Assembly (NCBI GenBank): GCA_002269645.1
Contig: NIVC01001131.1
Coordinates: 124,001-188,000 of the forward strand
Direction of reading: 5' to 3'
DNA: 64,000 nt
DNA from: Macrostomum lignano
Taxonomy: Eukaryota
Shown here: positions 1 to 64,000 of the stretch, piece by piece
Position numbering within the stretch: position 1 is the stretch's first letter
Layout of the letters: each line of letters begins with the position of its first letter
The notes under the pieces: model-generated
What the model was told of the DNA's origin: nothing
Database searches by the model: none
What the model saw: the letters and a program-made list of their open reading frames with translations, nothing else
Made by a program: the position numbers and the translations under genes

Positions 1-28
1 ATAACCCTAACCCTAACCATAACCCTAA
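1..28 (-). repeat. Short telomeric-type tract (CCCTAA on +, TTAGGG on -)
   Basis: ataaccctaaccctaaccataaccctaa at the window start; about 4.5 units, one variant. Cannot tell whether it continues beyond the window. Confidence 0.8.
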
Positions 29-47
29 ATGTAATATTTTGTACATG

Positions 48-268
48 CGTTTTTGCATGATGCTTCTATGATACTTTGCATGACGCTTCCATGATTTTTC
101 ACATGACGCTTCCATGATTTTTACATAACGCTTCTATGATTTTTACATGACGCTTCTATGATTTTTACACAACGCTTCTATGATTTTTACATAACGCTTC
201 TATGATTTTTTTACATGACGTTTCTATGATTTTTTACATGACGCTTCTATGATTTTTAACATGACGCT
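48..268. repeat. Minisatellite, ~21-23 bp unit (tttttacatgacgcttctatga)
   Basis: About 10 consecutive imperfect copies. Confidence 0.9.
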
Positions 269-1159
269 TCAGTATCAGTCAGTATCAGTTAACAATATGG
301 TTACGCAATCTAAATCAAGTCTGGTGCTACGCTTCCACACTGCATTTTCAATACTGTGACGCAATTCAAGTCGGAGTTACAATTCAGTTATGATGCAATC
401 TATTTCAGAATCAGAATTCAACCAGTCAGTCTTTTCTCTAGCATTCTTACAATGCATTTCAAGTCGAAAATTTTGCTTGACCTTTGCAAAAAAGCACGTT
501 TTTCGAATATTTAATCCCTTTAGCATCGAGCAATTTCTTAGCCACGATGCATGTACCGTCACGGAAAAATTTCTGATCGAACAGTGCAAGTTCGAAGAAA
601 ATCTGTCCAGCCGTTCCGTCGGGAGAAAATCGATTTCGTGCAAGCAAGCAAGATTTTCATTTTTAGTATATTAGATTTAGTATATTTAATGGAAAAACTT
701 TTTCATTTTTAGAATACTAGATTTTTATTATACCCCCCTTAATTGGTTACGCAAGTTAAATAGAGTATTTATCTGGGCAGTGGGGCGCAGTGAGTTTTCT
801 CATCAGTTAGCGTCGATGCAATCATTAAAATTGGCTGTGAATTCTCTCGCTTCGCACAGGCTGATAAAATCTGCATTAAAAAAGCCCATTTAAAACAGTT
901 TTTCGAATATTTAATCCCCTTAGCATTGAGCTAGAGCTTAATAAAATTACATGTACCGTCCCGGGCACATTTGACATCTTTTGGCGAAGAAACGGAAAAA
1001 ATCGGTTGAGCCTTTCGGGAGATAATCGATTTCGTACAAGCAAGCAATTTTTTCATTTTTAGTATATTCGACTAGCCAATTCCAACCCCCGTTGGGGCTT
1101 TCCGTCCAAACTCCAATCACAGTTTTCCCACGCAATAAAATTTCACCCCACTGAATCCC

Positions 1160-3960
1160 CCGTCCAAAGAATCCCTCATCCAAAAAATCCCCCATCTATA
1201 AAATCTCTGATGCAAAGAATCTCACATGCAAAGAATTCTCTATCCAAAGAATCCGCCATCTAAAGAATCTCCATCGATAGAATCCACTCAATTCCCCACT
1301 CCACACAATCCACACAATTCCCCACTAAAGGAATCCTCCTAATCTGAAGAATTCCCCATCCAATGAATCGCCCATCCATAGAATCTCACATGCAAAGAAT
1401 CCTATATCCAAAGAATCCTCCATCCAAAGAACCCCCCATTGATAGAATCCTGATTCGAAGAATCCCCATCCAATGAATTTCCTATCCAAGGAATCCCCCA
1501 TACACAGAATCCCCATCCAAAGAATCTCAAATCCATCCCTATCCAAAGAATCCCCCCATCCTTCCATATCCAAAGAATCCCCATCCATCCCTATCCAAAA
1601 TATCCTCATCCATCCATATCCAAAGAATCCCAAATCCATCCCTATCTAAAGAATCCCCCCATCCATCCCTATCTAAAGAATCCTCCTATCCATCCCTATC
1701 CAGAAAAACCCGGCATCCATTCTTATCTAAAGAATCCCCCAATCCATCCATATCCAAAGAATCCCCATCTAAATAATCGACATCCAAATAATCCCCATCC
1801 ACAAAATCCCCATCTAAATAATCCAAAGATTCTCAAATCCAAATTATCCCTTATTTAAAAATCATTGACAAAATAATCCCCTCATCTAAAGAACCCCCGT
1901 CCAAATAATCCCAATCCAAAGAATCCAAAGAATCCCCCTCCAGAAAACCCCCCTCTAAAGAATCCACATTCAAATAATCCAACGAACCCCCCATCCAAAG
2001 AATCCAAAGAATCTCCCATCCAAATAGAATCCTTGGCCAAAGAATCCCCTCATCTACAGAACACCCATCCAAATAACCCCCATCTAAAGAATCCCCTCAT
2101 GCAAATAATCTCCGTCCAAACAATCCAAATCCAATCCAATCCAATCCAAAAGATCACTTTATCGGAAGAACCCTTCATCGAAAGAATCCCCCATCGAAGG
2201 AAGTTCCCAATGAATCACCTATCCAAAAATATCCATTAGAAACACCCCTCAACCAAAAATTTCCAATCCATAGAATTTTCCCCAAGACTTAATATCTCAG
2301 CAATTCCCCCAAGCCTTGACACCTCAGAAATCCCCCAAGCCTTGACATCTCAGCAATTTCCCTTTAAGCTCTGACATCTCAGCGATTCCGGCGCAAGCCT
2401 TAATATCTCAGTACGCCCGTAATTCCCAAAGTTAGCCTTGAAATCCTAGCCTTGATTCTTACCAAGCCTTGAAATCTCAGTAATTCCACTCCCAAAGACA
2501 TCTCAAAAATTACCCTTAAGCCTTGACATCTCAGTAATTCGCCCCCCCCCTAAGACTTGACATCTTAGCAATTTCTCCCCGTCTCAAGTCTTGACATCTC
2601 AGAAATTCCCCCCACGCCTTGACATCTCAGAAATTCCCCCAGTAAGCATTTATATCTCAGTAATTTCCCCAGTAAGTCTTGCCATCTCAGCAATTCCCCT
2701 CTGTAAGATTTGACATCTAAGGAATTTCCCATTAAGCAATTAAATCTCAGTAATTCACCCAGTAAGTCTTTATATCTCAGTAATTCCCCCCCCCCAGTAA
2801 ATCTTGACATCTCAGCAATTCCCCCCCCCCCTAAGACTTGACCTCCACAGAATCCCCGTTCAAAGAATCCCTCATCCAAAGAACCCCCCATCCATCCCAA
2901 TCCAAAGAACCCCCCATCCATTCCTATCCAAAGAATCCCCCATCCACGCCTATCCAAAGAATCCCCCTCTTAAGAATCTCCCATTCAAATAATCTCCCAT
3001 CAAAAGAATCCTTGGCCAAAGAATCCCCTCATCTAAAAAACCACCGTCGAAATACTCCCCATCCAAAGAATCCCCTCATAAAGAATCCCCTCAAATAATC
3101 TCATATCCAAAGGATCACTCTATAGAAAGAAGCCTTCATCTAAAGAATCCCCCATTCAAAGAACCCTTCATCGAAATAATAATCCCCCAACGAAGGAATT
3201 CCCCAATGAATCACTATCCAAAGATATATACTAGAAGCACCCTCCCTCATTCAAAGAATCCCCAATCCATAGAATTCCCCTAAAGACATGACATCTCAGC
3301 AATTCGCCCTCAGGACTTGAAATCTCTGCAATTCCCTTCTCTAAGATTTTGACATCTCAGAAATTCCCCCAAGCCTTCACATCTCAGCAATTCCCCCCTT
3401 AGACTTGATATCTCACAGATTTCCCCCTTCTAAGACTTGACATCTCAGGAATTTCCCCACCAAGCATTGACATCTCGGAAATTCCCCCAAGCCTTCACAT
3501 CTCAGCAATTCGCCCTCAAGCCTTGGCATCTCAGTAATTCCCCCCAAGCCTTGAAATCTCAGCAATTCCGTCTTACGTCTTGACATCTCGGCAAGTCCCT
3601 CTAAGCATTTGACATCTCAGCAATTCCCCCCCCCTAAGACTTGACATCTCAGGAATTTCCCCACCAAGCCTTGGCATCTCAGCAAGTCCCTCTTAAGCCT
3701 TGGCATCTCAGCAAGTCCCTCTTAAGCCTTGGCATCTCAGCAATTCTCCCCCCCCCCAAGACTTGACATCTCAAGAATTTCCCCACCAAGACTTGACATC
3801 TCAGGAATTTCCCCACCAAGCAAGTCCCTCTTAAGCATTGACATCTCAGCAATTCCCTCCCCCCTCTAAGCCTTGACATCTCAGCAATTCCCTCCCCCTC
3901 TAGGCCTTGACATCTCAGGAATTTCCCCACCAAGCCTTGACATCTCAGTGATTCCCCCAG
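1160..3960. repeat. Composite C-rich satellite with alternating blocks: atccaaagaatcccc type (~1160-2280, 2850-3270) and gacatctcagcaattcccc...aagcctt type (~2280-2850, 3280-3960)
   Basis: Two repeat motifs alternate. The segment near 2030-2290 recurs near 3010-3280, so the composite block was itself duplicated. Confidence 0.85.
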
Positions 3961-5454
3961 TTAGCAATCTCCCCCGAGCAAGCATTCCCAAAAGCAAGCG
4001 TCCTTCCGATAGCAAGCATCCCCTGATAGAAAGTACCCCCAGCAAGATTGTGAAACAATTTCGTCAGCTATTACAATAATTAATTTCTTATCTATTGGAA
4101 TAGTCCTTTTTAAAACTTTTCAAAATTTAAAGTTGAATAAAATTTTTGATTATACTACATGAACGCTCGTAGCTTCTTCTCTTTTACCTGATTTACTTGA
4201 CATTTTTAAGGTTCCTTTAGCTTTCTTGAAATTAAATTTTTTAATAAAAAACTTCAACACTCTAAAAATTCGAACCCACGTCGCTGCATTAGCAGTTCAG
4301 TCTGTTTACCTCTAGGCTAGCTCTCATCGTATTGATAACATGAATTGTAGCACTTATATATTTCAACACTTTGAAAACTCCCAGCATAGAGTAGAAATCA
4401 CTCGAAGCAGTTACGACGTAATCAATTTCTCAGGCAGTCAATATCAGTTTCAATTAATAAAGTCAACAATTAAAGTCAACAAAATGGTTACGCAATCTAA
4501 ATTTAGATCTAATGGCGCTGGCTTGAATTGTGGAGTTGCGATAAGTAGGGGTTTGCGATATGAGAGAGCGTACAATGAGAATATAGAGTAAAAGTATAGA
4601 AATTTCTTTTTTATGCTGTGCTTTTAGTTTTTCAAATCTCAGCAAACAGATTATATTCTCGAACTCAGCGTTTCTAGCTCTTTCCAGCAATACAAGGCTC
4701 TCTTCTGAAAGTGAAAAACTCGAGGCACAAACAACGGTTGGACATTCCTGCTTTAAAGCAGTCAAATTCATAAGGTGTACATTCAGCGCCAGCTACAGTG
4801 AGAGGCCTGCAGTTGATGCATTGAAATTCACAACTAAGCCAATGCCCGGGACTCATTGAATGGCAATACCCGCCCCTCAATTCAATAACTAAAAGGTGTT
4901 GCGCAACCTTTCAACGCTTATAGCTCTCCATTCCAGTGTAGAGAACCAATGCTATAGTTGGCACTGAGTTATGATGCAATACAATTCCATCGGCAGTCAG
5001 AATGCTTCTCAATCAGAAAAAGACTGTTTGAACTTTAAAAAACGGGGCAAAAGTCGAGTTTTTCGAACATTTAATCCCTAAAAAATGAAGCAATTTCTTA
5101 GCAAAATTTTGTGTACCAGCGCATCATCAATACGCATCGAATGCAGAAAACCCCACGAAATTCGGACCACGCAGAGTCAAGTTAAACTATTGGAGGAATT
5201 ATGGACAAGCATTTTAGTATATTTAGTATATTTAGAAGTCAAGTTAAACGAAGGTTCCTATAGATAGCACAGATACTATATAATAGATAGATAGGTACAT
5301 AGTTTTGATTTTTAGTATATTGGACTAGCAATCTTTGCCCCCCCCCCCCCGATAGGGGACATCTGGATAGAATCCTTGTTCTTTACAAATAACAAATAGA
5401 CAGCGAAATAAAGCCTTAAGAAAAAACAACAGACATTCCCTCTTAAAAACAAAA

Positions 5455-5965
5455 CATCCCAAGACAGCAAGCATCCTCAGACAGCATTCAAGCATCGATC
5501 CCCAAATAGCAAGCATCCCCCAGACTGCAAGCATCCCCCAGATAGCAAGCATCCCCCGATAGCAAGCAACCCCAGATAGCAAGCATTCCCCCAGACCCCA
5601 GATAGCAAGCATCCCCCAGATAGCAAGCATCCCGCAGATAGCAAGCATCACCCAGATAGCAAGCATCCCCCAGATAGCAAGCATCCCCCAGATCGCAAGC
5701 ATCCCCAGATAGCAAGCATTCCCCCAGACCCCAGATAGCAAGCGTCCCCCAGATAGCAAGCATCCCGCAGATAGCAAGCATCCCCCAGATAGAAAGCATC
5801 CCCCAGATCGCAAGCATCCCCCAGACAGCAAGCAACCCCTGATAGCAAGCATACCCTGGATACAAAGAGACCTTATAGATATCTAGCAACCCCCTCTCAG
5901 ATAGCAAGTACTCTCCACCCCCAAGAGCAAGCATCCCCCTGATAGCAAGCATCCACCAGAGAACA
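5455..5965. repeat. Minisatellite, ~18-19 bp unit (gatagcaagcatccccca)
   Basis: Many tandem copies; a short related patch lies at ~3975-4045. Confidence 0.9.
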
Positions 5966-6009
5966 AGTAGCTAGTGCAACAATTTCCTTAGCTTTATAAT
6001 GGTTCCATT

Positions 6010-8040
6010 TTGTTTGGCACGACACTTCTTTTATGTTTGAAATGGTGTCTCTTTTCTGTTAAAAAAGTGGCTCTTTAATGTTTGACATGGTAGCTCTTTT
6101 GTGTTTGACATGATAGCTCTTTAATGTTTGACGTGGTGGCTCTTTTGTGTTTGACATGATAGCTCTTTAATGTTTAACATTGTGGCTCTTCTATGTTTGG
6201 CATGGTAGCTCTTTAATGTTGACATGGTGGCTCTTCTATGTTTGCCATGGTGGCTCTTTAATGTTTGACATGGTGGCTCTTCTATGTTTGCCATGGTGGC
6301 TCTTTAATGTTTGACATGGTGGCTCTTCTATGTTTGCCATGGCGGCCCTTTTACGTTTGAAATGGTGTCTCTGTTATGTTTGACATGGTGGCTTAGTTGT
6401 TTGACATGGTGGCTCTTCTATGTTTGACATGGTGGCTCTTCTATGTTTGACATGGCGGCCCTTTTACATTTGAAATTGTGTCTTTTTATATTGGGCATAA
6501 TGGCTCAATAATGTTTTGACATGGTAGCTCTTTTATGTTTGATATGGTGGCTCCCTTATGTGTGACATGGTGTCTTTTTTATGTTTAATGTTTGACATGG
6601 AGTCATATATGTTTGACATGGAGTGATATATGTTTGACATGGTGGCTCTTTAATGTTTGACATTGAGTCACGTATATGTTTCAAATGATGGCTCTTTTAT
6701 GTTTGACATGAAGGCTCTTTTATGTTTGTCATGGTAGCTCTTTAATGTTTGACATGGTGGCTCTTCAATGTTCAACATGGTGGCTCTTTAATGTTCGACA
6801 TGGTGGCTCTTTTATGTTTGCCATGGTGGCTCTTTAATGTTTGACATGGTGGCTCTTCTATGTTTGCCATGGTGGCTCTTTAATGTTTGACATGGTGGCT
6901 CTTCTATGTTTTTGCCATGGCGGCCCTTTTACGTTTGAAATGGTGTCTCTGTTATGTTTGACATGGTGGCTTAGTTGTTTGACATGGTGGCTCTTCTATG
7001 TTTGACATGGTGGCTCTTCTATGTTTGACATGGCGGCCCTTTTAAATTTGAAATTGTGTCTTTTTATATTGGGCATAATGGCTCAATAATGTTTTGACAT
7101 GGTAGCTCTTTTATGTTTGATATGGTGGCTCCCTTATGTGTGACATGGTGTCTTTTTTATGTTTAATTTTTGACATGCAGTCATATTTGTTTGACATGGA
7201 GTCATATATGTTTGACATGGTGGCTCTTTAATGTTTGACATGGAGTCACGTATATGTTTGACATGGTGGCTCTTTTATGTTTGACATTGAGTCACGTATA
7301 TGTTTCACATGATGGCTCTTTTATGTTTGACATTGAGTCACGTATATGTTTCACATGATGGCTCTTTTATGTTTGACATGATGGCTCTTTTACGTTTGAC
7401 ATGGTGGCTCTTTAATGTTTGACATGGTGGTTTTCGATGTTCAACATGGTGGCTCTTTAATGTTCGACATGGTGGCTCTTTTATGTTTGAAATGTTGTCT
7501 CTGTTATGTTTGATATGGTGGCTCTTTTATGTTCGACATGGTGGCTCTTTTATGCTCGACATGGTGGCTCTTTTATGTTTGACATGGTGGCTCTTAAATG
7601 TTTGACATGGTGGCTCTTTAATGTTCGACATGGTGGCTATTTATTGTTTGACATGGTGGCTCTTTAATGTTTGACATGGTGGCTCTTTAATGTTTGACTT
7701 GGTGGCTCTTTAATGTTCGACCTATGGTGTCTCTTTTATGTTTGACATGGTGGCTCTTTAATGTTTGACATTGAGTCACGTATATGTTTCACATGATGGC
7801 TCTTTTATGTTTGACATGGTGGCTCTTCAATGTTCAACATGGTGGCTCTTTAATGTTCGACATGGTGGCTCTTTTATGTTTGACATGATGGCTCTTTTAT
7901 GTTTAAAATGTTGTCTCTGTTATGTTCGACATGGTGGCTCTTTTATGTTTGACATGGTGTCTCTTCTGTGTTCGACATGGTGGCACTTTTATGTTTGGCA
8001 TGGTGGCTCTTTTATATTTGACATTCCGCTTCTTTTATGT
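6010..8040. repeat. Minisatellite, ~23 bp unit (atgtttgacatggtggctctttt)
   Basis: About 2 kb of tandem imperfect copies with an internal higher-order duplication. Confidence 0.95.
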
Positions 8041-9803
8041 TTAGCATTTTTTGTTTTAAAGTGTTTTAATAAAAAAAATATTTTGCACTACTAAGATTCG
8101 AATTCAGCTCGCTACATTAGCAGTCCAGTCTGTTCGCATCTTGGCTATTCTCTTTTCAATTGGAGAACATGAATTGTGGCCCTTATAATTCAATTCTTAT
8201 AGCAAGTCAGTTAGAGTAAAAAGTTATGACATAATCAATTTCTCAGTCAGCCAGTATCAGTCTCAATTCAAGTTAGCAATATGGTTACGCAATTACAATC
8301 AAGTATTGTGTGCATTTTTTCGACACTGTTTTCATCTTGTTGTGATGCAATCTTTATCACAATTGAAATTCAGTCAGTCAGTTTTTTCTCTCGCATTTTT
8401 ACAATGCATTCTAGGTTGAAAGAGCTGCTTGACCTTTGCAAAAAAGCATGTTTTTCGAATATTTAATCTCTTTAAAATTGAGCAATTTTTTAGCCAAGAT
8501 GCATGTACCGTCCCAGGAAAATTTCTGATCAAATGGTGCAAGTTTGAAGAAAATCGGTTGAGCCATTTTTTCTGATATCTATCGCATAGCTAGTTAGTTA
8601 CAGACATTTCATTTTTAGTATATTGGATTGCGATCTCTAGAGCGTTATGGACAAGCAAGCATACAAATATTAGAGATTTAGTATATTTAGAAGGCCAACT
8701 CCTTCTCTGGAGGAGAAAGGGGAAGAACTCCCATCACCGGAATTCCATTCCCTGAACACCATCAGCTGAATCCCAAGACCCGAATCCCATCATCCAACTT
8801 TTCTCCAAATCTAAAGTTTCTCCAGAAACTGGACTCAATCGAAATTTTCTCCGTGAAACTAAAATCCTCTCCATTTTCTTAATTCTAAGCTTTCTGTTTC
8901 CATATTTAAAACAAACAACTTACATCCCTGAACTAAGCATTAAAAGATCTTTCCAGCAATATAAGTGTCTCCTCTCAAAGTTTAAAACTCGAGGTACAGT
9001 TAGCGTTTGAAATTTACTGATTTCCCGACTGCTTGCTAGAGAAGCTCGCAAGAATTTCACTGCCAAGCTAATACAAAGGGCGCCAATAATAAAACCAATT
9101 GAATCTGGACATGTCCTATCTATCTGTTGACACTGTACAACTTCTATGTACACTCAGCCCAAGCCCTACCCCCCGTTCCGGGGGAATCATTAATTTAATT
9201 GAACCCCCCAACACGCGGGGGGTATTTGCATTGAACGCGGAACACGCGCACCCACCCCCCAAAACACAGCGACCCGCGGGCGGAGGTTGGGGTGGCTATT
9301 TTTACAAACAGACTGCAACGAATCCACTGGAGAGGCAGAGTGGCCACAGAAGGGCCAAAGAAGGTTAGGAAATCAGTTTTCTGCTTTTTTAGGGATCTCA
9401 AAATGAAAAAATTAAAGATTAATATAGCTATAAACCCAGTCCGGAAAATTTGCAGTTTTCCCATATAAGTTTCATCGCTGACTTGCCAGTAGTCTAGGAG
9501 AAAAATTGCAACACACAAACAAACATCGCGTGAGTTTTAGTATTAACGAGGCCAACTCCTCCGATGGAGGAGAAAAGGGAAGAACTCCCATCACCGGAAT
9601 TCCATTCCCTGAAACCCCTTAGCTGAATCCCATGACCCGAATCCCATCATCAAAACATCTCCAAATCCATCAAACTCCTCTCCGCGAAACAGAAATCCTC
9701 TCCGTGAAACTGAAAACCATCGAAATCCTCTCCGTAAAACTGGACTCAATCGAAATTTTCTCCGTCAAAAAGAACTCAACTCTCAGGGTTCAGTGCCATC
9801 AGT

Positions 9804-12800
9804 GGTTAGGGTTAGGGTTAGAGCTGCACAGAGCTGCGGGTTGAAAGGCGTCGATAAGAATATTGAATTAATTGAATCAATTTATTGCGCAACCGATTTC
9901 TCATTCAGTCAGTATCAGGCTCAGGTAAAGTTAACAAAAAGTTGCGCAATCTAAATCAACCCTCCAATACAAAGCGACTGACCCCCTTCCTATACACAGC
10001 GCCAGTTAGAAGTTGAAACCCCCAACTTTATCTCTCACCTCTTGCCAAAATGAGTACAATCTTTGCAGCAAGTTAAAAGTACGGAAATAGTTTTTTGAAT
10101 GCTGTGCTTTTTCTTTTCACATTTAAAGCAAACAACTTATATCCCCGAACTCAGTATTGTAAGATCTTTCCAGTAATATAAGTCTCTCCTCTGAAAGTTT
10201 AAAACTCGAGGAACAGTTAGCGCTTGAAATTTCCTGATTTAAAGCATTAAAGTATCGAGTGTACGTTCACAGCCTGCTAAAGAGGCTCGCAAGTTTATTC
10301 ATTAAATTTTACTGCCCAGCAAATACACATGGCTGCCTATTGAATGCCGCCGATAATAAAACCAATTAAATCTCGACACAGTCCTAGCTATCTCCTTACA
10401 CTGTACAACTGCTATGTACACTCAGCCCAAGCCCAACCCCCTCCCATTCCGGGGAATCGTTAAATTTAATTGAACCCCCAACACGCGGGGGGGGGTTATT
10501 TGCATTGAACGCGTAACACGCGCACCCACCACCCCTCAATACACAGCGGCCCGCGGGCGGAGGTTGGGGTGGCTATTTTTACAAACTGGCTGCAGCCCCA
10601 GTCAGAGTGGCCAAAGAAGGTTATTGAGGGTTAAAAAAACAGTTTTCTGCTTTTTTAGGGATCTTAAAATGTAAAAATGAAAAATTAAAATAGCTATAAA
10701 CCCAATCCGGAAAATTTGCAGTTTTCCCATATAAGTTTCAACGCTGACTTGCCAGTAGTCTAGGAGAAAAATTGCAACACACAAACAAACATCGCACCAC
10801 TTTTAGTATTAAGACGAGTGGAACTCCTCCTTCGGAGGAGAAAGGGAAAGAACTCCCATCACCGGAATTCCATTTGCTGGAATCCATCAGCTGAAATTCT
10901 ATGATTTGAATCCCATCGTCCAAATCCTCTGTAAAGCCTTTCAAATACCTGCGCCCTGCGCTCTCATTTTTATCCTCTTCTTTCTCCTCACTAATTTCTC
11001 CTCTCCACTCTTTCAGCTCTCTCATCTCTGATACTTCATCACTCTACTCTCTCCTCTCTCCCTTCTCTCGCTTCTCTTTCCTTTATTCCTTCTCCTCACG
11101 CTTCTGTCTCCTCTCCACTCCCTTATTTATCTCTTCTCCTTCATCTTTCGTGTCTACTCTCTCCTGTCTCCTCTCTCCCCTCTTCTCTCCTCTCTCCTCT
11201 CTCATCTACTCTCTCATCTCTCTACTCTCTTATCTATCATCTTTCCTCTACCCTCTATCTCTTCTTTTTCTCCCATCTTTCTTCTCTCCTTTCTATCATC
11301 TCCTGTCTCTTCTCTTCTTTCTTTTCTCTCCTATCCATTTTGTCTTCTCTCCTCTCCTTTCTCCTCTCATATTCTCCCCTTTCTTCTCTAATTTCTAATC
11401 TCTTCTCTCTCTTATTTTCTCACTAATCTTCTTTCTCATCGCATCTCTCATCTCTCCTCTCTGCACTCTCATCTTTTTCCTCTTCTTTCTCCTCACTACT
11501 TTCTTCTCTTACCTCTCTCATCTCTGATCTTTTATCGCTCTCCTCTCTCGCCTCTCCTCTCGCTTCTCTCTCCTCTCTACCCTGTCATCTCTACTTCTCT
11601 ATTTATTTCTTCTCCCTCGTCTTTCGTCTCTACTCTATGCTCTTCTATTTCCTCTGTACGCTTTTATCCCCCTCTCTTCTCTCCTCTCATCTCTCCTGTC
11701 TCCCTCTGCTATCTCATATCCCCTCTTTCATTTCCTCTCTCCTCTTCTCTTCTTTCTCCCTTTTCATTCCCGCCTTACTCCCCTCTTCTCTCTCATCTCT
11801 AATCTCTCCTCTCTCATATCTACTCTCTTTTCTATCATCTCTCTTCTCTTTTCTCTCTTCTCTGACTGAGTGAAGGTGCAAAGTCCATCGAAATCCTCTC
11901 CATAAAACAGAAATACTTCTAAGTCCTTTTCGTTGAACAAAACTCCACCAAAAACCTCTTCATTGAACAGAACACAACACAACACAATCAAAAGCCTCTC
12001 CGTGAAGCTGACAACCACTGAAGTCCTCTCCGTGAAACTGAAAACCGTCGAAATCGTCTCCGTGAAACAGAACTTCATCAAATTCTTTTCATGAAACTGT
12101 ATTCCATCAAAATCCTCTCTTTTCAACGTCAATCTATCAATATAATCTTCGTCAAGCTGCGATTCATCAATTTTTAATCATAATACCCGACATCTCCATG
12201 AAATTGCAGTCCATCGAAACTGCTAAATAGAGATCCAAAAGATGCTTTCCATACTTAAAAGTATTCAAGTTAAAGGCGTCAGTGGTTAGGGTTCGATTTA
12301 GGGTTAGGGTTAGGGCTACCATAATTTCATCGTTCTTCAATTTCATTGCTATCTGTAGCCTCTACTGGGCATTCACTGTGTACACTGAGCCCTATCGCCG
12401 CCACCCCCAACACGGGGTGTTTTAATTGAATTGTACGCCAGAACACGTCTCAGAAAGTTAAAAGAAAGATTTTTTCTTGAATGCTGTGCTTTTTGTTTTC
12501 ATGTTTAAAGCAAGAAACTTATATCCCCGAACTCAGCGTTGCAAGCTCTTTCCAGCAATATAAGTCTCTCCTCTCAGAGTTTAAAAATCGAGGAACAGTT
12601 AGCGTTTGTAATTTCCCAATTTCCCGACTGCTTGCCTGAGAGGCTCGAAAGTTTTTTCATTGAATTTCACTGCCCAGCTAATACACGGGGCCGATAATAA
12701 AACCAAATGAATCTCGACACAGTCTATTTACACTGTACAACTGCTATGTACACTCAGCCCAAGCCCAACCCCCGTTCTGGGGGAAGCATTAACTTTAACT

Positions 12801-15800
12801 CAACCCCCCAACACGCGGGGGGTTTTATTTGAATTGAACCCAGAACACGCGCACCCACCACCCCTCAATACACAGCGGCCCGCGGGCGGAGGTTGGGGTG
12901 GCTATTTTTACAAACTGGCTGCAGCCCCAGTCAGAGTGACAAAAGAAGGTTATTGGGGGTCAAAAAATCAGTTTTCTGCTTTTTTGAGGATGTTAGAAAT
13001 TAAAATTTCAGAATTAAAATAGCCTATAGCCGACCTCCGATAATTTCCAATCTTCCCATATAAGTTTCAACGCTGAGTTGCCACTATTCAAGGAGGAGTT
13101 GTCGAAATGACATACAGACAGACAGACAAACAACGCGTCAACTTTCGTATATACGAGTGGAACTCCTCCGGAGGAGGAGAAAGGGGAAGAACTCCCATCA
13201 CCGGAATTCCATTCCCTGAAATCCATCAGCTGAAACTCCATGACTTGAATCCCATCTTCCAAATCATCTCCAAATCCTCTGTAAAGCCTTTTTGCTCTCC
13301 TCTTGGCCCTCTCATCTCTACAGTGTAGTCTCTTATCTCTTCTCTCTAATCTGCTTTCCATCTCTAGTCTCTCATCTCTGCTCTCTCTTCTTTGCTATCT
13401 TATATCTAGTCTCTCCTCTCTCTCCTCTCATCTCTACTCCCTTATGTATCTCTTCTCCCTCGTCTTTCATCTGTACCCTCTCCTGTCTCTTGTCTCCTCT
13501 CTTCTCTCATATCTCTCCTCTTCACTTCCGTCTCCTGTCTCCTCTCTTCACTTTTATCTTCTCTCCCTCTTCTCTCCTCTCTCATATGTCATCTCTACTC
13601 ACTTATCTATCGTCTCTCTTTACCCTCTCTCTCCTCTCTGCTCTCATTTCTCATTTCTCATATACGTCTCACACTCTACTTTCTTGTCTCCCATCTTTCT
13701 TTCCTCCTTTCCACTATCCCCTGTCTCTTCTCTTCTCTCTTTTCTCCTCTCCTTTTTCCTTTCATCTTCTCCCCTCTCTTCTCTAATCTCTAATCTCTTC
13801 TCTCTTATGTTCTCACGCATCTCTTCTCATCGCATCTCTCATCTCTCCGCTCCTCACTACTTTCCTCTCTTAACTCTCTTCTCTTATCTCTGATCTTTCA
13901 TCTCTCTCTTCTCTCCTCTCTCTCCTCTCATCTCTACTACCTTATTTATATCTTCTCCCTGGTCTTTCGTCTGTACTCTCTCTTGTCTCCTTTCTCCCCT
14001 ATTTTCTCCTCTCTTCTCTCTCCCCTCCTCTCATCTCTCATCCCTCATCCCACTCTTTCTTTCTCCTCTACTCTCCCCTCTCTTCTATTTCCTCTGTACG
14101 CTCTTATCCCTCATCTATTCTCTATCCTATTATCTCTCTTGTCTCCCTCTGCTATCTCATATCTCCCCTCTCATATCCTCTCTCCTCTTGTCTTCTCTCT
14201 CCTTCGTGCCCGCCTTACTCCCCTCTTCTCTCTCATCTGTCATATCTAATCTCTCCACTCATTTCTACTCTGTTTTTTATCATCTCATCTCTCTTCTCTT
14301 TTCATTCTTCTCTTTATTATCTTCTCTTACTGATTAAAGATGCCAAATCAATCAAGATCCTCTCCGCAAAACAGAAATCCTCTCCGTGAAGCTGAACATC
14401 ATCGAAATCCTCTCCGTGAAACTGAACACCATCGAAATCCTCTCCACGAAACAGAAATCCTCTCCGTCAAAATTAAAACATTGAAATCGTCTTCGCTAAA
14501 CTGGACTCAATCGAATTTTTTCCGTCAATCAAACAACTCAACTCTCCAGATTCTTTGGTTAGGGTTAGGGTTAGGGTTAGAACTACGCACAGCTTCGTGT
14601 TAAAAGGCAATGATAAAAATATTGAACTAATTGAATCAATTCATTGCGCACCGATTTCACAGTCAGTCAGTATCAGTCGCAGTTAAAGTTAACAAAAACA
14701 TTGTGCAATCTAAATCAACCCTCCAATACACAGCAGCAGTGAGAAGTTGAACCCTCCCCCCAACTTTATCTATTACATCTCGCAAAACTGAGTACAATTT
14801 TTGCAAAAAGTTAAAAGTATGGAAATAGTTTTTCAAATGCTGTGCTTTTTATTTTCATATATAAAGCAAACAACTTAAATCCCTAAACTCAGCGTTGCAA
14901 GATATTTCCAGCAATATAAGTGTCTCCTCTCAAAGTTTAAAACTCAAGGAACAGTTAGCGTTTGAAATTTACTGATTTCCCGACTGCTTGCTAGAGAAGC
15001 TCGCAATTCATTGAATTTCACTGCCAAACTAATACACAGGGCTGCCTATAGAAAAAAGGCGCCAATAATAAAACCAATTGAATCTCGACACAGTCCTGAT
15101 TCCTATCTATCTGTTTACACTGTACAACTGCTATGTACACTCAGCCCAAGCCCAACGCCCCGTTCTGGGGAAGCATTAAATTTAACTGAACCCCCCCCAA
15201 CACGCGGGGGGTTTTATTTCCACTCGCACCCACTACCCCTCAATACACAGCGGCCCGCGGGCGGAGGTTGGGGTGGCTATTTTTACAAACTGGCTGCAGC
15301 CCCAGGCAGAGTGGCCAAAGAAGGTTATTGGGGGTTAAAAAAGCAGTTTTCTGCTTTTTTAGGGATGTTAAAATTGGAAAATTAAAAATTAAAATAGCCT
15401 AAAGCCTGCTCCGGAAAATTTGCAGTTTTCCCATATAAGTTTCGACGCTGACTTGCCAGTTGTCTAGGAGAAAAATCGCAACACACACACAATCATCGCA
15501 CCAGTTTTAGTATTAACGAGGCCAACTCCTCCGATGGAGGAGAAAGGGGAAGAACTCCCATCACCGGAATTCCATTCCCTGAACTCCATCAGCTGAATCC
15601 CAAGACCCGAATCCCATTATCTAACTGTTCTCCAAATCCATCAAAATCCTCTCTGTGAAACTGAACACGATCGAAATCCTCTCCGCGAAACAGAAATCCT
15701 CTCCGTGAAACTGGACTCAATCGAAAGTTTCTCCGTCAAACAACTAAACTCTCAGGATTCAGTGGTTAGGGTTAGGGTTAGGGTTGGAGCTGCACAGAGC

Positions 15801-18800
15801 TGCGTGTTGAAAAGGTCCGATAAAAAATGAGATAATTGAATCAAAAGATTGCGCAATTTACGCTCGTATTTATAAGTCAGTCAGTATCAGTCTCAGTTAA
15901 AGTTAACAAAAATATTGCGCAATCTAAATCAACCCTCCATCCAATACACAGCGACCGACCCCCTTCCAATACGCAGTGGCAATTAGAAATTGAACCCCCC
16001 CCCAACTGTTGGGGGGTCAGTCGAACACCATTGAACTCCTAAAATGAGTACAATCTTTGCAATAAGTTAAAAGTATGGAAATAGTTTTTCCAATGCAGAG
16101 CATTTAGTTTTCATATTTAAAGCAAACAATTTATATCCCCGAACTCAGCGTTGCAAGTTCTTTCCAGCAATATAAGTCTCTCCTCTCAAAGTTAAAAACT
16201 CCAGCAACAGTCTGAGTTTGAAATTTGCCGATTTATAGCATTGCAATATTGAGTGTACGTTCATACGTTCACTGCCTGCTAAAGAGGCCCGCAAGTTTAT
16301 TCATTGAATTTCACTGTCTAACCAATGCACAGGGCAGTCAATTGAAAGGCGCTGATAATAAAACCAATTGAATCTCAGCACAATAGCCATATAATTGCGC
16401 TTACTTACCCACCACCCCACGAAATACACACAGTTCAATTTTTCAGCCGGGGTCCGCTTGTACACACGCTGCCACTGAGAACGCGACCAACCCCCACTGG
16501 CGAGAAAATACACTACAGAGATAGGAGAAAGTTGTGGCGCAATCGCTCAAAATCATGCAAATTTTCGGCTCCGAGCAGAAAAAGTGTCCAGAGAAGGTTA
16601 GGAAATCAGTTTTCTGCTTTTTTAGGGATCTTAAAATGTGAAAATAAAAAATTGAAATAGCCCACTGCAGTCCCCGGAAAATTTGCAGTTTCCCCATATA
16701 AGTTTCAACGCTGACTTGCAAGTATTCTAGGAGGAGTTATGCAACACACAAACAAACAGACAAACAAACAAACAATCATCGCACCAACTTTAGTATTAGG
16801 ACGAGGCCAACTCATCCAATGGAGGAGAAAGGGGAAGAACTCCCATCACCGGAGTTCCATTCCCTGAAATCCATCAGCTGAATCCCATTATTTAACTAAG
16901 CTCCGCGAAACTGAACACCATCGAAATCCTCTCCGTGAAACTGGACTGAATCAAAATTTTCTCCGTCAAAAAGAACTCAACACTCAGGATTCATTGGTTA
17001 GGGTTAGGGTTAGAGCTGCACACAGCTGCGTGCTGAAAAGCGCCGATAAAAAGATTTAATTGATTGATCAATTGATTGCGCAATGTATTTCTCAGTCAGT
17101 CAGTCAGTATCAGTCTCAGTTAAAGTTAACAAAAAGATTGCGCAATCAAAATCAACCCTCCAGTACACAGTGACCGCCCCCCCCACTAAAGCACACTGAG
17201 CAATTAGAAATTCAACCCTCGAACTTTATCTATTATGTCTCGCAAAAATGAGCACAATCTTTAAAAAAAGTTAAAAGTATGAAAATAGTCTTTCGAATGC
17301 TGCGCCTTTTCTTTTCACATTTAAAGCAAACAAATTATATTCCCTAACTCAGCGTTGCAAGATCTTTCCAGCAATATAAGTGTCTTCCTTTAAAGTTTAA
17401 AACTCGAGGAACAGTTAACGTTTAAATTTTTCTGATTTAGAGCATTGAATTTTTAAGAGTACATTCACTGCCTGCTACAGTGGGAGGCTCGCACGTTTAT
17501 TCATTGAATTTCACTGCCGCCTCAACACCCCTAACACGGGGGGGGTTCTATTTGCTCCATTGCTCAGTGCACACAGCGCAATCGCTAAAAAACAGTGCAC
17601 ACAGTTGTGGCGCAATCACTAAAAAAAATTGTCAACCGGCCCGGCTACACCCCCTCAGTTAAAAGAATACACTACACAAATAGGCCAGCTGTTGTGGCGT
17701 AATCATTAAGAGTTGCGCAAGGTGATCGTAATCCCTATTGTTATACTATTTCTGCTTTTTTAGGGATCTTAAAATATGAAAATGCAAAATTTTAATAGCC
17801 TAAAGCTATCCTCGGACAATTTGCAGTTTTCCCATATAAGTTTCAACACTGACTTGCGAGTAGTCTGGGAGGAGTTATGCAACAAACGGACGCACAAACA
17901 TCGCACCAACTTTAGTATTAGGAGAGAAGAGTGGAACTCCTCCTCTGGAGGAGAAAGGGGAAGAACTCCCATCACCGGAATTCTGAAGGGGAAGAACTCC
18001 CATCAGCTGAAATTCCATGACTTGAATCCCATCTTCCAAATCATCTCCAAATCCTCTACAATGCATTTCAATTACCGGATATCTTGTTTTCCCTATTTGC
18101 AAAAACTCACTGGCATTGTCCAGACTCGGACTCTCATGTCTCTGCTCTCATTTCTCATATCTCATATCTTTCATATCACCCTCTCCTTTCTTATCTTCCA
18201 TCTTTCTGCCCTCCTTACTACCGTCTCTTGTCACCTCTCTTTTCTCTCCTCTCCATTCTCTCTTCTCTCCTTTCCTTTCTCGTCTCATCTTCTCCCCTCT
18301 CTTCTCAAATATCTCTCTCTCTTTTCTCACTAATCTCTTTTCTATTTGCATCTCTCATCTCTCTCCTCTCATCTGTACTATCTTATTTATCTCTTCTCCC
18401 AGGTCTTTCAAATTTACTCTCTCCTGTCTCCTCTCTCCCCTCGTCTCTCCTCTCTCATATCTCTCCTCTACTCACTTATCTATTCTCTCTACTCTGCTCC
18501 CCTTTTACACTTTCCTATATGCTCTCACTCTCACCCTCTCCTTTCTTATCTTATGCTCTCACTCTCACCCTCTCCTTTCTTATCTCCTGTTTTTTACACT
18601 CCTTTCTACCACCTGTCTCCTCTCGTTTCTCTCCTCTCTGCACTCTCATCTTTACCCTCTTCTTTTTCCTCACTACTTTCTTCTCTTAAATCTCTGATCT
18701 CTGATCTTTCATCTCTCTCCTCTCAACTCTCACCTCTCTCCTCTCTTTCCTCTCTTCTATTGCCTCTGTGCGCTCTTATCCCTCTTTTCTTCTCTGTCCT

Positions 18801-20284
18801 GTCTCCTCTCTGCTATCTCATATCTCCTCTCTCATATCCTCTCCCTTCATCTCCTCTCTCCTCTTCTCTTCTCTCTCCTTCGTTCCCGCCTTACTCCCCT
18901 CTTCTCTCCCATCTGTCATGTCTAATCTCTCCACTCATTTCTACTCTGTTTTCTATCATCTCATCTCTCTTCTCTTTTCATTCTTCTCTTTACTCTCTTC
19001 TCTGACTGATTGAAGATGCCAAATCCATCAAGATCCTCTCCGCGCGAAGCAGAAATCCTATCCGTGCAACTGAAAACCATCGAAATCCTCTCCGTGAAAC
19101 TGGACTCCTTCGAAATCCTCTCCTTGAAACTTAAATCCATCAAAATCGTCTCCATAAAACAGAAATCAATCATAAATTATCTCCGCGAAACAGAAATCCT
19201 CTCCGTGAAGCTGAACATCATCGAAATCCTCTCCGTGAAACTGAACACCATCGAAATCCTCTCCACGAAACAGAAATCCTCTCCGTCAAAATTAAAACAT
19301 TGAAATAGTCTCTGCTAAACTGGACTCAATCGATTTTTTCCGTCAAACAACTCAACTCTCTGGATTCATTGGTTAGGTTTAGGGTTAGGGTTAGAACTAC
19401 GCACAGCATAGTGTTAAAAGGCACTGATAAAAATATTGAACTAATTGAATCAATTCATTGCGCAACCGATTTCACAGTCAGTCAGTCAGTATCAGTCTCA
19501 GTTAAGGTTAAAAAAAACATTGCGCAATCTAAATCAACCTTCTAATACACAGCAGCAGTGAGAAGTTGAACCCTCCCCCCCAACTTTATCTATTACGTCT
19601 CGCAAAACTGAGTACAATCTTTGCAGAAAGTTAAAATTATGGAAATAGTTTTTCAAATGCTGTGCTTTTTCTTTGTATATTTAAAGCAAACAACTTATAT
19701 CCCCGAACTCAGCGTTGCAAGATCTTTCCAGCAATATAAGTCTCTCCTCTCAAAGTTTAAAACTCGAGGAACAGTTAGCGTTTGTAATTTCCCAATTTCC
19801 CGACTGCTTGACTGAGAGGCTCGCAAGTTTATTCATTGAATTTCACTGCCCAGCTAATACACAGGGCCGATAATAAAACCAAATGAATCTCGACACAGTC
19901 TATTTACACTGTACAACTGCTATGTACACTCAGCCCAAGCCCAACCCCCGTTCTGGGGGAAGCATTAACTTTAACTCAACCCCCCAACACGCGGGGGGTT
20001 TTATTTGAATTGAACCCAGAACACGCGCACCCACCACCCCTCAATACACAGCGGCCCGCGGGCGGAGGTTGGGGTGGCTATTTTTACAAACTGGCTGCAG
20101 CCCCAGTCAGAGTGACAAAAGAAGGTTATTGGGGGTCAAAAAATCAGTTTTCTGCTTTTTTGAGGATGTTAGAAATTAAAATTTCAGAATTAAAATAGCC
20201 TATAGCCGACCTCCGATAATTTCCAATCTTCCCATATAAGTTTCAACGCTGAGTTGCCACTATTCAAGGAGGAGTTGTCGAAAT

Positions 20285-20326
<42 letters not shown>

Positions 20327-23300
20327 GACAGACAAACAACACGTCAACTTTAGTATATATAGATAGACGAGTGGAACTCCTCCTCTGGAGGAGAACGGGG
20401 AAGAACTCTCATCACCGGAATTCTGAAGGGGAAGAACTCCCATCAGCTGAAATTCCATGACTTGAATCCCATCTTCCAAATAATCTCCAAATCCTCTACA
20501 ATGCATTTCAATTACCGGATATCTTGTTTTCCCTAGTTGCAAAAACTCACTGGCATTGTCCAGACTCGGACTCTCATGTCTCTGCTCTCATTTCTCATAT
20601 CTCATATCTTTCATATCACCCTCTCCTTTCTTATCTTCCATCTTTCTGCCCTCCTTACTACCGTCTCTTGTCACCTCTCTTTTCTCTCCTCGCCATTCTC
20701 TCTTCTCTCCTTTCCTTTTTCCTCTCATCTTCTCCCCTCTCTTCTCAAATCTCTCTCTCTCTCTTTTCTCACTTATCTCTTTTCTATTTGCATCTCTCAT
20801 CTCTCATCTCTCTCCTCTCATCTGTACTATCTTATTTATCTCTTCTCCCAGGTCTTTCAAATTTACTCTCTCCTGTCTCCTTTCTCCCCTCGTCTCTCCT
20901 CTCTCATATCTCTTCTCTACTCACTTATCTATTCTCTCTACTCTGCTCCCCTTTTACACTTTCCTATATGCTCTTACTCTCACCCTCTCCTTTCTTATCT
21001 CCTGTTTTTTACACTCCTTTCTACCACCTGTCTCCTCTCGTTTCTCTCCTCTCTGCACTCTCATCTTTACCCTCTTCTTTCTCCTCACTACTTTCTTCTC
21101 TTAAATCTCTGATCTCTGATCTTTCATCTCTCTCCTCTCAACTCTCACCTCTCTCCTCTCTTTCCTCTCTTCTATTGCCTATGTGCGCTCTTATCCCTCT
21201 TTTCTTCTCTGTCCTGTCTCCTCTCTGCTATCTCATATCTCCTCTCTCATATCCTCTCCCTTCATCTCCTCTCTCCTCTTCTCTTCTCTCTCCTTTGTTC
21301 CCGCCTTACTCCCCTCTTCTCTCCCATCTGTCATGTCTAATCTCTCCACTCATTTCTACTCTGTTTTCTATCATCTCATCTCTCTTCTCTTTTCATTCTT
21401 CTCTTTACTCTCTTCTCTGACTGATTGAAGATGCCAAATCCATCAAGATCCTCTCCGCGAAGCAGAAATCCTGTCCGTGCAACTGAAAACCATCGAAATC
21501 CTCTCCGTGAAACTGGACTCCTTCGAAATCCTCTCCTTGAAACTTAAATTCATCAAAATCGTCTCCATAAAACAGAAATCAATCATAAATTATCTCCACG
21601 AAACAGAAATCCTCTCCGTGAAGCTGAACACCATCGAAATCCTCTCCACGAAACAGAAATCCTCTCCGTCAAAATTAAAACATTGAAATCGTCTCCGCTA
21701 AACTGGACTCAATCAATTTTTTTCCGTCAAACAACTCAACTCTCCGGATTCATTGGTTAGGGTTAGGGTTAGGGTTAGAACTACGCACAGCTTCGTGTTA
21801 AAAGGCAATGATAAAAATATTGAACTAATTGAATCAATTCACTGCGCAACCGATTTCACAGTCAGTCAGTATCAGTCTCAGTTAAAGTTAACAAAAGCAT
21901 TGCGCAATCTAATCAACCCTCCAATACACAGCAGCAGTGAGAAGTTGAACCCTCCCCCCAACTTTATCTATTCGTCTCGCAAAACTGAGTACAATTTTTG
22001 CAAAGTTAAAAGTATGCAAATAGTTTTTTAAATGCTGTGCTTTTTCTTTTCATATTTAAAGCAAACAACTTATATCCCCGAACTCAGCGTTGCAAGATCT
22101 TTCCAGCAATATAAGTTTCTCCTCTCAAAGTTTAAAACTCGAGGAACAGTTAGCGTTTGAAATATCCCAATTTAAAGCATTGAACTATCGAGTGTACGCA
22201 TACGTGCACTGCCTGCTAAAAAGGCTTGCAAGTTTATTCATTGAATTCCACTGCCGCCCCAGCACCCTCAACACAGGGGGGGTTTGGTTAAGTTCTCAGT
22301 GCACACAGTTGTGGCGCAATCGCTAAAAATTGATGTCAACCGGCCCAGCTTACCCCCTTCAGTTGAAAGAATACACGGCACAGATATGCCGGCTGTTGTG
22401 GCGCAATAATTGTAAATTACGCAAGATGTTCATATTCCCCTATTGTTTTACTACTTCTGCTTTTTTAGTGATCTTAAGACGTGAAAATAAAAAAATTGAA
22501 ATAGCTTACTGCCATCCTCGGAAAATTTGCAGTTTTCCCAAATAAGTTTCAACGCTGACTTGCAAGTCGTCTAGGAGGAGATATGTATCACACAAACAGA
22601 CAAACAACGCACCAACTTTAGTATTAACGAGGCCAACTCCTCCTCTGGAGGAGAAAGGGGAAGAACTCCCATCACCGGAATTCCATTCCCTGATCTCCAT
22701 CAGCTGAATCCCATCATCTAACTGTTCTCCAAATCCATTAAAATCCTCTCCGTGAAACTGAACACCATCGAAATCCTCTCCGCGAAACAGAAATCCTCTC
22801 CGCGAAACTGGACCCAATCGAAATTTTCTCCGTCAAACAGAACTCAACTCTCAGGATTCATTAGTTAGGGTTAGGGTTAGAGCTGCACAGAGCTGCGGGT
22901 TGAAAGGCGCCGATAAAAATATGAATTAATTGAATCAATTTATTGCGCAACCGTTTTCTCATTCAGTCAGTATCAGGCTCAGGTAAAGTTAACGAAATGA
23001 TTGCGCAATCTAAATCAACCCTCCAATACACAGCGACTGACCCCCTTCCGCAGTGGCAATTAAAAGTTGAACCGCCCCCCCCCTCCTACCAACTGTTGGG
23101 GGGTTGGTCGAACCCCCATTGAACCCCAAAATGAGTACAATATTTCCAGAAAGTAAAAGGTATGGAAGTTGTTTTCGATCGCTGTGTTTTTTCTTTTCGC
23201 ATTTAAAACAAACAACTTATATCCCCGAACTCAGTGTTGCGAGATCTTTCCAGCAATATAAGTTGAGTTTAGAACTCGAAGAACAGTTTGCGTTTGAAAT

Positions 23301-26300
23301 GTCCCGATTTAAAGCATTGAAGTATCGAGTGTACGTTCACCTGCCTGCTAAAAAGGCTCGCAAGTTGATGCATTGAATTTCAGTGTGCAAAAAATACACC
23401 GGGCTGCCTAATTGAAAATCAGAGCACATATCGTTGCGCGATTGTCTATACAGTCAGCCCGTGCGCCAAGGTCCAAGTGTACACACGCCGCCACTGAGAA
23501 CGCAAGCACCCCCCACTGGAGAGAAAATACACTGCAGAGATAGGAGAAAGTTATGGCGCAATCGCTCAAAATTCATGCAAGTTTTCAGCTCCAAGCAGAA
23601 AGAGGGGACAAATAAGATTATCAAAGGTCAATATTGCAGTTTTTTGCTTTTTTCGGGATCTTAAAATGCAAAAATAAAAAATTGAAATAGCCCACTGCCA
23701 TCCTCGGAAAATTTGCAGTTTTCCCATATAAGTTTCGACGCTGACTTGCAAGTCGTCTAGGAGGAGATATGTATCACACAGACAAACAACGCACCACTTT
23801 TAGTATTTACGAGGCCAACTCCTCCTTCGGAGAAGAAAGGGGAAGAACTCCAATCAGCGGAATTCCATTCCCTGAACTCCATCAGCGGAATCCCATTTTC
23901 CAACACCTCTCCGCGCAACAGAAATCGTCTCCGTGAAACTGAACACTATCGAAATCCTCTCCGTGAAACTGGACTAAATCGAAATTTCTCCGTCAAACAG
24001 CCCAGCTCTCAGAATTCATTGGTTAGGGTTAGGGTTAGGGTTAGAGCTACACACAGCTGCGTGTTGAAAGGCGCCGTAAAAACATTGAACCAATTAAATT
24101 GCGCAACTTATTTCTCAGGCAGTCACTATCAGCGTCGGTTAAAGTTAACAAAAAGATTGCGCAATCTAAATCAGCCCTCCAATACACAGCAACCGACCCC
24201 CTTCCAATACGCAGTGCAGCTAGAAATTGAACCCCCCTACCAACTATTGGGGGGGGGGGGTCGGTCGAACCCCCATTGAACTCCAAAATGAGCAAAATCT
24301 TTGCAGAAAGCTAAAAGTATGAAAATCTTTTCTTGAATGCTGTGAATTTAATTTTCATATTTAAAGCAAAAAACTTATATCCCCGAACTCATTGCAGCAA
24401 GATCTTTCCAGCAATATAAGTCTCTCCTCTCTAAGTTCAAAACTCGAGCAACAGTTAGTGTTTGAAACTTTCTGATTTTAAGCATTGAAATATCGAGTGT
24501 ACGTTCACTGCCTGCTAAAGATGCTCGCAAGTTTATGCATTAAAATGCACTGAATTTCACTGTGCAAAAAATACACAGGGCTTCCTGTTAAAAAACAGAA
24601 CACAAATAGTTGCGCAATTGTCTATAAAGTCAGCCAGTGAGCCAGGGTCCAATTGTACACACGCCGCCAATGAGAACGCGCCCATTCCCCCACAGGAGAG
24701 AAAATGCACTGGCGACATAGGAAAAAGTTGTGGCGTAATCACTCAAAATTTATGCCAATTTTCAGCTCCGAGCAGAAAGAGGGGACAATTAAGATTATCA
24801 AAGGTCAGAATTGCTGCTTTCTGCTTTTTTAGGGATCTTAAAATTTAAAAATGAAAGATTAAAATAGCCTAAAGCCATCGTCGGAAAATTTGCAGTTTTC
24901 CCATATAAGTTTCAACGCTGAGTTGCAAGTATTCTAGGAGGAGTTATCGAACTGACATACATACAGACAAACAACGCACCACTTTTAGTATTAAGACGAG
25001 TGGAACTCCTCCTTCGGAGGAGAAAGGGGAAGAACTCCCATCACCGGAATTCCATTCCCTGAATTATCCATCAACTGAAATTCCATGTCTTGAACCCAAT
25101 CTTCCAAATAGTCTCCAAATTCTTTACAAAACCTTTCAAAGACCATAGCTTAAAGACTCTTACGTCTCTCATATCTACTCTCTCCTCTCTTCGCTATTAT
25201 CGTGACTCGCTTCTCTCTCCTCTCTCTCATCTCATCTCTACCCCTACTCTCTTATTTATCTCTACTCCCTTATTTATCTCTACTCCCTTATTTATCCCTT
25301 ATTTATTCTCCCTCTCCTGTCTACTCTCCTATCTTCTATCTTATCTCTCCCCTTTTCTCTCCTCTCTCATATCTCATCTCTAATCACTTATCTATCGTCT
25401 CCGCTCTACTTTCCCTCATCCCTTTTCTCTCTTCTCTCTGCTCTCATTTCTCGTATCTCTTATACGCTCTCAACCTCTCCTTTCTTATCTCCCATTTTTC
25501 TTCCCTCCTTTCTACTGCATCACCTGTCTCCTCTCCTCTCTTTTTTCTCCTCTCCATTCTCTCTTCTCTCCTCTCATCTCCCCTCATCTCTTATCTAATC
25601 TCTAATCTCTTCTCCCTCATATCTCTTCTCTACTCACTTATCTATTCTCTCTCTTTGCTCCCCTTTTACACTTTCCTATATGCTCTCACACTCACCCTCT
25701 CCTTTCTTATCTCCTGTTTTTTACACTCCTTTCTACTACCTGTCTCCTCTCGTTTCTCTCCTCTCTGCACTCTCATCTTTACCCTCTTCTTTCTCCTCAC
25801 TACTTTCTTCTCTTAAATCTCTGATCTCTGATCTTTCATCTCTCTTCTCTCACCTCTCTCCTCTCTTGCCTCTCTTCTATTGCCTCTGTACGCTCTTATC
25901 CCTCCTTTCTTTTCTCTCCTGTCTCCTCTCTGCTATCTCATATCTCCTCTCTCATATCCTCTCCCTTCATCTCCTCTCTCCTCTTCTCTTCTCTCTCCTT
26001 TGTTCCCGCCTTACTCCCCTCTTCTCTCCCATCTGTCATGTCTAATCTCTCCACTCATTTCTACTCTGTTTACTATCATCTCATCTCTCTCCTCTCTCCT
26101 CTCTCTCTTCTCCTTTCGCTTCTCTCTCCTCTCTCTCCTCTCATCTCTACTACCTTGTTTATATCTTCTCCCTGGTCTTTTGTCTCTACTCTCTCTCTTG
26201 TCTCCTTTCTCCCCTCTTTTCTCCTCTCTTCTCTCTCCTCTCTCCCCTCCTCTCTCATCTCTCATCTCCTCATCTCACTCTTTCTTTCTCCTCTACTCTC

Positions 26301-26979
26301 CCCTCTCTTCTATTACCTCTGTACGCTCTTATCCCTCATCTATTCTCTCTCCTATCATCTCTCTTGTCTCTCTCTGCTATCTCATATCTCCCATCTCATC
26401 TCCTCTCTCCTCTTCTCTTCTCTCTCCTCCGTTCCCGCCTTACTCCCCTTTTCCCTCCCATCTGTCATGTCTAATCTCTCCACTCATTTCTACTCTGTTT
26501 TCTATCATCTCATCTCTCTTCTCTTTTCAGTCTTCTCTTTACTCTCTTCTCTGACTGATTGAAGATGCAAAATCCATCAAGATCCTCTCCGCGAAGCAAA
26601 AATCCTGTCTGTGCAACTAAAAACCATCGAAATCCTCTCCGTGAAACTGGACTCCTTCGAAATCCTTTCCTTAAAACCTGAATCCATCAAAATTGTTTCC
26701 ATAAAACAGAAATCAATCATAAATTATCTCAGCGAAACAGAAAGCCTCTCCGTGAAGCTGAACATGATCGAAATCCTCTCCGTGAAACTGAACACCATGG
26801 AAATCCTTTCGTGAAACTGAACATCATCGAAATCCTCTCCACGAAACAGAAATCTTCTCCGTCAGAATTTAAACATTGAAATCGTCTCCGCTAAACTTGA
26901 CTTAATCGAATTGTTTCCGTCAAACAACTCAACTCGCCAGATTCATTAGGGTTAGGGTTAGGGTTACGGTTAGGGTTAG
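9804..26979 (+). repeat. Ten interstitial telomeric tracts at unit junctions
   Basis: Tracts at 9804-9821, 12284-12315, 14557-14580, 15764-15787, 16996-17013, 19371-19394, 21755-21778, 22863-22880, 24021-24044 and 26944-26979; 3-6 GGTTAG units each. Confidence 0.95.
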
Positions 26980-28570
26980 AACTACGCACAGCTTTGTGTT
27001 AAAAGGCACAGATAAAAATATTGAACTAATTGAATCAATTCATTGCGCAACCGATTTCTCAGTAAGTCAGTATCAGCCTCAGGTAAAGTTAACAAAAACA
27101 TTGCGCAATCTAAATCAACACTCCAATACACAGCAGCAGTGAGAAGTTGAACCCTCCCCCCAGCTTTATCTATTACGTCTCGCAAAACTGAGTACAATCT
27201 TTGCAGCAAGTTAAAAGTATGGAAATAGTTTTTTCAAATTCTGTGCTTTTTCTTTTCATATTTAAAGCAAACAACTTATATCCCCGAACTCAGCGTTGCA
27301 AGATCTTTCCAGCAATATAAGTTTCTCCTCTCAAAGTTTAAAACTCGAGGAACAGTTAGCGTTTGAAACTGTCTGATTTATAGCATTGAAGTATGGAGTG
27401 TACGTTCACTGCCTGCTTGCAAGTTGATGCATTGAATTTCAATGTCCAACAAATACACAGGGCTGCCCATTGAGAGGCAGGAAAACTTATCAGTAGCCAT
27501 ATCATTGCGCAATTATCTATACAGTCAGCCAGTGAGCCAGGGTCCAAGTGTACACACGCAGCCACTGAGAACGCTCCCACCCCCCACTGGAAAGAAAATA
27601 CACTACAGAGATAGGGAAAAGTTGTGGCGCAATCACTTGAAATTCATGCAAATTTTCAGCTCCAAGCAGAAAGAGGGGACAATTAAGATTATCAAAGGTC
27701 AAGACCGCCGTTTTCTGCTTTTTTGAGGATCTTAGAAATTAAAATTTCAGAATTAAAATAGCCTATAGCCGACCTCGGATAATTTCCAATCTTCCCATAT
27801 AAGTTTCAACGCTGAGTTGCCACTATTCAAGGAGGAGTTGTCGAAATGACAGACACACAGACAGACATACAGACAAACAACACGTCAACTTTAGTATAGA
27901 GACGAGTGGAACTCCTCCTTCGGAGGAGAAAGGGGAAGAACTCCCATCACCGGAATTCCATTCCTTGAAATCCATCAGCTGCATCCCATGACCCGAATCC
28001 CATCTTCCAAATTCTTTAAAAACATTTCAAAGACCATAGCTCAAAGACTCTCACGTCTCTCATATCTCCTCTCTTCTGTCTTTTCTATCCTTTCTATTCT
28101 TTCTTCTCTCCTCTCATTTTCTACCTTCTCTAATCTCTCATCTTTTCTCTCCTATTTTCTCACTCTCTTTTCTCATCGCATCTCTCATCTCTCCTCTCTG
28201 CACTATTATCTTTACCCTCTTCTTTCTCCTTACTGCTTATTTCTCATAACTCTCACATCTTTTCTGATCTTTTTTCTCTCTCCCTTCTCCTCTCTCTTCT
28301 CTCTCCTCTTTCTCTTCTCATCTCTACTCCCTTTATCTATCTCTTCTCCCTCGTCTTTCGTCTCTACTTTCTCCGCTCTCCTCTCCTCTCTCCTCTCTCC
28401 CTTCTCCTCTCATCTCTACTACCTTATTTATCTCTTCTCCCTGATTCCCTGGTAATTCGTCTCTACTCTTTCCTGTATCTCCCCCCTCTTTTCTCATATC
28501 TTCTCTCTCCTCTCTCAACTCTCATCCCTCATCTCACTCTACTTTCACCTCTACTCTCTCCTATCTTTTA
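10960..28570 (+). repeat. Six long polypyrimidine (CT-rich) blocks inside the long units
   Basis: Blocks at about 10960-11870, 13290-14335, 18135-19010, 20575-21420, 25150-26555 and 28050-28570; G nearly absent on +. The 18.1 kb and 20.6 kb blocks are near-identical. Confidence 0.9.
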
Positions 28571-29132
28571 TTTCCTTCCTATTGACTTTGACAATAAATT
28601 ATCTCTTGTAGACATTCTGATCAATGCTTGGCAATTGGTTGCTTTGATGATTTCTTTGCATTAACTGGTTTTTCGTACTCCATATTGCTTTCCCTGTGGA
28701 GCTTTGCAATATCCTCTTAAATCCTTGCACTCCTGTCACTCCCTCAGCATTTGAAATATCCCCTCAGAACTCTGCACCCCTGTCACGATCCCTCACCATT
28801 TGAATATCTCCAACGAAGATATTCTCATTCGCTAAGTAATTTCGTTTAAATGATTTAGGCAAGTTGGAAACGAAAGTTATTAATTGAATTTTTTAGAAAA
28901 AGGCCTCAACACGTGTAAATTTCAAGATTTCCTTCCCTTCTGGGCCTCATTTTACGAAGCCACATGCGTTCAGTTATGACTTAAAAGGCGTTTTAAGGCG
29001 TTTTGCATTGTGTAGAAGCAGGTTTAAAGTTAAAGTTTAGCAATTGATTTGAGATTTAGTATATAGTGATGATATAAGCTGTAATAATCATACATTGATG
29101 GAAATTTGTGAAGAAATTTGAGATAGATAGAT

Positions 29133-29265
29133 AGAGAGATAAAGCCTGCTCCGGAAAATTTGCAGTTTTCCCATATAAGTTTCGACGCTGACTTGGCAGA
29201 ATTGTAGGAGTTCACTTACAACATACAGACAAACAACACGTGAGTTTTAGTATTAAGAGAGAAGA
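29133..29265 (+). mobile_element. Solo copy of the array-unit terminal module (possible non-autonomous rolling-circle/HINE-like end)
   Basis: aaagcctgctccggaaaatttgcagttttcccatataagtttcgacgctgac...acagacaaacaacacgtgagttttagtatt stands alone in unique sequence. Family assignment is inference only. Confidence 0.45.
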
Positions 29266-29568
29266 GAAGAGGATTTTAAGATTGTTTAACATGTAGATCT
29301 AGCGGAAAAGTAGCTGTTTTCTCATTCATTATAGTTAATTGAATTAAATAATCTTACTTCATAGCTACGAGCGTAACATCGGAAGTGATTTATAGGCGCT
29401 GACTACTTGAGATGGTAGTTTTTTAAGAAACTAGAAGTACAAGCCATTAAAATAGAGCAGGCAATACATCCACTCATACATAATTAGAGATAACTGTGCA
29501 CACAGTCCACATTGACCCACGTACATTGGCATATTCATTGTGCTACAACCAACTAAACCCATTGCAAG

Positions 29569-29855
29569 GCTCTCTTGGAAACGCCGGCTTACGTATCTAA
29601 AGTGGTAATTCACACCGCGCCGCTACCTGACGCGGCAATGCAAAGCGCTCTCAACCAATTTATTATTTATGCTGGCGGAAGAACTTGCTATAGTCATAAT
29701 GCAGCATCTTCATTCTCCAGTCGATCGTTTCCGTGCGACACGTTCACCGATTACATCGAGTTGAGCAGCGATAGAAAGGATTCCGTAATGTCCCTGTGCG
29801 AAGTGGAAGTCTATGGAAAGGCGCTTGCGTTCCAGGAACTCGAAAATGGAGCTGC
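29569..29855 (+). CDS. Lectin gene AB copy 1, exon 3 (C-terminal half of F-type lectin/FTP-like domain 1)
   Basis: ag|GCTCTCTTGGAAACG...GCTGC|gtaagt; MSLCEVEVYG signature; paralog of 56820-57106. Exons 1-2 not found upstream in this copy. Confidence 0.8.
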
Positions 29856-31349
29856 GTAAGTTTGGGAAATTGCTCACAATTACGTAAAATAGTGGACCAA
29901 GGATGACTAACGTTTTTAGTATTAGCACATACTTTGTAGTATTGCGAAAATAATTGAGGCGTGAAACGCGGTGGTTCGTTTGCTTTAATTTTTCTTTAAT
30001 TGTTTTCCGTATGGAAAAGAAGAGAGACTTGAGTAATTGCGTGTTAGGGTGCTGTATATTTATATACGTGTTGAAAGAACATTCCGGAATCCGGAAAGTT
30101 CGAGAAGCAGTTTCAAGAAGGGGGTGCGCGGGAGTTCAAAATACCAAATATAGAAAGTGTGTGTTTACGCGGAAGTTTCTAGAATATAAGTATTGTACTT
30201 ACTGTACGCTATCTTATACCGTATACACGCGTTGTTTAGTTGGAGAACTTTCTAGAATACGAAGATTTAAGCATGTTATAGAATATTATAGAAAATAGAA
30301 ATACGCTACAATACTTATAATATAGTAAATACGCTACAACTACACCATTTCTGTATATAATCTTTACGAAGTTGAAGTAACACTCGGCACAAGAACGTGT
30401 ATCGCTTTTTATATTGATAGATTCACACTTTCTTTGAGTTTGATTCACATTCACACTATTAGAGCTTTTTCAAGAAAGTCTACTGAGGGCGCATAAATGA
30501 CAGGAAAGTTTATGTTGTTCCTATCTACCTCGTACCTAGGGTTTTTTTCTTTCTTGTCTGTTTTTTGTCAATCAAAATTCGCATATAGTGAGACGTCTAC
30601 CGGTTTTAAAGTCGATGGATATGCAACGATGAACAGGTAAATTTATGCACAGCCATTTTGATCGCAGATCAGTATTAAATAGTTAATACTGTTTGAAGGG
30701 CTCCTTGTTTTGGTTGTTTATATAAACTTTCAACTTCGAATTCGTCAAAAACTAGTTATAATTCGACGAAGTGAGTGAAATAGGTCACTTTTTATATACT
30801 CGAAGCCATGGGTGTGTATTAAAATGTAAAAATGAATGCACAGCGAAAAATGGAATGCAGATAAACCAAAAAAAAAACTGAAGAACCGTTCCCTAAGTAA
30901 GTCAACGCTAGTCGAAATGATAAGTCTGTAGTATTTTGACACGAAGCATCAATCAAAAATGTCAGTGTAGGTCAAGCAGTGTGGGCTGTAGCGGAATTAC
31001 TATTGTTACTCTACAACTAGACATTACGAGCTGCTCCACCATATAGCACTAGGATTAGCTGCGTGCATGCCTGACGAACTCGAAGTTGAAAAATCATTTA
31101 ACACTGCTTAGCTTAACAATACTACCACAGAAAATAATAGTAATTGCCACAATTGTTTAGTCACCCAGAGGCAATTCCTTCGGCGACATCGTTCCACAAC
31201 CAACGGTGAGGGAATCCTGTCCTGAGCAAGCGAACCAATACACTCACTACACTCACCAATACTTCATAAACACGCTCGTACAGAGTGTACGGCAAATTAT
31301 CAGTGTATATAGTTACGAGCGTATATATATTTTTTTGCACTCTAACATA

Positions 31350-31710
31350 AGTAGTAGGAAAGTGGTACCCTCTACCGCCATCGCACGGGATTGGCCGGGG
31401 CACCCGGCCAATGAGAGGAGAGCTAGGGCCCTTAAAGACGCCTACCCCGACCCCAGACCCACCACCGCCACGCACCCACCCCCGACCCAAGACCCAACAC
31501 CGCCACGCACCACCCCGACCCAAACCGGGCCCCCCAAAGATGCCCACCCCGACCCCAAACCGGGCCCGCCAAAGACGCCCACCCCGACTCCAAACCCACC
31601 ACCGCCGCACCTACCTCCGACCCCAAACCGGGCCCCCCAAAGATGCCCACCCTGACCTCAAACCGGGCCCCCTCCTGTCCTGCACCCCATCCCATACCAA
31701 GGCCCCCTAC
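31350..31710 (+). repeat. Left terminal inverted repeat of the Maverick
   Basis: Reverse complement of ~40600-40955. First ~65 nt match, then C-rich internal subrepeats (cccgaccccaaacc) that differ in number and order between the ends. Confidence 0.9.
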
Positions 31711-32173
31711 TGTCCTGCGCCTTGCTCCATCCCATATAGCAAGGTCCTTCTATCCTGTACTCTAACCAAAACCAATTCCGCCCTCCTAATTCCTAAACCT
31801 AGTCTTATTACCTGTCTCACTTACCGCCTTTAAAGCTAGCCAAGGCAAAACCCTCATTCCATGCTTTGGTTGTACTCTATCTTGCTGTGGCGGGTACAGC
31901 GTGAGGTCGTTAGACCTAGAACGCTACTTCTTGGCGGCCAGAGGGCCGCAAGAAGGTCCCGTCACCTCCTGTTACGTTGATGACTGAGACTTTGTTAAGG
32001 CCTGAGTTCCTGCGAAAGGACTGCTGTGTGGGAGTTGGATTCGGGGTTCGGATTGGTTATTGCTATGGAGCGCGAGCTGGTTTCTAAATGGCTGAGTGGT
32101 CCCCGGAAGGGCTCTTGATTTGCCAATAGTTCCTGCCAGAGGGCTGTTGTGTGGGGTTGGATTCGGGGTTCGG

Positions 32174-32231
32174 ATTGGTTATTGCTATGGAGCAAGAGCT
32201 GGTGTTACTTACCAACTCCCGTCGTATATAA
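32174..32231 (+). promoter_or_regulatory. Putative promoter of the PC4-like ORF (inverted CCAAT 32174-32178, TATATAA 32225-32231)
   Basis: TATA-like box 50 nt upstream of ATG 32281. The ATTGG lies within a ~60 bp element present twice (~32022-32082, ~32142-32205). Confidence 0.55.
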
Positions 32232-32280
32232 TCTCGCGCACAGCCGGAAGGAAAGCTCACAGTTTTTGACAGTGAACAAA

Positions 32281-32928
32281 ATGAACTTTAAGACATTATC
32301 GAACAGATTTCGAATCGGCGTCAGGTCGCACTCGAAGTGCATCAGCATCAGAAAGTGGTACAAATTTGCCGAAGAGTATCGACCAGGTCTGCCTGGCATG
32401 GAGCTCACCATCCACCAGTTTTGCCACTTGGGCAGCCTGAAGGAACGACTGGAAGAGTTTGCAAGAAAGTGTATCGATGCGCAATGCCTTCCTGGCGGCA
32501 ACAGGCAAGTGGTTGTGCAAAATGGCGTAATCACACTCTGGCGCCTTCCAACTGTACTCGGACCGCCGGTGCACCTAAGGCACGCCTTACCGCTTCCTAC
32601 AACACTTTGGCGCGAAGTCTGGGCTCAAAAGCAATGGGTCCTAGACAAAATTGACAAGCGAGAGCCTCCGGTCGAGCCACCGATCGGCAATCCATGGTGG
32701 ATGGGATACCACCCTACGGAGCCTGAAGAGTGTGCAGCATGGGCAGCAAGGCTTACACTCGACCAACTGATGCAAGTACCTGACAGGCAGCCGGCAGAGT
32801 GGGACCACCACTGGGAGGCCTTCCAGGTAGTTCAGGCTGAATTTAGAAAGAGATTTACATTCGAAACTCTGGAAGAGCCACCAAAGCTGAGAAGAACCTA
32901 CAGCCTTCATTCCACCAGCCACCAATGA
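32281..32928 (+). CDS. PC4/Sub1-like (p15 coactivator, ssDNA-binding fold) protein, possibly two repeats, 215 aa
   Basis: ISIRKWYKFAEEYRPGLPGMELTIHQFCHL resembles PC4 IDIREYW...MKPGRKGISL..EQW..L; a weaker second match at GGNRQVVVQNGVITLWRLP...LPLPTTLWREV. ATG 32281 (aaaATG) preferred over the tracked GTG start at 32149. Recalled motif, not searched. Confidence 0.6.
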   Translation: MNFKTLSNRFRIGVRSHSKCISIRKWYKFAEEYRPGLPGMELTIHQFCHLGSLKERLEEFARKCIDAQCLPGGNRQVVVQNGVITLWRLPTVLGPPVHLRHALPLPTTLWREVWAQKQWVLDKIDKREPPVEPPIGNPWWMGYHPTEPEECAAWAARLTLDQLMQVPDRQPAEWDHHWEAFQVVQAEFRKRFTFETLEEPPKLRRTYSLHSTSHQ

Positions 32929-33400
32929 AGCGACGCGCAATGCATGAAGCGACAACTGGTCATTTCGTCAATTAACTTTTTTTAAATATAGTTTTGAACC
33001 ATAGTACTGATTATGCACTGTTGTATATATTGCTTTGTCAATACTGGCCATAATATTGCCCCATCATGCTTTGATTCCGGGCGATAATACTGTTTTTGTA
33101 AATACACGCGACGGGCCTTAATACTGCCCTTCCATTCTTCGTAAACTTTTTTGTGCTAAAACGAGCTTTAAACACGTAATTTTATGCTTTGCAATCCATG
33201 GACCTGCCAATAAAATAAACAAAACAAAAAACATTTCATTTTCGTAAGCATTGTTGTACAAACACTATAGTCGCATTCCCGTTTATTTTTTCTTATCTTT
33301 TGTACACAAAAAATACAGAAGTAAAGTTATAGGAAAAATATTATTATTATTACTCAGTGCATAGGCAGATCTCACTACTACTGTTATGCCGTAGAGGAGC

Positions 33401-34000
33401 TCAATCAGAGTCCAGCAAAGTAGGTTCGGATGCTTGGTCTGCATGCAAAATGCGGGAGAGGGCATCAGCTGCAGTCTGAGCCTCAACCACGCTGCGAGCG
33501 CCAGCTATTATACAACGATACGAATGAAACAAAATCAACTTTACAGAGGCATTAAACTTGAGCACAAGTCCGTTAAACATTTCCGGCTCGTAGGTGGCCC
33601 GATGCGGCCATTTAGACTTGACTTCCCCCAACCGGAGTGGATGCCGACCCGCGGAAAAGGCCGTCACAGAGGTAATAGTCTTGATGCAAATCTGGGGCAG
33701 ACTGGTCAATCGCAAGAAGTCCGCACACAGCCTCACAATATTCTCCGTCTCTGCGAGAGCCTCCTCCATGCTTTTGGCTCCACAGACAGACACTTGTCCG
33801 GTCGGATACACCAGCGCGGTTACTCGATGCTGCCCGCTCTTCATCACCACTGCCAGTGTTCGAGGATGAACCAGGCGATGGCGGATTGTGTGATACTGAG
33901 GCAGATGAAGTGTCAGGAAATTCGCTAGTTGTGGCAGACCCACCCGGGTCGCCAGGTCGGCTCCTGTCACGATGTTTGTCACGCGAATTGTTGCGACCAT
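33401..34000 (-). CDS. TBP: Divergent intronless TATA-binding-protein homolog (core only, 199 aa)
   Basis: Both TBP repeats are recognisable: VTNIVTGADL (cf. LQNIVSTVNL), AVVMK...TALVYPTGQVSVCGAKSMEE (cf. AVIMR...[20 protein letters not shown]), PLRL...YEPEMFNGLV...LILFHSYRCIIAGARS (cf. PIRL...YEPELFPGLI...LLIFVSGKVVLTGAKV). Confidence 0.88.
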   Translation of the reverse strand: MVATIRVTNIVTGADLATRVGLPQLANFLTLHLPQYHTIRHRLVHPRTLAVVMKSGQHRVTALVYPTGQVSVCGAKSMEEALAETENIVRLCADFLRLTSLPQICIKTITSVTAFSAGRHPLRLGEVKSKWPHRATYEPEMFNGLVLKFNASVKLILFHSYRCIIAGARSVVEAQTAADALSRILHADQASEPTLLDSD

Positions 34001-34045
34001 CTTTAGACAATCGAGAGAAACGCCAGTGCCTGCTGCAGATCGCTA

Positions 34046-34081
34046 CTTTTATAGACCCGTAGCCGCGAGGCCGCAGCCAAT
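34046..34081 (-). promoter_or_regulatory. Putative promoter of the TBP-like gene (TATAAAAG 34053-34046; CCAAT 34077-34081)
   Basis: Canonical TATAAAAG about 50 nt upstream of ATG 34000, with a CCAAT box about 25 nt further upstream. Confidence 0.6.
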
Positions 34082-34510
34082 CAGCGTACAGCGCCACTTT
34101 GGCCAGGGCGCAGGTTAGCACGTACTTTGAGGCACTCGGAAAGGCTAGGTGTGCTAGGTCGTAGACAGGCTGCAGCAGCAGACGCGACAGGAACTGGCAC
34201 TTGACATCCCCCTTGCTAAATATCGGGCCTTGCAAGTGAGAGATATCGCTCCAGAGACAAGAGTAGGGTCGGAACCCACTCCTGTCCCAGTCTAGACCGT
34301 GCCGCTTATTGGTGAGCCAGTAGCAGGTTCGTCGCTGTCCTCGATCAAAGAGCTCAAAGCTGTGCGGCGGTCGGTAGCAATAGTAATGAGCCGTCGTTTG
34401 ACCGCATGCAAACTCAACCCATGCAATTTCTTAATCACAAAGTCCTCTGTTTTGTAGAGGTGCGGAAATCCTTCAAAATCATTGACAATCATCTTGGCCA
34501 CTTGATCCAC
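34060..34510 (-). pseudogene. DEDD-like exonuclease ORF, frameshifted near 34430
   Basis: MDQVAKMIVNDFEGF...EDFVIK, then after a 1-nt shift EIAWV...YRPPHSFELF...WLTNKRHGLDW...SKGDVKCQFL...CALAKVALYADWL; resembles a D-x-E exonuclease family I recall from Polintons. The 3' end is approximate. Confidence 0.5.
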
Positions 34511-35080
34511 TTGCCGTATCCTTTCTGAGACTGAGTCTTCTTATAGCCTTGCAGTCGAGGTTTTTTAGGACTGGAATTTTCTTCCCGAGGCTTTTCCAGC
34601 AATTTTGTAGTGTTCAGACCAACTGCAGACAGAGGCACGTGGTTTTCTTGAAGACACGTAACAAACTCATTAATCCCATTCGGTGGCTGAAGGTACTTAG
34701 AGTACGTATCTTTAACTATGAAATGCAGCAGGTCCACGATTTTGAGTTGTACAACGGTTTACCATTGACAGAAACTCCATACGTATCATCTATGCTAATC
34801 GACTTGCACTTTATGGTTATGAAGCTAATCAATGCCTGCAGACGATGATGCCATTTCTGATTCACCGTCAGATATAGCACCTCCTTCCACTGCGGTTCTT
34901 TGTGAATTACTGGAGTTCTTGGGTCGCACTTGCCTGCAGCTGCTGCAGGCAACGCTCGTCCCTATTCTTGCGCAACTGTTTTTCCGCCTCTAGCTCGGGT
35001 TCACAGACTGTCTCCATGCCCCTCTGATTCACAAGTGCCTCATACTGCAACCGGGGTACCAGTATCATTTCCTTGTACAT
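34489..35080 (-). pseudogene. PZ: Polinton PZ-like ORF with two frameshifts (~34910, ~34742)
   Basis: Starts MYKEMILVP. Later segments GVSVNGKPLYNSK(I)VDLLHFIV...PPNGINEFVTCLQENHVPLSAVG match the recalled S-N-I-x-D-L...P-x-G...F...L...N-V-P motif. Confidence 0.5.
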
Positions 35081-35372
35081 GTCTTTTTATACAGGTGAGA
35101 ATCAGAGGAAGACAACGAAGGATGTGCGGGTGTGAGAGATTGCGCCGAGCCTTTTTCACACTTTTGCTTTGTGCAACAAGCCGGAGAGTATTTCGATATC
35201 GCCTGAGTCTCCGCTTCAAGCTATCTTCACAGCCAACTTTTCCTGCTAGTAAGTTGATAATACACTCGACCAAACAGCAAATGGTGCTTTTATTTGCATA
35301 GGTAAGTATGCAGCGACGCAAGGATATAGTGCCCTCACAAAAGACAGTTATTAGTGCAATGTGTTTATTCAT
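35040..35372 (-). CDS. Small conserved Polinton ORF downstream of the ATPase (110 aa, basic)
   Basis: CLVECIINLLAGKV...LRRYRNTLRLVA resembles the recalled E-C-x-x-N-x-L-x-G...L-x-x-Y-K-x-x-L-R small ORF; expected position. Confidence 0.55.
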   Translation of the reverse strand: MNKHIALITVFCEGTISLRRCILTYANKSTICCLVECIINLLAGKVGCEDSLKRRLRRYRNTLRLVAQSKSVKKARRNLSHPHILRCLPLILTCIKRHVQGNDTGTPVAV

Positions 35373-35402
35373 GTTTAACTCAGTGCAGATACTGAGCCAT
35401 TC

Positions 35403-36110
35403 TTATAGATAAACTCGCTGCGGGGCCTCATCGGGGAGAAAATTGGCTCTCAGGCGCAGTTCATGGGGCGAAGCGGGGTGAAAATCAAGCAGCAGATAGC
35501 GCTGATCTCCATCTCGCACCAATCGATCCATCAGTTCTACTAGCAGAGTGCGCCGTTTGGGAAAGCATTGCTGACTTAAAGCTTGGACCGCAGAGGTGTC
35601 TCTGGGGTTATTGAACAACACCATGTAGGTGCAATTTATGCTAATTGTGCGCCACTCTCTGTCTTTGAAAAATAGATTTTGCGTGATGAGAATGACAAAG
35701 CAGGGCTTGTGGTGGGCCTCACCGGTGAACAGATGTCGTAGCTCTCGACTTGCAGCTGCTTCATCCAGTAAATCGTCAATCACAATCAGGTCATGGGGCT
35801 GCAGATCCAAATTCGATAATCCTTCACATACTTGCACTCCTAGCCGCCGCAGAGTCGCGTGGAGTTCCGGCTGCGGGCATCCGTGATACCAAATCATCCG
35901 CTTGGGAGGTTGGTCGAACAGAAGCAGTCGTTGGGACAGCAACCGCAAACAGAATGTTGATTTTCCCGCTCGAGAAGTGCCCGAAACCATCATGCAGCTG
36001 CCCATCCGCAGTCTGGAATCAAACACCTTGCAACTGATTTTTGAGTCTGAGTATGATTGCATCGTTTTGAGCCACAGCTGCCGGGTGCAAAACCTTGATG
36101 AACAAGGCAT
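35403..36110 (-). CDS. ATP: A32/FtsK-like DNA packaging ATPase
   Basis: Walker A GTSRAGKS, Walker B LIVIDD, HHKPCFVILITQNLF and RTISINCTYMVLFNNPRD motifs. The real start is probably downstream of the tracked one. Confidence 0.9.
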   Translation of the reverse strand: MPCSSRFCTRQLWLKTMQSYSDSKISCKVFDSRLRMGSCMMVSGTSRAGKSTFCLRLLSQRLLLFDQPPKRMIWYHGCPQPELHATLRRLGVQVCEGLSNLDLQPHDLIVIDDLLDEAAASRELRHLFTGEAHHKPCFVILITQNLFFKDREWRTISINCTYMVLFNNPRDTSAVQALSQQCFPKRRTLLVELMDRLVRDGDQRYLLLDFHPASPHELRLRANFLPDEAPQRVYL

Positions 36111-36492
36111 TATATGACATTCTCTTATGCAGTCGATGGATCAAGTAAAAAATGCAATACCAGCCGCATAGAGTTGACGAACTGGGCTCAACAGGGCCCG
36201 TATTCCATTGTAGCACCATCCGCGTTGGTTTAGTTTTCTTTAACCAGCTCTTCATATTTTTACTCAAGCCTCCCAAAGAGTTGAAAATTTCACAATGCAC
36301 TTTACTGGTTACTACTCCAGCAATCCAGTGACCGCACTCATCATTCCATGGCTCATACAAAATGAAGCAGCAGGGTCGGCAGGTTGAATCGAAAAATGGT
36401 GTCACTGTTCCAACTGTAAAAATTCCGCAATAGGCATTCCGCACAGATGTGGGGCAGCGAGAAATGAACGCTTCCAACTCTTCGGAATTCAT
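36019..36492 (-). CDS. PRO: Adenain-like cysteine (maturation) protease
   Basis: GHW His motif, FNSLG (cf. FDSYG), EPSSSTLCGWYC (cf. Q-x3-S-x2-CG-x-YC). ATGA overlap with the capsid gene stop. Confidence 0.88.
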   Translation of the reverse strand: MNSEELEAFISRCPTSVRNAYCGIFTVGTVTPFFDSTCRPCCFILYEPWNDECGHWIAGVVTSKVHCEIFNSLGGLSKNMKSWLKKTKPTRMVLQWNTGPVEPSSSTLCGWYCIFYLIHRLHKRMSYNALFIKVLHPAAVAQNDAIILRLKNQLQGV

Positions 36493-37759
36493 GCTCTGCG
36501 ATAATCCAGCAGCACATCTCTCTCTTTAGTGATTTCCATGCATGAATCATACACGCACAAGCAGATGAGTGTGACTGGCTGTGCGAGAGCGTTGGAAAAG
36601 CGAATATCCAGTCGTAGTTGACCCTGCCTATGACCAAACCAGCTGCCTACTTCATCACCACTTGGACTAAGGTCAAAAGCAAGCAGATAGGCACTATCTC
36701 GATATTCATCAAAGCTCATGCAATAATTTCCACCGAGACTGCGAGCAAACTGCAAAAATTCGGATGAGTGCTGCTGCTGTGGTTCTATGGCTGCCCAGTA
36801 ATTGGCTCTCCATTGACAAACAGGCTTAAACTATTCAATCCAAATGCTTGGAACCAAAACGGGTTGTGGTGCAGAGATCCATTGAAAGCTGTCTGGCTGA
36901 CCATTCCAAGGAGCACAAATTTTGGCAGCTGACCATGCGTGATTGAATCGAGACTCTTGTTTCTTGTCCTAACAGAAAATGTGAATGTCTGTAGCTCTCT
37001 TCTATCAAAGTGGTATAGAGCATTACGTTGTGAGAGCCCCTGCTCATGTGCGAGAGCCACTGTTGAGTTTACTCGGAGACGCCTCAAAAGCAGAATAGCA
37101 TTGTCGACTTCAACACGGTATTGAACTCCATTATTGGGTACCATCAACGAAAAAGCGCTGCAATGCCGGGTCAGTTTGACCTGCAGGCTGATTTGGTTTA
37201 GCAGATACTGCCGGATTGAGAAAATGTCTGAAAACAACGGGCCGGCATATTGCACAACAGCAGAAGCCTCATGCAATCTCGCACGATTTGTGAATCCATG
37301 ATTTTGCTCCCCAATGGTGTCACTCTCTCCAGCGGTGTCTGGATAATAACCTGCGGCCGCCAGTTCTTGAAGCTGGTTGGCAGTGCTGCTGGTCAGCACT
37401 TGAAGCATTGCTCGATATGGGTAGAGCTCGTCCCCACCACTCACAACCCGCTGGTTGAGTTTTACAGTGACATCACGAAACAGGCTGGCAAGCGGGAGAT
37501 TCGATAGTCCGACATGGGCATCATCTTCATTAGTCAGCTCTGCATTGTTTATCACACGAGTTATCCGGCAAGTGACTTGCAGCACTGTGGCGTGCAGATC
37601 GGTGTAGTCCTCAGAGGAGGCGTGGCAGTCGAATTCAATCGGTGCATCAGGAGTCGTGAGACTGCCGATGGGATGAAAGTCCATGAAGTGAGACCTATCC
37701 ACTCCAATTTCATGCGTCTTTGGCTCAAACAGGTTGAGCCGTGGATTTGTCCGATACAT
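36489..37759 (-). pseudogene. PY: Double jelly-roll major capsid protein, frameshifted at ~36760-36790
   Basis: LNLFEP, PIEF, YTDL, YPYRAML, GQLPK, FNGSLHHNPFWF in 36785-37759; AFDLSP...GQLRLDIRF...EITKERDVLLDY in 36489-36755 in a different frame. Confidence 0.9.
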
Positions 37760-38030
37760 TATGAGAGTGAATCGAGCACTCGGTTGACTGTTTTGTATGA
37801 TATCTTGCGCTTTTTTGTGGGCACTGGCTTGCTCTTCTTTGGTTTGATTTTTGGCGTTTTCTTATGTTTTTGCTGCGATGGAGGTGGTATGCGGGAAAGG
37901 AGAACTGCATTTTCATGAGTCTCAGGGGGCAGTCAGGATAGCAGCGATGTGGGATATCCGTGCCCATGAGGAAGTTTGAAGCAACTGCCTCGATAAAACT
38001 CGGTCACTTGTCGAATGTCCATGACTCACG
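37760..38030 (-). pseudogene. Small basic (core-like) ORF upstream of the capsid, with an internal stop
   Basis: MDIRQVTEFYRG...GHG..., internal TGA, then Lys-rich KHKKTPKIKPKKSKPVPTKKRKISYK; its TAA overlaps the capsid ATG (TAATG). Confidence 0.45.
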
Positions 38031-38372
38031 CAGCTCTCGGAACTGGGTGTTGCAAAACTCTTTTCCACGGTCGGTCCGAACTGCTCGTAGGCATCGAGGG
38101 TGAGCTCGATTTAGGATCGCTTCGAATCCGGCTGCAACCTCCTCGGCTGTCTTGCGGCGCACCGGCTGAGCCCAGGCAAACTTGCTGAGCACATCGATGC
38201 AGCATAAAATGTATCGCATGCCGCCATTGTACTTGGCGAACAGCAGCATTTCAACAAGGTCCAGTTCCCACTGGTCATCCATGCCCCGCACCACAATCGG
38301 TGCTCGACGAAAGTTTTTGCGTTTATCTCTATGCAGTGCGTAGACATCTTGGTCTTGGAGCCACGTTTTTAC
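38004..38372 (-). pseudogene. INT: Retroviral-like (rve) integrase, truncated at both ends
   Basis: KVKTWLQDQDVYALH...QWELDLVEM...YILCCIDVLSKFAWAQPVRRKT...TDRGKEF; first two catalytic Asp regions present, the E-containing ERFNRT region missing. Confidence 0.9.
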
Positions 38373-38374
38373 CT

Positions 38375-39210
38375 TTAATTGTAAAAACTGGAAATTACTA
38401 GCTAGTGGATAAAACTAAAAGCCTAAGCAGGAATTTTCTAGAAAATCATTGGTTCAGGAGTATATCGTATATGCATACCTGCCCTACACTAAACTTGGGT
38501 CCGTGCTGTTTGTGAAACTCTTGTTTTAATGCCTGATAGCCGCCATAGCTGCCCGGTCTACTGCAGTCAAAATAAATACCTGGCAGAATTTTGGAAATTG
38601 CCTTTTTCTTTTTCATTTTACCAAATTTCTAGTACCTATCATTTTCTTATGCCAAACACCTGGCTTGAAAAAAAAACTACCCACTCCCACCCATTTCTGC
38701 GGATTTAGCGTTTCTAGCCTCTGTTGTGCACGAAAAATCATGCATTTTTGCATAAAATACATACATTTCAATGGGAATTTTTACCCGAATGTGTGCACGA
38801 AAAACCTCGACACTTTGCATACTTTTTAACACTGTGCACGAAAACTTGCATACTTGTGCACAAGATACATGTATTTCAATAGGGATTTTTACTCGAACCT
38901 GTGCATGAAAATTGACGCATGTTGTCAAAAAAGTCACGTCATATTGCGCACTTTTAATCACTGTGCACGAAAACTTACATACTCGTGTACAAAATACATA
39001 CATTTCAATGAGAATTTTAACCCAGAGATGTGCACAAAAATGACTCATTATGGTAAAAATACTAATGTGAAAGAACAATTTTCTCTCCTGCAGTGTATCA
39101 AATATCATTAAGTAAAGGATGGATTTATTATTATTCAAAATATAGTATATTCGCATTAAATTCACATGCATATAGTTAAAAATTAAAGATATGTGAAAAG
39201 AATGTTATTG
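38375..39210. other. AT-rich foreign segment inside the Maverick, with tgtgcacgaaaa subrepeats
   Basis: Abrupt drop in GC and loss of coding signal between the PolB remnant and the integrase remnant. Confidence 0.55.
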
Positions 39211-39214
39211 TGAG

Positions 39215-39966
39215 AAAAAGAGCTTGCTAGTGTCCAGATCGCACTGGCCGACACTGGCTTGTCATCTTGAGAACGTGCACCAGAACTAAATCCCGGTTGA
39301 AAATCTTCTGGTCGCGGAATGCTGACTTGGCCACAGGCTTTGAATTGACCAGTCGGTAGCTCACTTGCTTGCGAACATTCTCGATGGTCTACAGGGAGTT
39401 GTTTAGCGGCCCGTTGTCTTTCTTGAACTCATTCTTGGCCTTTTGCACGACGCTCCATGCGGTAGATAATAAACAGCGGTCGACACGTCAACACACCGAG
39501 TGGTCCTGATTTCCCAGCAACTGGCATTGCGTAGGTACTTCTCTATCCGGTTGAGGATAGTCTGCATGTCGTCAGAGAAGTATTGCTCCTCCTCACTCCG
39601 AATAAGAGAGTGGACCTTGGCAGCAAACCAGGCGGTGTTCTCGGCGGCGCAGCGGCCATTAATGATGCGCTGCGTCAGGACCCCGAGGCGCAGCTGAACC
39701 TTGATGGCGGTTCCTGGCTGAAGTTGATGCTGGGTGATCAAGTCAATGAAAGCTTGACGAGTGCTTTCCAACAAATTCCTCGGGTCGCCGCATGCACTGG
39801 CCCGGTAAAGTCGGGACCTGCCATTAAACGCCTCCTTGATCAGTTGAAAATGAATCGTTGGGGAGTCATCTGACTCAAACAGTGCTGGTATCGCAGGGCA
39901 TACCGCATAGTGCTCCTCAATGCCCCCGGTTACTGATGACTCGCAGAAGTCGCAAGTTATTTGCAT
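39215..39966 (-). pseudogene. POLB: Protein-primed DNA polymerase B remnant (N-terminal domain fused to a motif-B region)
   Basis: N-terminal EAFNG...IKVQLRL...IEKYLRNASCWEI. In another frame KAKNEFKKD...NNSL*TIENVRKQVSYRLV...IFNRDLVLVH, then VGQCDLDTSK, matching the recalled Polinton KNEFEKD..KL.NNS..GKT.ENVR...IF...L.AVH...VG..ILD.SK. Confidence 0.8.
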
Positions 39967-40029
39967 TTTTGTTGTATGTTAAATTTGATATAAAATAAAA
40001 AAATCTATGGGGTCTACTGAGTCCCGCGT

Positions 40030-40200
40030 GCTTTGTTTATAAAGGGTACTGGACCCCGGCTCCTGCGGGTTGTGTTGACCAACCAAATCGTGCATCAGGG
40101 ACCACTCGACCAATAGAATTCCTTCTCGACCAATAGAATTCTTTCCCCACATTATACTCGGAAATCACTTCAAATGCTTGCTCGACCAATAGAATCCCTT
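40030..40200 (-). promoter_or_regulatory. Putative promoter region of PolB (TATAAA ~40036-40042; three ctcgaccaatagaat CCAAT repeats ~40105-40200)
   Basis: Motifs read directly from the sequence; mirror the arrangement at the left end. Confidence 0.4.
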
Positions 40201-40599
40201 CCCCTCTCTACTCGGAAATTCCAAGCAATTGGACCCTCTACCCGTTGACCGATCACATTGAAACTCTGTGTTGCGTGTCACCACATGCGGTAGAGGATAC
40301 TCAACAATGGACACTCATTCACATCTCAAAACTCACCCTTGAACACTCACTTAACTCACCCTTGGACACTCAACAGACACTCAGCTGCCCAACCCGTCAT
40401 CTGGCCTGCTCAACCGGCCTGCCCGACCCCACCCTTGGCCTGATTGACCCCCTCATTCGGCCTGCCCGACCCCACCTCTGTGCCTGCTCGACCCTACTTC
40501 TAGGCTTGCTCGACCCCACTCCTGGGCTTGCCCGACCCCAACCTGGGCTTGCCCGACCCCTTTCTCCGGCCTCCGGTATGGGATGGTGTGCTGGACAGA

Positions 40600-40955
40600 A
40601 AGGGGCCTTGGTATGGGATGGGGTGCAGGACAGGAGGGGGCCCGGTTTGGGGTCGGAGGTAGGTGCGGCGGTGGTGGATTTGGGGTCGGGTGGGCGTCTT
40701 TGGGGGCCCGGTTTGGGGTCGGGGTGGGTGCGTGGTGGTAGTGGGTTTGGGGTTGGGATTGGGTGCGTGGCGGTGGTGGGTTTGGGGGTCTGGATTGGGT
40801 GCGTGGCGGTGTTGGGTTTGGGTCGGGGTGGGTTTGGGGTCGGGGTGGGTTTGGCGTCGGGGTGGGCGTCTTCGGGGGCGCCGTCTCCCCTCATTGGCCG
40901 GGTGCCCCGGCCAATCCCGTGCGATGGCGGTAGAGGGTACCACTTTCCTACTACT
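40600..40955 (-). repeat. Right terminal inverted repeat of the Maverick
   Basis: Reverse complement of the left TIR; ends CTACTACT. Confidence 0.9.
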
Positions 40956-41128
40956 AACATGAAATGAGCACAACTTTTAGAGAATAAGTATAGGATTGAA
41001 TCTTCGAGTATATATGTATTTGATGCAAAATGAGAATCATTACTCTTCATAGTTTATCATTTCAACGAGTTGCTTTCTAAGATTTGTCGTCTATTTGAAA
41101 CAGTAGACACCCGCAATAATCTTTTTAG

Positions 41129-41559
41129 CGAAATTCCGATCCGCAGTTGCTCAACATCAGTAGACAGACATTTAGGCATCTGTGGATACGCTTTTGACCG
41201 CAACTTTGCCGTATTCAATGGCGAACATGGTAAAAAGTGCCTTGACATCCCGAGCGACAAATCTGCAGAAGGCGCTTGGATGCACGTTTTCTTGAGAGGG
41301 TCGGCCCTTGTAAAGCACGTCAAGCTCTTCAACCGGATGGACAAATGCTGTAAAAATAGTCTGAACCACTTTACTCTTTACATTAGTTACTATAAATGCG
41401 CAGAACACATTGATGCAAATCCATTTGTTACGAAAATCTTTAATTGCATGCGGTTCGGCCATCACGTGAAAGTGGTCTCGGTACCCGGTGCGGGCCTACA
41501 TCTGTGCCAATTGCAGATTTTCGGCTACTTAACATTGCTGCGTCCGACTGAGCTACAAA
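41129..41559 (+). CDS. Lectin gene AB copy 1, exon 4 (FTLD-like domain 2)
   Basis: ctttttag|C GAA ATT (phase 2, fits exon 3) to CAA A|gtgagt; AFDRN...C...W...V...NRMDKCC...LHLCQLQIFG. Confidence 0.8.
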
Positions 41560-41834
41560 GTGAGTTCTGCTTTACAAGTAGCTCGTGTTTTGCATGTGTC
41601 GCAGAGTATGGTGCGGATCCACAACTGGACTCTTGGGGCTTGGGGAAAAGCGCCCTTACAGGGTAGAGACCTCTTACAGAAAAGTGTCAACTTATTTAAG
41701 GTTGACCAGTCTAACTGCGGTCTCAGTGATGGCAAACAAGCGCAGACATTTACATTTATTCAGTATTTAATTAATTAAGTAAAACAAAGTTTTTATTTGT
41801 TATTTTATGATATCCAAACTAACTTCCCAATCAG

Positions 41835-42112
41835 AATATCTAGGGTGCTACAAGGACAATCCAAAGCAGCCGGACCTTGAGCAATTGGTATCGCTAACGT
41901 TTATGTCGATTTCAAAATGCCATAGGATGTGTAAACGCCTAAACAAGCTCTATTTTGGACTGCAAAATGGTCGACTGTGCTATTGCGGCAACAAGTTTGG
42001 CAGATATGGCGAATCAAAGGAACCGCAAGCCTGCGATAAACGGTGCATCTATAGCAAGTCCAAACGGTGCGGCGGTCACTATCAGAATAGCGTCTACGAG
42101 ATTATTCTGTAA
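41835..42112 (+). CDS. Lectin gene AB copy 1, exon 5 (WSC domain, stop)
   Basis: ccaatcag|AA TAT (phase 1); YLGCY.D...C...C...YFGLQNG..CYCG...C...C...CGG..QNSVY. Confidence 0.88.
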
Positions 42113-42964
42113 ATTAGCAGCTATAATTTTTTCCTCTATTTTTATTTTTGAGAGTGTGTCGGTCCTTAACAGAAGAGTACCAAGCTAACATAGAGAGCCA
42201 ATATAGCTAATAGCTAAGCTGAAGCACAAAATCCCAAATCCTCGGGCTTCTAATTTTCGACCATAAGCCAAATTATACAACTAGAAATGATCGCATGGTT
42301 GCTGATTTATAATGAGTATATATATATATATATATGATTATGATACAATATACATATAATATATATGCGATTTGAAAGCAACTAGCTGTTTATGAACGTG
42401 CCACAGAGAATGGATTTCGGCTTCCGCTTTAATACTAGTAGCAGTATTGGCTCTCTATATGTTAGATCCCGATACTATTTGTCCGGACAGTGATGTTTTA
42501 TTTTTGAGGCAAAACATACCTGCAATTAATAACTCGAAACAGCTGTAGGTTAACAGAAAATTCTGTACTCTTATTAATGGCATTTGCTTACTGGAGATTA
42601 TAAGTGAGCGGTCATTTTTTATTTAAATTCTGTATTATTCACTGTCTTCCCACGGTGTCCCATGACCTGCCTCCATGTACATTTATTTATAAAGTGCTCA
42701 TTATCATTAAAACAAAAATAATTTGTGACTAAGCACTACAGTCAGTTAAATAAATTTCTTTCCTAAGAGTTTCTAACTGGGCAACACTTCGTAAATGTAC
42801 TTTCATTTTTAGTAGTACATACTGTACGTCTGAATGTGACTTTGAAAGTACACAAAAACTTGGTGATCTCTCAGTTCTTTGTAAGGTTTTTAAAATAAAT
42901 AAATTAAAACAAGATGTTATAGTTTCCTTTCTTTTTTATTCATAATAATATTAATAATAATTTA

Positions 42965-43250
42965 TTAGACCTGCCCTAATAACCAGATGTGCAACCGACA
43001 GCTCAGCCGCAGCTATTGCGCGGCGCATCTGAAGGCTGCGTACGGCTGTTCAGTCCAAGAACTGGGGGGGGGGGCGCCCCACACACCCTCAATTACCCCA
43101 GCTAATGCTGGCACCCATTTTACAGCTGGGTGAACCGAAGCAATGCGGAGTTAAGTTTCTTGCCCAATGACAAATTGTTTCAGTGGGGATCGGGAATCGA
43201 ATCGTGTTTAAGTCGTGAGTCCTACGCTCTAACCACTAGGCTACAACCCC
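42965..43250 (-). mobile_element. tRNA-derived SINE with CORE-like central domain
   Basis: Head ggggttgtagcctagtggttagagcg (A box), degraded B box, ttgggcaagaaacttaac...ctgtaaaatggg core; four copies in the window. Confidence 0.75.
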
Positions 43251-43738
43251 GTTTTATTGAAGAATTGTATAGTAATACCGACAGGTGATCCAGTCGAAAA
43301 ATTTAACAATTTTAAACCGTGTGTGAAGTACATCGATTAATTGTTAATTTTGAGTGCCGGCGTTCTATGTTCGAACAGATTTATACTTCATTCTGAAATA
43401 GCTGCACTAGCTGGGAATTGTACAAATATGAAAATTCGACAACTCTGTAGGACACAAGGATTTTAGCCGAGTAAACAATGAAAAAAGATTGCTAAAACGA
43501 ATTAAAATGTTATTTAAAACTTTGCGGGTTTTTGGTTTTAACAGTTTAATCCACCCACTTGTATGTGAAAGTAAGAGGAGTTTTTTGGAGTTATCCAAGT
43601 AATGGACGGAGTTGTCATTGAATATATGGATATCTTCAATAACACCCAGATATTCAAACTCTAAAGAATTTATTAAATTAGATTCAAAGGCTTGATACAC
43701 TACCTTTTTAATGTCTTCGCAGCAGGAGACAGTCTTTA

Positions 43739-44018
43739 TGGTTGTAGCCTAGTGGTTAGAACGTCGGTCGGGAGTTCGATTCTCTACCTACTCGGAACTA
43801 CGAGTATTTGTCCCGAAGCAAGACACTCAACTCTGCATTGCTTCAGTTCACCCACCTGTAAAATGGGTGCCGGCATTTTCTGGGGTAATTGAAGGTAATT
43901 GAGCTATGTTGGCGACCCCTCCAGTCCTTGGACTGAACAGCCGTACGCAGCCTTCAGATGCGCCGCGCAAAAGCTGCGGCTGAGCTGTCGGTTGCAAACA
44001 ATTTAATTAGGGCAGGTG
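43739..44018 (+). mobile_element. Same SINE family, opposite orientation
   Basis: gttgtagcctagtggttagaacg...gttcgattc...ctgtaaaatgggtgcc...ggactgaacagccgtacgcagccttcagatgcgccgcgc. Confidence 0.75.
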
Positions 44019-44246
44019 CATTATATTCAAATTTTAGTATATTATTGCATTTCTTAAATTAGTTATGGTTATTATTGGTCGTAATATTCTTTTATATATA
44101 TATGTCTATGTCTATACCTATCAAAATGCTAACATTCATTTTAAAAATGCAAAAATTGCACACTAACTTTTTTAGACAGCTTTTTAGTTGTTTCACAAAA
44201 ACATTAAGCCAAAACATTGAATTGTGCTAACTAAACAGTTAGTACA

Positions 44247-45579
44247 ATGCAAATGAAATGGCTTTCAAGTCTACCAGATCGAAATTGCGTATTTCTGGCA
44301 GTGCTACTTCAGATTTTATTTTTAGCCGATGTTGCTGGAATACAACTCTTTAAAACTCGCCAAGTGATGTACCGCATGCTTGGATCCGACGATTTCAACG
44401 AAGGTGAGTAGCTAAAGCCATTGAGACTTAGTGCTCTGTTTAAGCAACCTATTGTGAGGATTAGCATCATTATCTAGATATTACAGAATCTCGATGGTGA
44501 AAGCATCAAAACTATTCTCTTTGATCCAGTGCACTCCCAAACGTACATTTATTTGAAGTTTAGCTATTAGAGCTGCAATTTACCTTGAATTGTTTACAGA
44601 ACGCCTACACCTGGAGCGCTGTCGCCAGAGCTCTTCATCCGGGAACTGCAATCTGGCTATTGACGGAAGCATTGTTCAAGAATGGACTCAATGCGTCTCG
44701 ACTGTACCTGAAATCAGTAGCTTTTGGAAGGTGAGTACAATTGCACTCATTGTTATTGCAATTATTGATAACCAAGGTTGATATAAATTCCAGCAAATGG
44801 CATCTCAGAAACTCCTCCCATTGAGCCATGGCATCTCAGAAATTCCCCATTGAGCCATGGCATCTCAGCAACTCCCCAATGAGCCATGACATCTCAGCAA
44901 CTCCCCCATCGAGCCATGGCATCTCAGCAACTCATCCATTGAGCCAATTAGCATCTCAGCAACTCCCCAATGAGCCATGGCATCTCAGCAACTCACTCAT
45001 TGAGCCATGGCATCTCAGCAACTCCCCAATGAGCCATGGCATCTCAGCAACTCCACATTGAGCCATGGCATCAGGCGCTGCTGCAGTAGTTCACCGCTCA
45101 AGGCCGCTAAGAAGAGGCCATATTGTTATCGTGAAGTTTCAAAGGGCCCTCGGGCTGGATAGAGAGGATTTTCGAGGTGGAGTTCACGGGTCTAGACAAT
45201 AACTGGGCAAATAATTTACTCCCCACTTCACTTTTACTCGTGCAGTCTTTAGAGAACTGACACGTCAATAGTTATTATTTGCTCCGCTTAAGGCCGAACT
45301 TGAGACGCCTTCTTACATCGCTCGAGTTGTCATTCACACGGCGAAGCTGCCAGACGAGGCGATGCTCAACGCCATGCACGATTTTGGCATATACGCCGGC
45401 GACACCACCTGCTATCGGCACATTTCGTCACAGTCGTTCATCACTCGATCGTTTCCTTGCGACGCAATGGCAGACAGAATTTTAATTCGAAGCTTCCGTG
45501 TCAACAGCATCATGTCATTGTGCGAAATCGAAGTCTATGGAAAGCCTCTGACTTTCCAAGGGTTGGATAGCGGAGAGGC
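44247..45579 (+). CDS. Lectin gene C copy 1: signal peptide + FTLD-like domain; exons 44247-44403, 44600-44730, 45293-45579 (or to the stop at 45583)
   Basis: GT-AG junctions in compatible phases (1, 0); MQMKWLSS...VFLAVLLQILFLADVAG signal; QSS...LAIDG...C...FWK|AEL...V.I...MSLCEIEVYG. No downstream exon found. Confidence 0.8.
44797..45073. repeat. Intronic minisatellite, ~29 bp (gagccatggcatctcagcaactccccaat)
   Basis: About 9 copies; counterpart at ~62600-62925. Confidence 0.9.
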
Positions 45580-45649
45580 GTGAGTTAAAAACGAGCTTGA
45601 TCATCTGTGGCTAAGGTGGTTAATTTAGGCGAGCTTGAGTCTTTAGATT

Positions 45650-46385
45650 GGCATATTCAGAATGGCAGATTCAGAATAGCATATTCAGAATAGCAGATTT
45701 AGAATGGCAGATTCAGAATGGCAGATTCAGAATAGCATATTCAGAATAGCAGATTTAGAATGGCAGATTCAGAATGGGCAGATTCAGAATGGCAGATTTA
45801 GGGCATATTCAGAATGGCAGATTCAGAATAGGCAGATTCAGAATGGCAGATTCAAAATGGGCAGATTCAGAATGAGCAGATTTAGAATGGCAGATTCAGA
45901 ATGGCAGATTTAGGGCAGATTCAGAATGGCAGATTCAGAATGGCAGGTTCAGAATGGCAGATTCAGAATGGCAGATTCATAATTGGTAAGGTTCAGAATG
46001 TCAGATTCAGAATGGCAGATTCATAATTGGTAGGTTCAGAATGTCAGATTCAGAATGGCAGATTCAGAATGGGTAGGTTCAGAATGAGCAGGTTCAGAAC
46101 GGGCAGGTTCAGAATGGCAGATTAGGAATGGGCAGATTCAGAATGGCAGATTGAGACTTAGAGATTCGGAATGGCAGATTAGGAATGGCAGATTCAGAAT
46201 GGCAGATTCAGAATGGGCAGGTTCAGAATGAGCAGGTTCAGAACGGGCAGGTTCAGAATGGCAGATTAGGAATGGGCAGGTTCAGAATGGCAGATTAGGA
46301 ATGGGCAGATTCAGAATGGCAGATTAGGAATGGCAGATTCAGAATGGCAGATTAGGAATGGCAGATTTAGAATGGCAGATTCAGA
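45650..46385. repeat. Minisatellite, 14-15 bp (gattcagaatggca)
   Basis: About 50 copies; counterpart at ~63500-63950. Confidence 0.95.
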
Positions 46386-46779
46386 CTGTATACTGAACCT
46401 GTCAAACTGATTGCCTCATGAGTCACTTTTCTGGGTATGTGTAGGAGAGAGAGGCCTGGGAGAGACAAGGGCTCGATTTGGTAAAAGATTGACTCGATTC
46501 TGTTGGGGGATCCTCTGGCCCCATTCGTATTGGCTAATTTGACGAATTGGCAAATCTACTGTACTTGCATGGGTTAAATTATTGAATATGGTCAGATTTT
46601 AAGAATTTGGAGGATGAATCGAGATGTAAAGTTGGCAACAACGACACTGATTCACCACAACTAAAAGATGACTGCTAGGAGCTTCGGAAATAAGACTACT
46701 GTACACAGCAGCATCAACAAAAGGTATAAAATTGTCAATCGAAATCGACCCGTAGATGTGCGATTTTGCAGGGTTCTTA

Positions 46780-49700
46780 GTGTTCATATGTGCATCGAAA
46801 AATTTTGTTTCTTGCTAACTGCTCCTATGGGGAGGTGGATGACGTAATCAAGATAGGGTTTTGGTTGAAGGAGACTCAATATATGAGTCTGTTCTGTGAA
46901 AATATCTGTTTGTACACTGAAATTGGAGAGGGGGGGTCGGAATTCCGTGACAGTTAGAAATGGTAAGGTCAGAGAGACAGGGACGAGTGGTTCTGTTCGA
47001 TGGGTCTGTGCTGTGAAGACGAGTCTAATGACAATTGGGTGTTGGGTGTTTTGCCAATTTCAGTATACTAAACTTGTCTAACTGATTGTCTCATAAGCCA
47101 CTTTTCTCAGTGGGTTCAGAAGGAGAGAGAGAGTTTGGGAGAGACAGTTTAAATTTCAATTGAAATCAACGGGCCGCTTTACCGACTGTATATGTTAAAA
47201 TTATTATAGCTAGGTTTATACAAACTGTACGTTTTAACCCAATATTCAAGAATAATCCCTTCCCTGACTTCTTGAGGGGCATTACACGTACCAAATACAC
47301 ACATTTGAATGATGAAACAGCATTTTGACGATTAATTTGTAAAAATTATGGTTTCTGCTGATGAAGTGATTGATTTTGTTCAAGAAAGTCTGCATTTTAA
47401 TGTTAAAAAGATTAAAAACTGTGAAAATTGGCCTTTTTAAACGAAAATGTGCAATTTATAGTAATTTAGCTTTCAATGAAAATGTCTTGGGTGGAATTCC
47501 AACTTGGGCAGGGGTGTGCATATGGAGATCAGTGTGTGACTCATTCCTGCTCGAAAGCTGTCTCTTGCCAACTTTGAAATCAGCATTTGGACAAATTAGC
47601 GGGTGAAATCATGGTTTTTGGGATGAAACTACAAAGTTTGATCAATTCGCATTTCGCATTTTAACGTTAGAAAATAATAAAACTGTGAAAATTGGCCTTT
47701 ATTAAACCAAAGAATGAGAAATTCTAAGAATTAGCTTTAAAAAACCATAGCTTTAGTGGAAATTGGACGGCTCGGGTAATCCGTGTGCGATTATAATTCC
47801 TGCTCAAAGCTGTCTCAGAGTTCCAGAAGTAGCATTTGTGATCATTTTGTGTTAAAATTGTGGTTTTTAGTGATGAAACTACTGATTTTGATCAATAAAG
47901 TCTGCATTTTAATGTAAAAAATGCGTAAAAACTGTGAAAAATTGTATTTTCTTATGAAAAATGCTCATTTCTAGCAATTTAGGCTTCAATAGCCATTTCT
48001 TTGGTTGATTCTGGGCTGGCCCAGCTGGCTGGATGTTCGTGCGGGGTTCATTCTTGCTTCAAAGCTGTCTAAGGTCAAGTTGAAAACGACATTTGGACAA
48101 ATTAGCTGTTGAAGTAGCTATGGTTTCTAATGATGAAACTACTGATTTGGATCAATAAAGTCTACATTTTAACGTTAAAATCGTTAAAAACTGTGAAAAT
48201 TGTATTTTCTTATGAAAAATGCTCATTTCTAGTCATTTAGCTTTCAAAATAACCAAATTTCTTGTTTAAAATTCCAACTTGACTTTGTATATGGAGAGGT
48301 CAGTGCATGATTCATTCCTGCTTCGAACAGATTAAACCATCTCAGGACCAAGTGTAGTGTGAGCATCTTTTGCGATAGCCTTGTATTCTATTAGTTAGGT
48401 TTTGCATTATTGTTATTGAATTGTTATTTTGCTTTAGTTTAGTCATGCGTTTTTGGTGTACTTTTTTCTTGTTAGTTAGGGTTTATTTTGCGTAAACAGG
48501 CTAGAAGTCAGACGTGAGAAGTGAGACTCAGCGGAGGGTTGAGTTCTCTGCGAACCCCAGCTTTGCGCGGTCAGCCAATCAGAACCGGCCTGGACCCTGG
48601 CACGCGGCAAGTTCCAGTTCTACCCGGCGCCGCGGGCACAGTGCAATTCGGCTTAAGCAAGCGGCCGGCCAGACGACCACCGCCCGGCTTGAGGGGGGTT
48701 TCGAGGGGTTGTGACTCTGACTATATATGAAAGTGTGTTTGGCAATCAGATCTCACTTTTTCCCTTCTCTTTCCTGCTCCGTCCCCGGTTTTGGTTTGTG
48801 TTCCAGCTTCCCGGCCGGTGGCCTGTTCCCTTTGGTTCGCGCTTTGAGGCGTTTTGATTTCGTCACCCCGGTCCATACTTTGTTCCCCGCCCAACCGCTT
48901 CAGTCTTGTGGCGTAACGTCTACGGCAAATTCCTGTCTGAAGTCGTCGCTGTCAAGCGCGGTAAGATAGAGACTGTCGGATCTGATCAAGTACGCGGCCT
49001 CGACCCCGAGGGCCTCAGTGTCACACTGAAGGGCAGTGCCGATAGAATTTAGTCGGTACTCCGTTGAACGGTCGGTTCGGCAGGGCTCTCGTTCGAGTGT
49101 AGGTTCTGGTTTAGGCCAGGGGTTAGGAGTCTTCTCCGTGGTCGTGTTCGGTTCTTCTTCCTCTTCTTCTTCAGCTGAGATGTGCTTGCCAGTTGCGTAA
49201 TCTAATTATTATTATTATTAACCGTTATCGTCGTTTTGTCAACTCTAGTTATCTGCGCCGCTTTGAATTTGAATCTTGTAACTTGAAGAAATCAAATTAA
49301 ATCGTCTAGCCAATTATCAGTTTGTATCATATAGGATCATCACTCTCTAAATCTTTCGGTTTGTGTTCCCTCGTGTTCTTTCTTTTCTTGTACTGTACCT
49401 GCGGCTATTGGAGAAAGACTGGTAGGACTCGCCGACCGGCGATAGGCGATTAGGATTAATAGCTTTAAAATCTCCGAACGCTCCAAGTAGGTTTGTCTAG
49501 GGCCTAACTAATTGCTTACCGTGCATGCTATTTATCTAATTGCCTATTCATCACACAAGTCTGAAAGCTTGAAGTAAATAAGGGCAGGAGAGGCGTGGCG
49601 GAGGTAGAATTGCATATTTAAATATGTGGACTTCACTACTTCTAGTATAACGCAAGGGTAAGAGACAATATGCAAAAGTGTTAGAATCAAGTATAATATC

Positions 49701-50015
49701 AGAATTGCATTGCGGTGGAGACACTGATTCATAGGCTGTGTACATTGACAGATGCAGGGGTATTGAGTCGATGCAGGTGGAGGTTGACTCGGATTTGCTC
49801 AGATTCGCGGGGTTGATATGTGCATTAAAAGTTAGTTTCTTGCTAACTGGGGCGGCATGGATGACGTAATTGGAGAAGAGGGGTTTTGCTGAATGAGGTT
49901 TAATATAGGGTCTGTGCTGTGAAAAGATCTGTTTGTACACTAAAAATGGGGAGAGGGGTCGGAAATCCGGCAATTTAGAAGGGTGACAGAGAGAACAGGG
50001 ACGAGTGGTTCAATT
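46780..50015. repeat. Two diverged direct copies (~46780-47000 and ~49810-50015) of an unidentified repeat remnant
   Basis: Shared blocks tttcttgctaactg, ggatgacgtaat, ctgtgaaaa.atctgtttgtacact, acagggacgagtggtt. Confidence 0.6.
47330..48330. repeat. Four imperfect tandem copies of a ~255-265 bp AT-rich unit
   Basis: tggtttt..gatgaaactactgattt.gatcaataaagtctgcatttt...aaaactgtgaaaattg recurs at ~47349, 47612, 47860 and 48121. Confidence 0.75.
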
Positions 50016-51215
50016 CGATTTGCTATATAGGGTCTGCTGACCATTGAAGGGTGGCTGTTTTCGAACAGTCTTGGGGTTGATTTTGAATATGGCCGGAGAT
50101 AAAGGGTGATTCAACATGCAACATATTCGATTCCATGGTGTACACCAGCGTCAGTGGCATATTTTGCGGATTAAAGCGCGACAAGGGGTCTTGGATCATC
50201 CGCCCTGTCAAATAGATATATTGTATAAAACATTGCTTTCACAGTCTTGAATTTAGAGGCCAACTAAATAAATATATACGTATCAAAGCTCGGCCGGCTT
50301 TTTGTGTAAATATATATATATATATATATATACGTCTTTTGAAAACTTATTTGACTCGGGGAGAGGCGTTGGGAATGACGGAATGACGTATTTGTCCTGG
50401 AGTGGTGACGAGGGCTGAATTCTAGAGGGATGAAGTATGGAAGGAGTGGATATAACAGTGTGGACAGCGATTTTTGGCTGACTCATGCCTCCTCCGCCAA
50501 GTTTGGGGGGGGGTGGGCGACGGTTTCTGCGTACTGTTTGCTTTTTGAGGGTCAGCAGAATATGAAGAATTAATTCTTGGATGTGCGGACCACTTTGCAA
50601 ATTTTGGAGTATAATATGGGTGGGTGGGCGCTTCTGCATGTTCTCTGTTTCAACTATATAAATGAAAATAAAATAAACATGATATCAGCTTTTTCAATAT
50701 AAAAAGGTAAAATTATGAATGCAAAAATTTTCAGTAAGAATCTCGACTTTTAAACTCTACTAACGGTAGTATAGCGTAATCAGTTACATTTGGTTTTGGG
50801 TAATTGACATATAAATATGCATACATGACTCATTTGGCAGTAGATGATGTTGTACAGTTGGCGCACACACACCAACCCACCTCTGCAATATATATACTGA
50901 GCTGTACACGTAACAATTAGTGTTTCGAGTTGGAATTGTACATATAATCTTGTGGGGTTGACGATTCAAATACGCAAGAGCGGAGGCCGTCGTGTAGATT
51001 GGGGATTCATGTAGACACTGTACATATACAATTTGAGATAGATAAGGATTAATGCAGTATATGGGATTAATGTACAAATACGAGTACATATTGCTATGTA
51101 TATCACGCTTAGGATAGCGTTTTCATATACTACTTACTTCATTTTCAGATAGTAGTATAATTTGCGTTTTTCGCGTCAAAATTCTGAAAACCCAGCTCTA
51201 TCTACGCGTTACGTA

Positions 51216-51583
51216 GTACCGGACGTTTCGTCAACCGGCATTTCGTCAACCGGCATTTCGTCAACCGGCATTTCGTCAACCGGCATTTCGTCAACCGGCA
51301 TTTCGTCAACCGGCATTTCGTCAAACAGACATTACGGCAACTTAGCAAATTGTAGCGGATTATTATTATAGCTGCACCAGCCAGAGAAGGCAATGAGTTG
51401 GTAATGCATGCGATTTCAAATTTGTTTAAAACGTGTACAATTCTTGGAAAGTAAATTTTCGTAGAAACGTTCGTTCCTCAATGGTGTCGCAATACTCGTA
51501 CCATGGTGCGTGGATTGAATCGAATGTCCGGTTGCCGTAATGTCTCGTTGACGAAATACCAGTTGACGAAACGTCTTGGAACC
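51216..51583. mobile_element. MITE/foldback-like element with tandem 15-mers (tttcgtcaaccggca) in its inverted ends
   Basis: Left arm gacgtttcgtcaac...cagacattacggcaac (51222-51341) is inverted at 51531-51575 (gttgccgtaatgtc...gttgacgaaacgtc). About 7 subrepeats on the left, 2 on the right. No TSD seen. Confidence 0.7.
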
Positions 51584-53888
51584 AAATGATTGCACTATCC
51601 ATACGTTGCGTACACTGTGCATGTACATGTAACTGCATCCAAGGGCGTAAAAAACATTAATTAAGTACTTATAAGTCACCCTTGACATGAATGGTATAGC
51701 TAATTTCTTCATATATATATATATATATATATCGGTACCTACGTAGGCATACATGTATGACAGCAGCGTCGATTGTACAAATTATATAATTTACTCGTTT
51801 TACACGTACCTCTCTTCACCCTTGTCTGCATATACGAGTGTACGCTCTCTAGATAGGTTTGCCGGTACGAGACATGATCTATAAATAAATAGGCGCCCAG
51901 CAGAAGTGTAAAAATACAGTATAATTTTTGCTAAAAATCGGCTGAAATTTGGCGTAGGTAAGTACTTACATAAATTAAATTTACACTGCATCGACATCGT
52001 ACGAATACTGCATGGCCGCGTCTGCCCAGACGACGAAATGTTTGTAGATAAATGCTTGTACTCGTATATATCCATATACATGTACGTGAGCTACATGCAT
52101 ACGCGAGTATAGCTACAAGTACAAGTAACTCGATAATACTTTTATCTGCCTAAGCCAACGCAATAATTACATACATAATGATGAAAGACTGACAGCAGAT
52201 GTCCTATGTCATGCATTTAAATTACTCCCAATTATTTGGGTTTGGTGAACTTTCAATCACAGTAATGTTAAATTACAAAATAATTTAGGCTCGTTTGTGT
52301 TATAAAGTGGAGAACTTCAAGTAAGAAGCTTTCGATTATTTTAAAATTGCATCAAGGATCTGCTGTAGCAGTAACATCCCCACGCGCACTCAATGAACCG
52401 GAAATCTGTGTTCTGTCAGACAATAAATACACAGGCACAGCCGCCTTCTACTCCTCCACCTTTTTGAGTGGCTAACCAACACTCGCAAACACCAGCTGGA
52501 GTTGCTCGCTACACTAGCTTTGTGCGAACTTTGATCTTGTATACGGGGTCAGGATCAAGCGAGTCAATTTATCAAACCAGAGCAGTTTAGTTATCAAAAA
52601 TGTTTTCAGTTTAGTGTACTCCGTATAAACAATTTCCCATTCAATTAAAAAAACTCGCATTCTTCGGGTTCTTCGAACATCTCCTCGGTGCTCATTCTTC
52701 TTCTTATTTGTTATATTCTTTTAAAGATGAATTCAGTGTACGCACTCAGTTCAAAGAGGGATGCCATATAGAGAGCACAGACAGTTGCTGTATTTTTTGT
52801 TAGCTTTAAAAGTGTCCGATAAAGGGGTCCGCTCTGTTACAGTACACTAGAAAAAATGCGCACCAACAATATTGTGCAGAAATTGAATGCAGCATGCCGA
52901 AATTGAATAGGAAGTCTGCATGCATGAACAAGTTTTATCCGTAGACAGAATGAACGCCCTTACTACAAAGAAAGGATATCCGATTGCCGAAGTTGAATGG
53001 ATCCATACCGAATTCATATGACGGTTGAAGTAGCTAAATTTGGAAGGATGAAATTAAATGTCATTTTTCCGAAACAGAATGCGAGTTTTGTTGACATTGA
53101 ACAGAAAAAAGTGTACTAGCAGTCAGAACTTGCTAAGGGCGAGGAAACGGAGGGTGAAAGAAAGGAACGCAAAGCATCTTCCTTTAAAGTCTTACGCGTG
53201 GGCTTGACTTGACTTGGCTCCGCGGGCATCCGGATACAGCGAGGAGGCGTTGCCGCCCATTCTGCTAACCCCTGGCGACCACAGGCAGCTGCAGTGCTGC
53301 GGTGTCGCGCATGGAGACCCGGTGGTGCCGGTGTCCACAGCGTGGTCCCCCTCTTGAGAGTCCAGAAGTTGATGGTCGCTCACCCGCAGTAGCCCATAGG
53401 TAGTGTGGACGAGTTGGCTGAATTCTCGGAACTGAAAACGTCGTAAGGGCTGGGTTTGAGCCGAGTTAGGTGAGCCTGTCTTGAGTAATGACCGCGCATT
53501 TAAAGATGGCTTGCTCCATATTCTCAACTCAGGCGGAGATACAGAAAGCGAATTCCCTCGCCTAGAGGGGATATTTCCAAGCAGAGCTCTGCAGAGGGCG
53601 GGGGGGGAGGCGGAGACAGCCGCGCGGGAAACTGCCGTCAGTCGGGGGTGTTAGCCCAACTAGCTCGTACTTACAAGAGAGCTGATACTTTATTTGCAAA
53701 TATCGATCGATCAGTCCATCAATCTTTCATTTGAATATCATGGCGCCTATTTCTGATCTATTTCTTTCAAAAATGCGGGCCATGTCTATGGCCAAGCCTA
53801 CACGCCGCTCATTCAGCCAAGGCATTTCGATTTTCAGATACACACTTTGATTGTAACACATGCACTGAAGTTCAACGGACATTGAAAA

Positions 53889-56800
53889 ATGCATCACGGT
53901 GGTTGGATGAGACTGTTAAGTCTTCGCATGCCAGGATCGCTGCTTCTACAACTTCTGTTACTGCTATTTTCCTGCGAAATCCATGCAACACTTGAACGTG
54001 GTACATTTGTGTCACGGGAAGAATATTATCGTAGAATTAATGCAGATAACACAAACGAAGGTAAGATTCACACGTTGATCTAGCTAATTAAATTCACATT
54101 TCCTATCTGTTCCAATGTATACGCTATGGCACTAGTGAGAGCATTTTGATACTAAAATTGTTTGTCCAACTGTCTGGCTCTGTTGCACAATAAGACTTAT
54201 CAGATCCTCAGTTGCTTGGCCAGCCTCCCAGATCCTCAGTTGTTGGGCCAGCCTCCCAGATCCTCAGTTGCTGGGCCAGCCTCCTAGATCCTCAGTTGCT
54301 GGGCCAGCCTCCCAGATCCTCAGTTGCTGGGCCAGCCTCCCAGATCCTCAGTTGCTGGGCCAACCTCCCAGATCCTCAGTTGCCGGGCCAGCCTCCCAGA
54401 TCCTCACTTTCGCCGAAAATACACTACGGAGATAGGAAGTTTTCATTTATTCGGAACAAAAATTGTTATTTCTTTCGATAGGAGGCAGACCCAATGTTCA
54501 TCTTTTGATATGTTGTACATTTCTTATAGCTCTATTGATATTGATCCTAAAGCTTCTTGTTTATAAAATTAGGATTCTATGTTATTTTTTCATTCTACGT
54601 ACATTATCTGGACCTAAAAATCATAAAAATGCACAGCTAGAATCTTTGGTTTTATGATTATCATCTCTGTTACACAAATTGTTACACAATCAGCTAGGAA
54701 TAACAAAATATATTCATAAAATCCATGAGCTAAGCCGTGCCTTTTTCTTTTCAATGGTTTTTAGGTACAGGACATGCAATTGTACGTAGAATAAGAAATT
54801 AACACAGAATAAAAAAGCAAAAATCAAAATAGTAAAAAGGATGAACATTGGGTCCGTCTCCTATCGAAAGCAATAACAACTTTTGTGCTAAAAAAACGAA
54901 AATTTCCCATTTCAGTCAGTGTTTTGTTCGGCGAAAAGTGGCCTTCAAAACATTTTACATAGATTTCCACAGAGGCCCACCCTCCAGATCCTTGGGTAAA
55001 AAGTAATGATTAATTAAAAGTAGTAAATATTTTGTACATGTAGCAAAACCACTTGATCGCGCTTTGCAGAGCGTCTGTATCTGGAGAATTGCGCTCAGAG
55101 CTCGGACACTGGCCACTGCAGTCTCGCTATTGACAACCAGATCATACAAGAGTGGACTCAGTGCTCGTCTACGGCTTCAGAGACGCAACCTTGGTGGAAT
55201 GTAATAAATTTAATTATAGTTAGCCTATGCGTGTTGAAACGGGTTGAAACGCACGGCATCCCGCGCGCTGCGATTATCTATGGCCGACTTCCATAAGTAA
55301 AAAGCCTCGTATGCATTTAAGTATCTAGTTAATGTTTCTACAACTTGTAGATTTTGAATCAGGGGTCGGCAAACTTTTTTACCGTAAGGCCCAGATAGAG
55401 AACCTAGCGCATGACTGTGGGCTAGAGGATGGGACAGAGGAGAGACAATTGAGAAGAGAAATAGGAGAAAAGAGAAGAGGGAATAAAAGAGACGAGAGGA
55501 GAGAAGAGATAAAGTAGGAGAGAAGAGAGGAGAGGAGAGAAGGAGAGGAGAGGAGAGGAGAGGAGAGGAGAGGAGAGGAGAGGAGTGGAGAAGAGAGGAG
55601 AGGAAAGGAGAGGAGAGGAGAGGAGAGGAGAGGAGAGGAGAGGAGAGGAGAGGAGAGGAGAGGAGAGGAGAGGAGTGGAGAAGAGAGGAGAGGAGTGGAG
55701 AAGAGAGGAGAGGAAAGGAGAGGAGAGGAGAGGAGAGGAGAGGAGAGGAGAGGAGAGGAGAGGAGAGGAGAGGAGAGGAGAGGAGAGGAGAGGAGAGGAG
55801 AGGAGAGGAGAGGAGAGGAGAGGAGTGGAGAAGAGAGGAGAGGAAAGGAGAGGAGAGGAGAGGAGAGGAGAGGAGAGGAGAGGAGAGGAGAGGAGAGGAG
55901 AGGAGAGGAGAGGAGAGGAGAAGAAAGGAGAGGAGAGGAGAGGAGAGGAGAGGAGAGGAGAAGAGAGAGGTGACAGAGGAGAGCAGAAAAGAGACACAAA
56001 CCCTGAGCATTGCTACTGTGAAGCTTCAAAGGACCCGAGGGCCGGAGTTGGCCGACCCCAGCTCTAAATAATGCTTAGTATTATCAGTTACTTTTTTCAA
56101 TTCGCAAAATAAGGAGTTTTGGCCATAGAAATTTTTTAGATTTTGTTCTTTCTTTTTTTCTTTGTCTAGAGTGCTGGTGTGCTCAGCGCCCCCTCGACCC
56201 CGCTTTCTTTTGACTTTGCCATAGACATTTTCAGCGGGCCGTGAAACCAACTGAATGCATTGGAGTAAATGGGATTTTACCATAGACAGTCTCAACGGGC
56301 CGTAAAACGCGGTTTCACGCCCGCTAACTACGAGTATAATACTAATATGGATGGGCCGCATCGGGGAGAAACGAGCTGACACTCCTCGGTGTCATAGCTC
56401 GTTTCTGCCCTCTGCAGCCCATCAATATTGGTATATTATACTGTCCGTCAAAAGTTCCGGAACCCTTGCTACGATGTCTTCTAGCGGACATAATTTCAGT
56501 CCGTTTCAATTGTAACTTGATTCAAATGAAAGCTGCGGATCTCAGCTCCATGATGTGGTCAAGAAAAAGTTTATTCGAAGGAGCGCGTGTGAACAGGCCA
56601 GTGTTATGTACATAAAGGTTAGAGAAAAAAAGTGAGGAAAAGACAAACAAGCAATTGTCTATGGTTGCTGAGTCTATGGAGCAAACAAGTACAAGTACAA
56701 GTTATTAAGATAGAACAGGCAATTCATCTACATAAGAGATACCTGCGCACACCATCCGCATTGACTCATGTACTATACATTGGCTTCATTGTGCTACACC

Positions 56801-59412
56801 CAACAAAACCCATTTCCAGGCTTTCTTGGAAACGCCAGCTTACGTATCTAAAGTGGTAATTCACACCGCGCCTCTACCTGACGCGGCAATGCAAAGCGCT
56901 CTCAACCAATTTATCATTTATGCTGGCGGAACAGCTTGCTACAGGCATAATGCAGCTGCTTCATTCTCCAGTCGATCGTTTCCGTGCGACGTGTTCACCG
57001 ATTTCATCGAGTTGAGCAGCGATAGAAAGGATGCCGTAATGTCCCTTTGCGAAGTTGAAGTCTATGGAAAGGCGCTTGCGTTCCAGGAACTCGAAAATGG
57101 AGCTGCGTAAGTTTAGGGAATTGCTCACGATTCCGTGAAATAGTGGACTATGGACGACTAAATTGCACGCCATACACTGGCAACTGGCAAGACAGAAAAA
57201 TTCCATTCTAAGTCGGATATTTCACTCATGCAGTTTTTAGGATTAGCACATATACTCAGCAACATTGAAAAGTCGCCTCTCTATTGGCCTGTGAGAAATT
57301 TCTCTTAGACTATTCTGAAATAAAAGATGCGAGAAACTGATCGGGGTAGCTTTAATCCGTCCAACAAAACCCTCGCACACCGCTCCCCCCACGTCATTCC
57401 TCAACTCAAGTCTGCCGCGACGTAGCTAAGTTGCTTTCTTTCTTTCTTAGCTAAGAGTTTCTTTGAGTTTGATTCACATTCACACTATAGAGCTTTTTTC
57501 AAGAAATTCTACTGAAGATGGGGAAGCACGTAAATGACATGAAAGTTTATGTTGTTCCTATCTACCTCGTACCTAGTGTATTTTTCTCTCTAGTCTGCTT
57601 TTCTTTATAAAATTCGCATATAGTGGGACGTCTACCTGTTGTAAAGTTGATGGATATAGCGATGAATAAATATTTATGTACAGCCTTTTGATCGCAGATC
57701 AGTATTAAATAGTTAGTGTTTTAACGGTTCCTTGTTTTGGCTGTTTATATACATTTTCAACTTCGAATTTCTCAAAAGTGTGAATTCGACGAAGTGAGTG
57801 AAATGTGTCACTTTGTATTTACTTGGAGCTTTGGGCGCTGTGTATTGAAAATGTAAAAATGCACACACAGCGGAAATGGGAATGAAGATCAACAAAAAAA
57901 ACTGAAGAACCGTCACCTAAGTAAGTCAAGGCTAGTCGAAATGAAAAGTTTGTAGTACTCGTATTTTGACACGAAGCATCAATCCAAAATGTCCGTGTCC
58001 ATCATATACTCGTAGCACTAGGATTAGCTGCGTCCATGCCTGACGAATTCGAAGTTGAAAAGGTATTTACACTACTTAGCTTAACAATACTACACCTTTT
58101 CACGTTCAGTTTTGATCAAAGTCGGGTTCTAAAAAACTAGCGAAAATTCTATTCATGCTGGGGAAACGCTTGCGGAAAATCAATAAAAAAATGCCAATTC
58201 AAAACAGACAGAGTTTGTTTTTAAAGATTATGCATTCGAACAAAAAATGAACACAACTTTTAGTGAATAAGTATATAGGATCGAATCTATTAGTACATGT
58301 ACATTAGTACATTAGTACATTTGATGCAGAATGAGAATTATCACTCTTCATAGTTTATAATTTCAACGATTTGCTTTCTAAGATTTGTCGTCTATTTGAA
58401 ACAGTAGACACCCGCAATAATCTTTTTAGCGAAATCGCGTTAAACTATTGCTCATCATCAGTCGACTGGCAGTTAAACATCTGTAAGCATGCTTTTGACC
58501 GCAACTTTGCCGTATTCAATGGCGAACATGGTAAAAAGTGCCTTGACATCCCGAGCGACAAATCTGCAGAAGAAGCTTGGATGCGCGCCTACTTCAAAGA
58601 GTCGGCCCTTGTAAAACACGTCAAGCTCTTCAACCGGATGGACAAATGCTGTAAAAATAGTCTGAACCACTTTACTCTTCACATTAATTACTATAAATGC
58701 TTAGAACACAATGATGCAAATCCATTTGTTACGAAGATCTTTAACTGCACGCGGTTCGGCCATCACGTGCAAGTGGTCTCGGTACCCGGTGCGGGCCTAC
58801 ATCTGTGCCAATTGCAGGTTTTCGGCTACTCAACATTGCTGCGTCCGACTGAGCTACAAAGTGAGTTCTGCTTTACAAGTAGCTCGTGTTTTGCGTGTGT
58901 CGCAGAGTATGGTGCGGATCCACAACTGGACTCTCGGGGCTTGAGAAAAGCGCCTTTACAGGGTAGAGACCTCTTACAGAAAAGTGTCAACTTATTTAAG
59001 GTTGACCAGCCAAACTGCAGTCTCAGTGATGGCAAACAAGCGCAGACATTTACATTTATTCAGTATTTAATTAATTAAGTAAAACAAAGTTTTTATTTGT
59101 TATTTTATGATATCCAAACCAACTTCCCAATCAGAATATATAGGGTGCTACAAGGACAATCCAAAGCAGCCGGACCTTGAGCAATTGGTATCGCTAACGT
59201 TTATGTCGATTTCAAAATGCCATAGGATGTGTAAACGCCTAAATAAGCTCTATTTTGGACTGCAAAATGGTCGATTGTGCTATTGCGGCAACAAGTTTGG
59301 CAGATATGGCGAAGCAAAGGAACCGAAAGCCTGCGATAAACGGTGCATCTATAGCAAGTCCAAACGGTGCGGCGGTCACTATCAGAATAGCGTCTACGAG
59401 ATTATTCTGTAA
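53889..59412 (+). CDS. Lectin gene AB copy 2 (complete): signal peptide-FTLD-FTLD-WSC, 432 aa; exons 53889-54060, 55070-55200, 56820-57106, 58430-58860, 59135-59412
   Basis: All junctions GT-AG; exon lengths 172+131+287+431+278 = 1299 nt, phases 1,0,2,1, open through to TAA; hydrophobic SLLLQLLLLLFSCEIHA leader; exons 1-2 are paralogous to gene C exons 1-2. Confidence 0.82.
54197..54406. repeat. Intronic minisatellite, 28 bp (agatcctcagttgctgggccagcctccc)
   Basis: About 7.5 near-identical copies. Confidence 0.95.
55360..56061. mobile_element. hAT (Charlie-like) MITE containing an (AGGAG)n tract (~55520-55965)
   Basis: Ends caggggtcggcaaact and agttggccgaccccag (14/16 inverted match); 8-bp flanks ttttgaat and ctctaaat match 5/8. 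Confidence 0.7.
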
Positions 59413-60357
59413 ATTAGCAGCTATAATTTTTTTCCTCTATTTTGATTTTTGAGAGTGTGTCGGTCCTGAACAGAAGAGTACCAAGCTAACATAGAGAGCC
59501 AATATAGCTAATATAGCCAATATTAGCCAATATAGCCAATAGAGCCAAATCATCGGGCTCCTAATTTTCGACCATAGACAAATGTGTCCGACTGGAAATG
59601 GATTTGTAATGAATATATATAGAGATGGTAATCATGATATCACTCGCGATCCCACAATACAATATATATAATAGAGTATACAATATATTTATATTGTATC
59701 AGAATTACCATCTCTATATATAAATTCATTCCAAATCCATAGATATATAGTAGCTCGTGTTTATATATATGCGAGTTATTTGAAAGTAACTAGCTGGTTA
59801 TGAGCGTGCCACAGAGAATGGGTTTCGACTTCTGCTTTAATAGTAGTATTGGCTCTCTATGTTAGATCCTGATACTATTTGTCCGGACAGTGCTGTTTTG
59901 TATTGGAGGCAAAACAAACATGTAGTTAGAACACGAGACAGCTATAGATTAGCAGAAAATGCTTTACTGTTATTATATAATTAGCATTTTCTTATTGGAC
60001 CTTATAAAAGTGCGGTCATTTTTTAATTTAAATTCCGTCTTTATCTGTCTTGTCCTGCCTTCATGTACGTGTATTTATAGTGCTCATTATCATTAAAACT
60101 AAAAATCCTTTGTGACTAAGCACCATAGTCAGTTAAATATGTATGTAAATTTCTTCCCTAAGAGTTTTTCTCTGGGTAACACCTCGTAAATGTAATTTCA
60201 TTTTCTAGTAGTACATATATACTGTATGTCTGAATGACTGAAAGTACACAAAAGCTTGGTGATCTCTGAGTTCTTTGTAAGGTTTTTAAAATTAGTAAAT
60301 TAAAACAAGGCGTTAGTTTCTTATGTTTTTTGTTGATAATATTAAAAATTGATTACA

Positions 60358-60652
60358 CCTGCCCTAATTAGCTAAAACCTAATGGGCAGATGTGCAACCA
60401 ACAGCTCAGCCGCAGCTATTGCGCGGCGCATCTGAAGGCTGCGTACGGCTGTTCAGTCCAAGGCTGGGGTCGCCACACAAACCCTTAATTAGCCCAGTTA
60501 ATGCTGGCACCCATTTTACCGCTAGATGAACTAAGGCAATGCAGAGTTAAGTGTCTTACTTAAGGATACAAATTGTTCCAGTGGGATCAGGAATCGAACC
60601 CCCGACCTTCAAGTCGTGAGTCCTACGCTCTGACCACTAGGCTACAACCCCC
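60358..60652 (-). mobile_element. SINE, paralog of 42965-43250
   Basis: Head gggggttgtagcctagtggtcagagcg...ggggttcgattcctg with A and B boxes. Confidence 0.78.
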
Positions 60653-61219
60653 ATTTCATTGAAGACTAGCTTGTAATAATATAGACAGGTGATTCAGTTG
60701 AACAGTTTGAAATTTGAAACCGTGTCTAAAGTACATAGATTAATTGTTAATTTAGAGTACGGGCGTTCTCTGATCTCACAGATTTTATACTGGAGTATAG
60801 CTGCACTTGGAATTTTACAAATATGAAAAATCACCAATTCTGTAGGCGCTTGATGTTTTCAGCCAAGTAAATAATACAAGTGTCGCTAAAATTGATTAAA
60901 ACTATGCTAGCTATTTAAAATTTAGCGGGTCTCCGGTTTTGACAGTTTAATATACCCACGTACATGTACGAGTAGCTAGAAAGAGTTTTTGGAGTCATTT
61001 ACATGTAAGTATAGAGGATCTGAGTTGTTGTAGAATATATATAGATATCTTCAATAGTACCCAGATATTTAGAACTCTACAGAATTGAATAAATTAGATA
61101 AGGAGGCTTGATACAGTACCTTGTACCAAGGACCACTAGGAACACTTTGTTATATAAGGACGTTATCCTAGTAGTCCTTGCCTTGTACATGTCTTATTGA
61201 GTCTTCGCAGCAGGAGACC

Positions 61220-61465
61220 GAAGGTCGGGGGTTCGATTCTCATCCCACTTGGAACAATTTGGGTTCTTAAGCAAGAGACTTAACTCTGCATTGCTTCTGT
61301 TCACCCTGCTGTAAAATTGGTGCCAGCATTTGCTGGGGTAATTGAGGATGCGTGTGGCGACCCCCCCCCACAGTCCTTGGACTGAACAGCCGTACGCAGC
61401 CTTCAGATGCACCGTGAATAGCTGCGGCTGAGGTGACGGCTGCATATCTGCTATTTAGGGCAAGT
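61220..61465 (+). mobile_element. SINE, 5'-truncated paralog of 43739-44018
   Basis: gaaggtcgggggttcgattctc...ctgtaaaattggtgcc...ggactgaacagccgtacgcagccttcagatgc. Confidence 0.72.
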
Positions 61466-61718
61466 GTAATAAATAATTATTATAATACATTTCTTAAATT
61501 AGTTATGGTTATTGGTCGTGCTGACGTCACGTATACTTTTAATATTAATTTACATTCCCTCTGTTTAAATAAAAGGGACCCCTAAGTAACAAAAGATATA
61601 TATCTATGGTGCAAAAAGCCATCAAAAATGCTTACATTCTATTTAAAAAAATTCACACTGACTCTTGACTGCCTTTTAGTTGTTTCACAAAGAATTAAGC
61701 TAATAAACAGTTGGGGCA

Positions 61719-63428
61719 ATGCATTTAAAATGGTTTTCAAGTCTACCAGATCGAAATTGCGTATTTCTGGCACTGCTACTACAGATTTTATTTTCAACCA
61801 ATGTTGTGGGGCTTCAACTCTTTAAAACTCGGCAAGTGATGTACCGCATGCTTGGATACGACAACTTCAATGAAGGTGAGTAGCTAAAGCCATGGAGACT
61901 TAGTGCTCTTTTTAAGCAACCTATTGTGAGGATCGGTATCATTACAGAATCTCATGATGAAATCTTCCTTTATTACAGAATCTCATGATGAAATCTTCCT
62001 TTATTACAGAATCTCATGATGAAGTCTTCCTTTATTACAGAATCTCATGATGAAGGCATCCTTTATTACAGAATCTCATGATGAAGGCATCCTTTATTAC
62101 AGAATCTCATGATGAAGGCATCCTTTATTACAGAATCTCATGATGAAGGCATCCTTTATTACAGAATCTCATGATGAAGGCATCCTTTATTACAGAATCT
62201 CATGATGAAGGCATCCTTTATTACAGAATCTCATGATGAAGGCATCAACTCAGATTTTCAGACAAATCTATCCTCTTGGATCTAGTGCACTCTTAACCGT
62301 ATTTGCAGATTTACAACAGTAAATCTGGACTTGCGTATCTGCAATTTACATTGAATTGCTTCCAGAACGCCTACACCTAGAGCGCTGTCGCCAGAGCTCC
62401 TCATCCGGGAACTGCAATCTGGCTATTGACGGCAGCATTGTTCAAGAATGGACTCAATGCGTTTCGACTGTACCTGAGCTCAGTAGCTTTTGGAAGGTGA
62501 GTTCAATTCTACTCATTGTTATTGCAATTATTGATAAGTGGGATTGATATGCATTCCAACTGATTTTAGAAATATATAGTCAACTATATCAGCATCCTAT
62601 TTGAGCCATGGCATCTCAACAACTCCCCAATGAGCCATGGCATCTCAGCAACTCCACATTGAGCCAATTGGCATCTCAGCAACTCCACATTGAGCCAACT
62701 GGTATCTTAGCAACTCATCCATTGAGCTAATTATCATCTCAGCAACTCCCAATGAGCCAACTGGTATCTGAGCAACTCCCCCATTGAGCCAATTGGCATC
62801 TCAGCAACTCCACATTGAGCCAACTGGTATCTCAGCAACTCCCCCATTGAGCTAATTATCATCTCAGCAACTCCCCAATGAGCCATGGCATCTCAGCAAC
62901 TCCCCAATGAGCCATGGCATCAGGCGCTGCTGCAGTAGTTCACCGCTCAAGACCGCTAAGATGAGGCCGTATTGTTATCGTGAAGTTTCAAAGGGCCCCC
63001 GGGCTGGATAGAGAGGATTTTCGAGTTGGAGTTCACGGGTCTAGACAATAACTGGGCAAACAATTTACTCCCCACTTCACTTTTACTCGTGCAGTCTTTA
63101 GAGAACTGACACGTCAATAGTTATTATTTTCTCCGCTTAAGGCCGAACTTGAGACGCCTTCTTACATCGCTCGAGTTGTCATTCACACGGCGAAGCTGCC
63201 AGACGAGGCGATGCTCAACGCCATGCACGATTTCGGCATATACGCCGGTGACAGCACCTGCTATCGGCACATTTCGTCACAGTCGTTCATCACTCGATCG
63301 TTTCCTTGCGACGCAATGGCAGACAGAATTTTAATTCGAAGCTTCCGTGTCAACAGCATCATGTCATTGTGCGAAATCGAAGTCTATGGAAAGCCTCTGA
63401 CTTTCCAAGGGTTGGATAGCGGAGAGGC
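61719..63428 (+). CDS. Lectin gene C copy 2: exons 61719-61875, 62366-62496, 63142-63428 (or to the stop at 63432)
   Basis: Exons 2 and 3 are the same length as in copy 1, with the same phases; exon 3 differs by one residue (GDTT/GDST). Confidence 0.8.
61941..62247. repeat. Intronic minisatellite, 31 bp (ttattacagaatctcatgatgaaggcatcct)
   Basis: About 10 copies; only one related copy at ~44478-44512 in the paralog. Confidence 0.92.
62600..62925. repeat. Intronic ~29-30 bp minisatellite (gagcca..gcatctcagcaactcc)
   Basis: Paralog of 44797-45073 with a different variant mix. Confidence 0.9.
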
Positions 63429-63499
63429 GTGAGTTAAAAACGAGCTTGATCATCTGTGGCTAAGGTGGTTAATTTAGGCGAGCTTGAGTCTTTAGATTG

Positions 63500-63950
63500 G
63501 CATATTCAGAATGGCAGATTCAGAATGGCAGATTCAGAATAGGCAGATTCAGAATGGCAGATTCAGAATAGGCAGATTCAGAATAGGCAGATTCAGTATG
63601 GCAGATTCAGAATAGGCAGATTCAGAATGGCAGATTCAGAATGGCAGATTCAGAATGGCAGATTCAGAATGGCAGATTCAGAATGGGCAAGTTCAGAATG
63701 GGTAGGTTCAGAATAGCAGATTCAGAATGGGCAAATTCAGAATGGCAGACTCAGAATAGGTAGATTCAGAATGGCAGATTCAGAATGGCAGATTCAGAAT
63801 GGCAGATTCAGAATGGCAGATTCAGAATGGCAGATTCAGAATGGCAGATTTAGAATGGCAGATTCAGAATGGCAGATTCAGAATGGCGGGTTCAGAATGG
63901 CAGGTTCAGAATAGGCAGATTCAGAATGGCAGGTTCAGAATGGCGGGTTC
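63500..63950. repeat. Minisatellite, 14-15 bp (gattcagaatggca)
   Basis: Paralog of 45650-46385; shorter. Confidence 0.95.
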
Positions 63951-64000
63951 ATAATATACTTCTGAACAAATTTTTCTAAACCAATTCAAGAGAGATTGGC

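What the first reader, a model, noticed from the sequence alone, without database searches (positions are those of the whole stretch)
8690..28570. Macrosatellite whose units are delimited by short telomere tracts and arranged in a 4-unit higher-order repeat
Seen: spacings between the ten tracts are about 2480, 2273, 1207, 1232, 2375, 2384, 1108, 1158 and 2923, i.e. long-long-short-short repeating. Post-tract flanks run A,G,G,A twice (aactacgcac versus agctgcac/agctacac types). The variant gccgacctc(c/g)gataatttccaatcttccc occurs only at ~13028, ~20205 and ~27766, and a 62-codon stretch translates identically at 12834 and 20010. Established: telomere-tract-separated tandem elements exist (yeast Y'), as do higher-order satellites. 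Inference: a subtelomeric or ex-subtelomeric element amplified by unequal exchange or circles. No enzyme ORF is present.
Basis: partly seen in the sequence, partly recalled or inferred. Interest (0 to 1): 0.7.

Follow-up and report, generated by a model that had tools for sequence, protein, structure and literature searches.

The report
Chromosome-end tandem repeat carrying telomere tracts
A non-coding tandem repeat of eleven 1.1-2.9 kb units, probably near a chromosome end of an animal genome, carries the same short TTAGGG tract in every unit; it is real but is a known kind of chromosome-end repeat, like yeast Y' and nematode TALT arrays, and the claimed four-unit super-repeat holds only in part.

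Summary
Ten + strand (TTAGGG)2-3 tracts lie at the stated spacings. The long-long-short-short order, the alternating post-tract flank types and the three-copy variant are all present.

The tracts punctuate a head-to-tail array of eleven non-coding composite units (8643-28570). More degenerate relatives fill window 1-8.7 kb. The window opens with a CCCTAA tract, so it is probably a chromosome end.

All ten tracts sit at one homologous position, which points to a single acquisition followed by amplification with the unit. The array edges and the exchange breakpoints are not at the tracts.

A four-unit architecture of about 7.1 kb is real but old and eroded:
- In-register blocks align better than out-of-register blocks.
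- Only one of three modules groups units four apart.
- The most similar stretch, about 97% on average (93-99.5% per 200-nt window) over 1.2 kb, joins adjacent units.
- The middle module has three unrelated variants that ignore the period.

The tracts point the opposite way to the terminal tract, which argues against simple telomere healing or ALT at this end. The tract is nevertheless the best conserved stretch of the unit.

No enzyme ORF and no Rfam family was found.

Verdict: a new member of a known kind (Y'/TALT-like subtelomeric macrosatellite with an embedded telomere tract). Interest is moderate to low.

The parts
5..28 (-). Degenerate terminal-type telomere tract (CCCTAA CCCTAA CCATAA CCCTAA on the + strand). 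It is probably the inner edge of the real telomere at a contig start.
   Evidence: its orientation is opposite to the ten internal tracts
269..321 (+). Isolated copy of the M1 motif (CAGTCAGTATCAGT...GTTAACAA...GCAATCTAAATCAA), following a 22-bp minisatellite
   Evidence: nhmmer E=7e-6
4411..4867 (+). Partial diverged unit (M1, profile positions 77-526) with no telomere tract
   Evidence: nhmmer E=1e-58; blastn
8230..8303 (+). Isolated M1 motif of a degenerate unit
   Evidence: nhmmer E=2e-10
8643..8868 (+). Left edge of the array: an M3b+M4 fragment joined directly to M1 position ~266 of U0, with no tract at this junction
   Evidence: nhmmer positions 899-1124; sequence
8874..9805 (+). U0, short class, 5'-truncated, M2 variant Y
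9806..12297 (+). U1, long, G-type flank, M2 variant Y. Tract T1 9806-9817; CT-rich part ~10956-11863.
12298..14558 (+). U2, long, rearranged A-type 5' end, M2 variant Y, M3 variant. Tract T2 12298-12315; CT-rich part ~13290-14330.
14559..15765 (+). U3, short, A-type, M2 variant Y. Tract T3 14559-14576.
15766..16997 (+). U4, short, G-type, M2 variant X. Tract T4 15766-15783.
16998..19378 (+). U5, long, G-type, M2 variant Z. Tract T5 16998-17009; CT-rich part ~18131-19005.
19379..21756 (+). U6, long, A-type, M2 variant Y, M3 variant. Tract T6 19379-19390; CT-rich part ~20571-21420.
21757..22864 (+). U7, short, A-type, M2 variant Z. Tract T7 21757-21774.
22865..24022 (+). U8, short, G-type, M2 variant X. 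Tract T8 22865-22876.
24023..26945 (+). U9, long, G-type, M2 variant X. Tract T9 24023-24040; CT-rich part ~25157-26555.
26946..28570 (+). U10, long class, A-type, M2 variant X, M3 variant. Tract T10 26946-26975, including a TTACGG variant repeat. The array ends inside the CT-rich part (~28047-28570), with no M4 module and no closing tract.
12298..19378 (+). Four-unit block 1 (A-long, A-short, G-short, G-long), 7081 bp
   Evidence: aligned in register with block 2: 75.8% matches per mean length and 89.6% identity in aligned columns
19379..26945 (+). Four-unit block 2, 7567 bp
   Evidence: patches of at least 94% identity at +7.1-7.2 kb
17749..19798 (+). Recently exchanged segment, matching 20149-22173 one unit downstream. 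It is 90% identical overall and 93-99.5% per 200-nt window (about 97% on average) over 17890-19090. It runs straight through tract T6/T7.
12688..13112 (+). 425 nt exactly identical to 19864-20288 (U2 = U6): a recent conversion between units four apart
29141..29258 (+). Solitary copy of the M3a module (TATA-like 28-nt motif, ACA-rich microsatellite, TTTAGTATT), 570 bp beyond the array
   Evidence: nhmmer E=1.5e-28; alignment A1

Best explanation
This is a non-coding, composite subtelomeric macrosatellite in which a short interstitial telomere tract is an inherited internal part of the unit.

Unit layout, read on the + strand:
- a tract, (TTAGGG)2-3;
- a 5' flank and module M1, about 520 nt;
- module M2, which exists in three unrelated variants;
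- module M3, about 350 nt, with a TATA-like motif, an ACA-rich microsatellite and a very conserved GGAAGAACTCCCATCACCGGAATTC core;
- in 'long' units only, 0.5-1.4 kb of CT-rich low-complexity DNA;
- one to eight copies of a 30-bp minisatellite (M4).

Shown: all ten tracts occupy the same homologous position, so the tract was acquired once, in an ancestor of this subfamily. Older relatives to the left (1-8.7 kb) lack it.

Inferred history: the unit amplified head to tail. A four-unit block (A-long, A-short, G-short, G-long; about 7.1 kb) was then duplicated about 2.5 times. Since then the copies have diverged to 70-90% identity and have been patched repeatedly by unequal exchange or gene conversion, both between neighbours and between units four apart.

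Inferred function: because the tract is the best conserved stretch of the unit, it is probably maintained, most simply as a binding site for a double-strand telomere-repeat-binding protein. That would make the array a telomere-protein-binding, heterochromatic buffer next to the chromosome end. It would not be a set of healing seeds, because the tracts point the wrong way for that.
For: Ten tracts against 0.21 expected. Their flanks align on both sides; T2 is rearranged but still shares TCAGTGG upstream and CTAC...TCAATTTCATTGC downstream.

All copies lie on the + strand and are contiguous. Profile hits cover 8643-28092, and weaker tract-less copies lie at 269, 4411 and 8230.

The mosaic: U5/U6 at 93-99.5% per window (about 97% on average) over 1.2 kb, U2/U6 exactly identical over 425 nt, and other patches of 94-96% at +7.1-7.2 kb, in a background of 70-90%.

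Period 4: the length order LLSSLLSSLL is 1 of 210 possible arrangements. The flank-type order is 4 of 252 if U2's rearranged flank is counted as A-type. Both figures are my own counts. In-register blocks give 73-76% matches per mean length, against 55-63% at shifts of 5-6 units. For M3 the permutation p is 0.0095.

The tract is internal: the array edges lie in M3b (8643) and in the CT-rich part (~28570), and the 2-kb exchanged segment 17749-19798 spans a tract.

Tract conservation: TTAGGGTTAGGG is intact in all ten units, and the longest invariant run of the 1.2-kb alignment lies in it.

Non-coding: no Pfam match and no Rfam match at gathering score or at E up to 1.

Chromosome end: a CCCTAA tract at bases 5-28.
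Against: The window alone cannot show that base 1 is a contig or chromosome end. It also cannot show whether copies exist at other ends.

Protein binding and heterochromatin are inferred only. Conservation of the tract could instead come from slippage-driven homogenisation of a microsatellite, or from gene conversion.

A single origin does not exclude an origin by end repair (see the first rival).

The organism is unknown. It is probably an invertebrate animal, judging from WSC-domain exons, a Maverick/Polinton-like element and CpG o/e of 0.7, so TTAGGG as its telomere motif is assumed from the tract at 5-28.
Confidence: 0.6

Rival explanations
1. A TALT/Y'-type relic. A block flanked by telomere repeats was copied in tandem onto an eroded chromosome end by break-induced replication (ALT-like repair), with telomerase adding a few repeats at each round. 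The array was later internalised and decayed.
For: The architecture matches the five- to six-copy 'short telomeric repeat + TALT1' array at chromosome V right in wild C. elegans, which is read as a trace of ALT repair (PMC6581047, PMC9066243, PMC4595603). The array lies 8.7 kb from a terminal-type tract. The units are head to tail, and tract length varies from 2 to 5 repeats with a variant repeat in T10.
Against: The tracts read TTAGGG on the + strand, whereas the terminal tract at the left end reads CCCTAA, so they are inverted relative to this end. The array does not begin or end at a tract. The tract-unit junctions are the same on both sides in nine of ten cases, so nothing points to repeated independent additions. 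Recent exchange segments run through tracts rather than ending at them.
Confidence: 0.2
2. An array of non-autonomous mobile elements: telomere-targeting retroelements of the SART/TRAS, HeT-A, MoTeR or Athena kind, or rolling-circle Helitron/Helentron-derived elements with internal tandem repeats. These would have been inserted or read through head to tail.
For: Pieces of the unit occur on their own: M3a at 29141-29258 and M1 pieces at 269, 4411 and 8230. A 28-nt core of M3a followed by an ACA-rich microsatellite occurs in an unrelated animal contig from a metagenome, L001. The unit holds microsatellite and minisatellite modules, as some non-autonomous elements of invertebrates do (from memory).
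Against: There is no reverse transcriptase, endonuclease, Rep/helicase or any other Pfam domain, and no hammerhead or other Rfam family. There is no poly(A) and there are no variable 5' truncations at the tract junctions. No terminal inverted repeats or target-site duplications were seen. The copies are contiguous in one orientation with unit-internal array edges. The tract orientation fits neither terminal attachment nor insertion into this end's telomere.
Confidence: 0.08
3. An assembly artefact: a smaller repeat wrongly expanded or stitched together by the assembler.
For: Subtelomeric repeats are error-prone. Two patches are 98-100% identical.
Against: The units differ by 10-30%, carry three unrelated M2 variants and differ in length, so each is individually recognisable. 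The near-identical patches are at most 1.2 kb, short enough for single long reads to span.
Confidence: 0.05
4. A tandem array of small non-coding RNA or promoter units. Each unit carries TATA-like boxes (CAATATAAGTCTC in M1, CATATAAGTTTC in M3) that drive + strand transcripts running into the UUAGGG tract, in the manner of TERRA, or that feed small-RNA production.
For: The two TATA-like islands and a T-run (TGCTTTTTT) are among the few invariant runs of the unit. The M3 motif is conserved over 28 nt in another animal contig.
Against: There is no Rfam match and there are no transcript data. Conserved islands can also be relics of transposon ends.
Confidence: 0.07

Closest known systems
C. elegans TALT1 array at chromosome V right in wild strains CB4856 and DL226 (PMC6581047, PMC9066243, PMC4595603)
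   Same: Tandem head-to-tail copies of a roughly 1.5-kb-scale non-telomeric block, each accompanied by a short telomere-repeat tract, in a subtelomere of an animal with working telomerase. Copy number changes by duplication that uses repeat homology.
   Different: TALT1 copies are young (over 97% alike between strains), number five or six, and have a known internal donor flanked by two interstitial tracts. The TALT1 array is read as end repair. Here there are 11 copies at 70-99% identity, the units are composite with minisatellites, a period-4 pattern is present, the array edges are not at tracts, and the tracts are inverted relative to the terminal tract.
Saccharomyces cerevisiae Y' elements (from memory: Chan and Tye 1983; Louis and Haber 1990-92)
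   Same: Subtelomeric elements in tandem, separated by short telomere-repeat tracts and homogenised by recombination.
   Different: Y' is 5.2 or 6.7 kb and encodes a helicase. Its tracts have the telomere's orientation and it lies directly under the telomere at many ends. Here there is no ORF, the tracts are inverted, and distribution over other ends is unknown.
Short interstitial telomeric sequences, and (TTAGGG)n islands between human subtelomeric duplicons (PMC4032850, listed by the search but not read; Nergadze et al. from memory)
   Same: Tracts of a few exact TTAGGG repeats embedded in non-telomeric subtelomeric DNA, which can bind shelterin components.
   Different: In the human case they mark the borders of large low-copy duplicons and point towards the telomere. 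Here one tract has been multiplied as part of a 1-3 kb tandem unit.
Higher-order repeat satellites, such as primate alpha satellite
   Same: Monomer types recur with a fixed period, here four.
   Different: A true higher-order repeat has copies 95-100% alike and monomers 60-80% alike. Here block copies are about 89% alike in aligned columns, no better than the best monomer pairs, and one module ignores the period.
Telomere-specific retroelements: Drosophila HeT-A/TART, Bombyx SART/TRAS, Magnaporthe MoTeR, rotifer Athena (from memory)
   Same: Head-to-tail arrays at chromosome ends with telomere repeats between the elements.
   Different: Those elements encode, or derive from elements that encode, Gag or reverse transcriptase, and show variable 5' truncation and defined 3' ends. 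None of this is seen here.
Non-coding or gene-poor macrosatellites near telomeres, such as human D4Z4 (from memory)
   Same: Kilobase-scale units, a subtelomeric position, and copy-number change by unequal exchange.
   Different: D4Z4 units are nearly identical and carry DUX4. They hold no telomere tract.

Membership tests
Y'/TALT-type telomere-tract-flanked subtelomeric tandem element | Head-to-tail copies, each separated from the next by a short telomere-repeat tract | tested here: met
   Ten tracts between eleven units, all on the + strand
Y'/TALT-type telomere-tract-flanked subtelomeric tandem element | Tracts in the same orientation as the chromosome's terminal telomere | tested here: not met
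   The internal tracts read TTAGGG on the + strand, and the terminal-type tract at 5-28 reads CCCTAA on the + strand. This holds only if 5-28 is the true end.
Y'/TALT-type telomere-tract-flanked subtelomeric tandem element | The amplified block is bounded by telomere tracts, so the array starts and ends at a tract | tested here: not met
   The left edge is at 8643 inside M3b, and the right edge is at about 28570 inside the CT-rich part
Y'/TALT-type telomere-tract-flanked subtelomeric tandem element | Position next to a chromosome end | tested here: inconclusive
   A CCCTAA tract lies at bases 5-28 of the window. Whether base 1 is a contig end cannot be seen.
Y'/TALT-type telomere-tract-flanked subtelomeric tandem element | Copies at several chromosome ends or an internal donor copy; amplification when telomerase fails | not testable with these tools
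   The genome is not available. One metagenome scan found only a 28-nt motif.
Y' element proper | Encodes a helicase ORF | tested here: not met
   No Pfam domain in any ORF of the array
Higher-order repeat satellite | Monomer types recur with a fixed period | tested here: met
   Length class and flank type have period 4. In-register blocks give 73-76% matches, against 55-63% out of register.
Higher-order repeat satellite | Units one period apart are much more alike than units within a period | tested here: not met
   Across all columns, units four or eight apart are 78.1% identical and the others 77.5% (p=0.33). Only M3 is significant (p=0.0095). The best long match is between adjacent units U5 and U6.
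Telomere-specific non-LTR or Penelope-like retroelements | Reverse transcriptase or Gag coding capacity, or a recognisable remnant | tested here: not met
Telomere-specific non-LTR or Penelope-like retroelements | Variable 5' truncation and a fixed 3' end (poly(A) or a telomere-complementary tail) at the junctions; hammerhead ribozyme in Penelope-like elements | tested here: not met
   The junctions are constant on both sides in 9 of 10 cases and there is no poly(A). No Rfam hit at E up to 1.
Short interstitial telomeric sequence inserted at a repaired break | A few exact repeats inserted into otherwise continuous sequence, shown by an empty orthologous or paralogous site | tested here: inconclusive
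   The tract-less relatives at 4411 and 8230 do not align upstream of the M1 motif, so no clean empty site was recovered

The most novel reading that the evidence does not exclude
The array is a naturally fixed, old TALT-like reservoir in an animal with TTAGGG telomeres. On this reading it is a relic of telomerase-independent end repair that was later inverted or internalised. Its telomere tracts are now kept by selection as binding sites for telomere proteins, and they are the best conserved 12 nt of an otherwise fast-diverging unit. It could be re-used as a template when telomeres fail.
Probability: 0.15. Interest if true: 0.6.

Novelty: new member of a known kind. Interest (0 to 1): 0.33.

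Why it matters
If this window is a true chromosome end, it gives a fully resolved example from an animal, outside yeast and C. elegans, of a subtelomeric tandem element that carries telomere tracts. It is old enough to show how such arrays decay and are patched by conversion. The tract outlasts the rest of the unit, which makes a simple question testable: are short inverted telomere tracts in subtelomeres kept because telomere proteins bind them? Otherwise this is an ordinary piece of subtelomeric repeat architecture.

Tried and rejected
- **Coding capacity.** Ten non-low-complexity ORFs of the array were scanned against Pfam, and nothing was found below E=0.02.
- **Known RNA families.** Rfam at gathering score on the whole window, and at E up to 1 on 14.3-24.1 kb, gave nothing. 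ARAGORN found no tRNA.
- **Transposon ends.** An inverted-repeat search in two units found only short internal palindromes (C6-N7-G6) and a 16-18 nt complementarity between the M1 and M3 islands, in crossed order. That is not a hairpin and not terminal repeats.
- **M3a versus the left-hand module.** I suspected by eye that M3a is homologous to a second repeated module in the left 8.7 kb (520-685, 920-1078, 5085-5333, 8473-8638). A profile of that module did not hit any unit at E up to 10, so I make no such claim.
- **Relatives elsewhere.** Literal sequence strings were not found in the literature library.
- **Identifying the organism.**
  - The TBP-like protein found only two hits, at 59-60% identity, in unnamed ENA assemblies.
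  - The WSC exon found nothing.
  - The capsid-like protein found unnamed Logan and JGI contigs.
  - The organism stays unknown.
- **Block alignments at shifts 1-3.** These overlapped physically and aligned to themselves, so they were discarded. Only shifts 4-6 are used.
- **The megablast list at 93% identity or more.** It over-represents the +7.1 kb diagonal, because the longer U5/U6 alignment averages 90% and was filtered out. The window-by-window scan corrects this.
Full report
**What is there**

The window is eukaryotic DNA, 42% G+C, CpG o/e about 0.7 and with no N. Searching TTAGGGTTAGGG with up to one mismatch gives 26 overlapping matches, against 0.21 expected. They resolve into ten + strand tracts of two or three perfect repeats (five in the last, with one TTACGG) at 9806, 12298, 14559, 15766, 16998, 19379, 21757, 22865, 24023 and 26946. 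There is one more tract at bases 5-28, in the opposite orientation. The flank types, the three-copy variant at 13029/20205/27768 and the identical stretch are also confirmed. The identical stretch is 425 nt of exact DNA identity, so the 'identical codons' carry no coding meaning.

**Anatomy of the unit**

Self-comparison, a multiple alignment and a profile search show eleven head-to-tail units, U0-U10, all on the + strand, between 8643 and about 28570. Read from a tract, each unit holds:
- a 5' flank and module M1, about 520 nt. M1 includes a (CAGT)n-like motif and a conserved island around CAATATAAGTCTC;
- module M2, about 250 nt;
- module M3, about 350 nt. M3 includes AATTTGCAGTTTTCCCATATAAGTTTC, an ACA-rich microsatellite, TTTAGTATT and the most conserved 30-mer of the unit, AAAGGGGAAGAACTCCCATCACCGGAATTC;
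- in six 'long' units only, 0.5-1.4 kb of CT-rich low-complexity sequence;
- one to eight copies of a 30-bp minisatellite, GAAATCCTCTCCGTGAAACTGAACACCATC.

The long ORFs in the array are read-through of the CT-rich part. None of ten other ORFs matches Pfam. No Rfam family matches, even at E up to 1.

**The tract is an inherited internal part of the unit**

The sequences on both sides of the tract align in all units. Tract T2 has rearranged flanks but still shares TCAGTGG upstream and CTAC...TCAATTTCATTGC downstream. A diverged piece of M2 replaces part of its M1. One acquisition followed by amplification therefore explains all ten tracts.

The array does not start or end at a tract. Its left edge, at 8643, lies in M3b and is joined by a deletion to M1 position ~266 of U0, with no tract at that junction. 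Its right edge lies inside the CT-rich part of U10. The most recent large exchange, 17749-19798 against 20149-22173, runs straight through a tract. 'Delimited by telomere tracts' is therefore a choice of phase, not a property of the amplification.

Weaker tract-less relatives of M1 lie at 269-321, 4411-4867 and 8230-8303. Each follows a different minisatellite array. A second repeated module recurs at 520, 920, 5085 and 8473. The whole of 1-29 kb is thus a series of related + strand units, and only the younger subfamily carries the tract.

**Is it a four-unit higher-order repeat?**

Partly. In favour:
- The length classes run L L S S L L S S L L for U1-U10. That is the only period-4 arrangement out of 210 possible orders (my count).
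- The flank types have period 4 as well, which is 4 of 252 orders if U2's rearranged flank is counted as A-type (my count).
- The M3 variant marks U2, U6 and U10.
- Patches of 94-96% identity lie at +7.1-7.2 kb.
- Non-overlapping four-unit blocks aligned in register give 73-76% matches per mean length, against 55-63% at shifts of five or six units.

Against:
- Over the whole alignment, units four or eight apart are no more alike than the others (78.1 against 77.5%, permutation p=0.33). The same holds for M1 (p=0.62) and M2 (p=0.73). Only M3 groups by period (85.5 against 80.3%, p=0.0095).
- M2 has three unrelated variants, distributed regionally rather than periodically: Y in U0-U3 and U6, X in U4 and U8-U10, Z in U5 and U7.
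- The A-type flanks are all 92-98% alike, whatever their distance apart.
- The best long match in the array joins the adjacent units U5 and U6, at 93-99.5% per 200-nt window (about 97% on average) over about 1.2 kb.
- Whole-unit nearest neighbours are four apart for only three of eleven units.

The fair summary is an old four-unit block, duplicated about 2.5 times, now about 89% alike in aligned columns, and overwritten by later local exchanges.

**Position and orientation**

The window begins ATAA CCCTAA CCCTAA CCATAA CCCTAA. A window is unlikely to start within four bases of such a tract by chance, so this is probably a contig start at the inner edge of a telomere. The array would then lie 8.7-28.6 kb from the end. 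The + strand is the C-rich strand across the first 30 kb (GC skew about -0.1 to -0.5), like the telomere's own C strand.

The internal tracts nevertheless read TTAGGG on the + strand, so they are inverted relative to the terminal tract. This differs from Y', from TALT arrays and from human subtelomeric islands. At this end the tracts cannot act as seeds for telomerase after a break, because the 3' end left on the centromeric fragment would be C-rich.

**Conservation of the tract**

TTAGGGTTAGGG is intact in all ten units, although the units differ by 10-30%. The longest run of invariant columns in the 1.2-kb alignment lies in the tract. The tract window is among the five best conserved 30-mers. 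This points to maintenance, by selection or by slippage and conversion. From established knowledge, TRF-type Myb proteins bind double-stranded TTAGGG repeats as dimers (from memory). On that basis I infer that a single protein-binding site per unit is the most likely function. This step is not shown.

**Comparison with what is known**

The closest described case in animals is the 'short telomeric repeat + TALT1' array at chromosome V right of wild C. elegans. It has five copies in CB4856 and six in DL226, and it is read as a trace of ALT and break-induced replication, with brief telomerase action at each copy (PMC6581047, PMC9066243, PMC4595603). Yeast Y' arrays are the classical case (from memory). 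The present array shares their architecture but fails three tests of membership: tract orientation, array edges at tracts, and (for Y') a helicase ORF. Two further tests cannot be made, namely distribution over other ends and behaviour without telomerase. It works like a subtelomeric macrosatellite with a passenger telomere tract. Whether it began as an end-repair product remains open, and I put that at about 0.2.

Retroelement or rolling-circle origins have little support. There are no enzyme remnants, no ribozyme, no poly(A), no variable truncation and no terminal repeats or target duplications. Pieces of the unit are probably transposon-derived, however. A solitary M3a copy lies at 29141-29258, and its 28-nt core, followed by an ACA-rich microsatellite, occurs in an unrelated animal contig that carries SRCR-type exons (my reading of the sequence).

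Misassembly is unlikely, because every unit is individually distinct. Only reads can settle it.

**Verdict**

This is a new member of a known kind, of moderate to low interest. The points worth following up are the inverted orientation, the exceptional conservation of the tract, and whether other chromosome ends carry the same array.

Noticed in passing
window 31350-40955: A 9.6-kb Maverick/Polinton-like element inserted in one copy of a segmental duplication. It has 72-nt terminal inverted repeats that are 99% complementary (AGTAGTAGG...), extended by 17-35 bp tandem repeats, and a 6-bp target duplication, AACATA/AACATG. On the - strand it carries an rve integrase fragment (38004-38294, E=2.5e-10), a capsid-like ORF (36785-37759, 324 aa against about 425 aa in relatives, so broken), a weak Ulp1-like protease, a weak AAA ATPase and a TBP-like gene (33401-34000, Pfam TBP E=2e-20). 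No polymerase ORF was recognised, so the element is probably a deleted copy. The sequence was not assembled or printed.
   Followed up: partly
L004 (JGI metagenome contig Ga0450780_102753) and L003: Relatives of the capsid-like protein (71% and 81% identity) sit on contigs with the same gene order. In L004 the order is rve integrase, capsid-like, further ORFs and a TBP-domain gene at the end. A TATA-binding-protein-like gene therefore seems to be a regular passenger of this Maverick/Polinton lineage, which is unusual and worth a look.
   Followed up: partly
window 29429-30968 + 40956-46100 versus 56687-63954: A segmental duplication (83-91% identity) carrying paralogous exons: a WSC domain (41807-42112 and 59107-59412; Pfam E=3e-17) and a galactose-binding-like or F5/8-C-like exon (29575-29859 and 56826-57110; 41070-41666 and 58371-59078). 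It also holds shared minisatellites (29-31 bp at 44797-45072 and 62601-62921; 14 bp AGAATGGCAGATTC at 45645-46385 and 63494-63955).
   Followed up: partly
window 1-8640: The 8.6 kb between the terminal-type tract and the array is almost wholly minisatellite: 22 bp x10 (50-270), 16/27 bp (1153-2126), 29-30 bp (2278-3956), 18 bp (5498-5967) and 23 bp x87 (6027-8042). It is interleaved with degenerate copies of unit modules, all on the + strand, and with a second repeated module at 520-685, 920-1078, 5085-5333 and 8473-8638.
   Followed up: partly
window 4250-4360 and 8090-8170 (- strand): Two homologous stretches that look like a tRNA-derived SINE head on the - strand (GTGGGTTCGAA T-arm-like motif), each just upstream of an M1 motif. 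ARAGORN calls no tRNA.
   Followed up: no
L001 126-153 (metagenome contig Ga0056132_1069845): A 28-nt exact match (AATTTGCAGTTTTCCCATATAAGTTTCA) to module M3 of the units, followed by an ACA-rich microsatellite as in the units. The flanks are otherwise unrelated, and the contig carries SRCR-type exons. This is either a transposon end or a conserved promoter-like motif shared between animals.
   Followed up: partly
window 55489-55987: A (GAGAG)n array of about 100 copies. Its complement cross-matches the CT-rich parts of the long units at about 70% identity. That is low-complexity resemblance only, not homology.
   Followed up: no
window 51226-51324 and 61941-62246: Two very young minisatellites: 15 bp x6.6 at 100% identity (TTTCGTCAACCGGCA) and 31 bp x9.9 at 98%.
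   Followed up: no

What the first reader, a model, noticed from the sequence alone, without database searches (positions are those of the whole stretch)
32281..34000. Maverick carries its own transcription module: divergent TBP homolog plus PC4-like protein
Seen: inside the TIRs, next to the left end, are two convergent, intronless, open ORFs. One has both repeats of the TBP saddle; the other matches the PC4/Sub1 fold, possibly twice. Established: the canonical Polinton set is PolB, INT, ATPase, protease, capsids and PZ; TBP nucleates RNA polymerase II preinitiation and PC4 is a general coactivator and ssDNA-binding protein; TBP-like genes are known in some large DNA viruses. Inference: this lineage encodes factors that redirect host polymerase II to element promoters or compete with host TBP. 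I do not recall TBP as a standard Polinton gene, but cannot exclude earlier reports.
Basis: partly seen in the sequence, partly recalled or inferred. Interest (0 to 1): 0.92.

Follow-up and report, generated by a model that had tools for sequence, protein, structure and literature searches.

The report
Flatworm Maverick carrying its own TBP
A defective copy of a virus-like Maverick transposon in a Macrostomum flatworm genome carries a very divergent but complete TATA-binding-protein gene and a probable PC4-like gene, each with its own TATA-box promoter, so this lineage of small nuclear DNA elements probably brings part of its own transcription-initiation machinery.

Summary
Window 31350-40955 is a discrete Maverick/Polinton insertion. 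It has about 370-nt TIRs, a 6-bp target-site duplication and a paralogous empty site in the same window. Next to its left end lie two convergent, intronless open ORFs.

The minus-strand ORF (33401-34000, 199 aa) is a bona fide two-repeat TBP: Pfam 72.8 bits, AF2 pLDDT 84, and the top 44 PDB fold hits are all TBPs. It is only 22-30% identical to cellular TBPs.

It is not a one-off retrocopy. It sits in the same syntenic slot in a second Macrostomum lignano copy (96% identical), in a divergent second M. lignano Maverick lineage, and in an intact metagenomic relative. It evolves under purifying selection.

The plus-strand ORF (32281-32928) has one N-terminal PC4/Sub1-like domain. This match is consistent across methods but below the Pfam threshold. 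A second PC4 repeat is not supported.

Both genes have conserved TATA boxes about 50 nt upstream; the packed capsid/packaging genes have none. The window copy is non-autonomous: most of PolB is lost and several genes are broken.

The function is inferred, not shown. The likeliest is an element-specific initiation factor using host Pol II, analogous to herpesvirus vTBP. TBP homologues were previously noted only in passing in some MELD viruses.

The parts
31344..31349 (.). Left copy of the 6-bp target-site duplication (AACATA)
   Evidence: The paralogous empty site near 58239 has a single AACAAA. The copy in L010 has a perfect 6-bp TSD.
31350..31718 (.). Left terminal inverted repeat. The terminus starts AGTAGTAGGAAAG; inward it is built of 17/35/103-nt GC-rich tandem repeats.
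32030..32231 (+). Promoter region of the PC4-like gene. It holds a roughly 120-nt direct repeat containing inverted CCAAT motifs, and a TATATAA box at 32225-32231, 56 nt before the ATG.
   Evidence: A TATA box is also present upstream of the homologues in L010, L005 and L004.
32281..32928 (+). PC4/Sub1-like gene (215 aa). It has an N-terminal PC4-like domain (about residues 4-62), a conserved middle region and an acidic/aromatic C-terminal region. The ORF is open, but one indel relative to copy L010 changes the reading frame of its tail.
32929..33400 (.). AT-rich spacer between the two convergent genes, with a poly(A)-signal hexamer for each strand
   Evidence: read directly from the sequence
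33401..34000 (-). Divergent two-repeat TBP-like gene (199 aa), intact
34047..34082 (-). Core promoter of the TBP gene, embedded in the coding sequence of gene X. TATAAAA lies at 34053-34047 (-53 from the ATG) and an inverted CCAAT box (GATTGGCT) at 34082-34075.
   Evidence: The position is conserved in L010, L011, L001 and L002.
33768..34510 (-). Gene X, unknown function, about 255 aa in the intact relative. It overlaps the first third of TBP in another frame. It is broken here by one frame change, which L010 shares.
34489..35080 (-). Gene of 198-207 aa, unknown function. It is intact in L010 and L011. Here it is broken by 2 frame changes and 1-2 in-frame stops.
35040..35372 (-). Small conserved ORF (110 aa), intact
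35403..36110 (-). Packaging-ATPase-like gene (P-loop), intact
36019..36516 (-). Adenovirus-type cysteine-protease-like gene, read in a single frame
   Evidence: weak C48 hit; the L009 homologue hits Peptidase_C5, E 9.7e-6
36492..37759 (-). Putative major capsid protein gene (426 aa in the intact relative), broken by one frameshift
   Evidence: The capsid assignment rests on position, size and conservation only (searches gave no hits).
38004..38616 (-). Integrase (rve) remnant. About 41% of the gene is left, with one large deletion and one frame change. The same deletion removed the neighbouring 269-aa minor-capsid-like gene.
38617..39402 (.). AT-rich block of degenerate repeats of about 120 nt, shared with copy L010
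39403..39966 (-). ORF of 187 aa, possibly the N-terminal remnant of the protein-primed PolB. The rest of PolB is absent.
   Evidence: weak: E 4e-4, collinear with the N-terminus of the L009 PolB; no other PolB match in the window
40593..40955 (.). Right terminal inverted repeat
40956..40961 (.). Right copy of the target-site duplication (AACATG)

Best explanation
SHOWN. Window 31350-40955 is a recently inserted, non-autonomous copy of a Maverick/Polinton family of the flatworm Macrostomum (M. lignano or a close relative).

This lineage of Mavericks carries, as a conserved gene under purifying selection, a deeply divergent two-repeat TBP paralogue. It sits at the end of the morphogenesis block, in the order ATPase, small ORF, 200-aa gene, gene X, TBP. 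The window's subfamily also has a convergent gene with one PC4/Sub1-like nucleic-acid-binding domain.

TBP and the PC4-like gene each have a host-type core promoter: a TATA box about 50 nt upstream of the ATG, plus inverted CCAAT motifs. The tightly packed, overlapping capsid, protease and ATPase genes have none.

INFERRED MECHANISM.
1. Host TFIID and Pol II transcribe these two genes first.
2. The element's TBP keeps the second-repeat phenylalanine pair and the acidic C-terminal stirrup (YEPEMF) that in cellular TBP contacts TFIIB. In the first repeat it has replaced the phenylalanine pair (T/L and Y). In the second repeat it has replaced the central Asn (IKTIT).
3. It therefore probably binds a non-canonical promoter element on element DNA and recruits host TFIIB and Pol II to the TATA-less genes. 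This would be a minimal element-specific pre-initiation complex, analogous to the vTBP of beta- and gamma-herpesviruses.
4. The PC4-like protein would assist by binding melted or single-stranded DNA at promoters.
For: Identity of TBP: Pfam TBP 72.8 bits with 2 repeats. The fold model matches only TBPs over about 188 columns.

Not a host retrocopy: 22-30% identity to plant, choanoflagellate and stramenopile TBPs, which are 47-62% identical to each other. PDB TBPs reach only E about 1e-9.

It belongs to the element and is conserved:
- A TIR-to-TIR copy in M. lignano contig NIVC01000255.1 (L010) is 96-98% identical, has different flanks and its own 6-bp TSD, and its TBP is intact.
- A third copy lies behind the chimeric UniProt model A0A1I8HX20.
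- A divergent second lineage in M. lignano (L009, TBP 34% identical) has the same synteny.
- The intact metagenomic relative L011 runs integrase, 269-aa gene, MCP, protease, ATPase, 207-aa gene, X, TBP.
- L006/L007 show the same order.

Selection on TBP: pN/pS is 0.31 between the two M. lignano copies (11 synonymous, 10 nonsynonymous changes, binomial p 0.008) and 0.30-0.38 against the 60%-identical relatives (p below 1e-10). The protease, compared the same way, gives 0.11.

Selection on PC4L: pN/pS is 0.32-0.41 among divergent homologues.

Promoters: only 5 TATAWAW sites occur in the 9.6-kb element on both strands. Two of them sit at -53 (TBP) and -56 (PC4L). The chance that at least 2 of 8 genes have one in such a position is about 0.003. 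The TBP box and an inverted CCAAT box are positionally conserved in L010, L011, L001 and L002.

Residue pattern. The roles of these residues in cellular TBP come from established knowledge of TBP-DNA and TBP-TFIIB structures, not from anything tested here.

PC4-like domain.

Functional precedent: herpesvirus vTBP recruits Pol II to late promoters (PMC4893493).
Against: - There are no expression, binding or interaction data.
- No shared motif, and no TATT-type box, was found upstream of the structural genes. K-mer sharing was not above that of random windows, so the proposed target element is unidentified.
- Loss of two of the four Phe residues and of one central Asn could equally mean weak or no sequence-specific DNA binding.
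- The PC4-like gene is missing from the sequenced part of the second lineage. Its adjacency to TBP is shown only for the M. lignano subfamily: in L004 no TBP lies within 675 nt downstream.
- Between the two M. lignano copies, PC4L pN/pS is 0.52 and not significant. One of the two copies carries a frame-changing indel in its tail.
- The PC4 assignment is below Pfam's curated threshold.
- Both characterised copies lack PolB, so an autonomous member of this subfamily has not been seen.
Confidence: 0.55

Rival explanations
1. Decoy or competitor. The element's TBP does not build complexes on element DNA. It titrates host partners of TBP (TFIIB/BRF, NC2, Mot1, TAF1). This would dampen host transcription or silencing, or bias the polymerase supply, and the PC4-like protein would likewise compete with host PC4.
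For: The TFIIB-contact stirrup motif is conserved, while DNA-contact positions are partly replaced. No target motif was found on the element.
Against: The second-repeat Phe pair and the first-repeat Asn/Val of strand S1 are invariant across the whole Maverick clade. That fits retained DNA contact better than a pure protein decoy. There are no data on partners.
Confidence: 0.17
2. Replication role rather than transcription. The PC4-like protein is the element's single-stranded-DNA-binding protein for protein-primed strand-displacement replication, the counterpart of adenovirus DBP. The TBP-like protein is a DNA-bending architectural factor at the repeat-rich TIR origins.
For: PC4-fold proteins act in replication as well as transcription, including the phage T5 PC4-like factor (PMC7549692). 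No other SSB candidate was seen in the element. The PC4-like gene lies next to a TIR, and in L004 also next to TIR-like repeats.
Against: The TIR repeats are GC-rich and not TATA-like. TBP keeps the TFIIB-type stirrup, which has no obvious use in replication. The PC4-like gene is absent from the sequenced part of L009, although PolB is present there.
Confidence: 0.18
3. Nothing functional: chance ORFs, pseudogenes, or a one-off captured host TBP retrocopy in a dead transposon.
For: This copy is defective and several neighbouring genes are broken. The two ORFs are short enough to stay open by chance at 3-4% divergence.
Against: Strong profile and fold matches. Conserved synteny across lineages whose TBPs are only 34-60% identical, with intact ORFs in at least seven independent contigs. 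pN/pS is significantly below 1. Identity to cellular TBPs is 22-30%. The promoters are conserved.
Confidence: 0.03
4. Host-domesticated genes. The TBP-like and PC4-like genes are now host genes retained for a host function, for example germline-specific transcription, and merely sit in old element remnants.
For: In both defective M. lignano copies TBP remains intact, and pN/pS between the copies is below 1.
Against: The copies are young insertions with TSDs at different loci. One paralogous site in the window is empty. The gene is multi-copy and always lies in element context. The intact relative L011 carries it together with all morphogenesis genes.
Confidence: 0.05

Closest known systems
Maverick/Polinton elements of animals (Polintoviricetes; adintoviruses)
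   Same: TIRs, 6-bp TSD and an rve integrase. An adenovirus-type protease, a packaging ATPase and capsid-like genes in one compact block. Protein-primed PolB is present in the related lineage L009.
   Different: The published core and accessory gene sets searched here do not mention TBP or PC4 for animal elements (PMC8097293; main text of PMC8502044). This copy lacks PolB and is non-autonomous. TBP overlaps an upstream gene.
TBP homologues noted in MELD viruses with adintovirus-like genes (Starrett et al. 2021, legends of Figs 5/6; PMC8502044 and bioRxiv 10.1101/697771)
   Same: A mid-sized linear dsDNA virus or element of the same broad group carrying a TBP homologue, described there as a homologue of a host protein.
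   Different: It is mentioned only as a gene label, for viruses from non-animal datasets. No analysis of divergence, conservation, promoters or synteny is given.
Viral TBP-like proteins of beta- and gamma-herpesviruses (EBV BcRF1, KSHV/MHV68 ORF24, HCMV UL87) and their viral pre-initiation complex (PMC4893493)
   Same: This is the closest functional analogue. A nuclear DNA virus makes, from an early gene, its own TBP-fold protein, which directs host Pol II to late promoters lacking a canonical TATA box.
   Different: The herpes proteins are much larger, are barely recognisable as TBP by sequence (about 10% identity), and work with five other viral proteins on TATT boxes. Here the protein is a compact 199-aa TBP with a clear Pfam match. 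No TATT-type box or partner genes were found. It is not a member of that family.
TBP-like proteins of Nucleocytoviricota (e.g. ASFV B263R, PMC5825884; mimivirid, phycodnavirus, marseillevirus and iridovirus proteins)
   Same: All significant viral fold matches to the model are from this group. They are virus-encoded TBP-fold initiation factors.
   Different: Those viruses encode their own RNA polymerase and mostly transcribe in the cytoplasm. Identity to the flatworm protein is 18% or less, lower than its identity to cellular TBPs. The Maverick has no polymerase subunits.
Cellular TBP and its paralogue TBP-like factor (TLF/TRF2/TBPL1)
   Same: A two-repeat saddle and a conserved C-terminal stirrup. 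Like TRF2, it has lost some of the TATA-intercalating phenylalanines.
   Different: 22-30% identity and no N-terminal tail. It is encoded by a mobile element in several copies. Its relationship to TRF2 was not tested because no TRF2 comparator was available from the tools.
PC4/Sub1 transcriptional coactivators and PC4-like ssDNA-binding proteins (PF02229; MoSub1; phage T5 PC4-like; review PMC7549692)
   Same: It shares the motif pattern of the PC4 C-terminal domain: an aromatic pair followed by an R/K-P-G-x-x-G-x-x-L segment. The predicted topology is beta-beta-beta-(beta)-alpha. PC4/Sub1 are the best sequence and fold hits.
   Different: The domain is at the N-terminus, not the C-terminus. 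The score is below Pfam's threshold. It is followed by about 150 residues of conserved sequence with no known relatives and, in relatives, a basic tail.

Membership tests
TBP (PF00352, two-repeat TBP-domain saddle) | Profile match above the curated threshold, covering two tandem repeats | tested here: met
   72.8 bits against a cut-off of 22.9, E 2.1e-20, 2 stretches. All family members hit PF00352.
TBP (PF00352, two-repeat TBP-domain saddle) | Saddle fold of about 180 residues with pseudo-twofold symmetry | tested here: met
   AF2 pLDDT 84. The top 44 PDB hits are all TBPs, about 188 aligned columns, TM 0.65-0.75. The model rests on an alignment of only three sequences.
TBP (PF00352, two-repeat TBP-domain saddle) | Four TATA-intercalating phenylalanines (two per repeat) | tested here: not met
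   Alignments. The second-repeat pair is kept (F142, F158) and is invariant in the clade. The first-repeat positions are T48/L49 and Y65. The central Asn of the second repeat is Thr (IKTIT).
TBP (PF00352, two-repeat TBP-domain saddle) | Acidic C-terminal stirrup that contacts TFIIB-family factors | tested here: met
   YEPEMF aligns with YEPELF of the cellular TBPs P0008, P0010 and P0011. E138, P139, E140 and F142 are (nearly) invariant. The role of the motif comes from established knowledge; binding itself was not tested.
TBP (PF00352, two-repeat TBP-domain saddle) | Sequence-specific binding and bending of TATA DNA; nucleation of a pre-initiation complex | not testable with these tools
   No binding or occupancy data are available.
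Host TBP orthologue or recent retrocopy | High identity to cellular TBP cores | tested here: not met
   22-30% identity to cellular TBPs, which share 47-62% among kingdoms. The exhaustive search finds a gap from 124 bits (family members) to 82 bits or less (everything else).
PC4/Sub1 (PF02229) | Profile match at or above the curated threshold | tested here: not met
   19.1-19.6 bits against a cut-off of 25. However, it is the only family hit for all 4 homologues (best E 7.7e-5). MoSub1 is the best PDB profile hit, E 1.6e-3.
PC4/Sub1 (PF02229) | Curved four-stranded sheet followed by a helix (beta-beta-beta-beta-alpha unit) | tested here: inconclusive
   The model has pLDDT 55 and shows E2-7, E10-17, E20-27 and H44-62. 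The best Foldseek hits are MoSub1/PC4, prob up to 0.93 but E 0.05.
PC4/Sub1 (PF02229) | A second unit in the same chain (type I PC4-like fold) or dimerisation | tested here: inconclusive
   There is no internal sequence repeat (hhalign probability 0.1%). A low-confidence beta-beta-beta...alpha pattern at residues 67-125 is the only hint.
PC4/Sub1 (PF02229) | Single-stranded DNA binding; coactivator function | not testable with these tools
   None.
Maverick/Polinton | Long terminal inverted repeats | tested here: met
   31350-31718 against 40955-40593. The termini are identical in the window and in L010.
Maverick/Polinton | 6-bp target-site duplication | tested here: met
   AACATA/AACATG here, with a single AACAAA at the paralogous empty site. 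L010 has a perfect CATAAG.
Maverick/Polinton | Retrovirus-like (rve) integrase | tested here: met
   Remnant 38004-38616, PF00665 E 2.5e-10. Full length in L011 (372 aa) and nearly full in L010.
Maverick/Polinton | [quoted passage not shown] | tested here: not met
   In this copy there is only a possible N-terminal remnant (E 4e-4), and no other PolB match. It is present in the related M. lignano lineage L009 (PF03175 E 7.7e-14). The copy is therefore a non-autonomous member.
Maverick/Polinton | Adenovirus-type maturation protease and FtsK/A32-type packaging ATPase | tested here: inconclusive
   Protease: a weak C48 hit here, and Peptidase_C5 E 9.7e-6 for the L009 homologue. ATPase: only sub-threshold P-loop AAA hits.
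Maverick/Polinton | Double jelly-roll major and single jelly-roll minor capsid proteins | tested here: inconclusive
   The conserved syntenic 426-aa and 269-aa genes have no Pfam or PDB sequence hits.
Herpesvirus vTBP / viral pre-initiation complex | Large vTBP with partner proteins; TATT-type late promoters | tested here: not met
   No TATT boxes lie upstream of the structural genes and no partner homologues were seen. The resemblance is functional analogy only (PMC4893493).

The most novel reading that the evidence does not exclude
A small (about 15 kb when complete), nuclear, virus-like element of an animal runs an early-to-late transcription switch with its own general-transcription-factor paralogue. 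Host TFIID would fire the TATA-box promoters of the element's TBP and PC4-like genes. Their products would then assemble an element-specific pre-initiation complex with host TFIIB and Pol II on the TATA-less morphogenesis genes. If so, a virus-specific TBP is not a speciality of giant viruses and herpesviruses; it also exists in Polintoviricetes, the group proposed as ancestral to many eukaryotic dsDNA viruses.
Probability: 0.25. Interest if true: 0.8.

Novelty: new variant of a known kind. Interest (0 to 1): 0.62.

Why it matters
Mavericks/Polintons are thought to rely wholly on host transcription. Their known accessory genes concern entry, cell death and cell-cycle control.

A conserved, selected TBP paralogue with its own TATA/CCAAT promoter, in at least two deep flatworm Maverick lineages, suggests that some of these small elements control initiation themselves. 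Giant viruses and herpesviruses do so by other means.

It also gives:
- a compact (199-aa), clearly alignable natural TBP variant with one repeat's DNA-intercalating pair replaced, which is useful for understanding TBP specificity;
- a concrete expression hypothesis that existing Macrostomum transcriptome data could check;
- two database corrections. UniProt A0A1I8HX20 and GenBank PAA54323.1 are artefactual fusions that contain this gene.

Tried and rejected
Searches that found nothing:
- IMG/VR scans for relatives of TBP and of PC4L.
- The metagenome scan gave only distant, ordinary TBPs (24-39% identity; L012-L016 look cellular).
- Rfam found nothing in the window.

Tests that gave no signal:
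- Internal-repeat test of PC4L by hhalign: no signal.
- A promoter motif shared by the structural genes, or herpes-like TATT boxes: nothing above random windows. The conserved block upstream of the MCP gene looks like a small basic ORF rather than a promoter.
- Pfam and PDB sequence searches of the putative capsid genes, gene X and the 200-aa gene: no hits.
- A more distant Maverick contig (L017, ATPase 38% identical) shows no TBP or PC4L. The contig ends about 1 kb after the ATPase, so this is inconclusive.

Rejected interpretations:
- The PC4L fold search was run on a low-confidence model, so it counts only as corroboration.
- P0017 first looked like the host TBP. It turned out to be a second Maverick-type TBP fused to gene X by a frameshift.
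- The long GC-rich ORFs over the TIRs are artefacts of tandem repeats.
Full report
1. WHAT IS AT THE COORDINATES

ORF listing shows a plus-strand ORF whose first ATG is at 32281 and which ends at 32928 (215 aa). It also shows a minus-strand ORF from 34000 to 33401 (199 aa). They converge on a 472-nt AT-rich spacer that contains a poly(A)-signal hexamer for each strand.

The minus-strand protein matches Pfam TBP (PF00352) at E 2.1e-20, 72.8 bits (cut-off 22.9), in two stretches. Against PDB sequences it reaches only E 5e-10 to 1e-6. Eukaryotic and archaeal TBPs score alike.

An AlphaFold2 model built from three family sequences has pLDDT 84 and pTM 0.72. Its 44 best Foldseek PDB matches are all TBPs, aligned over about 188 columns at TM 0.65-0.75 and 20-24% identity. 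Both repeats of the saddle are therefore present.

The plus-strand protein matches Pfam PC4 (PF02229) at E 6.5e-4 to 9e-4, 19-20 bits, below the 25-bit cut-off. Three further lines point the same way:
- Each of its three homologues also hits only PC4 (best E 7.7e-5).
- A profile of the four finds MoSub1 first among PDB sequences, at E 1.6e-3, and human PC4 further down.
- The AF2 model is poor (pLDDT 55), but it has beta-beta-beta-helix at residues 2-62. Its best fold hits are MoSub1 and PC4 (prob 0.93, E 0.05).

I accept one N-terminal PC4-like unit as probable. A second unit is not supported: hhalign of residues 1-67 against 68-128 gives probability 0.1%. A type I PC4-like fold made of two dissimilar units cannot be excluded (PMC7549692).

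2. THE ELEMENT AND ITS HOST

Inverted repeats of about 370 nt lie at 31350-31718 and 40593-40955. They are largely made of 17/35/103-nt GC-rich tandem repeats.

The termini (AGTAGTAGGAAAG...) are flanked by AACATA and AACATG. The window contains a segmental duplication in which 29429-31125 plus 40956-42950 is paralogous to 56687-58093 plus 58239-60344. In that paralogue the site is empty and holds a single AACAAA. This fixes the element at 31350-40955 with a 6-bp target-site duplication.

Read on the minus strand from the right TIR, the element holds:
- a 187-aa ORF that may be the N-terminal remnant of PolB (weak, E 4e-4);
- an AT-rich repeat block;
- an rve integrase remnant (PF00665 E 2.5e-10);
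- a putative major capsid gene;
- an adenovirus-type protease-like gene;
- a P-loop ATPase;
- a 110-aa ORF;
- a gene of about 200 aa;
- gene X;
- TBP.

The PC4-like gene faces TBP from the left end.

The host is Macrostomum lignano or a close relative, on two grounds. First, the exhaustive protein search returned a UniProt model of M. lignano (A0A1I8HX20) that splices together pieces of the 200-aa gene, gene X, TBP (128 of 135 aligned residues identical), the antisense of the PC4-like gene, and an ABCC transporter. Second, M. lignano contig NIVC01000255.1 holds a TIR-to-TIR copy that is 96-98% identical, at a different locus (inside a kinesin gene), with a perfect 6-bp TSD. The lineage is Platyhelminthes, Rhabditophora, Macrostomorpha.

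3. STATE OF THIS COPY (COUNTS ONLY)

The comparison is with the intact relative L011 and with copy L010.
- PolB: all but a possible N-terminal remnant is missing. L010 shares this loss.
- Integrase: about 41% is left, with one large deletion and one frame change.
- The 269-aa minor-capsid-like gene: deleted.
- Major-capsid-like gene: one frameshift.
- The 200-aa gene: two frame changes and one or two stops.
- Gene X: one frame change, shared with L010.
- PC4-like gene: open, but one indel relative to L010 alters the tail. The L010 frame ends in a basic motif like those of P0003 and P0004.
- Protease, ATPase, the 110-aa ORF and TBP: read through in one frame.

L010 has its own, different defects. 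Both copies share the loss of PolB yet sit at different loci with TSDs. This is therefore a non-autonomous subfamily that still transposed.

4. IS THE TBP GENE PART OF THE ELEMENT LINEAGE?

Yes.

The word-indexed search found only two relatives, at 60% identity, on short metagenome contigs. The exhaustive HMM search of 1.84 billion representatives found three proteins below E 1e-30. It then showed a gap down to ordinary TBPs at 82 bits or less.

Signature motifs (YP[ST]GQ, IKT[IV]T) occur only in the family members among the 174 proteins fetched.

The family forms a coherent group, 31-95% identical to one another. It is 22-30% identical to plant, choanoflagellate and stramenopile TBPs, which share 47-62% with each other.

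The contexts agree:
- L011 is a 6.9-kb metagenome contig with every ORF intact. It reads integrase, 269-aa gene, capsid gene (426 aa), protease, ATPase, 207-aa gene, gene X, TBP (225 aa).
- L006 and L007 read ATPase end, small ORF, 215-aa gene, TBP.
- L009 is a second, divergent M. lignano Maverick. It reads capsid gene, protease (Peptidase_C5 E 9.7e-6), ATPase, small ORF, 230-aa gene, X and TBP. These two are fused into GenBank PAA54323.1 by one frameshift. A 1227-aa protein-primed PolB then converges on them (PF03175 E 7.7e-14).

In L011, gene X overlaps the first 284 nt of TBP in another frame. The gene caller had therefore truncated TBP to 126-127 aa in L008 and L011.

Selection on TBP:
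- Window against L010: 11 synonymous and 10 nonsynonymous changes, pN/pS 0.31, binomial p 0.008.
- Against the 60% relatives: pN/pS 0.30-0.38, p below 1e-10.
- For comparison, the protease gives 0.11 and the 110-aa ORF 0.31 between the two copies.

5. THE PC4-LIKE GENE IS LESS GENERAL

Three homologues at about 50% identity exist. One comes from the same ENA sample as a TBP relative. Among these divergent homologues pN/pS is 0.32-0.41.

In L004 the gene lies next to TIR-like repeats, but no TBP lies within 675 nt downstream. No PC4-like gene is found in L009. Between the two M. lignano copies pN/pS is 0.52 and not significant.

Adjacency of the two genes is thus shown only for the M. lignano subfamily, in three copies.

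6. PROMOTERS

The 9.6-kb element has only five TATAWAW sites on both strands. One (TATAAAA) is 53 nt upstream of the TBP ATG, inside gene X. One (TATATAA) is 56 nt upstream of the PC4-like ATG. None lies within 200 nt upstream of the other six minus-strand gene starts examined. The chance of at least two of eight genes having one in a 41-nt window is about 0.003.

The TBP box, TATAAA(A/G), and an inverted CCAAT box about 25 nt further upstream are positionally conserved in L010, L011, L001 and L002. L006 has CATAAAAATA at the same place. The PC4-like homologues in L005 and L004 also have TATA-type boxes.

Because the TBP box coincides with conserved codons of gene X, coding constraint may contribute to its conservation.

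The morphogenesis genes overlap or abut one another. Their upstream regions show no shared motif above random expectation and no TATT-type boxes.

7. RESIDUE PATTERN

The roles of the residues come from established knowledge of TBP-DNA and TBP-TFIIB structures.
- The two phenylalanines of the second repeat (F142, F158) are invariant.
- The stirrup YEPEMF is invariant or nearly so.
- In the first repeat, the Asn and Val of strand S1 are kept (TNIV), but the two phenylalanine positions are T48/L49 and Y65.
- The central Asn of the second repeat is Thr (IKTIT).

This mosaic argues for retained DNA contact with altered specificity and for retained docking of a TFIIB-family factor. It proves neither.

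8. MOST LIKELY MECHANISM AND RIVALS

Shown: a Maverick lineage carries a selected, divergent TBP with a host-type promoter, and one subfamily adds a PC4-like gene with the same kind of promoter.

Inferred: these are early or regulatory genes fired by host TFIID. The TBP paralogue then brings host TFIIB and Pol II to element DNA that lacks canonical TATA boxes, helped by the PC4-like protein. The closest working precedent is the TBP-like protein of beta- and gamma-herpesviruses, which recruits Pol II to late promoters (PMC4893493). All significant viral fold matches to the model come from Nucleocytoviricota, at 18% identity or less.

The rivals are a decoy that titrates host TBP partners, a replication role (a PC4-like SSB plus a DNA-bending protein at the TIR origins), domestication by the host, and non-function. 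The last is excluded. Domestication is made unlikely by the young, multi-locus, TSD-flanked copies and by the empty site.

9. WHAT IS KNOWN

Full-text searches found TBP linked to Polintons or MELD viruses only in figure legends of Starrett et al. [quoted passage not shown]

The vertebrate Maverick survey mentions neither TBP nor PC4. None of 25 recent Polinton, PLV or virophage papers listed contains 'TATA-binding'. Polintovirus-like insertions in rhabditophoran flatworms were noted only in a recent preprint.

I therefore rate this as a new variant of a known kind. The element type is known, and virus-encoded TBPs are known. A conserved TBP paralogue with its own promoter in animal Mavericks appears undescribed in the literature I could search, and so does a PC4-like partner.

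10. LIMITS

- There are no expression or biochemical data.
- The TBP model rests on three sequences and the PC4 model is poor.
- Capsid assignments are positional.
- The source organisms of the metagenome and Logan relatives are unknown.
- No autonomous member of the window's subfamily was seen.
- No TRF2 or host TBP comparator was available, so the origin of the clade is open.

Noticed in passing
window 29429-31125 + 40956-46400 versus 56687-58093 + 58239-64000: A segmental duplication (80-91% identity) lies inside the window. The second copy lacks the Maverick and serves as an empty site. The insertion is therefore younger than the duplication.
   Followed up: yes
window 33768-34000; L011 6072-6355: Gene X and TBP overlap in different frames (233 nt here, 284 nt in the intact relative). 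The TATA and CCAAT boxes of TBP lie inside the X coding sequence. Gene callers therefore truncated TBP to its second half in L008 and L011.
   Followed up: partly
P0006 (UniProt A0A1I8HX20) and P0017 (GenBank PAA54323.1; L009 3032-4111): Two public M. lignano protein models are artefacts. One splices Maverick ORFs (including antisense PC4L) onto an ABCC transporter. The other is gene X fused to a frameshifted TBP.
   Followed up: yes
window 31350-31718, 40416-40955: The TIRs and the adjacent sequence consist of 17/22/35/103-nt GC-rich tandem repeats. These give long spurious ORFs on both strands. L004 has similar repeats upstream of its PC4-like gene.
   Followed up: partly
window 38617-39402; L010 about 5551-6825: An AT-rich block of degenerate repeats of about 120 nt lies between the PolB remnant and the integrase. 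Both M. lignano copies share it. It probably marks the rearrangement that removed PolB.
   Followed up: partly
window 37760-37990; L010 8513-8743; L011 2025-2255: A conserved stretch upstream of the capsid gene appears to encode a small, very basic protein, possibly a core or pX-like protein. Gene callers did not annotate it on the right strand.
   Followed up: no
window 33768-34510 and L010 11489-12387: Both M. lignano copies show the same single frame change in gene X relative to L011. This could be an inherited defect or a genuine feature of the subfamily.
   Followed up: no
window 41070-42112 and 58371-59600: Host-gene exons lie right of the element: a WSC-domain ORF (Pfam E 2.9e-17) preceded by an ORF with a weak galactose-binding-like match. 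They are duplicated with the segment.
   Followed up: partly
window 42959-44027 and 60393-61482: Foldback or MITE-like structures of about 1 kb, with 100-250-nt inverted arms, are present in both paralogous segments.
   Followed up: no
window 45645-46385, 63494-63955, 44797-45072, 62601-62921, 61941-62246, 54201-54406, 55489-55987: Several satellite arrays: 14-nt (AGAATGGCAGATTC)n with 32-52 copies, 28-31-nt arrays, and (GAGAG)n.
   Followed up: no
window 1-30000: There is a strong strand asymmetry (GC skew down to -0.5) with C/T-rich low-complexity repeats. The skew ends near the element.
   Followed up: no
L009 4672-8355: The PolB of the second M. lignano Maverick lineage carries an Endonuclease VII-like zinc motif (PF02945 E 7e-7) before the polymerase domain, and a long C-terminal polyglutamine run.
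   Followed up: no
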